A stretch of 64,000 nucleotides of DNA from Epiperipatus broadwayi (GCA_028023455.1 JAQFVV010000005.1:16926001-16990000); one strand, 5' to 3'. Shown: positions 1 to 64,000, counted from the first letter of the stretch. Notes: a model not told the origin generated them from the sequence alone. Program-made: numbers and translations.

Positions 1-1960
1 TCGCGATAAAATATGCCTCTTATTTTCATTTTCATATCATTTCTCTCAGAGCATGTAGCTTAATCATTAGTTTTATTCTTCAGAATTTGAATTTGATAAT
101 ATTCTGGGTACAGAAATGTTTATAGAAACAAATATTTTATAATCCACAAATCCAAAATATACATGCAACTCATATCGATTTGTTGTTTAAATAAAAAATG
201 TGTTCTTTTGGTTGGTGTAAGTCAAGTGTTCTCAACTAATGAGTTGTAATAATCTTATAAAAACTCTTGTATAAAACTGATAGATTAGTATGTACTTTTT
301 AATATCTTCCTTTCCTCATTTCTTAAATATCATTACGACATTCTTCTATTTTTAATATATATTCATTATTTAGACATTTTTCTTATATAGTTTGTCAAAA
401 TTTTACTTCTTCACCCATTACTTTAAAAATATCTATAATTTTATCATTTTCTGTGGCTTTTTCATTTGAAATACTTTGAATTTCAGAACATGTTGTCGGA
501 ATCACAGTATGCTTTATAAAATTGGACACATTTTGGAGATATCATCTCTTTTTAAAGTTTTTTGGCAAAACAAGTTCTCTTCTAAAAACTTCTTCTCTAG
601 CTCACAATTATATTTGCCAATGTTAATCATTATATGTTTTTACAATAATTTACAAAATTCCACATAATCATTTTTTCTAAAAAAAATTATTTTTTAACCA
701 TTCTCAAAAATAATTTTCTTCAGTTGAAATTTAATATTAAAAAAAATTACTTCCTTTTTATACCAACTATAAATTTAATATTAAAAAAAATTACTTCCTT
801 TTTATACCAACTATCAATGTAACAGTTTTTTATCTTCTTATAGATTTCATTCAAATCTGAACCATCTTTAAAGTCTATTAACATTTTAAAATGATTTTCA
901 AGTTCTATTTTAAATATCTTGGAATGATTCTGAATGTTAAGGATGCCAACTATTAATACTGTCTTCGTTAATCCTATCTGACATTACATTGTAACATATC
1001 TTACATCTCATTAATCTAAAGAACAATACAATTTTGAAGTACAAATATTCTGTTAGTCATAATATATTTCAATTCTGCAGTATTTTCATTTGAATGCTTC
1101 CATACCCATTTCTACTTAACATTTTTTTTTTTTTCAAAAAAAAAGTTAACAAATAACACCTTCAAATCCAGAAAATCGTATTCTCTTTCATTAAGCCATC
1201 ATTCTTTCTTTTTTTAATTATTTAAATTAAAATTGGAAAAATAACATTAAAATATTTGGAATGATCAAAAGAATTCTGTACAGCTATATAAAAATTATCT
1301 ATAACATAAGAATTTATTAGGCATAAATTTTAATTATATGTTCTTGTTATCTTCGTTTAAGTTGAACAATTAGTCTTGCCACTATCAGACTAAATTCGGT
1401 CTCCAGAACAATGTTTTTTTCTTCTTTTATTTGTGATAAATCTCAGTACATTTCCAATAATTGTGGGTTTTTTAAAATTCAATTGTCTTCAACTCTATTA
1501 ACTTTACAAAATCCAATAATATCCCATTTAATATCGGATAGTTATTCCAATTCAAGCAATCTTCTTTACTTGAAAGTGATTTGTAGATAGTTCATCATCA
1601 AATGGCAACCTGGATCCATGAGACTCTTAGCATCTTCAGTCACCAAGGCCTACCATGGCTAATGATGATGAAAATAAGAGCTATAATTTAGTTTTTACCA
1701 TCACAACTGTATTCATAATAAAATCAGAATTCATCCATCCATCTATCTAATCATCTAATTGCAAGAAAAGCAGTCTAAGTTAAAAATTATTAAGCATTTG
1801 AGAAAGACTATTAATATTTTTCTCAATTTTAAATACAAATATAAAAAGCCAATAAACTCACCACATTGATTGGTGCATGGTGATGAGCAGACCATCCATG
1901 TTCATTTATTATGTAAAGAAACCCATTATAATAACAGCTAATTACAATCTTTGATTCAGT
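1..1960 (-). mobile_element. Old, heavily degenerate RTE-clade LINE copy (5' UTR, APE, start of RT), cut by the window start
   Basis: 5' UTR matches 63340-63400. Translated pieces VARLIVQL, KWVWKHSN, KYNCELE and FGFVDY align with the copy at 37403-40663. Confidence 0.75.
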
Positions 1961-2689
1961 TGGACAAGCTAAATAATGGAACTTTTTAGAAACATGGATG
2001 CAGCACAACAGTTCATTGTTCTTCTGAAATGTTTTTATATGGGGATTAGACGCTATGTGAAACAAATATTTTCATACTAACACAGGGGTTCCGCATATAC
2101 AGTGAATATATAAACAGGAAATCCAGATTGAAAAAAGGCAAATATGAATATAATAAAATAAAAATTAGTGAAAGAAGCATCAGACACTTTTGAAATATTG
2201 ATTACTTCAAATTTATAATCAAAAATAAAGAAAAACTTGAAAACACTTAGAAAAGATTAGTGACAAAATAAAAAAGATAATCTAGACAAAAAAAAAGATG
2301 ATGATTGGTTATACAATGATGAATCCGTAGAAGTCAGTATTTTTTTTTAATTGTTTATCAACAAAAAAAAAAGGCAGCAGTTAAGATTCTTATTTCAGTA
2401 ATAGTTTACAAGTTGCCATCAAAATCTTAGAAACAATCTCTATATTATAATCTCCATCAAGGATCAGATATTCTGAAAATAAATAATAATAAAAACATGG
2501 ACTTTATTAATGGGCAAATAATAAGGTATTTCTGCGCTCTGCACATGGTGAAGGTAGTAGAGGTAGATTTAGTGCATTCGGGTAACATAATTCTCAACAT
2601 GTCATTTTTATCTAGTCATTGCAATACTTAACTCTAAAAAAAGAAAATAAAGTTTAGAAAATGAAAATTACATACTATTAAGGAAAAAA

Positions 2690-2960
2690 ACTACAATTTG
2701 TGGCCCATTGAAAAGTGGAAGAAAGTCAAAATTTGATATCGCAACAGATAAGTATCAACAAAAAAAAATCTTTACTTTTAATTGAAACAAGAAATAGAAT
2801 TATTGAAGCAAGTTAAAAAATGTAGAAATGATTAAAATTTGGTATCTTCTGATGACGGAAGAAACAAAAAGAACACATTGATTCCTATTTAGCAGAGTTT
2901 ATGTTGCGCTGACTGCATAAAGATGAAGATGCATTTCTGACCATGATGCATGTAAATAAT
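2690..2960 (+). mobile_element. Degenerate Merlin/IS1595-like DDE transposase fragment
   Basis: HIDSYLAEFMLR*LHKDEDAFLTM resembles the C-terminal H(L/F)xSYLxEFMWR motif; weak GPxKV(E)xxSKF trace upstream. Confidence 0.5.
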
Positions 2961-2989
2961 ATTATGTGTGCATTAAAATTTAAAGAATG

Positions 2990-3620
2990 AAGAATATTAA
3001 CACAAATATCTTGAGGGTGCATCCTGAATGTGAGAAAAAATTATTTGAATATTTCAAAAAATACAAGAATTATGTATAAAACATTGCAAAATTGTACTTT
3101 CTCATCAGAATTTGGCCTTCAAATACCATCTGATTTTAAAGTAACATGGATCACATAAAATAACTCATTATGGACAACCGGATAATCGCAATCCAAAGGA
3201 GACATAGAAACAAGTAAAGCAATGCATAATACAAATAAATAAGACTATAGCAGGAATGACAAGTGATCATGTTTTTCATATGGATGAAACTCCATATTAC
3301 TTCGATATGACAAGAGATTGCACTCTTCACTTTGTTGGAAACAAGAATGTTGATGGTACTGATACAGAGCTCTGAAAACATCGATACAAACAATCCAAAG
3401 AGCATTTGAATGTACAAAATTGCTGCAAATATAAGTAATTACTATGATATTCGGTGAAAAAATGCAAACTATTCTTGAAGAAAATCATGGACTTGAAATT
3501 AAATCTGATCTGGCTGCTGGTGCTGGAAGTGATGAAAACTTAATGGAATCAGATAAAGATGAAAATAATTCTTTTACCACTATCTCAGATTGTTCTGATA
3601 CAACTGTTTCTGAAAATTAG
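2990..3620 (+). mobile_element. Internally deleted pogo/Tigger-type (DDE_1) transposase remnant
   Basis: HPECEKKLFEYF (CENP-B HTH-like), VFHMDETPYYFDM (first catalytic Asp motif), TIQRAFEC (C-terminal). Confidence 0.7.
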
Positions 3621-4238
3621 TTCTATAAATTATATACTTTTTGACAATTTATAATAGTCTTTTAATATTGATAATTTTTCATATATTATTATATTTATAC
3701 TTGCATATAACAATATTTTAGAATTTTAGACTATTTCTATTTTTGTAATGTATAATAATTAAAATTAAAATCATCTTCATTAATCAAATAAATGTTATTT
3801 CAAAATGTGTTTCCATTGAAAAGCTTCTATTTTGGGTTAAAGTGAAAAGCTTAAAAAAGCCAAAACCAAATACAAGCCCATGGCCTTCTTATTGGAAAAA
3901 CCAAGTACCTATAAAAAGTAGTTTAACTCTGAATTGATAAATATAAGAATATTTGCTATTCCTTTTTAATTTGCAGTAAAAATTATTAAGCCTAAATACG
4001 TTTTTACCTAGGATGGACAAGTTTATAGATTTGTTGTAGCACTCTATTGCTTAACTGTTTTAACCTGCCTTCAATTAGAGAATATATAGGGGGAAAATAT
4101 CCAAATCAATAAAAATTTGCTCAAATTGAGAAAATAAATATTACTGTTCAACATGTTGAAAACATAGAAATGGTCCTTCAAATCCAAATTATAATTTAAA
4201 ATTTGACTGACCAGCCTCCTATCATTTACATTCAAAAT

Positions 4239-4381
4239 TACTAAACATCACATGATCACCGTTTTCTATGCTTGCACAAACTGTTAAAAACAGTAGGCAC
4301 TAGCTACAGATTTTATGCAAAATCTTTTTGCTTCCAGTGCTTACTATCACTTGCACTAGGTGGCACTACTGTGTGGAGATC
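4239..4381. mobile_element. Retrozyme-family (~450-nt unit) short fold-back copy
   Basis: actaaacatcacatgatcacc... then inversion at ~4292; flanked by ACATT(C/T)AAAAT at 4228-4238 and 4382-4392. Confidence 0.65.
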
Positions 4382-4989
4382 ACATTTAAAATCCTAATAG
4401 AGCATCACATTTGCCTGACATGTCCACAGTATAGTGTCTTACTGATAAGTCAATCATGGAAATCTATAATAGATTTAAGTAAGCTGATTTTTCTTTCAGA
4501 TAGTTGGCTCGTAACTAAACTAACCATCCACTATTGATCAGAAAATATCTAGCTATTTATTAGATATAGGGCAATAGTCCCTAGTTAATTTAATGAGAGC
4601 CAATTTTCTAAGCATAAAAATATATAATCTAGTGAGATCATATATATATGCACAGAATCATATATCAATCCTTTGCATTTCATGAATTTTTAGTTTCAAA
4701 AGGAAATTTTATTGATAAAAACACTTAATGTTATAATAAAAATGAAAAATAAAAACTATATAAAGAATTTGACATATTTACAATTTGTTAGAATTAGGAA
4801 GAAAAGAAAAAAAAATACTACACATTGCTAAACATTCTAAATTGAATGACTATACCAGCCATTAAAAAAAAAATAATTGAGAAATTAGTTAGAATATCTC
4901 ACTATAGATTCGAGCATGTACAAATATATCTGTAGAATTAATTTTTTGGTCTCTCTTTTTAATTCTATCTAGTTTATTGTTTTTAAATG

Positions 4990-5340
4990 TGTTCATCACT
5001 GTTGTAAAGAAAAAGTCCATATGTAATGATTGCTATCCTATTTTGTAGGTTTTGACACTATCATCAGCCAATGGACCTTTTATCGAGTTAGAAATTGTAG
5101 CTAGCAAAGTACTTATATAAATCATGTCAAATACAACTGTGAGTTTTATTGCATCCAAGATCAGTAAACAAGTTTCACTGCCACAATTTAAACAAGCACT
5201 TAGGATTCTATTCAAAATCTTAATATCTCAAAACTCATCGGTGAGAATTTTGTATCTGAACCTAGTTCACCTGAATCTTCTAAATCTATTGTTACATTTT
5301 CATTTACCATTGTCAAACTCCCTACACTCACAACTTTGAC
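4990..5340 (-). mobile_element. Degenerate non-LTR (L1/Tx1-like) RT fragment
   Basis: KILNRILSACL...LLILDAIK...VFDMI resembles YKILxKILxxRL...LDxxKAFD. Confidence 0.45.
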
Positions 5341-6149
5341 GCCATCCATTTCAGATAAATACACTAATGATTATTACTAATCATTTTCGAAACTAGAGAT
5401 TATATCTAGCACATATATAAACTTTAAACCTCGGTTAAAGATTAATAGATCTGATTTTTTTTTTTTGGGGGGGGGGGGTCATTTGTCTTTTATTATATCT
5501 TTATTTATATGAATTTGATAAGAAAGGGGAAGTGTGGAGGTGTTATTAGGTTATTAGCCTAAAACATTTTAAACCAAAATTTACTTCTACTACAGTTAAA
5601 AGTTTTAATACCTGTTCAGTCATTATATAATTTGATGTACTCAATTTTATAAAATTAGTATTTTTACTTAATCAAAATCAAATATTATTTATGTTGAACT
5701 TTTTTAATGATATCTAGAATATTCGGCAGCTTTAAATTTCACTTAGGAAAAAAAACACCACTTTTATATCATCAGAAAATATATATTCCAACTTTCTTTT
5801 TTTTATATTGCATATATAGGTTAATTTCTATAAAATAGTATGTATTTATGTAGTTCATGGGGGGGGGGGGGCTCTTAGCTTATGGCTGTGATGCACATGC
5901 CCAACCAGAATTCTAAACTTAATTTAAATCTAGAAAAGAAATTGATTAACATGACTCCTTAAGAGTTATTTAAATTGTTTGATAATTATTTACTAGTTAC
6001 AGTAACATTTACAAAATACAAATATTAGTAATAAGAAATAGTATAAGAAGTTAGTTTATAATGAAGATTTAAACAAAAAACAGATCTCACTGAATAAAGT
6101 TCTGTAAAGTAAAAATAAAATAAAAAGATATCTAAAAAATATACGAAAA

Positions 6150-9100
6150 ACAAATGTAATATATACTTTATTGACATTTTTTGTGTTACAAGAGTCTATT
6201 AAGGTCTTCAGAACAATCAAACAGTTTTTTATCTTTATCTTACTGGAGTAAAAATTATCCAGAAACTGTCTTATAAATTTCAACAGTAACTTTCATGCGC
6301 ACTCCAGTGAAGATTACAAATAAAATACCTTTTACTGCTCTTTTATACCTTTTTTAATATATAAAAATACTTTTTTCCCTAAAAAAAAATTATTATGAAT
6401 AAAGTTGCACAAACCAGGTCATTTCAAATCAACTTGAAAGATTTTCTACTTTTTCTAAAAATGCTGTATCAATTGACAATTAATTACAAACAAAAATAAG
6501 TATAAAATTCCAAAAGTCCATTCTCTCACAGTTTTTTTTTATTAAAAAAATTAGGCAAAAAAATAAAGGAAAATTGAGTTTCCAAAAAAAAAAAAATAGA
6601 ATGACTTTAATTACAAATCTTCTAATTAATTATGATATTAAATTTGCACTATTTCTTTAATATTGATAGAAATTCAAATTTCTTAAGATGCAATATAACT
6701 TTTTTCTTAATTTAGGCAATAGTTATAGGCAAATGATATCAATGAAGAATAAAATGATTAAGTTGTCATGACCGTTAACTTTTCTGATTTTTTTTCAATA
6801 AATAATATTTGAAGGCTCACAGATATGGACATATAAACAGGCTCATTTAACAAAAAAAAAAAAATGCATTCAGAGATACAAACTATCTCTGTATGTTAAT
6901 ATTATAAAAAAACAACGCATGAACCCATTTACAGTGAGAGACTTCACCATTATTATAACTCGCAACATTTAAAGAATAACATGAGATTCTAGCTACATTC
7001 AAAATTGCCAAATAAGACATCTATTGCAAGTCACTTCACTGAATTTAACTTGGAAAAAGGCTCTATTAGCATTCTCTCCAGAAAAGCTTTGTCTTTATTT
7101 TTCTCAGCAATTGTTTCCTAATTTCTTGGAGTTCGTTAACAAAACATTTAATAACCGGAAATACCATCTTAATGACTATACCATTTGGTTTGTCACAGCA
7201 ACTTTCAATTATTCTTCATATGTTCATTGAAAAAGTCAATTGTTACCACTGTCCTATTAATTTATCCAAAGCTTCTCATATTTAGTTAAATGTTTCCAAG
7301 CTACAATTTATCAAAATCTTGGTGATTTATTGATCACACAGTCAACTTAATAAAAATATCTTAGTTAGTTTAAAGAATTATAAACATCCTGACTTAGTAT
7401 TTGTATCAATATAGCAGTAGTAACCATTGGTAATGTTTTAGATTTTACTTTCTTGGCTAGTCTGGTTAAATTTTGGATTCGGGGTAATTTTGATTAGTGT
7501 GAACAAGGAGAAATATTACTTCATCAAAATGCAAAATTGAAGTTAAGTCCAGATATGAAGTTTATTGTCCAGTAGTAATACTGCATTACATTTGAAATCT
7601 CTTTCATTGTCAATAATATTGATGTGCAAACACATAATTAACTGAAAACCAATCAGTTCCAGACTTTTTTTAAAAAAATTAAAATTCCATATTGTAGATG
7701 AAATAAGATCAAAGATTTCCCTTTGAAATCAATACATTTCAGAATGGTAAATAAACATATTAGTGATGAATTCCTATTCATTTTCAATGACAGTCTTAAT
7801 TGGTTTTCAACTAATTTAAATTCAACATTTTGTTCATTTTGAATGAAAAAATTTTGCTTTCGTCCATATTAAATTCAAGTACTTTCTTCAATCATTTATT
7901 TTGTTCTCTGGAAGTCAGAGCTTTTAACCTCTTTCATTAATTGAATTATTTGCATATTATTTGAATTTACAATTCAGTTCTGCAAAAAAATGTAGAAATT
8001 TAGGTAGTTTTTTTTTTTTTTTTCAGAAACTTTACATTATTATTTAATTTTTATGCTAAATTATCATGAAGTTGCGACACATAATTGTTCATCAGTCTAC
8101 AAGTTCAATATTTTTTCCATCTTCCCTAATTATTACTATATGTGTTAATTTAGATTTAAAAAGTTACAATTTTTCAAGCATTATCATCTCTATCTATATA
8201 ATATAAAATTATTTTTAATATCAAAGGTGCAAATCTCCATGATTCTGTCTCAAGATGTTCTTTTCTCTAGCTTCTATTCTTTTTACAATCTATACTTTAG
8301 CTTTTTAAGATATTGATTTATATTTTTATGATATACTAAGTAGTACCAAATAAACAGTACAATATTAAAAAATAGCAAATAATTAAGCAATCTCATAACC
8401 ACATCAATATCTATAATTAATTATTAATATCAACTCAAGTACTTTACTAAACAATTTCAGTACTATAAGTGGCTTTAAAACGTCATTACCTAAGATTCTG
8501 AAAAATAAAAAGAATTATCATGTATGAATACATAATCCCATTTTGAAAATGTGAGGATTATTTTAGATTTAATTTCAATATATATATAAAATTACAAAAA
8601 AAAAAAAAATCCAATGAATATAACTTGGAGACTTAATTGTAGAATATATATATATATATCATTAGGGGATATACTTGAAAGAAAGACAGGTTACTTCTGG
8701 AATTCCATATTATAAATATAAGTTAGTCTTGTTAATAAGAAAAGCTTTTTTTCGAAAACATACACTGTTAAAAAATTTTACATTTTTAAAATATAATCTA
8801 TATAAGAATGAAAATATTGCGATTTTAGATTTTAATTTGTTAAATAATAATAATAATAATCAATGCAAACTAAAAGTAATAAAAAGATTGTGATAAAAGC
8901 AGGTATGTCAAAATTTAAATGATTTTTTTTTTAACTCAATGACCACAGCTATCTACATAATTTTCAAAATTTGAACAATATACATATATAACAACACTAG
9001 TAGAAAATTCTTCAATTAAACTCACTTTGATTTCATAACCAGGCTTATATATTTTTTTAATATTTAGTAAAAAATAATAATAAATATGATTCCGATTTCT

Positions 9101-12100
9101 ATAATATTATTTTTAAAAAAAAAAACATTTCCAAATTTAGAAATTGAAAATAATTATTTCCATATCTTCAAAAAAATGAAACTTGGAATTTATATTTTTA
9201 ACCTCTTAAATTGCAATTAATCGGTTCTATAATTTGAAAGTTTCAACATAAAAGTTTTCACAGCCGCTGTATATATAAAAGAATAAATAATAAAACAATT
9301 TTAACATTAATCTCTTTAATAATAACTATTATTTTTTATTTGATGAAAATTTTAATATTATATAATCTCTACCCTACCCTCGTATAAATATATTAGTTTA
9401 ATTAATATCTCTTGAATTATTTCCTCCTTTAATTATTCCTCAGTTATATATTTTTAAAAAGGCTGACTAGTTTCATAAGAATTAATCTTTGAGTGCCAAA
9501 TCAAAGTGAATACTTAATCAAATGATAAAGAAAACGGAATCACAGTTTTTAATAGTTATAAATCTGTCAGCTCCCGATAGGGGCCATCTCTGAATGCTTC
9601 AGGAACTTCATCTTCGTGATTTTTTTTCTTATAGAATCCTTTTCTTCTTAAAAGTTCATTACACTGATCTCGATCCAAACGGCTCAAATCGTTCCTCTGG
9701 AAAAAAAAAAACAACAATAACTTTAAACTACGTGTATGTGTGAGAATATAAACATGCAATAATTTACTATTAATAAAATGGCTTTTTAAAGTAAAATAAA
9801 TAAATGAATTTTGACACACTTAAAAAACATTCACAGAATGACAACTATCAGCCTTATTCGTATAACTTTTTTTGGTACTGATCTTGGTTACATATATTTC
9901 ATTTTCTTTTTATTATTTCTTTAAAAACACTGTGTCAACCAACATCACTAAAGAAATCTGAGTTAGAATTATGACGAGCTCAAAAAATTTCAACAGAAAA
10001 CTAAAAAATAAAAAGGAAACATTTTTCCACTACCAAGCATATTTTTTTCTCTTTAACTTGTTAGAAATTAATTTTAAAATAAACTTTGTGTTCATTGATT
10101 ATATTATTAAAATGTTTTAAATTGAAAAGCAACTGAAAATATTAGACTTGGAGACGTTCATTTAAATTGTTTTTTTTTTGTTTTTAATTAAAAAATAAAT
10201 AATGGTTATGTATTTATATTATTCAAATCTTGTAGCTCTGATGAAGACTGCTGGACAGTCGAAACTGTAAGGAAAATAAAGAAGTTTTTAAGAAAATTTG
10301 TTGCATTAAAGTGTATATGAAAGAAGTGTTATAAGCAATATATATGTTCATACAAATGTGCAGACAAATATGTTATTTTCTCTTAATGACGCTGAAAAAT
10401 GGTATTATATAAATGAATGACGTCATCCAATAGAAAAATATTTTTCTATTAAAGTTTATTATTCTTATATCTTCTTTACTTTTTTTGCATTTCTCTATTC
10501 TTTTATATTAAATTTTTTTTATCATCTCCTCTTAAACAGTAAGCAAAATAAGGGAGTTATAAAAAAAGAATGCATTTAAACATATAAGAGGAGTTGATAA
10601 AAAAAAAATGTCTATTATGCGCTGTGTAAAAACTATTTTTATGAAGAATTCATGTATAAACATTTTAGACAGAAATGATAGGTGTTTCCAGGGAAAATGC
10701 GGATAATACCTCAAGAAATTATTTCAAACTTATTTTCCAGAAAATAAAATTACTTATTATATTAAAAATAATAATAATAAATACATGAAAGCAAGCTGCA
10801 CCTATTCAACACCAAGAATCTTCAATCTACCAACTCTTCAGATTTAAGAGTGTTTGGTATTTCAAATTTTAAATATTACACCTGCATTCTGCCCATCCCT
10901 CTATGTATTTAAATGGATACTGTTCTATACATGAGGGGTCAGAGTGACTTGAAGTCAACATGGGTACGACAACAATATTGGCATCAGCATGGGATTTGGG
11001 GAATTCTATCATCAGATTTCCAATGGTATGGATGGCTGAAGAATTGGAGGTTGGAATAGGTTGAAGCATGTCCATTAAACTGTAAGGATTTGCTATCTTA
11101 ATATAAACTGAGCACTGATTATATACCTACATGGGAGATGGTAATCTGGACCAACTGATGAGTGCTGGCTTAGCATGGAATACATAATTGGTGATTATTT
11201 ATCTTTTCTGCATGTGTGTTGTAATGTGTATCAGTAGTGTAAGATAGTGTGGGTAGTGAAGTAGCTTGAAAGTCTTGAGTTCAAATCCCCTATATTTACA
11301 ATTAGACTCCAGATTTAAGTGTGCCTGGTATTTCAAATCTTATTACTACATCTATATAATGTTTCATCTCTAAAAACAGTTCTTTATTTTTATTATCATT
11401 ATGCAATCTCATGACAATTTTCTTTCTCATATAGATGTTGCCATTTGATCTACCTTTTTCTCTGATACTATCTTTGTTCCAATTTTCATAAGAACCCTGT
11501 CGTATGGAACTTAACAGTAAAGCCCTCTCAAGTTTTCCTGCTGAGATGATAATGAAGGCTCACACTGCCTATTTATGTCAACTCTTTTAGATTCAGTATT
11601 TATATGACCAGCATAGAAATTGTAGTCCCTTTGAGTAAATTTTCTCCGAATGATGAATAATTACTACTACCTCTCAGTCTTTCACATCTACTGAAATATT
11701 GAACCATTGCTGTTTGAGGTTATATTAGATCTCTTCTGTCCTTATCTATAATTTCTTTCCATCCACTACTGACATCTGTAGCTGTAAGTATTTCAGCCAT
11801 CTCTTCAATATTATTTTTACTATTTCCTAACATAACTTGTTGTATGTTTTTATTAGCAAATTATATCTGACTATTCTAATAATGTCCTTCTGACAAAGTA
11901 AATGCAGTAAGAGCTGTAACTTTGAAACTTATTTGTAAAAAAACTATAAGTTTCACCAAGAACAAGAGGATATTATTCCTGACAAACCCGATGAATAATA
12001 CCATCTTGACTCTCTTCATTCCAAAAACTTTTCAAAATTGTGTCACAATAATCTTGAAACATGCATGGTTTATTACCTAAAGCATTCCTTCACTCCTCAG

Positions 12101-15100
12101 CTGTACCCTGTAAATGATTAGAAGCCACTGCTATTTGTTCTTCAGGTTTGCATTGATGAAATCGGAAAAGTTCTTCTAAACTTTCCAAATGTGTCAAAGA
12201 ACTTTTGCCAACATTACCTCTAAAAGCTCTTACTTGGATGCTTTTGGCAACTAGTTGACTAATTAAAATGTGTACCTATGGGTTCTAACCAAACAGTATT
12301 CATATTCATATCATTATTATTAATCACTGGCGTCTGTTCTATCTTTTCTAAAATAGTTTGTTTATCTCATTCCTTCTTAAGACTGTCAAATGTATCATTA
12401 ATCTCTGGTTTTAGATTATTTTGCAGTTATACTGCTTTTTCCTCCAAATATTCACTATATTAAATTTTTCATCAATATCTTTGATTTGAAAGTTAAATGA
12501 TCAAGCAATTCTTTTTTAATTATATTGATCTTCCATTACTTCCAAAATAATATCCATTTTTCTTTGTTTTTTTCAAAATACCTCAGTATTATTTTCATTT
12601 CTTCTACTTTATCAATCCTTTCTCTTACTTTGTGAACTTTATCATTTAATTCTATCCTAATCTCCTCTAATTGTTCTTTATTTCACATTGAACTTTTCCT
12701 ATTTTTTCTTTTACTTCCAGTCTTTGTTGAATTATCCACAGTATTTCTTTCACTTCTTGCTGCAGACTTTTCATCACTAGTCTCTGATTTTCATCCATTT
12801 TCTGTTGCAGGTTTTCATTATTTTCCTCATATTTTGATCCATTCTTTGCATGTTTTCATTCATTTGAGTCATACTCTGCTGATTTTCATTCATTTGTTTC
12901 GTATTCTCATCCATTTTCTATTGCAAATTTTCATTCATCTGACTCATTCTTTTCAACATTTGACTAAATATTTCCATATTAAACGTATCATAATTTTCTT
13001 TTCAACTATTTTTATAGGTTTATTTTCCCTAATTACAATCTGAGGTTCCTTAAAGGTTATCTCAGGGCTTTTCGGGTTCTACTACTTCAACTTGTGGCTC
13101 AGGACTAACACTACTAGCTTCCTTTTCTTGACCATCTTTTTCTCTATCTCCACCTAAATTTTGTTCCACTAATATAAATAATTGAAATATTAATTAGTTT
13201 TTTCCCAAAAACGAAAACAAAACCAAATGAATTCTCTACATTTTATTTTCATCAAAACGATCAAGTAAAATTTTTACTTTGCAGTTTAATTTTAAAATTT
13301 TAAATTAATACAAAATATATTTTATAATAAAAAAAAATATAAATGGCTCTACAATATTGAAACTTATATCTTTTTAAATTAAAAAAAAAAAAAAAATCAT
13401 TAAATTGTATTAACTATCTCAAAGTTTTTCATTTTATTGTAAATTCATCAAATTGATAAGCCAAAATTTATATAAAAAAAATTATATTCTCTATTCATCA
13501 AATTGAAATTCATCAAATTTATATAAAAAAAATTATATTCTTCAATACCTCAAGATGCTTTAATTCTATCTAATTAAAGATAAAGACATAATTTATTAAA
13601 ATCAATAAACAAAATTTATCAGGTCTCAAACCATGAATAAGTCTAAGTCAAAAAAAAAAAAAAAATTCTTATATTTTTAATTATCTCAAAGTGCTTTATA
13701 TTATCAAGCTCTACTCATTAACGCCAAATTAAAAATACTATTCCTATCTCTCAAGTATGAGGTCATCATAGCTCCAAAGGTTACATGGCCAAAATGATAA
13801 AAAAAATACAAACTATCTTTTTCTTCCTCAAGGTATAAGTTTATCAAAGCTCTATAAATTGGGTAAGTGATAAAAAATATATAACTACTCTTCTTTCTCA
13901 GAATCAAAGTTCATCATTGCCCCAATAGAGAAAGTTATTGACAACAATGTAAAGGTTTAAGTATGGGTAATTGTTTAAATAGATTGTTAGCATCATTATA
14001 AATGAATCACTTTGAACAAAAGTAATTTTATAAAACTAAGTACAAGCCAATATTTCATGTAAGATATATGGATGATTATTTTTTGTTGTTTAATGGTCTG
14101 AAAGTTTTTAGAAATATATTAATTTAATAGATAAAAAGATTCAATTTACAATAGAAAAAGAAATAAATAATATGATAACTTATACGGATACTAAAATTAA
14201 AAAGATAATAAATAATGACGGAATAAATATTGAACATGTATATATAGCAGGGTGGCCAAACTTTTATATGTTGGGGGGTGACTAAGGATGACTATGTTTT
14301 TTTCAGAACTTCGAACTGGAAACCAGAAAATTTTTGTGCCATTTTATGCTTATTTTATCGTAAATTCATAGTTTTATCGGTATTTAAATTTTAATTCCAA
14401 AAAAATCCACTATTGACAGTATTTTTCGCAAAAAATTGATTTCTGACTGCAGTCTATTGTATATAATCCTGCCTCTATTCCTTTATAAAATGCCACAAAG
14501 CACTGACTGTCAACTCCGGCTATTGTTCTCCAGACGTTTCTGTCAGTCAGAAATCAAACCCAAATGTTTTATGCCTTCGTAATAGACTTTGAACATAAAT
14601 AAATATATTTCTCATAATTTTTTACATTCGTAATTAAGCTTTTCTATTAATTTACCTAAATATAAACTTTGATTGGAAAATTTTTATATTTTACAATCAA
14701 GAATCAAGAAAAAATGAATAGTGCTAGACCACTATTCAAGACAAGTGAATAACACGGACCGCTATTTGCATATCAATGTCATTCAGTGATAGCTAGCAAA
14801 AGGCAACTATTTTTCATAAATATTTATGGATTTTATGATTACTTTTTACACTATATTGACTAATAATGTGGCTAGATTTAGATTTTTACTTAAAATATTT
14901 AATTTTAGATAAAGAAAAGACATCAGAAGTGAATAATCAGCTATCGTAATTTCTAAGACATACCAGCATTTTCACATAATGATTGGTTGAAATATAATTC
15001 CTTTGTTTTACTGCAGATTATTTTACATATGTTTTTCTTCAGTTATTAACATTATTTTAAATTTTTCATTACATTTAATCAATTTGAATGTAAAATAATT

Positions 15101-18100
15101 CAATTTTTAGAAGCTAAATTAAAACAATTCTGATTATTGTACATTAATATATTTCAGAAAGGAAACTAGCTAGATCTGTATTTAACGATTCAAATCACTC
15201 AAATTTTTATTCAATGTGGCCAATAAGAAAATTCATCAGACAAAAGATTAAATTACTTCAGCTCCCTCTAGTATTATAATTTGTACATGTCGCTTTATAA
15301 AGTCACCTAGAAAGTATATAAAGCATCAAAATTTATCAAGTCCATACCATTTAACTGTTTTAGCACGATAATTTATCAAATTATTGGGAAAGAAATCAAT
15401 CACATAAACCACAGATTTTGATTTAGATATTTCCTTCCTTATGTATTTATTTATTTGTATAGTCATTTTTGTATGGCTTCCAGACATCCACGAACCATTA
15501 CAATATATATGTGTGCACATGTGGATATATATATATCTGCATAACTATATTGCTCAAATTCTCCAAATTATAATTTAACAATATTATTATTAAATAAATA
15601 TTTGAAAGCAAATTAATGCATAATCCAATATTGATTTCGTTAGAATAAGATCTATCCCCAATTAAACAGTAAGTTTTCATAGATGAGTCTTTAATTAAAA
15701 GTAAAACGCTTCACTTTTAGAAACACAGCAGCATAAAATGATTATTTTTGTCAAGATAACAAAATGCCTATTTTATAACTTATATATCAAAATTTACAAT
15801 TTATCAATAAATTTTTAAATGTTTAACTTCTTTATTTTTATGATGATTCTAGTTTTACAGCTTTATTATTTAGTTTTATGGAACATATGATACTTTAATA
15901 TTAAATCTACTGAGATTATTGTGAAAATTGCATCTTCAAACAAATGCATAAAAATAATCACTAACTTTATATGACTTCTTTATTATCCTTATTATTCTAT
16001 TTACCTATCCTCTAACTTTTCACTTCTTATATCCACTCTCTTCTCTTAATTTTACTAAATCCCCACTTGTCATTTAGCATTTCATCTAAATACATTTACC
16101 ATTTTATCTAGCAGAAATTGAAGCAAATCAACAAAATTACTTTAGAACTTCATCTATCTACTTTTAAAACATTTAATTTTATAAATATCTGCCTCATACA
16201 AATTTCCCAATTGAAATAAACTGAGAGAGTGCAAACCTCTCAAGCGTTTAGCCAATCAGATCGCAATACTGGGACAGAGAATTTAATAAGAAAAGAGCGG
16301 TTCCACTCTATTTTACTTGTCTGACTATAAATCCAAGCCAGTCCAACGTACTTAGATCTGCCAGCGTGAATCTTAAATATCTTCACACTTAACTCACTGA
16401 GTTCCAATTATAAACATACAGCGTGAAATCTTTCGATTTACTACGCAGAAGTTTTTAGATGTTATAACTTGCAGCAATATATGTAAATAATATTTTATTT
16501 CTACAAATGCGGATGGAATTGAAATAAACTGAAAGAGTGCTGTATGTTTATAATTAGAACTCAGTGAGTTAAGTGTGAAGATATTTAAGATTCACGCTGG
16601 CAGATCTAAGTACTTTGGACTGGCTTGGATATATTAGACAGACAAGTAAAGAATAGAGTGGAACCGCTCTTTTCTTATTAAATTCTCTGTCCCAGTATTG
16701 CGATCTGATTGGCTAAACGCTTGAGAGGTTTGCACTCTCAGTTTATTTCAATTCCGTCTGCGTTTGTAGAAATAAAATATTATTTACATATATTGCTGCA
16801 AGTTATAACATCTAAAAACTACTGCGTAGTGAATTGAAAGATTTCACACTGTATGTTTATAATTAGAACTCAGTGAGTTAAGTGTGAAGATATTTAAGAT
16901 TCACGCTGGCAGATCTAAGTACTTTGGACTGGTTTGGATATATAGACAGACAAGTAAAGAATAGTGGAACCGCTCTTTTCTTATTAAATTCTCTGTCCCA
17001 GTATTGCGATCTGATTGGCTAAACGCTTGAGAGGTTTGCACTCTCTCAGTTTATTTCAATTCCATCTGCGTTTGTAGAAATAAAATATTATTTCCCAATT
17101 GTAATTTTTCCTTCTACTTTTTATTTTTTAAATCTCTGTCAAAATAATCCACTATATATCTTCAAAATATTTTTTTCACATTCGACATAGCAAATATTAA
17201 TATTTGTCCATCCGAAATATGTTTCCACAAATTATCAGAATTGTACTGATATCTCCTAATTAATGTACCCTTTAAACTATAAAATCCATCTTATATTTTT
17301 CATCACTTACTTTTTATTATAATATAATTAAACAAACCCAAACTCTTCTTTAATTACTCTTAAACATTTATTTATAACAATATGAAATATTCTGACAATA
17401 CAAATCAGTCAGAAAGTTGTAAATTAGACAGTGAAAATATTTTCCATTAAAAGTTATGCATTAAAAACTCTTACACTGCCAGGTTACCATCTTGAATTTA
17501 AAAAAAAAAAATTATAACAAATATAATTTATAATTTATCTTGTTTTAATACAATAAATATATACATTGTTAGAAAGAGGAAATATGAAAGAATGTAATAA
17601 AACTGATAAAATAGTCATTACCTTAAAAAATAAAAATAAAAAAAAGAGATTTTAACACATTTAAACATATTTATTTTTACATTGGTTCACAAAATCTAAA
17701 TTTTGAAAGTTATATGTTAAAATTACAATTTCATAGACAGCTTCATCACATTTGTCATAAAATGCTTTAAAAAATGATATATAATATGACTTACCCGAGG
17801 TAATTTTTCAGTGTAAAAATTACAAAAAAATATGTGATTGGTGACTTCCATTTTTACTAGCTAACCTAGATCCTGTCCTTCCATATCAGGGTATCTGCTA
17901 AAAATGTTTGCCTGTCTTTCCATACAGGGGATCTATTAGAAATATGTTTGGTTTTTAATGGGGAAAAAATAACAGGAATAGTTTGAGAGATATTATGCAA
18001 AGAGAACTTTAGTAAACTGTAATGTATTATATATTATTATATTACATTATTGAAAAATGGGGTGTGAACTAAAATGTGTATTCTTTTCAAGTAAAAAGTG

Positions 18101-21100
18101 TACTTAAATAAATATCAAACAGTAAAAACAACTTACGAGATAATACGCAAAGAGAACTTTAGTAAATTGCAATGTATTATTATATATTAATTATTATATT
18201 ATTGAAAAATGGGTTGTGACCTAAAATATGTATTCTTTTCAAGTAAAAAGTGTACTCAAATAAATATCAAACAGTAAGAACAACTTATGATATATTATGC
18301 AAAGAGAATTTTAATAAATTGTAATTAATATTTATTATATAAAGCGCAGACGGTATTGAAATTAAACTGAGAGAGTGCAAACTTCTCAAGCGCTTATGAC
18401 TATCACCAGCCAATCAGATCAAGCACTGAGACAGAGAATTTAACAAGAAAAAGGTGGTTCCACCTTCTTCTTTACTTGTCTTTCTATATATCCAAACCAG
18501 TCTAAAGTACTTAGATCTGAAAGCATGAATCTTAAATATCTTCAGACTGGCTTGGATATATAGAAAGACAAGTAAAGAAGAAGGTGGAACCACCTTTTTC
18601 TTGTTAAATTCTCTGTCTCAGTGCTTGATCTTATTGGCTGGTGATAGTCATAAGCGCTTGAGAAGTTTGCACTCTCTCAGTTTATTTTTAATAAATTGTA
18701 ATGTATTATTATATATTAATTATTGTATTATTGAAAAATGAGGTGTGACCTTAAATATGTATTATTTTCAAATAAAAAGTGTACTCAAAAAAAAATATAT
18801 ATATAAAAAAAGTTTCGCTAAGAGAAAATGAATAAAAACTGCAACTAAATCAATAAACATCAAAATAAATACATTTATTATGAGCACTGATTATATATGC
18901 GTGTGGGAGATGATATATGATAGTGGATAGCTGAAGGAGCATGTCTTATTGTCATTGAAATGTAAATTGTCTAAAATTCTACAGCATATTTATTCCTTTT
19001 CTACACATATTTCATTTTATATAAAAACATAAATAATAAAAAACAAGTAATAAAAAACACTACTTAATGAATTCCTGGCCAGCGCGACTCATCAACGTTG
19101 ATTCCAAGTTCAAACTCTGGTCATGAAGAAGGCCTAGATGTAATTCCCATGCTTGTCCTGCAAATAAAATTACTTCACCAACTTTTTTTTGGTCAATGCA
19201 ATTTCTAGATCTGAATTATCACTAAAATTAGTTTCTACAAAAAAGAAGGCTTAGAATACATATGTTGGCAATCAGAGCAAGGAATCGAAACAAGCCGTGA
19301 GAGTCCTCACATTTTATGAATGTTAAATATAAAAAAAAAAGAAGACAAAAAAAAATTAAAAATTGCACTTCAAAAAAAAAAATCATAAAAAATTTAAATT
19401 TCATTGTAGGAAAAAAAATACATCTTTTTGAACAGAGAAGAATCACGAATACATACATCGGCAATTGAATAATCTCAGCAAGCAGCGCGAGTCCATTTCA
19501 ATAATAAAAACATTTTACAAATGCTAAATCTAAAAAAATAGAGAAAAAATAATTAAAAATTGCATCTCAAAACATAAAAAATCTAAATTTCATCGTAGAA
19601 AAAAAATGTATACATAATTTTAAGCATAACAAAATGGCGGATCGAATCGTCTGAGAACCATAAGTATGAGACGTACCGATTCCGTGCAAGCTCAATTTAA
19701 AATCTAAACTTCTGAAAAGGGGTATAAAAGGGGTTTTGGAAGTGAAAGAGTTTTAATTAAATTACATCATGACTTCCTGAACAATTACCAGCCTCATTTT
19801 TTTAACTCTATCTCCTCACCTTTATTTTAGGCTCAAATTTCTCACCAATATATAACATCATTTTCTTAGGTTTCTTCTCATAATCTTCTAAATACTGTCT
19901 TATCAACAAGGTTAATAAAATGAAGCCTCTAACTTCTTATGCTAGAACACCTTTGCTAAAACAAATAACTGAACATTTCATCTAATTGAACATCTCATCT
20001 ATAAAATAAATAAATAAAATTAGAGATAAATAATAGTCCAGAAAAAACAATTCCACTATATTAATATCCTCTTACTTTAGCAGACTATTTACTTTACGCA
20101 TATTATCTTTTATATGACTTGATTATTCATATTTTCAATGCAATATACTTCCCCTTTCTAAAGATCTCTTCCCAATAATTACTTTCAATTCCAATTGTAT
20201 ATCTTCTATTTCTATCTTTCCTAAATTCAAATTGAATCTCAAATATAACATAACTGGCTGTGTTGAAACTGAATCAGTCATTCAAATTCTTACATTTTTC
20301 TCTATTAAATTTATGATTACGTTAGAATTGTAACAATTGAGAGAAAATCCCTAGCCAACGGCCAATTCATTTAGAGTAAATCAATCTTCTACACATTTAT
20401 ATTTAATTTCAGTTTTAAGTTTTAGACTCTTCCACTAGCCTCACACAATCTACTTCATCTTCACTCTGTAACATAGATGAAGGATAAATCTCCATGATAG
20501 CAAGTCCTTTCAATACATCTGTTATAATGAATAACTCGTATCTACTTCATTAATACTGACCTATTTTTTCCAATTAAATTATTTTATTCCATCATATCTT
20601 AAATTATCTCTTCTTTATGATTATCCTATCTCTTTACATTCTTTTTCCAGTTAACTTTATTTTCTTATATTAGTACCTCTTTTCAATTCTTGTTAAAATT
20701 CCTACAGATATTTTCTATAGTGTTTATACTTTTTCTTCTCTCAACCATTTTGTTCACTGTATCAATATTTAATTTTTAATCAATATTAATCTAGTATATG
20801 TTTTTAATTTCTATACTGCAACTCCTTATAAACATTTTTAAAAAAATTTCTATCAACAGAAAATTAAAATTTAACTATTTCTTATGTATATATAACATTG
20901 GAATAACATACTTGAACTTTTCTTCCTATTACTCATCCCCTACCACTTCAATTTATCTATAACTTAAATTTTTCCTATCTATAATTATTTTTGGCATAAG
21001 ATATTTGAAATGTTTTTAATTATCACTTCCCCCTCCTTCAATTTATTAATGATCTCTTTTTCCTGAAGTACAAACTCAAACTCATAATATAACTAAATTT

Positions 21101-24100
21101 ATCACTGTCAATTATTTATCTACATTTATTTTTGGTTTAACATATTTGAAATTTTTCCTTTATCACTTCTTTCCAACCTTCTCCCATTTTCAATTTATCA
21201 ATGACCTTTTTTATTCTTATTTATTCAATTTGGCTTAAAATGTAAACTTATTCAAAAATTAACAAATTGTAATTTCTGTCATGAGCTGACACTGTAATAC
21301 TGTTCTAAAATCTGTTTTGGACTAATTCACTATCTGATATCCACGTCTATCACTTAATAATTATTATACAAGTAGAGCCATTGAACATCTAATAAGTATC
21401 TTCAATAATAATCTGATGTAAATAAAGTATACCATTAGGAGAAACTAAATGTGAGTGTATTCCAATTCCTACAATTGATTTTATCCAATTAACTTACTTT
21501 AATTCAAGTTACCTACTGATGTTAATTCCTGTGACTTCTAGAGTTAGACGATAGATGTCGCTATTATTTGATTGTTGGAAATTAAAAATTTATAATCATT
21601 GAAATTAACTGACAGCCAAAAAATATTGTGTACAAAAATATTATCTACTCATTAAAGCTAAACTTCTGAGCACAATTTTTCACTTGTAACATCAGTGACT
21701 TTGTTCATACTTAGTTCCCCCCCCCCAATGTGTCATAGCATCTGCCGGGAAGCGAACCCACTAACCCGGGGCAACTGCTTATAAAGCAGCTGTCGCTGAC
21801 CTCTCGACCACCAATGCTTGACAACGTTCATACTTAGTTAGAAGCAACAAGTTCTGCAATTAACAGTGTCTATCAAATCAATAAGACTAATTAATAGCCA
21901 AGAATTTAAAACTCAAGAGCATTCCAAAATCTGATACAAGCATCAACATCATGAAAAATATGTATAAAATATTTCAATGTAAGTACATTCTTTTCTATTA
22001 GTTAGTCCATCAATAATCAGAAGAAAAAAAATGTCGACTAATAATAAGAAAGCTCTACGAGTTTGGGCAGAACTCAAGGAATATCATCTTTGATAGCTGT
22101 GAATGCTGAACACACTAGTTTTCTAGATGTACTCTCAAAATTCACCAAACCTTAATTTTTATTTTATTTTATAGGTTACAAAGAATCAATATCTAAAGTG
22201 TTTAAATCACATAAGTACTTTTGTGGATGAATTATATTTGTTTGTATATAAACATACTCATGAATTTGCAGCACATTGATAATGATTCATATTCATGTCA
22301 TAAAAAACAAGACCATTATGAAATCTAAATTTCAGTGATGAATTTCACTGGCATCCAGCAGTAATCAGTTCATAGTGTACAACATAATTTTATTTATCAA
22401 ATAACTAAGACAAAAAAAATCAAGCACACACATGATCACGTGTTTTATATACTTTGAGGATGTAATATAAAACAAAAATTATAAATTCTTTTAGAACTTA
22501 TTTATTCATAATTTTAAGCAGTTAATTTTATGATAAGTTTGAACAAAAATATATATTATAGAATGTGCAACGTAACATCTTCCAATACATTATAATCTTT
22601 TTTTCATTACAAAATTATAAAAATGTTATCACAAGATAATGGGAAAATGTCTAATACATGAAAGGGTAAAAGGCAAAATATGAACTATAAATAATGTTAA
22701 GTATGATACATTAGCATAACTTGATTGAAAAACATATGAATTGAGACATTTGTTGACTAAAATATAATATCATTGCACTAAAACATAAACATTAAATGTA
22801 ACAATATAGAGAATTAAATATATATATATATTACCTCCAATTCCTCATTATCTTTATTCAGCAAAACCAATTCGGGATTGCGACCTGGTATTTTGATAAA
22901 TTCAACATTATGACTAAAATGCTCATTAAGGATAAATAAATACAAAAATAAATTTCATCTTACATATTGTTCAGTGTATTTACCTAAGAACTCCAAAAAT
23001 CAAATATATTAAATTATCATCTATTAATTTTATTGAGATACAATATCTTAATTACAAAACAATACAAAAATATGATTAAATTCTACTTAAAGTCTCAAAA
23101 AATTAAAAACATAGAAAAGATATGGCAGATAATCCCTCCATCACCTTATTTTATCTAAATATTACATATGCATAAAAATTTGCAACACCCATATGTCATT
23201 AGCAGCCATCAAAATAAGTATGACCATTCTAATTCTACAGAAGAGACGAACTACAAGTTGAAATGAGTTTTACAATGATTATACAAATAGACAAGAAATC
23301 ATAAATATGTCTTCATATATCATAAATTGGTTCTTTAGTTTAAAAAGGTCTTTAATAGCAAACTTTTCTTGAGTGAAAAATTTCAATGCCTTGCAGAATT
23401 GTAGTTCACCAAAGCATTCTATCCTTAGTTGTATAAGATGGAGTGGATAGTTATAGGGAGTTTGAAAGTCTAAGTTCAAGTCTTGTCTAATTACATTAAA
23501 TTAGTAAAGACAATATACATGTATTTAAATATTATATATATATGAGAGAGAGAGAAATTGTGCAGCAAAGTATTCTAAATATGACATACTATTCAGGATT
23601 GAATAACAAGTCAGTTTAGCTGAATGGAAACAAGGAGGAAAAAAATCCTTTTCATCATTAACAAACTAACTGTTTTTTTATGAACTATTTTTAAAGAAAA
23701 TGGCAGTGAACTTTTTTTCTTTCATTCTATAACAGAAAAATAATTCAAGATGTTTTTATCATATTGTTCAAAATTGAATAATAATTTAACTTTGCGGTAT
23801 AATATGTATATATATGTTAAAGGACCACTTATAAATATAAATGCATTAAAAAATAAATTTTCTTCAACTTTCAGAAATAAATGGGTGGAGTACAAAAGCA
23901 TTAAAATCAGTCCCAAAGAATATTTATCTGAAAATATGTGATGCTGCCATTTTAATAGTAATTATATGTTGGACTATTTCCATCATCTAACTAACATTAA
24001 ACGTTGACTGTTTTTAGGAAAATACAAATTTTGTTTAAACTTTTCAAATATTAGTGCCATTAAGAAAACCTAAATGAACAAAAAGAAACATCAAAAAAAA

Positions 24101-27100
24101 CAAAACAATTATTGGTATTATAGTGTATTGATACATTCTTGGAATAGCAGACAAAGTAAAGAGAATCTAAAATCAATGTAACATCAGAACAGCTCCAAAG
24201 CCAAATCACACTTTAAGAAATGCTGAAAAACAAAAACTGCATTTATGAAATACCATGTAAATGTGAAAGGATATATATTGGTGAGGTCAGTCACCCCATT
24301 GATGAAAGAGTATAAGCCAGTTAGAAAAAAGGAAGCAGATGTATCTACAGTAGCAGACCATGTATGACCTCAATAAACATATGTTCAATTGGGAAAATAC
24401 AAAAATATTGGATAGAGAAGAAAAGTATAAAGAAGGAAATTCAAAGAAGTTGCTCACATAATCTAGTGTGATAATACATAATGTCTAAAAGTTATTAAAT
24501 AATCTTTGTTTTTAGGGGGAAAATGGAGAAATCAGAAGGACTCCTTTAGATAAGTACATGAAATTTCTACTGTTGCTTTTGCTTAAATAGTCTAATTGGT
24601 TGGTTCGAATGTCATCTTAAATTCAGCATTCAAGAATCAAAAAAATCCAGATTTGATGTCCATGCCAGTACAGACACCTGAAGAAGATAGGAGAATATCA
24701 CTAGAAATATTGTGTTATACACTAACCTGTGTATTATTATTAACAGTTGAATTGTATTTGAAAAGTTTAAATAGTTTTAATTTTTCAAATCTTCAACACT
24801 TAATATTAGATGATGGAAATAATTCAACATATAATTACTACTATCCTAAAGAATGATTTAAATAAACTTGCAATTAATATCCACTTTCTTGTATCAATTC
24901 CAATCTATTCATCAAATAAAACTTTTTAAATCTGATGAATAAACTATCATATAGACAACACTAGTAACAATGTTATTTAATTTTAATTTGTTTCTAGTAA
25001 CAATGTTACATATAAAATTAAAAATATAAATTATTTGGCTATTTTTTTGCTAAAATTGTTTGCAAATTCTAAAAAATATGTTGTCACCAGGAAAACATAT
25101 GTATGCAAAGTTTCAACTAGATTGGAAACTGGGGAATAAAAATTGAGTTTGATTCAAATATGGACAAAAAAATAGAGAAAGTTAAATAAAAGCATATAAA
25201 AAAATATATTTTACGCTTCTTTTTTAAAAAAAATAATAATAATTCTATTAAATTGTAACATTATTATAGAAATTCATTATTTTAAATACCATTAGAAATA
25301 TACTTCATCTTATTTTTGCTCTTTTAGTATTCAAAAAATAATATAAGCTTTATAAAAATATTTTCAATATAGTAATGCTTTATAAATACAATCATCAAAG
25401 AAAAATGTTTTAATACATCACAGCAATAGTTATATTTTTTCAAATTATATATAAATTAGAATATCAAAAAATTATGAAATAAAGTCTGGAACTGTACATA
25501 TTTCAACAAGACACCCTGTAAAATGGCGCAAACATGATTAATATTCTGGTACAAAGATGAACAGCTATAAATCAGAAATAATAAGCATTTATTGCCAATC
25601 AAATCTCCAGCATTACTTTATCTAATAACTTCAGCTTCAATATTTTTATTTAATCTGATCTACCATCATTATTCCAAATAACAAATATAAGGAATAAAAT
25701 ATTTCCATAATTCCAATTAAAAATAGTAATTCACACACAAAAAATTTCAAATCCTTTTTTGTTTTCATAATTTCAGACTTTGGTAGTTTGAAATGTAAAA
25801 AATGAGGTTTATTGATGCGTTGCTAAGCATGTTTAAATTAACAAGAAATAACGCCTAGTTATTTAAGCTTTCCTTACTACTCATTCTATTAAGTCTTCTA
25901 TACTGCTGCAGTTACTAAGTGGCATTTAAAAAAAAATTGTTGGATTAAACTTTATTGATAATTAACCTGCTCCTTAGAATAAAAAAAGTATTAAACATTG
26001 TGTTACTTTTTATTTTTGGACTGCATTATTTAATTGTTTTTGCAAACCAATACTTTATGCCTTAAGATATAAATTATAATTTTCAAAATATTTACATAAA
26101 TTTAAAAAAAACAATTATTTTCATAAAGTGAACTCTGTTATTAGATATTACTAGATTCCAGTGTATTTGAATCTCACAATCTACTATCATTCTGATAACA
26201 ATTAGTCAGTTAATGAGCAGTAAAATTAATTTCAATATGAGAAAAATAATGAAACGTTACAATTCTTCTTGACATTTTTTGGCACTTCATTCAATTTATC
26301 TCTCAATGTTACCATATTTAGACGTTATCAAAAAAAATTTTTTTTTCTAGGCCTAACTCTATGGAAAGTATTAAAAAGGATACTATAAAGGGACATCCTC
26401 AAAGATGAACTGCTTCACCTGAGGAAGACCATTCAGTCGTCATCCTCCGCAACTCTGAAAAAAAAAAAAATTATTACATATCAAATATACATATATATAA
26501 GTTGTTTGCTATAACTTTGTAATAAATTAAACCAAGCAATAACATGATTACCGTCAGCAGTTATCTGTTTTACTTGTCATCACATACATCTTCACAAAAA
26601 CATTTTCCTGTTGCACAATCTAAAAAGCTTTCTTATTTCATTTTTCCATCTCAAAATGCTTCTTATCTTTAGGTATGGTCAACAATTTTTCTAGTTCATA
26701 ATCTAGTTTCTATAATTGTTACAGTTATGGCAATAATACCAATCTGGCTGAAATCTGTTCATATCTTTTTCTACTTTTCTGGTCACTTCTATTCTTGAAT
26801 TTTATTTTAGAATTGAGAATTTGTTTCTCAACTATAAAACAAAATGGCAAGATACACTAATTAAGCTTATTTTTAAATGCAATCATGCTTCTTCTAAACA
26901 TTACATTAAATCCCATCTACATTAAAGCCGTATATGAGATAATTCAAATCCCAGCCTTGGTGTAGATACTGAAATTATGGACAGTAGCAAACCAAATTAA
27001 GTTTTTATCCCACACATGCATAGATACTGCATGTGTGTATAGTATACACACTGTAAATTAAAAAATAATTTTTATTTAAAACAGATAACTGGTACCATAA

Positions 27101-30100
27101 ATAAAAAAGGACTACTATATCTATATGTATATAAATAGATCAAATATCCACTGTCCTAAATCATTATTACTTACTGACAATGTAATGTCCTATTAAAGTT
27201 TGTGAAGACTAAAAATATTGAGATAATAAAATAAACTGTGTTAATAAAGTTGTGAGCAATGGCAAATTATCTCTAGCAATTATCAGTATTTATTAAGTGA
27301 TCTTAATACTTTAGGTGTCCTAATGAAATGAAGACTGATTCCTGGTTCTCTTTCCATGCAATCTGTAGCACTATTTCTTAATCCAAGTATATGTTACATA
27401 ATGAAAAAATTTAGCTAATCACAAATATTTTAGTGAATACAATTTATTCAAACCACTTCAAACACTTTTTAGCATAACTCTTTATTTATACATATATATA
27501 TATACACCTACGTTTCAACTGTCCTGCAGTCTTCTTCCGAGTCAACATTTTTTTAAGAAATTAAAATGAACTGACTGACTAAGACTGCAGGACAGTGGAA
27601 ACATAGGTACAACTTGATCTCGTTTTATGCGGATTATTTTAATGCAATTTTGAAGTTATGCAATTCATGTTTCTTCTTAATATTTTTCATATTTCACTAT
27701 ATTTATTAGATATCAAGAAATTTAAATTATTAATAACTTATTTTGACTTGAAATACTTTTTTTTTTTTTCAAAAATATAACGTTATATTAGCAGCTAACG
27801 TGAATATGGCCTGAAGCTATATTTAGAATAAATAACCTACTTATACTAATGAGTAACTAATAATAATAGATTTATACTTACATATAAAAATATTGCAATA
27901 AATATTCAAAAATTTTAAACTTTTAAAATGTATTTTGTTAGGTATAACAGAAATAATGTAGATTTTTAAAATAAATAACGAAGATTTTATTGATTTTATA
28001 AACTGAAAATAATATTTTTAATGATAATGTATATTCTTTTTATTTTGATTGCGATCCTCACTTTTTTAATATAGAAACAAAATGTGAACATTTAAAATTT
28101 ATTTCAGTAATAAAAATCATTGTCAACAGAAAACCATTAACACAGCACAAGACTGAAATTGGCACTAGTTGTGTAAATGGGATGGAACAGAATATGGTAA
28201 AAATTAGAGTGGGGAATGGAAAATAAAGTGGCTAACAAGTTTCTCTGGGCATAATTGCTGAGAGATTCTTGACTTCGTTCAAGAAAAGGCTACATCACAT
28301 CGATGAATCTGATTTCTTACCAGTTTACAAACAGCACATTCGAAAATAGCGATAATGATTAAAATACGTATGAAAAAATGTCAAATTAAATACTGTAGTT
28401 AATAAAAAAAAGTTTGTCTTGTACCAATTTTTTTCAAATATTTGATATTTTTTATTAGTCATACTTTATTTCCTTATTTTTTTAATGCGAATTTTGAAGT
28501 AATTTTTTCTTGTTGCTTTGCTTTTATGCGAATTCTGAAAATTACAGACCCTATCCCCCATTTTTCAAGGTAAATTAGTCTATTTTTGTGTGATTTTTTT
28601 TAATGCGGGTTTTCTGTGGAACCTATCTACCGCATAAAACGAGACCCAGGTGTATATGTATATATGTAAAAATAAAGAGTTTTGCTAAAAAGTGTTCGAA
28701 GCGGTTTGGATAAATTGTATTTATAGGATATTACAGCAAAATAAAGAAAAGTGTGATTTTGGTAATAGTTATGAAATATTTTAGTGCTGGCATGTTTAAA
28801 TCACGAGTTATGAAATGAAATGTGGCAGTGTATTTTGTATTTTAACCCCCAAGATGGAACAATGTGTTAACATTAAATTTTAAGTTAGGCAAAACTACTA
28901 CTGATATGTTTGAAATGATTCAAACTGCATATAAAACAGTGAAGCCATGAATTGCATGAACATTTTCAAATGGTTGATAAGATTTTGGGTGGCCAGGGAG
29001 AGCTTGAAGATGATGTATAAAGGTATAAAACACAATGCCACATTTCATGTCATAATTTGTGATCCAGACATGCTATTATTTTACAATTTTCTGTGTTGAA
29101 TTGCTAAATATATTGCTAGGTAATAAGTATTGATTTAAAGATAGCGTTGTAGGCAACTTAATGAGAAAACCAGTCACCTTTTCACCAAAATACATTGTGT
29201 ATACTATTACCATCAAGTATACTAGGCTAGTTCAGTAACACATAAACAAAGATAATTGGAGTTCAGCTTTATATTGAATAGAAATTTTAAAAAAAGATTG
29301 GCATAATAAATGAGATGTTCATAATTCTACTAATATTTAAAAAATCCTCCATACACTCATTTTCTTTACAAATCCTCTTTTACTATGTGTGAGGAAATAT
29401 TTATATATTGGAATATGTCAATTCTGAAAAAAAAAAAAAAGTATTTAATAATTTATTAAACTATAATTCTACTACTGGGATTGATTCCCAGCTAAAAAAT
29501 ATATAAGCCTATCATACTAAAACTTGGATGCCTCTTGAATCCCTAAACAACTAACCATATGAATATTTATTTTATTCCATGACTTATAAATATAAAAATT
29601 TAAATGCCTGAACAAAATTTTCACCTAAAATAATGATCGTAATAAGATATAGATATTAAAATAGGCAAAGCTCTCTATAGAGTAGTGCCATTCAGTGCAA
29701 GCCAGGGTAATCAATGGATGCCAGAAGGCTTATCATAAAATCCTTATCTAGTGCCTACTCATCCAATATCTCCAGATTAGTTTCTAACTCGTGGCTTTCG
29801 TCAGTGATGAGTCTTGGATTGAGAGCACTGCACCTAGATCTTAGGATCTAATGCAACCCTCCAACAGCCACCTTTTATCTCTACTTAACCACAAAACTAT
29901 GAGAATAAAATTGAAAACACAATATTTTCAATCCAAGCTCATTAGTTTATATAGTCATATAGGTCTGAACTCAATTCAGTACCCATATATTTTGGTGTCT
30001 TTGGTTCTTTAATAACCATAGCCACCACTATCCTATTAGGCAGGATTTTATGCACAAACCTTCTGGCATCCATTGATTACTGTGGCTTGCACTGAGTGTA

Positions 30101-33100
30101 CTACTGTATAGACAGTTTTGCCTGATTTAATAGTTATGTGCAAGCATAGGAAATGGTGATCATGTGATGTTTAGTGGTTTAAGATAGATAGATTAGAATA
30201 GGAATAACCAAGAAGACATATAGATAAAGCTTAAAATTTAGAATGGCTAAATGCATTAAATAAATCATTCTTCTACATGAAGTAAAACATCAATCTTAAG
30301 GAAGATATTAGAAAAATGACAGAAATAGAAACATGATATCTGAAGATATAAAAAGAAAATGGAGAAGATAATATATACTTGGGACATTTATTAAGAGAAC
30401 TTCAATACAAATGGCAATGATAATTGTATTGATAACAGTTCAGAAGATTAACAGAAAAAAAAAGTTTGACATAAAAAGATTGAACCTGTCTATTAAAAAC
30501 TGACTAAGGCAGGCTAGAGTATAGATTAAGCTGAATTTGTTATTAACATGCATCCAATTACAAGAACGAAAGCTTTTGTTAAATTAAAATATAAAAATTA
30601 CAAATGGTACAGTAGACAATTTCATCCAATGACATAGTAGGAGTCAATTATCTAAAGGTAAATATAACAATGAAGACATTGGTCTATTATATAACTAAGC
30701 CAGTGACGCAATGCAATTCACTGCTGATATTAAATATTGTGACAGAACACAGAACTTTTTTATATAAAGGATGAAGGCATAAAAGCTTTATTTTTGAAGA
30801 CTTGTTCATTGATGGTAGCTATGTATTTGAATGATTTAAATAAATATTAAAGTTTATGATGTAATTATCAATATTAAGACGCCAAAATTAATTCACTTAA
30901 GATTGTTAAAAGCAAAGACAAACTACCAGTAATGATAATCAAATATTGCATTTTAGAGAATATTTTATTACTTAGCTGCTTTAAGAGCTGAGGATTCTTC
31001 TATATCTATGTTAAATAAAAGTATCTATATAAAGAAATCATGCACATTTTAAGAAGATATTCTAGTAAAGGAATAAATTTATGATTTATAAAAAGAAATT
31101 TTACTGCTACTTAACTTCTGAAAAATGGAAGAGTGGAAAGAATTGTAGTAAAAAAATCTACTAAAACTATATCATGCAATATCTATTCAAATGAGGATTA
31201 ATCATTGAAGATGGATGAGTGACTAATGATGAATAAAATTCATTATCCCTCATACTGACGAATTATAATCACTAGCCTATTAGCTAATTATATTAAATAA
31301 TAAAACATATATGTGTGTGTAGTAAATAAACAAAATAATTAAGAGGAAATGATTATAGACAGAATTAACAGCCATCATGCTTGAACAAACCAAGAGAAAA
31401 TACCAGCAATCTGTTACAAAGGCAACAGCCAAACAGAAATGCTGATATTCTAGTGGTTTGTTTAAATATGAGGGCTGTAATATAATTTACATATAATAAT
31501 CAACTAGTGGCAGTTTTGATTTATATATATTTGCATTACAAGAATTACTACTTAAAATAATAATAGCTATTTCTAATAAAAAAAATAGCTAAGCTAATTA
31601 TAAAGTATAAATGTAAGCTCACATTTATTCTACAAGATAATTTAAATTTTAATTGCAAATAGTTTTTTTAATTTTAAATAAATGATTGTGGAATTTTAAA
31701 AAAAATGTTTTAAAGGTTTAATTTCTTTATAAATTCCCAAGTTTTTAAAATTATTTTTCAAAAACCTTTGTCGGTAAAATATTTTAACAAACTAATATGA
31801 AAATACATCAGGGTATCCAGGCAACAAGGTACTACTACCAAGAGCTCATATTGATAATCATTGCTAATAATATATCGTTGCTTATCAACCCTTTAACACA
31901 ATTTGCCCTAGGATTTAACATTTGGAACTATATAATAAAATTATGAACTTTCACCATTAAGATGAACAAAAAATAAGTGAATATTTTTTTTTTAATAATG
32001 ATTCCAACACAATTGAAATAAAACAACTATAAAAATTTTAAAAAGGCTCTAATATAGGGCAAAAAGCGGTTCAATAATAAAGAAAATATTTATTTTTATA
32101 TAGTTGTTTTTGAAAACAACATTATAGACAAATTTATGTCTAACCATTGTTAAGGATTAAACATTGATTTATAAAAGATCAATAAGCTAATAATTAGTTA
32201 GAATGAAAGGGAACTCTGAAGAAGATTGTCAGATAGTGAAAATTGTTAGCTATTTATGGAAATTTGAAATTGGCAATAAAACATTGTGTAAAGTAAATAC
32301 ATTGTTTAATTGTAAATAATATTATGTGGGTAAAGTGCATGATTTGTGGCTATTCAATAATTCAGGTAATTTTCCTCTGAACAAATATCGTTTTAATGAT
32401 ATCAAGTTAAATAAGCCATCACATGATCACCATTCTTTATGCTTACACAAGCTGTTTAAACAGAGGCAAAACTCTCTACACAGTAGTGCCACTCAGTGCA
32501 AAACAGAGTAATCAATGAATACAGGAAGGTTTATGCATAAAATCCCTATCTAGTGTCTACTCATCCAATATCCCCAGACTAGTTTCTAGCTTGTGGCTTT
32601 CATTAGTGTGGAACTTTGGATCTAAGAGAACTGTATCTAGATCTTAGGATCCAAATGCAACCCTCCAGAAGCCACCTTTTATCTATTTACTTAACTATAA
32701 GATTAGAAGCCCAAACCGAAAACACCAATCGAAGCTATTTGCTTGTATACTCATACAGATCTTAATTCAGCATCGATACTTTTTGGTGTTTTTGGTTCTT
32801 TAATAACTACAGTCACCATAATCCTATTGGGCAGGAATGGTATTAAACCACTAAACATCATATGATCACCATTCTTTATGCTTAAACAAGATGTTTACAC
32901 GGAGACAAAACTCTCCATATAGTAGCGCCACTCAGTGCAAGCCAGAGTAATCAATGGATGCAGGAAGATTTATGCAAAAAATCCTTATCTAGTGCCTAGG
33001 CACTAGATAGGGATTTTTTGCATAAACCTTCCTGCATTCATTGATTACTCTGGCTTGCACTGAGTGGTGCTGCTGTTTTGTCTCTGTATAGTTGAAAACA

Positions 33101-35243
33101 AAAGTGGATTGAAAAGATCGTAAAAGACAGAAAGAGCTAATGTGTGAAATGAATGAATAAGGTAAAAAATTTATTGGAATGTGTGTGAAAAAAAAAAACT
33201 ATGGCAAAAAAACTGGATTAAACTTGGATTATTCTAAGCAGATCGATATTAGATGAAATGATAATGATAAAGATTTTTCTTAAAAAAGAAAAGATAATTC
33301 ATAGTTTGCTTTATTTACTTTCAATATTGAAATGATAATCAGAAGGAACTTGCATTTTTTTAACCAGTGTATTTTTTTTTTAAATAAAGCTTTTAGCCTT
33401 TATTATTCCCAAACATATATGAAAGTTTTTTAAATCAGAGTGATTATTTACATACCAAAACAGGATATTACATAACTCTCAAACTTAGTTTAAAATCTGC
33501 AACAACAGCAATAATATATTACATATCCAAACACTACAGCCATGTATGAAATAATTAAAGAATAGATTGATCTAGAGTTTAGTTTTAAAATTTTTCAATA
33601 TTTTTAGTCATTATCTTGACTAGTGTATTAGAAGTAATGGTTGCTGTTGCAATCCAGTGCTTATTGTTGAGGAAGACTAACAGCCAAAAACTATTCTGAG
33701 AATCTGGTTGATACTGCCATCTTACTGTGAAATAAATATTAGTGTTGGCAATTAATAAGCTCAGAAAAGAGTAAACGGATGATAGTTTATGACCAATAAA
33801 TCTGCTATTTGTTGGTCCCTGATTTATACAATTGTGTCATAAGATTGTCACAAGTATTAAACCAAAAGATCCAGGTGCACTAGATCTAGATCTAATCTCT
33901 TCAAAAACTGTTCTTAAGCCAAAAAGTTATCTGGAATATGAATAAGGAACTCTGGATACATATTCAATACATATAACTATTTAGGATCTATCAATTACTC
34001 AACATGACATGGGTATATTACTAACAATTGAATGAATGTGGAAAAATATAAATACATATTGGTTTTTGCTAAAAATATTAACAATTGGATTAGATGATAG
34101 AAATAAATCAATATGTAATCCCAATTTTTGGATTGTGTCCGATTTGAAGAATCGTCCCAAATCTACAATTTCTGTGAAGCAACTAACAGTAGAGAAATTA
34201 GAATAGATCTTGATGGAAAATGGAGAATTGTTTTAAAATTTTTTTAATGAACTTGTCATTTAGTTTCCCAAATTTAACCCATTCTTATCATACTTATGTG
34301 AAAATATTGAGAAAGAATGTATACTTCCATTGAAATCATTTGTTTTATTAACTTTGTGCGATTATACCTCAATAATAGAGTAATGAATTCAAAAAATCGT
34401 TTCTACACTGAATGTCAGGGAAGTTTTAAAAAAAAAAAAAACTTTAAAAGCTTTCGGTTAACTGAAGAGATATGGGGTGCTCGGTGTCGATTTTCCAAGT
34501 AATTGACAGTACGATTACACAATACCTAGAAATAACTTTTGTAAAAGAAAAATAATATACACATACTAAATTTCATTTGAATCAATATCTGTATAATAAT
34601 GTGATATTTAAATCTTTTTTTAATTAAGGTCTAATTAAGATATGTTAAATTTATTCTAAATTATTTGATATTAAAATATAATTTTAATCATTTAAAAAAA
34701 GTATCTCATTAAACTAAAGAACTCAAAATCAAAACCACAATTATTACAAGTGTCTAGAAAAGTCATGGAATAAACCTAAAGCAAAAAAATTGAGCACTAT
34801 ATATAAAAATAGTTAGCGGACCTATGGCACATGAAAGGATAATATAGGCAGAAAAGGCTGTAATATATATATACAGTAATGGAAATTTTGATATTTTACC
34901 ACCAATTACTATTAATTGTTCAGAAATATTATCAAATTCACTACTTCCTTTATTTTGCTGTAATAAAAATAAACTAGAATGGATAAATTGTACTATTAAT
35001 TGAACCGAAAATCCATTCCATTACGCTATAACTAAAAATTTATATTTCAAGAGTATATAATTTGACAGATAACGTTTACATTTCAATCAAGCCAACTACA
35101 GATCACTTTATGAATAAAAAACCAATAATTACCTCTACTTTGGCGCGTACTACATCTTTATCTTCAACGTCATCAGTATCTTCGGATAAAATTACATTAA
35201 CTGACAAAAATATTACCAAAATGGATAATACCAGCGAAGACAT
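6150..35243 (-). CDS. SELENOM: Selenoprotein M gene, whole locus (ATG to putative poly(A) region); 4 coding exons, 402-nt CDS, 133 aa
   Basis: Manual splicing gives MSSLVLSILVIFLSVNVILSEDTDDVEDKDVVRAKVE|SCGGURLNGLPQVKQFIFEDVPLY|HNVEFIKIPGRNPELVLLNKDNEELE|RNDLSRLDRDQCNELLRRKGFYKKKNHEDEVPEAFRDGPYRELTDL*. All three introns are GT-AG with compatible phases (0,2,0). The sequence is colinear with human SelM (ARVETCGGU...IPFYHNL...PGADPELVLL...ELERIPLS...GFYRK...HADL). SECIS present downstream. Confidence 0.95.
6167..6172 (-). promoter_or_regulatory. Putative SELENOM polyadenylation signal AAUAAA
   Basis: First AATAAA downstream of the SECIS (~65 nt), followed by a U-rich tract. Confidence 0.5.
6237..6314 (-). 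promoter_or_regulatory. SECIS element (type I-like, AUGA core, apical AAA)
   Basis: Minus strand. Helix I: AUCUU(C)ACUGGAGU/ACUCCAGUAAGAU. Core: AUGAA (6296-6292)/GGAU (6260-6257). Helix II: AGUUACUGUU/GACAGUUUCU, 8 of 10 positions paired. Apical AAA (6280-6278) lies 11 nt above the core. Confidence 0.9.
6980..7980 (-). mobile_element. Highly eroded non-LTR RT-like fragment between the SELENOM stop and the SECIS
   Basis: Traces TKAKFFIQNEQN, NKSP, RLLNV and QSFSGE in colinear order, with many stops. Confidence 0.3.
9556..9696 (-). CDS. SELENOM: SELENOM last coding exon
   Basis: (t)n-ccag|AGG AAC GAT ...; GFYKK motif; C-terminal ELTDL resembles the ER-retrieval-like HADL of human SelM; TAA at 9558-9556. 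Confidence 0.95.
   Translation of the reverse strand, partial: RNDLSRLDRDQCNELLRRKGFYKKKNHEDEVPEAFRDGPYRELTDL
10226..10340 (+). mobile_element. PLE pseudo-LTR remnant with hammerhead-like core
   Basis: CTGATGA(10238-44)-A-GACTG-CTGGA-CAGTC-GAAA-CTGTA; homologous to 43873-43990. Confidence 0.65.
11080..11340 (+). repeat. Dispersed SINE-like repeat (other copies at 44620-44870 minus and 18880-18930 plus)
   Basis: Direct homology between copies; B-box-like GTTCAAATCC. Confidence 0.55.
11400..13170 (-). mobile_element. Decayed Ty3/gypsy gag (coiled-coil N-terminus plus capsid domain)
   Basis: FRGNVGKSSLTHLESLEELFRF...IAVASNHLQGTAEE*RN...LKSFWNEESQ matches the Retrotrans_gag/Arc-type capsid pattern; MDEN/MNEN repeats upstream; many stops. 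Confidence 0.6.
13900..14240 (+). mobile_element. Penelope-like RT fragment
   Basis: QQCKGLSMGNCL...MNHFE...KPIFHVRYMDDYF. Confidence 0.75.
16214..17089. mobile_element. 308-nt-unit family, insertion 1: tandem plus inverted concatemer
   Basis: Forward unit starts at 16209 and 16517 (period 308); inversion at ~16539; inverted period 309; ATTTCCCAATTG duplicated at 16202-16213 and 17090-17101. Confidence 0.9.
17985..18790. repeat. Three ~150-bp tandem units; the third is interrupted by a 308-family insertion
   Basis: gcaaagagaa...gaaaaatgggg...aaaaagtgtac recurs at ~150-bp spacing. Confidence 0.85.
18326..18685. mobile_element. 308-nt-unit family, insertion 2: fold-back
   Basis: Forward arm to ~18544, then inverted arm; TTTTAATAAATTGTAAT duplicated at 18309-18325 and 18686-18702. 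Confidence 0.88.
19860..21230 (-). mobile_element. Eroded non-LTR (RTE-like) RT fragment
   Basis: Traces resembling QFGFRKxR, IxERxLE and GVRQG regions in order; many frameshifts. Confidence 0.4.
21717..21825 (-). mobile_element. tRNA-derived short retrocopy/SINE (Leu/Ser-type cloverleaf, 21817-21738)
   Basis: A box TGGTCGAGAGG, B box GGTTCGCTTCC, paired acceptor/D/anticodon arms; 14-bp TSD GTTCATACTTAGTT at 21703-21716 and 21826-21839. Confidence 0.85.
22835..22913 (-). CDS. SELENOM: SELENOM coding exon 3
   Basis: attttag|T CAT AAT GTT ... GAA TTG GAG|gtaa; 79 nt; HNVEFIKIPGRNPELVLL. Confidence 0.96.
24140..24480 (+). mobile_element. PLE GIY-YIG endonuclease fragment
   Basis: NCIYEIPCKCERIYIGE...HMFNWENTKILDRE...RKFKE. 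Confidence 0.8.
26384..26454 (-). CDS. SELENOM: SELENOM coding exon 2 with selenocysteine UGA (26442-26440)
   Basis: (t)n-cag|AGT TGC GGA GGA TGA CGA CTG ... CCT TTA TA|gtatcc; 71 nt; CxxU redox motif. Confidence 0.96.
27503..27609. mobile_element. Inverted pair of short pLTR/hammerhead-like remnants
   Basis: aagactgcaggacagt(t/g)gaaac(g/a)tagg present on both strands with a ~45-bp spacer. Confidence 0.6.
27610..28652. mobile_element. Non-autonomous Tigger/pogo-like TIR element
   Basis: TA-caacttgatctcgttttatgcgg versus ccgcataaaacgagacccaggtg-TA (22/25 match including the TA TSD). Confidence 0.8.
28780..29015 (+). mobile_element. Mariner transposase 5' fragment (related leader at ~61400-61480)
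   Basis: MEQCVNIKF..KLGKTTTDMFEMIQTAY...FKW..RF...RESLEDD. Confidence 0.75.
29666..30179. mobile_element. Retrozyme-family fold-back insertion in SELENOM intron 1
   Basis: Forward arm to ~30045, then inversion via ggatt microhomology; hammerhead on minus strand 29811-29769; diverged flanking duplication 29643-29665 and 30180-30202 (19/23). Confidence 0.85.
32408..33090. mobile_element. Retrozyme-family tandem (period 439) plus palindromic fold-back in SELENOM intron 1
   Basis: catca(c/t)atgatcacc at 32417 and 32856; zero-spacer inversion at cct|agg 32997/32998; hammerhead-like motif on minus 32612-32571 with G5>A. Confidence 0.88.
35133..35243 (-). CDS. SELENOM: SELENOM coding exon 1 (signal peptide ... 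RAKVE)
   Basis: ATG at 35243-35241; hydrophobic N-terminus; ends GTA GAG|gtaatt (donor at 35132); 111 nt. Confidence 0.92.
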
Positions 35244-36034
35244 GTTGTCATTGCTTTTTTTTGCTGAGAGGCAACGTGTCATTAATACAACTACAATAAG
35301 ATAGCGCCTGGTGCCATCCAAGCGAATCAGAATCGTACTATTTCGTTAGAAAACATGTTAATTAACTCATGAATAAAAACTTTTTTCTCTTTCTGTATTA
35401 TATTATTCATGACAAACGTATTGAAACTTAATTAATTACTGTAACTAAATTATCATAATAAAGTAATTAAGTTGTAAAAGACATTCGAAATCTATCTACC
35501 TAATATATATATACACCTACAGTGTATATATAAATATTGTGAAAATTGTAGGCTTATTAAAGAATAGTAATATTTGATTAAATTTATTTTTATTTTTAAA
35601 AATTTAGCGGCTACTTAATTTTATTCTAAATATCAGTTTATAAATATTCATAATCTAAACTCATTAATGTTTCACGAGATTCCTTTGTTAATAATTGTTA
35701 TAGTATAAATAGTGTGTAATTTAAGTGACTTGGTTTGCTGCTGGAAAACAAACTTGCTAAGTAATTAATAATTTTTATTAGGCATTTATTAGACTAGAGA
35801 TTATCCACTTAACAAATACTATTTCTGCAGTGTAAATTTTCGCTGCACCATTGTCACGCGAGATGGGGACTGTTTTCTATCCGATTTTGATATCTTGTGA
35901 AGAGATGTAAACTTAAACATATGACTAAAGACATGTAAATAAAGGTGTATGATCCCCAAGATGCACATTTCACACTGAACTAGTGCTCATCAAGTAGCCC
36001 AAATCACAATCTCTTACACATATCTTTATTATTT

Positions 36035-36239
36035 AAACCAATAAACATCACATGATCACCATTTTTTATGCTAGCTTATAACTGTTATTAAACAGGCAAA
36101 ACTATCTATATGTATTGCCACTCAGTCAGTGCAAGCCAGAGTAATCAATGGATGCCAGAAGGCTTGTGCTTAAAATCCCCATCTAGTGCCTACTCATCCA
36201 ATATCCCCAGACTAGTTTCTGGCTTGTGCCTGTTTAATA
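36035..36239. mobile_element. Retrozyme-family copy with 13-nt terminal inversion, ~800 bp upstream of the SELENOM ATG
   Basis: ATCTTTATTATTT TSD at 36022-36034 and 36240-36252; gcctgtttaataa is the inverse of ttattaaacaggc. Confidence 0.85.
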
Positions 36240-36299
36240 ATCTTTATTATTTGTGCATCTTGGGGATCGTATATTTTTTTCATATCTTTGGTCATATGT

Positions 36300-36462
36300 T
36301 TCTGATTACACCCCACACCAGAGGTTAAATGTGGATGGAAACCAGTCCCTACTTTGTGTGAGAATGCTGTAGTGAAAATTACACTAAGCTGTATTCACAC
36401 ATTAAGATTCTTGAATACCAAATTTAAGTCACATGCTCTAACCAACTGAGCTATTCTGTCAA
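36300..36462 (-). mobile_element. tRNA-derived SINE (related copy at 50640-50770, minus)
   Basis: TAGCTCAGTTGGTTAGAGCA A-box/D-arm; shared body ttgaatac...gtgaaaatta-cac in both copies. Confidence 0.6.
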
Positions 36463-36589
36463 AGGCAATATATAGTAGAAATTTGATTATATTTATATAC
36501 GAGGGTTGGTTCAAATCCTTCTGAGTCCTTCAAATTTTTTTTTTGAAGAGCAAAACTAATTAGTTTATATATATATTATTGTTTAATAT

Positions 36590-36850
36590 TTTTCCTAAGA
36601 GCAAGATTAATTAGAGGCTTCCATACATTGTGTATTGCCACACTGGGTTAACTTATATGATTATTAACCATTGTCATATGAGCAGCTTCTTTGAATTTTC
36701 TATGTATTTTTTCCTCTTTATCCAATATCTTTGTATTTTTCCAATTAAACATATGATCATTAGTATATATATGATCTATTATAGTAGACACATCTGTTTT
36801 TTCTCTTTTAACCATTAGTTTATGTTCTTTCAACCGCTGTTCAACAGGGA
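36590..36850 (-). mobile_element. PLE GIY-YIG C-terminal fragment (same family as 24140-24480)
   Basis: MKEHKLMVKREKTDVSTIIDH...HMFNWKNTKILDKE...RKFKEAAH...QPS...WKPLI. Confidence 0.8.
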
Positions 36851-37402
36851 ACAGATCTCACCAAAATATTTCCTTCCAGATCACATGGCTAAACTGAGGA
36901 AAATTCTGGATTGGTATTTTTCTTTGCAGCAAAAAAAATATTTTATTTTCACAACAAAACAATAAAGTTTACAGAAATCATTAAAATGCTGAATAATTGT
37001 GAGTTTAGCTTTTCTGTATGACATTACACAAAAACTTGATCAGTTCAATCGTTTATAGAATGAAACTAAATAATTTCACATATAGCAAATAAAAAATTTG
37101 CTTTTGAAGAATCCAGTATATGCACACATATTTCTACATGAGCACATCCATGTGGTAAAATGAGATACGAAAAATGAGTCATTACATATAATTAAAATGT
37201 TCTTCCACTTCTCCTTCTTATTTGCATTGCTGAATTATATATAATATAATATAATACACCATATACATCTTAATTGACACTCTACAATGCAGTTTAACTT
37301 ATGATTTATTTTTATCTCCTCTTGCCTACACTTTCGACAGTCCAGCAATCATCATCAGAGCTACAACATTTAAACATATACAATTAATATCTGTCTATAC
37401 AT

Positions 37403-40400
37403 GATCATCATCATCAACCATTATCAATCCACTGCAGGATGAAGGTCACTCCCAAATTCAATCCATCTTCTCTGATCTTTAGCTTCTCTTCTTCACATCA
37501 CCCCTGAACACTTTCTTATTTCATCCATCCATCTCACATGTTGGGCTCTTTCTGTGTCTTTTACAATCTTTTGGAATCCAGTTTAAAGTTTCAATTGTCC
37601 ATCTATTATCATCTCTTCTAGCAATATGTCCAGCCCAACTTCTTAAGTCTTTTAATTTTTTCAATGAGGTCAGTAACACCTGTTTGTTCTCTTACCCTTA
37701 TATTGCATTTTCAATCTCTTCTTGTTACTCCCAACATGCATCTCTCCATATTTCTTTGAGTGGTCTGAATTCTCTGCATTGCTCTTCTATTAGGTGTTCC
37801 AAGTCTCAGATCCATAAGTAAAAACTGGTAAAACACATTTATTAAAAACCGTTCTTTACAAACACATAAGCATATTTCGGTTTAGTATCAAGTTATTTCT
37901 GCCAAAAGCACTCCAAACAAGTTTAATTCTATGATTAATTTCATCCATTATGTTTCCATCTGTATTAATAATCTGACATTTGTAACTGTTAACTTCTTCT
38001 AATTCATCATAATCAATCTTTATTTTTATATTTTGAGAAAATCCATTAATCATTACTTTAGTTTGTTTAACATTTCTCTTTAGTCCTACTTTTATCTGAT
38101 ACTTCCTACAACATTTTCTGCAGCTCTAAAGCATTATTTGCAAAAACAAGTAGATCATCTGAAAAATCGAAATGACTTATATAATCTCCATTTACTTTCA
38201 CTCCTTTAGATTCCCATTTTAATCCACAAAATACTTCTTGCAGCACAGCTATAAAACGTTTTGGAGATATGGAGTCACCCTGTCTTACACCCTTCTCAAT
38301 GTTAACTTTCCCAGTATCATTATGTAATATAATTGTTGCTGTTGCATTTTTATAAATATTTTTTAAAATATGACAATATCCTGGATCTATACCCTGATGG
38401 TCCAATGCTTTAATCACTGAAGAAATGTTTATAGAATCATATGCCTTTTCATAATCTACAAATCCAAAGCATAATGGCAACTCAAATTCATTTGGCCTTT
38501 CTATAACTTTTCTCAATACCTGAATATGATCTACTGTACTAAAATCACTTTTAAATCCAGCTTGTTCTCTTGGATGGAAATCCAATGTTCTCTGTAGATG
38601 AATTGTAATTATCTTGATAAAAATTTTGTATAAAACTGATAAAAGGCTGATAGGTCTGTAATTTCTAATATCTTCCTTATCACCTTTTTTAAATATTAAT
38701 ATTAATATTGCATTCTTCCAATCATCTGGTACATCTTTATCATTTAGACCTTTGGTATATAACTTTGCTTAAAAAAATTCTATTTCTTCACTTGTTTCTT
38801 TTAATATATCAATTATAATTCCATCATTACCTGGAGCCTTTCCTTTCATCATACATTTAATTACATGTCTATCTTCTTCATTTAAAATACTGAGCAATTC
38901 AGGAGATGTAATACATATAGGAGGTACTTGTTCTTTATTACTATATAATTCTTGATAAAAGTCTTCTACCCATTTCATGATGTCATCTCTCTTTTTAGTA
39001 ATAACTCCATCTTTTTTTCTTATTGCAGATATAAATTTCCTACCAATACCAAAATGTTGTTTAACATTCTTGAGACTTTTATTCTCTTCTACAGCTTTCC
39101 TTGCTAGTTCACAGTTATACTTTCTTGTATCCTTTTCAACTCCTTTCTGCATCATTTTACAAAATTTGAGATATTCAATCCATTTTAATGCATCATTTTT
39201 ATATATCTTCATGTTCCTTCTTTTCTTCATAAATTCTCTAGTCTCTGTAGAAATTTTATTGGTCAATTGCTGCTTTTTCCTACCAGCTATCTGTTGCAGT
39301 TTTAAAAGTGTATCAGTTATTTTCATATTAATTTCATTCAAATCTGAATCATGTTCAAAATCTACTAATAGTTGAAAACAGTTTGTAAGTTCTAATTTAA
39401 ATTCATTAAAATGTTTCTAAAGATTAGGAATATCAACTGTAAATATTGTTTTTCTTAATAATTTTTGTCTCTCTAGTTTTGCATTAACACGTATCCTACA
39501 TCTTACTAATCGATGATTACTTCCTGTGTTAAATTTATTAAGAACATTAGAATCTTGAAATATGTATTTTCTGTTAGGCAAAATATAATCCAATTCTGCT
39601 GTACCTTCATTTGGATGCTTCCATGTCCATTTGCTTTTAACATTTTTCTCAAAAAAAAAAATTCACAATATAAAGTTTTTATTTTTTTCAAATTCCACAA
39701 GTCTATGCCCTCACTCATTTCTATTACCATAACCAAAATTACCTACAGCACTTTCATTTCTTTATCAATTCTAGCATTAAAGTCTTCAATAACAATTTTA
39801 AAATGTTGTTTACTCCGATCAAAAGCCTTTTGTACATCCATATAAAAAATTTCTACTACTTCATCACTATGAGAACTTGTTTGGGCATAAACTTGAATTA
39901 TATGCATTTGATATCTGCTATTAAGTTGTATAACTAATCTTGCCACTCTGTTCAATACACATCAATCTCAACAATGTTGTTCTTCCACTTATTTATAATG
40001 AATCCTACTCCACTTGTATTTCCAATATTTAGTGCCTTTATAATAGAGTACATGCCCACTTTTTACATCAATTGTCACTTCACCTTTTCTTCTAACTTCA
40101 CAAAGTTAATAATATCCCATTTAATACAAGACAGTTCTTCTACTTCTTCTAATCTTCCTTCACTTGAAAGTGATCTACAGTTGTAAGTACCTAAATAAAA
40201 AGTCATCATCAAATGGCAGCCTGGGACCGCAATCAGAAGATTCTTAGCACCTCCACCTTTAGCCACCAATTGCTGCCTTGGTTGGTGACTTTACATTCTC
40301 CTTGGAATAAGGGTCATGATTTATTTTTGTCTGTCATAATTGTATATATCTATTGGAAAAATATTTGTCATTCACACAAACATTAATTCTGTGTTATTAG

Positions 40401-40663
40401 GCAACTGAGAAGAAAGACCATGGTGTTTCTTGATCTTAAACTCAGAGGTAAAAAGTCAATAAACTTACCATGCTGGCTAATGTGTGTTAGTGAGCAGCCC
40501 ATCAATGTTCATAAACTATATGAATAATCACATAGTAATAACAGCTGCAATGACAAGAATGTATGGAGTGGAAAAGGAATTTACCCTGCTCAGATCCTTT
40601 AAGACCTCCAAGAGGAATCAAAGGGTCTCCTTTCAGTTAATAGCAAACTCCTTTCTGCAGCCA
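37403..40663 (-). mobile_element. Near full-length RTE-clade LINE (APE-RT, frameshifted)
   Basis: LGTYNCRSL, QVYAQTSS, QAGFKSDFSTVDHI, FVDYEKAYDS, GVRQGDSISP, FSDD; (GAT)n 3' tail at 37403-37416; 9-bp TSD TCTATACAT at 37394-37402 and 40664-40672. Confidence 0.95.
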
Positions 40664-43600
40664 TCTATACATATACCACTATATATATACACTCATACAT
40701 ATACAAATATACACATAAATATAAAAATAAAAAACAACATTTCAAACACTCCAACTATTAGCTTAAATATGGAACATTAATATCTCTACAATCTAAAACC
40801 TCTTTATCCCACACTTATATTCAATTAACTTCTTTTATATAAAATTTTATTTTATATTTTATCATTTATTTCTTCATATTCTAATCATTTAAATTTTAAA
40901 TTTGCCCTTTAATCAAATTTATTTCTTCTATTTTAATTACTTATATATTATATATCAATCAATAACAATAATATTAACATAATACCCTTATAATTTTATT
41001 TTCTCTTAATTTTTAATTTTTTAACTAATTTTACCTTTTAAAAAACCTCAGCATTCCTCCTCCTCCTCTAACCAAAAATACTTTCAAAAATTTTTTTAAA
41101 AAAATTATTTCTTTATTTTTTTACCGCTATGCCCTCTATGAACACCTTCTGAAACTATATCTTATTCTAATTCTTTAAAATCTACACATACCTATTCATT
41201 AAAAAACATATTCCTACAAAATTAATGTTTTCAAACCCTGGTCCTTATTCAGAGTTGGCTAATGCTTCTAATCAATATAGCCTTTATCTTTCTATTCCTC
41301 CCATTTTTAGTATGATTTATCATTTTAAATTTCCCTTTTCCCTGTCTCTAATGAATGTAAATAAACAGGTGATCTCCTATCATATCTGTGCTGAGTCAAC
41401 CTTGTGTAAATTGAATTTTTTATTTCCCACACATAACAATTCCTAATATTTTTTTACAAGATTTACACTCTATTCTATATACTTCATTTATACAATTTTC
41501 TATATTTCCTATATATTTATTATCTGAAATATTAAGCATACTCTTTCTTTTCTTATTTACCACTTTAAATTTTATTATATTATTAAACTTTCTATTAATT
41601 CTCCAAATTATTTTATTTATATTCTTTACAATATTACTATTGTGTTTTAATATCCATATATTTATTCTCATTCTTCTTTCTATTATTCTTCTCATTATTA
41701 TTAACAATAAATCTCTCTTTTGACATTCTTATATTATCCTCTATAATCTCTACTGAGTAATCATTACTTTTAAATTTCTTAACTATCAACTCCACTTGCT
41801 TATTATAATCCTCTTTATTTGAGCAATAATTTATAGCTCTATACATTCTTGAAGTAATATTATTTACTTTATATTTCCTATTTATATTTGAATTCCAATT
41901 AGCTATGTTATTATCTTTATTCATAATTAATGGTACAAACTCATACTTTGATAAAACATCAAAGTGGATAAGCAAATAATATTTTGAAAAAATATATAAA
42001 TAGAAGTGGTAATTATTATGTTAAAAATAATAAAAATCTGATAAAGAAAATTAGAGAAAAAGTGGATCAATATAAGAATAATTTAAAATGGTAAAAAGGG
42101 ATGTGATATCAATGTTCATCAATATTAATGTGGAGAAAGCTATAGAAGTGGCAATTAATAGATATAAAAGGATAAGAGTAAGGAAATATAAATACCAATA
42201 GAAAGATTGATAAAGATTATGGAAATTTGTTGCAAAGAAATTACATTAGAGTTTAAAGGAGAGTATTATAAACAACAAAAAGATTTATTAATAGGAGGGG
42301 CAAAAAGTGCAATGGTAAGTGATATGTATATGAAAAGGATAAAAGATTTAATGATGAGTAATAAGAATGCTCCAATATTTATAAAAAGATACATGGATGG
42401 TTATCTATTGATTTTTAATAAAATCCAAAGACAAATACATTTTTTCCTTGAAGAAGTTAATAGTTAGATGAAAGCATAAAATTTACAGTAGAAAAAGAAA
42501 AGGAAAATAAGCCATCATATTTATATATTCTATTAATGAAGACATATTTTAATTGTAGGTATAAAATAGAGACATCAATATATAAAAAGATGAATATAGA
42601 TAATAACATAGCTAATTGGAATTCAAATATAGATAATAAATATAAAGTAAATAATGTTACTTCAAGAATGTATAGCAATGCTCAAATAAAAAGAATTATA
42701 ATAAGCAAGTGGAATTGAACATTAAAGAATTTAAAAGTAATGATTACTCAGTAAAGATTATACAGGATAATATAAGAATGTCAGACAAGACATTTATTGT
42801 TAATAATAATGAGGAGAATAGAATGAAAAATAAAGATAAATATGTGGGTATTAAAACATATAATAGTAATATTGTAAAGAATATAAATAAAATAATTTGG
42901 AAAATTAATAGAAAGTTTAATAATGTAATAAAATTTAAAGTGGTAAATAAGAAAAAAAGACTATGCTTAATATTTTGGACAATAAATATATAGGAAATAT
43001 AGAAAATTGTATAAATAGAGTATATAGAATAGAGTGTAAATCTTATATTAAAAAATTAGGAATAATTATGTGGGTGAAACAAAAAATTCAATTTACACAA
43101 GGATGACTCAGCACAGCTATTATAAGAGATTACCTGTTTATTCACATTCATTAGAGACATGGCATAAGTTTGAAAATGGAAGTATTAAAATGATAAATCA
43201 TATCAAAAATGGGAGGGATAGAAAGCTAAAGGAGGGTGTATTGATTACAAGCATTAGACCAGCTCTTAATAAGGATCAGGGTTGGAAAACATTAATTTTG
43301 TAGGAATATTCTGTTAATGAATAGGTATGTGTAGATTTTAAAGAATTAGAATAAGATATAGTTTCAAAAGGTGTTCATAAAGGGCATAGAGGTGAAGAAA
43401 ATAAATAAATAAAAACAATTTAACAAATTTTTGAAAGTTATTTCAGTTAAAGAAGAAGTGCTGTGATTTTTTAAAAGATAAAATTAGTTAAAAAATTAAA
43501 AATTAAGAGGAAATAAAATTATAAGGCTATTATGTTAATATTATTGTTATTGATTAATGTATAATATATAAGTAATTAAAATGGAAGAAATAAATTAGAT

Positions 43601-43872
43601 TAAAAGGCAAATTTAAAATTTAAATGATTAGAATATGAAGAAATAATTGTTAAAATATAAAATAAAATTTTATATAAAAAATGTTAATTGAATATAAGTG
43701 TGGGATAAAGAGATTTTAGATTGTAGAGATATTCAAGGTCCAGATTTAAGCTAATAGTTGGAGTATTTGAAATGTTGTTTTTTATTTTTATATTCATACA
43801 TATATCTGTATATGTATGTGTGTGTATATATTGTTATATGTATAGATATGTATTAATGGTATATGTTTAAAT

Positions 43873-43920
43873 GATGTAGCTCTGATGATGACTGCTGAAC
43901 AGTTGAAACTATAGGCAAGA
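43873..43920 (+). ncRNA. Minimal hammerhead-like motif in the PLE tail (mirror copy 37360-37318, minus)
   Basis: CTGATGA(43882-88)-T-GACTG-CTGAA-CAGTT-GAAA-CTATAG; stem II paired; stem III rudimentary; the NUH site is ambiguous. Confidence 0.55.
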
Positions 43921-46900
43921 GTAGATAAAATATATCATATGTTAAATTGCATTGTGGAGTGTCAATTAAGGTGTATATGATGTATTATATTATACATATA
44001 ATTAAAATAAATTACTAAATAATTAAAAATGTAATTGTAGTACTTCAATTTCAATAAATATTAGAATAAAAGATATTGATAAGAATGTTCCAGAAGTTAA
44101 ATTTAAATGTACTAATTAATGACGATGGAAACTGTTTTAGGAATGAGTCACATAATTAAAAGGTTTCTACAGACTGAATAAAAAGAATAGAAAAACAAAT
44201 TTGGAACTGATTATAGTAAAGATAAAATATTACGAAAGTAGATCCAGAAAGTTAAATTAATTAAACGCTTTCACAAAGGGATATTTCTGATAAGAGAACA
44301 ATTAAACGACAGATTATAAAAACTTGGAATTGTAGATTTAAGTGCTTCTTTCTCTTTTGTATTGGTGAAGTGCTATTGTGCTCAGAATGAGTATCATTGG
44401 CAACCAGTCAATGTCTGTGAAGGACTAAACCCTGATGTTTCAGAATCTGAAGATATAAAAATCTGACAAGTCTTTAAAACAGATTATCCTGATCTTATTT
44501 TGTTTTATGTAAGCCTAAAGGGTCTTAGGTTTTAACTTGTGGAATTTGTAGCATATTTAGCATAGTTGAAGAAAGTGTCAATTCATTAAATAAGATAAAT
44601 TAATACACTGTACAGGCTTACACCTGCACATACAGATATATATATATATAATATAAGGGATTCAAACTCAGAGTTTCACACAATCCTCAACTCTCCAAAC
44701 CATCTCATATTGCTGATCCATCTGCTAACACACATGTTGAAAAGATAAATAATCACCAATATATGTATTTCATGCTAAACCAGCACTTGTCAGTTGGTCC
44801 AGATTACCATCTCCTCACATACATACAATCAGTGCTCAGCTTTATATTAAGATAGCCAATCTTTATACTTTAATGGACATAATTGTGGGACAATATTGAA
44901 AGAATATTTAAAGACAAGAACTCTGTGATCATTTATTTGTCTGTATATTAATTATGTTTAAGCTTGTATATATATTCTAGTTTGTTTTTGTATAACTTAT
45001 AATAAATCCTTAATACTAAATTTATTTTTAGTTTTTAATTAATTGTGGTCTGTCCTTTCGTGAGTCATGGTTAAAAAGACAACAGTAATGAAATACAAAA
45101 CTAAATACTACATAATTTTCCAACTGCTACGTCCAAGTTCAAAACACACACACACATATATTATAAAAATAAAGTTAATAATAGAAATATATTTTGTTTA
45201 ATAAAATATAGGTTAATTATATAAAGAAATAATCAATGCTAAATAAAGAGATTTTATATTAGATAAAATATTACATGATCACTATCTCATACTAGCACAT
45301 AATTGTTATTAAGCAATTCAAAACAAAGCAATTGAATTGTTAAATAAAATATATTAATTTAAATGATTAAACATAGAGTACTTGTGTATTATCCTGTTCA
45401 CCAAGTTTGGCAGACGATTTTTTTTAAAAAAATGTCTGGTTTTAGGGGCATACAATGAATGTTCTGATAAGTAGTGTATTTAATATTTACATTTAGTATT
45501 ATTATTATTATTTTTAAAAAAAAAATCAACTTATTAATATCAAAAACTTGGTCACATTTAGGTTTAGTTTTTACATTCTTATATTATGAGATATAGTATC
45601 CTATGTTGTGGTCTGTGAAATGTTGAAACATATGTGATCCAAGGGAAAAAAATTGAGCATGGTTGATATGGTGTGATTTGTAGAAGATAGCTTTTGGACA
45701 GATGTCCATGATTGTATCTATTTTCAACTTAAAACATTTAATGGTTAAACTTAAAATAAACTATAAGACATTTCTTTAGTCAAAAATAGATATTACTGCA
45801 TATTGCTAAAACATCATAAATTTACAGCTTCTAAACAGCTCACTACAAAGGCCTTTGCAACAATGCTTATAAGGAATGATGAAGATAGCCATCCTAATCT
45901 TGCAGACAGCTGGGGGAAGAGAGTTTGAATAGTTTTCCATTATTATTCTATCTTAATTAAGAATAACTAGATACCCATTTTCCAATCAATATTTGATGAT
46001 TAGATAGTTTAGCAATGGAATAGGTACTTGAAAGATAAATCCCAAATATGATGAAAAATTTTACTTGCTTCATATTTAAAGCAAGGTGAATAATTAAAAA
46101 TAATTAAAATCTTGGGATAATTTATAATTTTGGTACTTACATGTTAGTCCTGTGACATGGAGCATGTATTTGGCATGCTGTGCCTTTTCACATTCATATC
46201 AAACTGCTGATAATTTTTGAATCTTGTGATCTAACCAAAATAATGTGTGCACAGATCTTGTACATGATATTTTCACAAGATTTACAAAGTTATCAACAGG
46301 TTGAATATGCATGTAAAAATGCTACAGGTTGAATACGTATGTAAAAAGGTATAGCATATCTAAAATGTGGTCTGTGTTAAGAACAAAAATACTATTTCCA
46401 CACAAAAAAATATATACAATTTGGGGTATAATTTACAAAAAAAATCAATCTTAAAAATTACACTTTTAACAACAGTTAAAAAAAAAATTAATTTGCCATT
46501 AAGAAATATATATGACATTCACAGGAAAAATATAAAATATGGTGCAGAAAACAAATTAATAACAGTATTGAAAAAAAATCCCTGATCTTAAAAAGTACAT
46601 TTGTATGACTTTTTACAGGAAAAAATGTAAAAGATGGTGCAGAATATACATTTATAATAATATATTAAACAGTACATTTTGAAACGATCAATATGTAAAA
46701 TATGAGGTGTTATTATGGACAAAACAATGACTAAATTACAAAAATTGCCTGAAATATTATTTAAAAAAGCATAAAATATACACATACATTACTTACTGTG
46801 CAATATATATAACAGGAATTCTCACAATGAATAAATGTAAGTTGTCTGTTGTACTTTATTATAAGGCGATCAAATTTTCTGGAGAAAATGGAGTGTTCAA

Positions 46901-47149
46901 ATAAAAAAAATTCCCTCCAAAATGAACACATGATGGAGCATATATTGCCTGAATGGGATTTTGTTGAAAAACAGTAATAAATAAATGTACTTTTTTTTAA
47001 AATAAATAAGTAATCAAAATTATTCACAAAATAAAAACACATAGCACTTTTATAAATTATTCATATTGCCAATCAGTCAATTTTTTAGTTTCATTCATTA
47101 TGCAAATGAATGCATCATTTTTATGACATCTATACCACCTAAATTTGGC

Positions 47150-47530
47150 CAAATATGAATCTAGGTGTTGCTGCCTTTCTCAGTTGCTTATTATGCCATT
47201 TCAAGCAGTGGGTAGAATATCATTGACAGATTAACCATCAATGATACCTATGGCCAGATCAAGGCTACACAAATGTACATCCCTGACTATATTTCCTAAC
47301 CATGCACTTCTCCATACTGCTAAAACAACACCCACCATCCAAAGTACTTAATTTGTTTTGAGAACAAGTCTCAGGGGCCACTTGACCATATAAGTTATAT
47401 ATATATTGTACCAAATGAAAAGATTTTTCTTCGCATATACTGACCACAAGGGCGCCACTAGTCCTAAAATTGGAACTAGACATTTATTTTAAGGGTGGGC
47501 AGGATATATGAACATGAATGCACTGGACTA
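47150..47530 (+). mobile_element. Possible eroded gypsy RT/RNase H fragment
   Basis: FVLRT...ILYQ...FAYTDHK motif order. Confidence 0.3.
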
Positions 47531-48467
47531 GCTCAATTAAGCAAATGAGATCTTATGTTTTGTTCTGAAAGTTGGAAAGGGTAGCAACAGGAAACAAAAT
47601 CAACTAAGTAAAATGAATAAATATTTTATTAGTAGTATGATTAAATAAACATAAATCTAGATAACAAACTTTAAAATCCACTTAAAACAATACTATTTGT
47701 ATGTTAATCAGAAACTAAAATATTTCAACATGGATTAGAGAGTGATTTCCTATACGTGATACAATTATATGGGAAAGAATGCAAAAATACTGACAGTAGC
47801 AAAAGTACTAGTAAGTATTCAGTGATCTCATGTAACTAAAGGGAATTAGCTTCTTGCTTATAACCAATAGTCATGAAAAGAATGAATCTCCATAATTGAG
47901 ATTTCTTAGAGCTTATGCCAAAACAGAAGAAATGTGAAGATAGCTTCCAAAACATTAACTTTAAGAAACAAAACAAGGGCATTGAAAGTTATTACTTTCA
48001 ATCAATTGACCTCCCTCAGAGTGAGACAGGCTAGGAGCTCACAATCTACTTATTGAAAGGATTAAAACAATCATACATGCTCCTAATAAATGAAATGGAA
48101 GCTCTAAGGAATGAAACTAAATGCTATTATATTTCATAATAGTATATTACAAATAATTAGTGTCTCAACATAAATCAGACTAATAACAAAAATGGTTCAC
48201 AAGCCAGAAGCTAATTATAATAGTCTGTAATATGTAGACTGCTCTCTATAACAAATAGAATGTGAGATTACAATTAAGACTCCACTATCTTACTTATTAA
48301 AACTTGAATGGAACATAACAGCACTGGTTTGAAGCTAGCACTTGTTTAAGAGAAAAATATCAATGCACAGAAACTGAATTACACAAAATAAAAATAAAAA
48401 CTTGAAACACATGTATATTTAAAAAGAAAACAAATTTAAGACAATAAAATTATTTAAATTGTAGAAT

Positions 48468-49230
48468 CAGCAAGCATCACATGATCGCATCTCCAATACT
48501 AGCACACAACAGTTTATAAACAAAGCAAAGCAAAACTCCATATAGTAGTGCCACCTGTGCTAAACAGAGTAATCAATGGATTAGATCCTAAGATCTAGAT
48601 GCAGTGCTCTCAGATCCAAAGCTCCTCACTGACAAAGGCCACAAGCCCCAGAAACTAGTCTGGGGATATTGGATGAGTAGGCATTAGATAGGGATTTTAT
48701 GCACAAGCCTTCTGGCATCCATTGATTACTCAGTTTAGCACAGGTGGCACTACAATATGGAGTTTTGCTTTGCTTTGTTTATAAACAATTGTGTGCTAGT
48801 ATTGGAGATGTGATCATGTGATGCTTGCTGGTTTAACACCAATCCTGCCTAATAGGGTAGTGGTGGCTATGGTTGTTAAAGAGCCAAAAACACCAAAATG
48901 TATGGGTGCTGAACTGAGTTCAGACCCATATGACTATATAAGCTATTGAGCTTAGATTGAAAATATTTTTTGTTTTCAATTTCATGCTCATAGTTTTGTA
49001 GTTAAGTAGAGATAAAAGTTGGTTGCTAGAGGGTTGCATTAGATCCTAAGATCTAGATGCAGTGCTCTCAGATCCAAAGCTCCTCACTGATGAATTATGC
49101 AAGCCAGAAACTAGTCTGGGGATATTGGATGAGTAGGCATTAGATAGGGATTTTATGCACAAGCCTTCTGGCATCCATTGATTACTCTGTTTAGCACAGA
49201 TGGCACTACTATATGGAGTTTTGCTTTGTT
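48468..49230. mobile_element. Retrozyme-family insertion: 113-nt arm plus ~1.4 inverted units (period 458), two hammerhead motifs
   Basis: 15-bp TSD TTTAAATTGTAGAAT at 48453-48467 and 49231-49245; inversion at ~48580. Confidence 0.92.
49081..49122 (+). ncRNA. Type I hammerhead ribozyme motif (retrozyme)
   Basis: UCCUCA-CUGAUGA-AUUAUGCAAGCCA-GAAA-CUAG-UC-UGGGGA. Stem I 6 bp, intact core, GUC cleavage triplet (C49116), palindromic ACUAGU in place of stem III; stem II poorly paired in this copy. Confidence 0.8.
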
Positions 49231-52200
49231 TTTAAATTGTAGAATGTAAGGTACCTTAAAAAATTAGTTAAACAATAGTGCACTAGGCTTATTGAGCAAG
49301 GTCCATTGATCTGGATTCACTGATTGTAGGTTTGGACAAGTTGGTTAATGGTTTCTTTATAATTCGTTCTTATGGCAATATAGATAGTTAATGGAGACAC
49401 AGGGAGCACAAACCTGTCCTGGCAAAAAGCTTAGAAAACCATGGTATGAGAAAATATCCTTCTAAGTTAAATAATTGCAGAATCAGCTTTCTTTCAGAAT
49501 ATGCGGAAATCATTCTTCTCTCAGAGTTTTTTGCAGGAATAGTTTGTGCAAGTACCTCTCAAAGTTTGTGCAAGTATCTCCTCGATTAAGCCTTTTATAG
49601 AAGAACCTCTCATATCTGAACCAATTACAAAACTTTCTCTTTTTAATTAAAATTTATAAAAATTTTCATCCAACTAACAATAGCTGTGCAATTAAAGAAA
49701 AGAAATTGCCTTTTACAGATCAAGGGATTAACAAATGAAAAATTCTTTTCTTTCTTTAATTAGTCACTCTTATCAATATAAATCTTAAAACTGAACGGCA
49801 ATTTATTTATACAATTCACCTTTACAAATTTGTGGGGAGGTTTTTCAAAATTAAAAACTAAATATAGCTGTGGGGTTAAAATATAATTCTCACATACATA
49901 CACATATATATTTTACAGTAAAAAAACAACAACTTTTAATCAGATTTTATAAACAAAATCTAACTTATATAAATTTATTTTTATCCCTATAAAACTTCAA
50001 CTTTGTAATGGTGTTTTAAGCATCCATTACAATATTGTAACCTTAGAAAATATATGATGATTCATAAGCTCTAAAATCTTCAGCTTTAGCCTTGCCCCTT
50101 CTCTCTCTACCTCACTCACACACACAGACACACAAACTTCAGTGTGGATGGCCATGTAATCAATGATGATGGGAAAATATATAAGAAATTGCCAAGGCAT
50201 CAAATTGCAACTTTAATAGAAAATCTATTCATTTTATTATTATCTATTAATAACTTATTTAATCATCTACATTAATAACTGATGAATGAGTTAACAAATA
50301 AAATTTTAAATGAATAAACACTGAGAGCAAAATTACTACTAATAATAATCTCGTAATTTATCACTTTTATTGGAGCAGAAGAAAATCTCATCTCAACTCC
50401 TCATTTTACACTATCTCTCTCAGCACACTCCCCCTCCATATGACATTAAAGCTACAATTAAATTTAAGAAAATCTAAACTATTTCCATGTCCATCGTCAT
50501 CCTCATTTTCCATCACTCTACCATGCTTTCATTTATAATTCAATTTTGCGAACATTCGTAATTACTCATTATAAATTTCTTTCTTTATTTTCTTACTAAT
50601 TGTTACTTTGCTAACTCTTCTCTATTGTATAATCTTATCACAGGGCTTCAGAACAGCAAGGTGTGAAAATTAACACTTGGATACAAATTATTAGTGATAC
50701 TTGAATACACTCCCAGAGACGACAATGGCCATCGACCTTGGCTCAGTTTAACCTAGCCAGTCCACTTTCTATCTTTCCAAATAATTAAGATTAAATTTTA
50801 ATTATAGATCTTGTTGGCAAAATACCATGAACACTTTAATAATTTAGAAAATTTGACTAATTCTACTGCATACTATACACTTTAAATTTTATGTTACTAA
50901 ATTAATTTACTTGTATTCCACACACTTGATAATTTAAATTTGCAGTGTTAAAATAATTTTCTCTTCTATCAAATTTGGTAATAAAACTTTTTAAAATAAT
51001 CTCTCAAGTAATTTAACCCAGGTGTAGAGTTATTAACTACATCATAATTAAATTTAAGTAATATTGTATTGGTGTATGATTAGGATTTCCAGAATTTATT
51101 GAATCCACAAAACATTGAGACACAGACAAGATTTTATTTGTAATTACAACATTTTATTAACAATAATAAACTAAAACAAATTTCATATGATACCATCTGA
51201 TTTCTTTCAACTCCACAGACATTTAGTGTGATAAGTGTCTTCTGATTGTTGATAGTAAGGTAAAGGATACTAAGTTTCTGAATTTTGCTCTAAGAATCCG
51301 TGAAGTTGAGTTGTAAGTCATCAATTAAACATTGAATATTTTAATAATTTTTAAGGTTTAATTTGAACAATAAGTGTATACTAAGTTAATATAAATCGTG
51401 TGACTTTTTGATTTATTCTAACATCTTGAGAAGGTTCATTTTGAACAAAAATCGATTTGATGTAAATAAATTTATTATTTATTAATTCAAATATAGTTGT
51501 CTATAATATTTGTTTATATTTTTACACAAAAATATATTTACATTATCTATATAGTTAACCTGTAGCTTTCCCCAGTTCTTCAACAATAAAAAAAAAAACA
51601 ACTAAACATCAGGTATTAATTAATTGGGTAATCATCTGAAATCCAGCATGGCCACTTGGGGCATTGTTTATGTGTCAAAACACATAAAAATGTCATTTAC
51701 TATTGCCAGCCTTATGGCTAATGCAACATTTAATATTGTAATAACCCATTATGGCAGGCTGCTTTACATGACATTGACACAAAAATATTACGGCCCGTTT
51801 TGTGCTTCGAAACTATTTACGTGTATTTTTTCTATTCATAGCTGATTACCATATCGTTTGAGGGTGTTTGAATTTCAAGTTGGTACAACTTTTCAAATCT
51901 CCATAATAGATTAATGTCATTTATATTTAAATAATGTTGTTAATTACTAATAATTGTCATATGGTCCCCACCCTTCCCTAAAAAAATGTTAATATGTAAA
52001 AAATTGGCAAAATGTATGTTCGAACACACACGCTAAGTCACATTTCAGCGTGGAAAATATACGAGACCAATAAAAGGTCTGAGAAGAACATGCAATTTTT
52101 AAACTTTTCAGAATTGCCGAGTACAGAAAGTGTGTGAGATTGTGTCCTTTTTTCAGGCACATAATGTCCACTTTTTATTACAGCAATAAAATAATAAATA

Positions 52201-52264
52201 ATTTTTAAAAGTCCAAAGTTTGTGTCCTTTTTTTTTCATTTCATTAGAAATTGACAAGTATTTG

Positions 52265-53010
52265 GATTATATTTTTTGCAGTGGAGTTAAAATAAATGAC
52301 TATTTTTGTTGACTTTTTGTTAATAATAACAAAGTACGACACACACACCCCCAAAGCAGTTTATTGTAGAAGGCAAAAAAAAAAGGTAATTCAAATGAAA
52401 TATAAATAAAAGTAAAAAGTGAGAAAAAGTTGTTGCAAAAAAAAGTAAATTATTGACTTTTTGTTACAATTCTTTTTCCGAGTGTGGGAGTTTTAAAACA
52501 ATTTTTTATCCCCAAATAAAGACAAAAGTTACTTTTTATTTAATAAGAAGAAAAACAATTTGGTCAACCCCTAAAAAAAAGGTTGAATAAATTCGAAATA
52601 ATACCCAAATAATTGCATTATATTTTTTCATCAGGGTTAAAACAAGTGGGTTCAAATAAATGACTATTTTTGTTTACTTTTTGTTAATAATAACAGTACG
52701 AAAGCCCCCAAAAAGCTGTTTATTGTAGAAGCAAAAAAAAGGCTAATTCAAATGAAATATAAATAAAAGTAAAAAGTGAAAAAAGTTGTTTAAAAAAAAG
52801 TAAAATTATTGACTTTGTTACAATTATTGATCCAAGTGTGGGGGTGGGGATTTCAAAACAATTTTTGAACCCCCAACAACACAAAAGTTACTTTTGATTT
52901 AATAATAAGAAGAAAAACAATTTAGTCAAACAAAAAAAAAAGGTAGAACAAAGTCGAAACAATTCCCAAATAATTATCCCATGATATTTTTTCAGTGGAG
53001 TTAAAACAAG
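52265..53010. repeat. Two diverged ~365-bp tandem units, possibly subterminal in a hAT-like remnant
   Basis: aaataaatgactatttt recurs at ~52290 and ~52654 with colinear homology throughout. Confidence 0.8.
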
Positions 53011-55456
53011 TTTTTTCGTCATGAAACAGTCCAAAGTTTTAAAATTCAAAAAATTAAATTACCAAAATTTGTTGGATAAAGAAAAATATCAGATTAAAAA
53101 AAAAACAACGAAAATGAATATAAAAATTTGTTTAATAAAAAAAAACAAAAAACATGTTCTATAAAAAAAAAAAAAGGTTGCAGGTCCCGGTAACATTATA
53201 TTTGATTGATTTTTGTATAGCATCAACACCCCAAGCATCTGTGCCCAGATTTCAGATGATTACCATTAATTGTTGAAAAAAGACAATATTATTAAATTAA
53301 CAATAAACTGGGGTTTACAGCTACTACGGACTGACTTTTGTTCTGCGATCAGATGACTAAACAATCCTAACTTTAAATAATTCAAGTAACATTTTAATCT
53401 AATAACACTTATTATTAATTTCCTAAATATACTTTTAAACTCTAAATAACATTATTTACTATACAGTTGCTAACATTCCATGAAGAATACTCTTCATGAA
53501 GAAATGAACTAATAATTTATGCCTCAATTAAATCACATAATATGCCTAGGTAACTTATTTTTGAATTTTAAATATTTTACAGCATTTTCCTACCCTAGCA
53601 TGCATTAAATAACTGTTCAAGTGTTAAAAGAATCGGTACACATAGTGATCATAGTCTCACCTACACACACGTAAATCATCTAACAATGTCCCCATGGGAG
53701 TAGCATTTTTGTATTATCAAATAAACATTTTACTTTTCAACTTCAAAATTCAACTTGATAATTATTCTTGGTCTCAACTAGCTATGTAAAGCTAAATCAA
53801 GCACAATGCATCAGTACAACAAATCGCACATTCGAACTCACTTTCACAAAAAAACAGCAGATTGATTCAATGATCCTGATAATACAGTTAATAACTTAAT
53901 ACTCTATTTCTCTAAATAATATACACCCATAAGGAAAAGAATTTAACATCAATATGAGTGTTGGCAAAGACCCATAACCAGAGATATAACACCTTTTTAT
54001 TAGGGCTGAAATATGCTAGGACTATTCGCTAAGCATACAAATATGGATGGGCTTGCACAAGACCCAAGGGCTATCAATAAAGAAATCATCTTATGGTGTA
54101 ACTAAACATGAAGTGGGAAATTCATTCACAACTTTTAACTACTTATAACATTTTAATGACCATTTGGTGAGTAGCTATGCTTCAGCTTCACTGGCTCGGT
54201 GGTAATCATTTAAGCGATCTCGAGCAAACAAGGGTCCTTCACCAATCCACACACACACACATATGAAAATTTAAACCTACTCTCCCCATGAAATATTGTA
54301 CTGATGCATGAGCCAACAATTTCATAAGCTTAAATATGCTTACATTTAACATCATTTTCTATTTTTAACAAGAAGAAACAAGAAATATGCATCATTTACC
54401 TAATCATGTTCTCCCCCCTCCCTCCTGGGACTAGTGTATCTCATTCTATTACGACATACATTCCAAAAGAAAACATAAATTTTATTAACATTGCAATTTT
54501 AAATAATAACCCATTCTTTTATAAAAACATTTTGTACTATAAATATTTTCATTCACATCTTTCATTCATATAATTTAGGATAAAGCAATCATTTTATAGT
54601 TAAAGAAGGCATATTTTAAATTATGATACTAACTCAAACTTAGAATAAATATTGATTAACTTTAAATTCAGGCATATAAGTAACTAGTATTCTAACGCAT
54701 CAGCTAATACAGCTTCAAAAAAATATATAAAATAACAATGAACAAAAGAATAATACTTATTCTCTGATCGATACAGTTCTCCAAAGTCCTTTTGCATCCC
54801 TGCAGTTGCAAAACATCCCTTATAGTTTTGTGTGCACACTTTATTTGAACACTTAATCCATGGAAATTTTAATAAACTATTTCACTCAGTAATCCGTATG
54901 GTTGAGCTATTAAGTTCGAAGTTTATCAATACAGGGCTACTTTTAAACATTAGAAATAATAGTCCAAAGGATATTTATTTATTTTACAGATTCACATTAT
55001 TTGACACAAGCAGGCTGTATAATTTAATAAAGTAATAATTTTTAAATAGCATTTTAATTCCTTTATGCAGTTTAATGTTCCTTAACTGAGAGTTTATTCA
55101 ATATTATAATGGAATACGTAATCAACTTTCTCTTAATTTTTCTTTCCAGACAAGTAAGTCGGTTCACTATAGCTAAGGTTGGTGAAGTCCAATAATTCTT
55201 GTATATTTTTACAAGAATTATAGCACTATATTCCTTAAATTTTTTCATAAGTAGGTAGTATATCAATTTGATCAATAATATATTTTTGTCTAAGTATTAA
55301 TTATTTAATTTTTCATTAACAACTCATCTTTTCAAGTCATCAAAGATCCAGGAAATATTTTGGCGGGATTTAACATATACCACATTTGCATTATAATTCA
55401 GTTCCATATTTTTCATTGACAGTGATAAATTTCTTAAATTTTCTATAGTACAAATA

Positions 55457-57053
55457 TATAAGTAAGCATTTATTTTATAGCGTCTGCATATAATTGTAAT
55501 TTACATTTATATCGGCCATTCAAACCAATTGTGCAAACGCTTTGCGAGTGTTAAATAATAAATGAATGCCTTCTGATCAATACAAGATATAGAATTTATG
55601 CAGAATAAAAAGGATCCTCTTATTCCTACGACTCAAATATTTATATATGAGCAAATCTGAAGTACTTGCACAGAAGGCGTGACGATAGAACGGTCACTTT
55701 TAAATCACCATATACAAAGTCTGAACGAATGACGCGATGAAATTTCCTAGAATTTACTAAACGTCATTCCAACTGAAACTTAATCATATATATAAGTAAG
55801 CATTTATTTTTATAGCGTCTGCATATATTTGTAATTTACATTCATATCGGCCATTCAAACCAATTGTGCAAACGCTTTGCGATTGTTAAATAATAAATGA
55901 ATGCCTTCTGATCAATACAAGATATAGAATTTATGCAGGAATAAAAAGGATCCTCTTATTCCTATGACTCAAATATTTATATATGAGCAAATCTGAAGTA
56001 CTTGCACAGAAGGCGTGACGATAGAACGGTCACTTTTAAATCACCATATACAAAGTCTGAACGAATGACGCGATGAAATTTCCTAGAATTTACTAAACGT
56101 CATTCCAACTGAAACTTAATCATATATATAAGTAAGCATTTATTTTTATAGCGTCTGCATATAATTGTAATTTACATTCATATCGGCCATTCAAACCAAT
56201 TGTGCAAACGCTTTGCAAGTACTTCAGATTTGCTCATATATAAATATTTGAGTCGTAGGAATAAGAGGATCCTTTTTATTCCTGCATAAATTCTATATCT
56301 TGTATTGATCAGAAGGCATTCATTTATTATTTAACACTCGCAAAGCGTTTGCACAATTGGTTTGAATGGCCGATATGAATGTAAATTACAATTATATGCA
56401 GACGCTATAAAAATAAATGCTTACTTATATATATGATTAAGTTTCAGTTGGAATGACGTTTAGTAAATTCTAGGAAATTTCATCGCGTCATTCGTTCAGA
56501 CATTGTATATGGTGATTTAAAAGTGACCGTTCTATCATCACGCCTTCTGTGCAAGTACTTCAGATTTGCTCATATATAAATATTTGAGTCGTAGGAATAA
56601 GAGGATCCTTTTTATTCCTGCATAAATTCTATATCTTGTATTGATCAGAAGGCATTCATTTATTATTTAACACTCGCAAAGCGTTTGCACAATTGGTTTG
56701 AATGGCCGATATGAATGTAAATTACAATTATATGCAGACGCTATAAAAATAAATGCTTACTTATATATATGATTAAGTTTCAGTTGGAATGATGTTTAGT
56801 AAATTCTAGGAAATTTCATCGCGTCATTCGTTCAGACTTTGTATATGGTGATTTAAAAGTGACCGTTCTATCGTCACGCCTTCTGTGCAAGTACTTCAGA
56901 TTTGCTCATATATAAATATTTGAGTCGTAGGAATAAGAGGATCCTTTTTATTCCTGCATAAATTCTATATCTTATATTGATCAGAAGGCATTCATTTATT
57001 ATTTAACACTCGCAAAGCGTTTGCACAATTGGTTTGAATGGCCGATATGAATG
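55457..57053. mobile_element. 335-nt-unit family: ~2.3 forward plus ~2.5 inverted units
   Basis: taagtaag at 55459, 55793 and 56129; inversion at 56214-56216 via TGC microhomology; 13-bp TSD TATAGTACAAATA at 55444-55456 and 57054-57066; units nearly identical. Confidence 0.95.
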
Positions 57054-57399
57054 TATAGTACAAATAGTTATAGCCATTCATTCTTAAAAGTGAAGGTTTG
57101 AAATAAAAATTTCATAAAACTTATCACTTCCTTAATTTTTCCAGGGTAAAATTTTAGCTGCGCTCAATATTGCATTACTCTCTGATTGTTTAAGGTGATT
57201 AAGATTGTATAGGAAATCACAATGATGGTCAACTTCAGGGAAAAGCAATATATGCCTGATAGAAAGTTTACTCACAAATCATATTTTACAATAAATTTTA
57301 ATTAAATTTTCCATTCAGAAATTGATCCAGGACAACAATAAAAACTTAACATTTAAAATTTGAAAGTGATAATTTAAATCTGAATGAGTTCTCCCTAAA

Positions 57400-59180
57400 T
57401 GCAAAAATGATGATCAAGCCCCTTCTTAAAGGGTGGTTAATTTATTACCTGCTATATCCCCCCCACCCTCAATCTCTGAGTGACACTTCTTGTCAATTAA
57501 ATTATATTAAATTTTTAATTGGTGGTTTATTATTTTATAAATTATCTATTCACACTTTTACAGACATCACATGGTTTTGTTGAATTTTCCCGCTTGTGAA
57601 AAACCCCTTGAAAAACTAAAAATGGCCAAGTCATCCACCTGGGATTTATATTTTGGTAAGATCATTCCTGGACAATTTGCGGCAAAGCCTCAGAACTTCT
57701 TAGGCTTCCCTATATTTGAATTCACCTCTGCCATGAGATCTGTCCAAAATAAGCTATTTCAATGTACACAGATCACATCCTCCCTATCCAAAGTTTACAT
57801 ATCCATGTTGGCCGCCAAGTCCTCCCTTATCAATATGCTAATATTCCCCAGAATATCCTATTTTACCCCAGTGGTCAATTTCACCAAAGTCTTCATCAGG
57901 AAGATACACAAGATGTGCACTGATCTGATTAGAAGAGGCAGAAGTGCAACCATCAGCTTGAGAAGCCTGCAGAAACACACAAAGCTCAATGGGTTATCCC
58001 TACATTCCATACATTTATATTTCAGTGTTCCTAAAACTCTGTCTACAGAATGTGCCTAGAGTATCCTGACTCCTTGCCATTTAAGGAGATCTCTCCCACA
58101 GACAAGCCTACCCCTGTTAACACTGGTTCACTGGCAACCCTCACATCTCTTATCTCCAAATTTACTACTCTTCCTAACAAGCCAACCTCAATGAAAATCA
58201 ATTTCTGGAAAGCATACTACATCCTTAATCCTGATGTTTCTGCAGGATCAACTCTCCACTGGCTTAACAACCATCTGCTAATCAATAAATTTAAGCTATG
58301 GTTTCTTGAAACCCAAATTCTTTAACTTCCTGTTGAAGATAAACCTCAATGCATTGCCTACTAAACATTTTATTGTACACTGCCAAGGATTCTCAAACAT
58401 AGATTCCACTTGTACCCTATGTCTCACAGAAGAGGAAACTTCTCTTCACCTCCTCTGCCACTGTGTTTTCCTTCAACCCTACAAAGCCCTTATAGCCTCC
58501 ATACTAAATGACAAAAAGCTCCTTATCTACTCTCATTGACAATATCCTGTGTGGATCCATCCCAGAGATATGCTCATCAACATTCTTGTTTTCATTATGG
58601 TACACCCGGTGCTGGCTTACCTTTAATCATGCACTGGAGTGTCCACTTGATTTATACATTGACAAAATGGAAAAATTTGGAAAAGGGGCCAGAATTTGGC
58701 CTCCTCTTACATCTATGATGCCACATGGAAGCTAATTGATTTACCTCCCTAAGGCAGATCCCTTTCATACCTGAATACATATCTCCTATCATGGAAATGA
58801 TTAGTATTATTTTAATTTAAAAACAAACAAATAGAAAGTACCTATTGTTAAATAAGAAATGAGACTTTTCCTATAGTAAAGAAATATATTGTTACTTTGA
58901 ATTTAAAATAAACAAAATTTGATTAAAACAAAAAAAAAACTTTTACATAAATAAATCTACAACTACAGATTACTCATGTAACCAAAGCAGCCTAAGCTAT
59001 GTAAAACTATGTAACTAATCCACAGTATGTAAAAATTCCTGTAATGTGGTGTAAAATAAAATCAATTTTTATATATGTAAACCTACAACTACGGATTGCC
59101 CATGTAAACTCAGCAATCCAAGCTATGTAATCTCTTGTAACCTTTAAGACAAATAAAGCTTATCATTATAAAAAAAACTA
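57400..59180 (+). mobile_element. L1/Tx1-clade LINE 3' fragment (late RT, zf-RVT, tail)
   Basis: FLGFP...LINMLIFPRISY...KLNGLSL; KFFNFLLKINLNALPT...CTLCLTEEETSLHLLCHC; AATAAA and A-run near 59150-59178. Confidence 0.75.
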
Positions 59181-62100
59181 AAATGAAAGTTTTTAACAAA
59201 ATAATAATACATAACAGATCAACTTTGACCTCAAGATTTTGAATGAGAATTGGCTGCCACGAACATAAAATTAAAACAAAGTAATAGCTATCTCAACAAG
59301 ATTTCCACCAATACCGCGGTACGACCCCTAATGATAACTGATTATTTTCATAAATTAAAAATTTTCTCATATATTCTATCCATGTACGTTTAAACACATA
59401 TATATGATTCTGACAGTTTTTTAATACTTTTATTTATTCTTGATCTCTTATACAATTTTCCTTCAATAAATATTTAAATTTTTATAGTGAAATTTTACTT
59501 TTCCCATGAAATATTTTCATCAGACACTTTCTTATTACATAGACAGGATATTTATTTTATCCATGTCTACTCCCGACCATTTTGAATCTTTTAAATATTT
59601 ATTAATTGATGTTATAACTAAAACAATTCTTGTTTTAAGCATTTACGAATGAATTATGCTTGTGTACCAATTAATTAATGAAAATCAATTTAAACTTTTA
59701 TTCTGTTTTAAAACTAGCACTCTCTAAATAACTTTTATAATATAATTAATGCATTTTATGAGGAAATTTTTTGATATATAGTTATTAATCCAATCAGCTT
59801 AAAACTAATGGAGCTTTAGTCAAAACCAAAGGCTAGAATATATATCTGGCATGTCCATATGACAGGCACACTACCCAGCACTTGAAATATACCCAAGCTA
59901 ACCCATATCTTGATCAGGTGAACCATCACAATATTAACTAACAATGGAAATATTTCTACTCTTAAACACCTTGTGACACAGTTAAGAGTATAGACCAAAT
60001 AACCTTTAAATAATTTTTATTCACACACACATATAATCAATAAATATAATAATACAATTAAACACAGAAACTAAATAAGTACACAATAATTCTTAGTAAC
60101 TCAACATCACTAACTGTCCTTTATAGTTCATTTCCTCTAAGAATGTCTAGACATTTATTTACAATTGAAAAGTTATATATACTTAGATTTTTCATTATAG
60201 CAAGATGACACATTTCAATTTTGGTTTTGACTTTCTTGATGGCTGGCCTTTTGAACTCCAGTGATGGTTATGGGTTTCCTACCATTTTCTGATGGATAAT
60301 GGGAGAGTAGGCAGCAGCATCAATTATCTCAGGTGAGAGAAGTTGGTAGAGCCAAGGACTTGGGCATAAAGCCCAGATAAACACTCCTAATGCTTTTTAG
60401 CAATGCATGTTGCTACTTCAGCTTTCATGTTTATATTTTCTACAGCAAATAACTGGTTTTCTGCAGATTTCAGTGATAAGTTTTCAGTAGTGATGAATGA
60501 ATCGATGAACTCAGCAACTGATGAACTGAACTGACTCTGAGAAAACTTCTGGAAAACAATCTGGAAACTAACTGGATAACAATGGACAAGCTGCCACTTT
60601 TATACTTAACTCTCTCATTGCTTAATTTTTATCATAAATTTAATTTGGTTTTAAATAATTTGGATTTATCTAATCTTTTTTTTAGATTCATCTATTATCT
60701 TATCAGTCAGGAATCTTTCAACATTTAAGTGCATTCCTGCCAATGAAATAGTTTACAAGATTTCTTTTTTACTAATTAATTATATTGACAATTTTATTCT
60801 AAAATCTTTTACATTCATTTATTTTCTAACATTTACTTTTATTATTATTATTATAAAAAGAAGAGAGTGGGTTTAAATCTTTATCTTATGATTCTCTTTC
60901 CCCATCCATACTTTTAATAAAAGCAATTTATTCTTTAAATATGGTGCAATCTTTCATTTTTATTAATTTCATTTTTTAAAAATCTACTTTTAAACTATTT
61001 TTTTCTTTTCATAATTTTTTTTTAATTATTAACATATGTAATGCAGATATATATATGTGTGATTTCACAACATATATGTTGTGAGTGTTAATATATATAT
61101 ATATAGGTGTATTGTAGGATTTTTATATTATTATTATCTCATGCTATCACTTATTGTAGGATTTTTATATTATCATCATCTTGTGCTATCCCTTATTATT
61201 AACTTTAATACTAATTATTTCAAGACATCAGTTCATACAATTATTAGTTCTTATATCATTTTGTATTTTCTCTCAAGCTATACATTTCCATGCATACAGA
61301 CACATTGTGTGTACCAGTAAAAATATGACTCATTAGATCTCCAAACTATCTGAAGTGCGATCTCTCAATCAATGCATGTGTCACATAATGGAAAGTTTTA
61401 GCTATTCACCACAAAAGTTTTAAGACACTAGCATGTCTGGATCACAAGTTACGAGATGAAATGTGGCAGTGTTTCATGCCTTGCAATGTTCTTGCAACTC
61501 ATAACTTCACTTTGAATGGTTTCAGTAGTACAATATTAAATTAATTAGGAAAAATATTATTATTGTGACAAATTAAAATATAGGATATAAACACCAATGT
61601 GCACATACATTCCTATGCACACAATATATATGTTAAATCAAAAATTAATTACATATTGTAAAATTAATTTTATTTTAACAAAAATGAAATATATTTTATA
61701 AACATTAGTGTGTGCCTACAATTCAATATGCACACACATGTACATTAAATTTGTTATTACGTACTATAAAAATTAATGTCACTTATTATTTTGACAATTT
61801 GAAAGTGACAACTAAAAATGTTTATTTTGTAACAAGTCAAAGATGTTCAGAAATTATATGCATACACTTGTATATATGCATATGTATAGCAATGCTTGTC
61901 AAATAGAACATATATGTAAAATTTAATCATTTTTTTTATAATTATTTTATGGCAATTGAAATATATTCATGTAATAGTAAAATGCATGTCTACGTGCCTA
62001 TATGGATCATATATGCAAATCATAATATAATAACTTCAATTGTATATAGTAATTTTGTAAATCACAAATGTGATCATTTTTATATATATTAATCAAAATC

Positions 62101-63187
62101 AGAAGGCTTAATTTATATGTATAGACTTATTCTAGAGATCTTAATTTCATTTTTTATTGTTATTAATAAACTTGTATTCAATTGTTAAAAATTGTATTGC
62201 ATCATCTCTTGGTCACTATAACTGAACTTGAGCTTGTGTTCTTCTGAGCTAGATTTATGCATAATGGTCTGATTATATGAATAGGGATGTAATTTAGTGC
62301 TTTGTGGCATCCAGTAATAATAGATCATCATTCTACTTGGCACATAAGATTATATTCTTTAAAGCCCATGTACTATATTTTATTTTAATTTAGTCTTAGA
62401 AATGAAGTTTATAATTGGCCAGTGCATTATTGGCACTAAATGGCCAGAGAATTAATGATAATCAGCATGTTTTAATATCCCAGCTTTATTGGTCTTATGA
62501 TATAACCTATGGATTAGCTTGTAAGATGGTGCATCCAAATTATGTGTAAATAAATGTCCCAAGATGGTAAAGGTTCAATACTTAGCCTGGTCTACAATAG
62601 ACCCAGTTCAAATCCAGTCACAAGATTTACTGTTAATTTATTTTGATAATCATTCACTGATGATGAATGGCTAGTAATACTTATTATAATGTTGTTTGAT
62701 GAATGGCTAATTATACTTTTGACTACTCTAAGGAGTTAACTGGGCTGATCTCTGAGATTTCATGATCTCATGCTTTTGAACATATAAAATGACATATACT
62801 TTTAATATATCTTATACTTTAATATCATTAATATTTTAAACATTACTTTAATATTACTTTAATACTTTATCCTATATATTGTTCGTAAATTTCAGTAATT
62901 AAAATATTTTCCATCACCCCTGGTTTACTCCTTCTCCCCCATCCCATTACAATATATTAGAGATGTGTTATATTAATAATTCTGTCTCAGCTTGTTATAC
63001 ATATCATAAGTGGGGGGAAGTCCTAGTTCATTAACAATGATATTCACTTAATATGATTAGATTCAAATCCACCACCATTGCAGAACATTATTAGACAATA
63101 TTTATTAACTTTAGTTTTTTCTCCTCATATGAAGTACTTTCAATTGAAAAAAAATTGTGTTTTTATTTAAATGTTGTGTTTCTAGGC

Positions 63188-64000
63188 AAAGAATTGCTAT
63201 TAACTGAAAGGAGACCCTCTGATTCCTCTTGGAGGCCTTAAAGGAACCGAGCAGGGCAAATTCCTAATGTCCACTCCATACGTTCTTGTCGTTGCAGCTG
63301 TTATTACTATGTGATTATTCATATAGTATACGAACATGGATGGGCTGCTCACCAACACGCATTAGCCAGCGTGGTGAGTTTATTGGCTTTTTACCTCTGA
63401 GTTTAAGATCAAGAAACACCATGGTTTTTCTTCTCAGTGCCTGATAAGGCAGAATGAATGTTTGTGTAAATGATAAATATTTTTCCAATACATATATACA
63501 ATTATGACAGACAAAATCAACGCATGGCCCTTATTCCCAGGAGGCTGTAAAGTCATCGACCAAGGCAGCGGTTGGTGGCCGAAGGCGGAGGGTGCTAAGA
63601 ATCCCCTGATTGCGGACCCAGGCTGCCATTTGATGACGACTTTTTATTTAGGTACTTACAACTACAGATCACTTTCAAGTGAAGGAAGATTGCAAGAATT
63701 AGAAGAAGAACTGTCTTATATTAAATGGGACATTATTGGACTTTGTGAAGTTAGAAGAAAAGGAGAAGAAACAATTGATTTAAAAAGTGGACATATACTC
63801 TATAATAAAGGCACACATATTGGAAATACAAGTGGAGTAGGATTCATTATAAATAAAAAGTGGAAGAACAATATTGTGGAGATTGATGGTGTATCGGACA
63901 GAGTGGCAAGATTAGTTATACAACTTAATAGCAGATACCAAATGCAGATAATTCAGGTTTATGCCCCAACAAGTTCTCATAGTGATGAAGTAGTAGATTT
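63188..64000 (+). mobile_element. RTE LINE 5' end with uninterrupted APE ORF (63633 to window end)
   Basis: MTTFYLGTYNYRSLSSEGRL...WDIIGLCEVRR...GVGFII...QVYAPTSSHSDEVVD with no stop; 5' UTR matches 40200-40650. Confidence 0.93.

Follow-up and report, generated by a model that had tools for sequence, protein, structure and literature searches.

How did a short non-coding tandem repeat come to lie in the genome of Epiperipatus broadwayi as two mutually inverted blocks between two copies of the same 13-mer, and did a self-cleaving RNA have a part in it? The locus that raises this question is found near one end of the window, by which we mean the whole 64,000-nt stretch of DNA that was analysed, and we approached it through the anatomy of the insertion, the predicted fold of its RNA, searches for ribozymes and a comparison with sequencing runs.

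Anatomy of the insertion

An earlier note on this DNA had described a single TSD-flanked insertion composed of about 4.8 nearly identical, non-coding units with a 13-bp TSD, and both parts of this description were borne out. TRF detects a period of 336 twice, once over 55454-56220 (2.3 copies) and again over 56214-57063 (2.5 copies), with 97-98% matches, and the element itself, at 55457-57053, measures 1597 nt, corresponding to 4.75 units (1597/336) between two exact copies of the 13-mer (Table 1). A repeat finder reports the two tandem blocks as mutually inverted, with arms that are 99% complementary, and the 336-nt units are 98-99% alike. Between the copies there are 9 private substitutions, 2 deletions of a single base and no other differences, an apparent tenth copy difference at the centre of the element being the junction itself; given so few differences, the insertion is young. 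The unit holds no ORF, since all six frames are closed, with 6-9 stops per unit in every frame of both strands and a longest open stretch of 42 codons.

Defining as sense the plus strand of the right arm, the right arm (840 nt) starts at unit position 4, completes two full turns and stops at position 171, and the left arm (760 nt), read on the minus strand, runs from unit position 130 to position 219. The outer ends are asymmetric, with the left arm extending 47-48 nt deeper into the unit than the right arm, and in sense orientation they read ...GAATG and ...CTTATA. At both outer junctions 2-3 nt of microhomology fit unit and target alike, and neither outer end carries poly(A), a microsatellite or a 3' tail resembling that of a LINE. 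The short terminus (unit position 171) falls inside a predicted 3' stem-loop, and the one-sided tail contains the 3' strand of its closing stem. No paralogous empty site was found within the window, nor did blastn reveal any further copy of the 336-nt unit there, its sole match being a family with a 308-nt unit.

Table 1. Coordinates, in the window, of the features of the 336-nt element and of the other fold-backs
Feature	Position	Strand	Remarks
Left TSD copy, 13 bp, TATAGTACAAATA	55444-55456		Last 3 bases (ATA) also match unit (junction microhomology)
One-sided tail, 47 nt (48 in consensus unit), unit positions 172-219	55457-55503	-	At left outer end, absent from right
Left arm, 2.27 units, sense on minus strand	55457-56216	-	Sense 3' end at outer left flank
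Head-to-head inversion junction	56214-56216		TGC microhomology between arms; sequence read directly
Right arm, 2.5 units, sense on plus strand	56214-57053	+	3' end at outer right flank (unit position 171)
Right TSD copy, 13 bp, TATAGTACAAATA	57054-57066		Exact duplicate; first 2 bases (TA) also match unit
Hairpin domain, ~95 nt, with 14-bp G.U-containing hairpin at 56591-56621	56562-56654	+	MFE fold; covariance model 75-83 bits sense vs 14.5 antisense
Further hairpin-domain copies	56226-56318, 56898-56990	+	
Further hairpin-domain copies	55902-55994, 55567-55658	-	
3' stem-loop domain, 10-bp closing stem around two small hairpins	56680-56742	+	Predicted fold
Fold-back, 308 family	16214-17089		12-bp TSD
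Fold-back, 308 family	18326-18685		17-bp TSD
Fold-back	27436-28773		13-bp TSD
Fold-back	48468-49230		15-bp TSD
Sixth fold-back, large palindrome	40662-43850		Decayed PLE coding sequence outward in both arms

Related fold-backs and remnants of mobile elements

The architecture of the 336-nt element recurs in the window, where at least four other fold-backs with TSDs were listed (Table 1). Each of the four has one outer end lying 33-55 nt deeper into its unit than the other, and TSD lengths across the five window fold-backs are 12, 13, 13, 15 and 17 bp. The two insertions of the 308 family are only 80% alike, which identifies them as independent insertions, and they end at the same two unit positions, providing direct evidence for fixed termini in the 308/336 group. 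Within the 336 family itself, fixed termini are hinted at by a contig of sequencing run X1, described below.

A sixth fold-back carries decayed coding sequence in both arms, with the 5' ends central and the 3' ends outward, and this polarity is the one inferred for the 336 family. One piece of it, an 83-codon GIY-YIG segment at 43052-43300 (YVGET...H...H...R...E...N), retrieved 14 proteins by phmmer at E<=1e-3, and PF01541 was detected in six of the eight of these that were scanned, in five of them at or above the Pfam cutoff. Upstream lies an RT-like piece (42204-42464) with a YxDG/D-like motif, for which the nearest Atlas clusters are RVT_1 or HTH_animal+GIY-YIG+RVT_1; neither the decayed RT piece nor the decayed EN piece had any direct Pfam match, and BLASTP of the RT-like piece against P0007 gave no match. 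Canonical Penelope-like elements (PLEs) are recognised by an RT with a GIY-YIG domain C-terminal to it, and RT-like and GIY-YIG coding sequence is present in this genome as decayed copies in the window. A CUGAUGA...GAAAC motif, a putative hammerhead core, is located at 43882, 3' of the PLE remnant. Blastn within the window showed no similarity of the 336-nt unit to this remnant.

PLE insertions have been described as partial tandems next to which lies an inverted copy truncated at its 5' end, with a tail of 30-40 bp at one end only (PMC8557442, PMC3846280), and the length of their TSD varies with the distance between the two strand cuts (PMC8557442). The locus presents each of these features, namely a head-to-head arrangement of a partial tandem and an inverted copy, a one-sided tail and a TSD of variable length. 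The tail of the 336-nt element, at 47-48 nt, is longer than the published range.

Insertion by the machinery of a LINE was also considered. A LINE-dependent SINE combines a Pol III head (tRNA, 7SL or 5S) with a LINE-like or A-rich 3' tail, and this candidate was rejected on finding no tRNA-like part in the 336-nt unit with ARAGORN and no A-tail, similarity to LINE 3' ends having been compared inside the window. The window does contain a LINE-type RT remnant (38106-38585; RVT_1, E 1e-13), and twin priming by L1 leaves the 5' part inverted, with microhomology at the point of inversion and a TSD of variable length, although as a minority outcome. Twin-priming insertion of the same RNA by the RT and endonuclease of a LINE, instead of those of a PLE, would account for the inversion, and metazoan retrozymes were themselves first filed as non-LTR elements (PMC7229834). 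We nonetheless consider it unlikely. Neither end bears the tail that a LINE would leave, both arms end 3'-proximally at two discrete positions with a one-sided tail, a combination described as unique to PLEs (PMC11167929), and all five TSD-flanked insertions in the window take the fold-back form, which for L1 would be the exception.

Strand-specific fold, conservation and copy number

The earlier note had further claimed that one strand of the unit folds better than the other, and folding the circularised unit on both strands supports this. The sense (+) unit has a circular MFE of -79.7 kcal/mol, compared to -60.7 +/- 4.8 kcal/mol for shuffled sequences (z -3.94), and 0 of 300 dinucleotide shuffles folded as well. 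In contrast, the antisense (-) unit reaches -49.0 kcal/mol, against -48.4 for its shuffled counterparts (z -0.12). Linear folding gives the same asymmetry (z -3.73 for sense and -0.87 for antisense), and twenty 336-nt control pieces from the same window range from z -2.1 to +2.6. Every pairing that had been proposed by inspection is present in the plus-strand circular MFE: the 14-bp hairpin with three G.U pairs (56255-56285 and its repeats), the long-range stems GCCUUCUG/CAGAAGGC (56542/56646) and GAAUGACGU/GCGUCAUUC (56451/56486), and the GUGAC/GUCAC and GCUCA/UGAGU hairpins. Since 15 of the 116 pairs in the sense fold are G.U, the predicted structure is confined to one strand and DNA palindromes offer no explanation for it. 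The fold predicted for the sense unit is thus strand-specific beyond chance, and the proposal that the structured strand coincides with the template strand predicted from insertion polarity is likewise supported. The structure most likely serves RT recognition or template stabilisation, and it is probably not a ribozyme.

When the unit was compared by lenient blastn with the remainder of the window, the 308-nt family was its first and repeated match, and the two families always match sense to sense. Their local alignment scores 17, with an identity of about 54%, compared to 11.4 +/- 1.3 for shuffled sequences and 11 for the antisense. Supplied with six copies from three lineages, RNAalifold predicts a hairpin domain of about 95 nt that includes the 14-bp hairpin, together with a second hairpin. 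The proportion of cells that pair is 87.8% in sense and 70.1% in antisense, and sliding the partners by 1-3 columns gives 42-52%; 11 pairs are changed on both sides, compared to 0-4 in the slid controls. The 308 family also has a stem where the 336-nt unit has the 3' stem-loop around its short terminus, and in this stem an A-U pair of one insertion is exchanged for G-C in the other. A covariance model of the hairpin domain matches only the 336 and 308 families in the window (75-102 bits in sense vs 14.5 in antisense). The overall fold of the 308 family is not significant (z -1.5 and -2.4). Given that the structure was derived from the same sequences and that only three independent lineages are involved, the covariation is supportive, not decisive, for a conserved hairpin domain.

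To place the unit in sequencing data, 683 nt comprising one unit and flank were compared with Logan contigs, which are assembled and not raw reads. In a DNA run of the same organism most bins of the unit have a summed word depth of about 0.2-1.9 million, with a drop to about 17,000-74,000 over 56833-56878, and a contig with the exact single-copy flank has a depth of about 32. The same run contains 3619 unit contigs, with identities from below 90% to above 99%. These results suggest that the 336 family comprises units on the order of 10^4 and has a long history, word depth not being in itself a copy number.

Depth of this satellite-like kind (about 10^6 vs about 32 for the flank), the tandem arrangement of the units and the long inverted tandem-repeat arms, which recall Foldback elements, would all fit an origin at the DNA level, whether by reintegration of an extrachromosomal satellite, as a Foldback or MITE, or from the internal repeats of a Helitron. 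Such an origin is nevertheless highly improbable. The ends of the element are offset by 47-48 nt and are not mutual inverted repeats; TSDs of 12-17 bp among like insertions are unlike those of a DDE transposase; the shared termini of the two independent 308-family insertions are unlike what random breakage of circles would leave; and a G.U-dependent, strand-specific structure with compensatory changes points to selection on RNA. Foldback elements and MITEs have terminal inverted repeats reaching both ends and a TSD of fixed length, and the offset ends and the variable TSD among like elements do not fit this description. Helitrons make no TSD, have 5'-TC and 3'-CTRR ends with a 3' hairpin, and insert between A and T, whereas this locus has an exact 13-bp TSD and the ends ...GAATG and ...CTTATA. 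The alternative that the earlier note had set against its own reading, that the unit is an internal repeat of a known Helitron or other DNA element, is not borne out.

Two small runs from two organisms, which we guess to be RNA, contain the unit at depths of 10^2-10^4, and the flank is absent from them. One contig of these probable RNA runs continues into GATCGTCGGACTGTAGAACTC, which we take to be the Illumina small-RNA 5' adapter in reverse complement, and the adapter sequence in the contig indicates that the runs are probably small-RNA libraries. Transcription of the unit is likely, if not proven. Assembled contigs do not permit pile-ups of beginnings or ends, RNA ends or a processing site to be read. 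The dominant contig of the other species (56897-56985, depth 2963) spans the hairpin domain and carries the double change G56931U and C56953G, which converts a G-C pair into U.G and is still paired on the sense strand only. The same contig has U56945C, which converts G.U into G-C, and G56927A, which opens the outermost pair. A third organism is represented by one contig of the hairpin domain. Furthermore, a contig of run X1 departs from the unit at 56765, exactly where the left-arm terminus falls, hinting at another 336-family insertion with the same end.

Matches to two conserved 22-23-mers of the unit numbered 0 in metagenome, viral and prokaryote genome contigs, and three 21-25-mers had 0 matches in the literature searched. 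A bacterial promoter and terminator scan of the unit, which is not relevant to the host, was empty.

Searches for a ribozyme and the proposed route of insertion

The earlier note had seen in the structured unit either a candidate for a new self-cleaving motif or a ribozyme-less circle processed in another way. We searched both strands of 55300-57200 for the full set of 4227 Rfam families, using cmscan at E<=10, an approach that covers every circular permutation of the unit by virtue of the concatemer, and found no ribozyme: hammerhead, twister, twister-sister, pistol, hatchet, HDV-like, hairpin and VS are all absent from the results. The sole Rfam matches at the locus are a miRNA model drawn by the palindrome centre of the fold-back and a snoRNA at E=9, and at gathering score there is no match in the whole window. 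On the 308 family, Rfam likewise yields only palindrome-driven miRNA matches, and such matches appear at the fold-back centres of this window.

A search by motif led to the same result. The sense strand contains no CUGANGA and no CUGA at all, and a pattern of CUGANGA followed by a helix of >=3 bp and GAAA, with one mismatch allowed, retrieved nothing on either strand, in agreement with the previous statement that no CUGANGA...GAAA hammerhead is present. Hammerhead cores with the 3-8 covariation were inspected by eye, and the only candidate is a lone AUGAUUA (A3-U8 type) at 56769-56775, followed by neither helix II nor GAAA, against a chance expectation of about 0.5. Rfam over 36500-49500 (E<=1), intended as a positive control, also missed the CUGAUGA...GAAAC motifs located there, which are putative hammerhead-core lookalikes, and this makes the Rfam negative weak evidence. 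Overall, the searches yielded no positive evidence for a new self-cleaving motif.

These searches bear on the alternative that the element derives from a retrozyme-like circular RNA with a self-cleaving or self-ligating motif of an undescribed kind, copied by rolling-circle RT into a concatemer, a route that would be compatible with mobilisation by a PLE. Several observations would suit it: the strong structure on the sense strand alone; a hairpin domain conserved with compensatory changes in two families, including the G-C to U.G double change in the other species; arms of more than two units, which need a multimeric or circular template; and go-back joints of 335/336 in both probable RNA runs, to which the weakness of the Rfam negative may be added. 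Even so, we hold this alternative to be distinctly unlikely. The concatemer has no Rfam ribozyme on either strand at E<=10 and no hammerhead core even with one mismatch, and the 308 sibling family lacks significant overall structure. The go-back joints are found equally in the DNA run, where they reflect tandem DNA, and they are thus no demonstration of circles. In addition, hammerhead-less PLE clades build the same architecture (PMC8557442). It is just as doubtful that the 336-nt sense RNA exists as a small circle, ribozyme-less or with a new ribozyme, in which case the motif, or a signal for a host nuclease and ligase, would be expected in the hairpin domain or the 3' stem-loop. As a whole, the data speak neither for nor against a circular RNA or a new ribozyme. 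Of the second proposal made previously, the ribozyme-less element comes close to our own conclusion, and the circle is not required, a multimeric linear transcript being sufficient. By analogy, a ribozyme would not be needed for this architecture, since PLEs without one give the same insertions.

Work on PLEs provides the elements of a mechanism. A purified PLE protein cuts and extends both strands, and its RT starts at two adjacent internal RNA sites without homology to the target, the tail being the intervening sequence; hammerhead mutants insert as well as the wild type in vitro (PMC11167929). Whole PLE clades lack hammerheads (PMC8557442), pLTR sequences suffice for PLE mobilisation in trans (PMC3846280), and animal retrozymes have been proposed to depend on PLEs (bioRxiv 10.64898/2026.07.22.740005).

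We infer that the locus is probably a young insertion of a hammerhead-less, non-autonomous, non-coding family integrated by the RT and GIY-YIG endonuclease of a PLE. The template would be sense RNA, and arms of 2.27-2.5 units mean that it had to offer at least 2.5 tandem units, most plausibly by read-through of an existing tandem copy or, less likely, from a circle. The endonuclease would make a staggered break 13 bp apart, and both exposed 3' ends would prime cDNA on the RNA at two fixed sites within the unit, positions 171 and 219, which lie about 48 nt from each other. Two antisense cDNAs of 840 and 760 nt would result, their 3' ends joined through the TGC microhomology, and fill-in would then produce the head-to-head fold-back with its one-sided tail and 13-bp duplication. 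The 47-48-nt extension, found on the left only, would correspond to the PLE tail, that is, to the stretch lying between both start sites, and the 3' stem-loop around position 171 would be the likeliest recognition element for the RT.

If this account is correct, the 336 family offers a natural experiment on the role of the hammerhead in Penelope-type retroelements, as a family without a hammerhead that has reached about 10^4 copies and leaves the same scars beside families with putative hammerhead-like motifs. Non-autonomous PLE derivatives in animals would then extend beyond retrozymes. The conserved, strand-specific stem-loops near the two inferred RT starts would become candidate RNA signals for recognition by the PLE RT; to our knowledge, no such signal is known for any invertebrate PLE. 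The account would also lend weight to the idea that PLEs can move without the ribozyme, which may even be a parasite on their mobility (PMC8557442, PMC11167929). Were the circle to prove real, it would instead represent a second way in which retrozyme-like circles arise in animals, one independent of the hammerhead. Genome annotation can easily mistake fold-backs of this kind for satellites, MITEs or miRNA-like hairpins.

Among known systems, the element shares with the metazoan non-LTR retrozymes (PMC7229834, 10.64898/2026.07.22.740005) a non-coding, AT-rich unit in the 170-400-nt range, short tandem arrays, TSDs of more than 4 bp, a copy number in the thousands per genome, stable branched predicted RNA folds and a proposed dependence on PLE machinery. 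It differs from them in lacking the type I hammerhead by which the monomer is defined in all retrozyme units described. Moreover, the description of metazoan retrozymes, which accumulate as small circular RNA, does not include a head-to-head fold-back with a tail.

The likeness to PLE insertions (Craig 2021, PMC8557442; Arkhipova 2013, PMC3846280; Frangieh 2024, PMC11167929) lies in the head-to-head arrangement of tandem and inverted copy, the extension at one end, the variable TSD, the AT-rich targets and, under the mechanism proposed here, the extension of both strands from two internal RT starts. The hammerhead is dispensable in PLEs, Naiad and Chlamys being without it, and the 336-nt element is likewise without it. 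In contrast to PLEs, the element has no ORF and would be non-autonomous, its unit is only 336 nt long, it has 2.3-2.5 repeats per arm, and its tail measures 47-48 nt instead of 30-40 bp. Chlamys elements such as MRC1 of Chlamydomonas (PMC8557442) are similar in being hammerhead-less, non-coding and PLE-dependent, with pLTRs and multicopy head-to-tail insertions. They differ in having an algal host and a 3'-end sequence in common with known autonomous families, whereas the host of the 336-nt element is an animal.

For L1, Ostertag and Kazazian reportedly described in 2001 a twin priming in which cDNA synthesis on a single RNA is primed from the two ends of a staggered break. The outcome resembles the present locus in its inversion with microhomology and its TSD, and differs in the poly(A) on one side and in an inverted part internal to a linear RNA; in the 336-nt element each of the outer ends is a 3'-proximal site in a template made of repeats, with no A-tail. 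The Brachionus satellites (154 and 143 bp, GC-rich; PMC8447722) are unrelated to the 336-nt unit. The element therefore looks like a hammerhead-less cousin of the animal retrozymes and not like evidence for a new ribozyme, and as a probable hammerhead-less, non-autonomous retroelement of PLE type it would be a variant within a known kind, not a categorically new system.

A relative of the 336-nt unit and its hairpin domain

The 308-nt family is represented in the window by two independent fold-back insertions, A and B, which are about 80% alike and end at the same two unit positions. Compared sense to sense, this family and the 336-nt unit, the non-coding repeat of the insertion at 55457-57053, are distant kin with about 54% identity, and the roughly 95-nt hairpin domain of the 336-nt unit is common to both. 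The closing stem of the 308-nt family reads AAACGC/GCGUUU in insertion A and AAGCGC/GCGCUU in insertion B.

In a probable small-RNA library from a related species (run X2), a 93-nt contig with a depth of about 2963 lies over the hairpin domain (56897-56985), and the remaining unit contigs listed for this run reach only about 3-16. Small RNAs may derive preferentially from the hairpin domain, or the domain may persist as a stable fragment.

Other fold-backs, reverse transcriptases and hammerhead-like motifs

The window also holds a decayed Penelope-like element (PLE), located inside a large palindromic fold-back (40662-43850), as well as further fold-backs and repeats. In the 456-nt unit at 48775-49230, the outward (sense) strand is very strongly structured, with a z-score of -6.2, and the antisense strand yields a z-score of -3.1. 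A LINE-type reverse transcriptase remnant points to a possible alternative source of reverse transcriptase activity in this genome.

Three copies of a CUGAUGA-(GACUG..CAGUC)-GAAAC motif resembling a hammerhead core were observed in the window. None of the three matched Rfam at the gathering score, neither of the two lying in 36500-49500 was matched in a search of that stretch at E<=1, and the motifs present no obvious helix III or cleavage site.

Features located in the window
Feature	Position	Strand	Details
CUGAUGA...GAAAC motif	10238-10275	+	
308-nt family fold-back insertions	16214-17089 and 18326-18685		TSDs 12 and 17 bp
TSD-flanked fold-back	27436-28773		TSD 13 bp; one-sided tail about 52 nt
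CUGAUGA...GAAAC motif	37332-37358	-	
LINE-type reverse transcriptase remnant	38106-39341	-	RVT_1, E 1e-13; broken by stop
Mirror of GIY-YIG homology	about 41420-41707	-	within 40662-43850 fold-back
RT-like piece	42204-42464	+	within 40662-43850 fold-back
GIY-YIG endonuclease homology	43052-43300	+	within 40662-43850 fold-back
CUGAUGA...GAAAC motif, hammerhead-like	43882-43908	+	just outside right arm of 40662-43850 fold-back
TSD-flanked fold-back	48468-49230		TSD 15 bp; one-sided tail about 55 nt
Separate 364-nt tandem repeat	52280-53011		2.0 copies, 83% matches; 2.4 kb upstream of 336-nt-unit insertion

Right flank of the insertion and a possible promoter in the 336-nt unit

The right flank of the insertion (57063-57400) is itself moderately repeated genome-wide, with a summed DNA depth of 100-1300 versus about 32 for the exact contig. 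The alignment of one 86%-identical contig begins precisely with the first TSD base (57054), which is what a paralogous site lacking the insertion would show.

At unit positions 216-239 of the 336-nt unit (56762-56785 and the corresponding places in the other copies), TATATATA is followed some 20 nt on by an initiator-like TCAGTT, and this stretch sits immediately past the long terminus, the outer end of the left arm. A comparable distance between TATA and Inr has been reported for the pLTRs of rotifer PLEs (PMC3846280). Each 336-nt unit might carry its own promoter.
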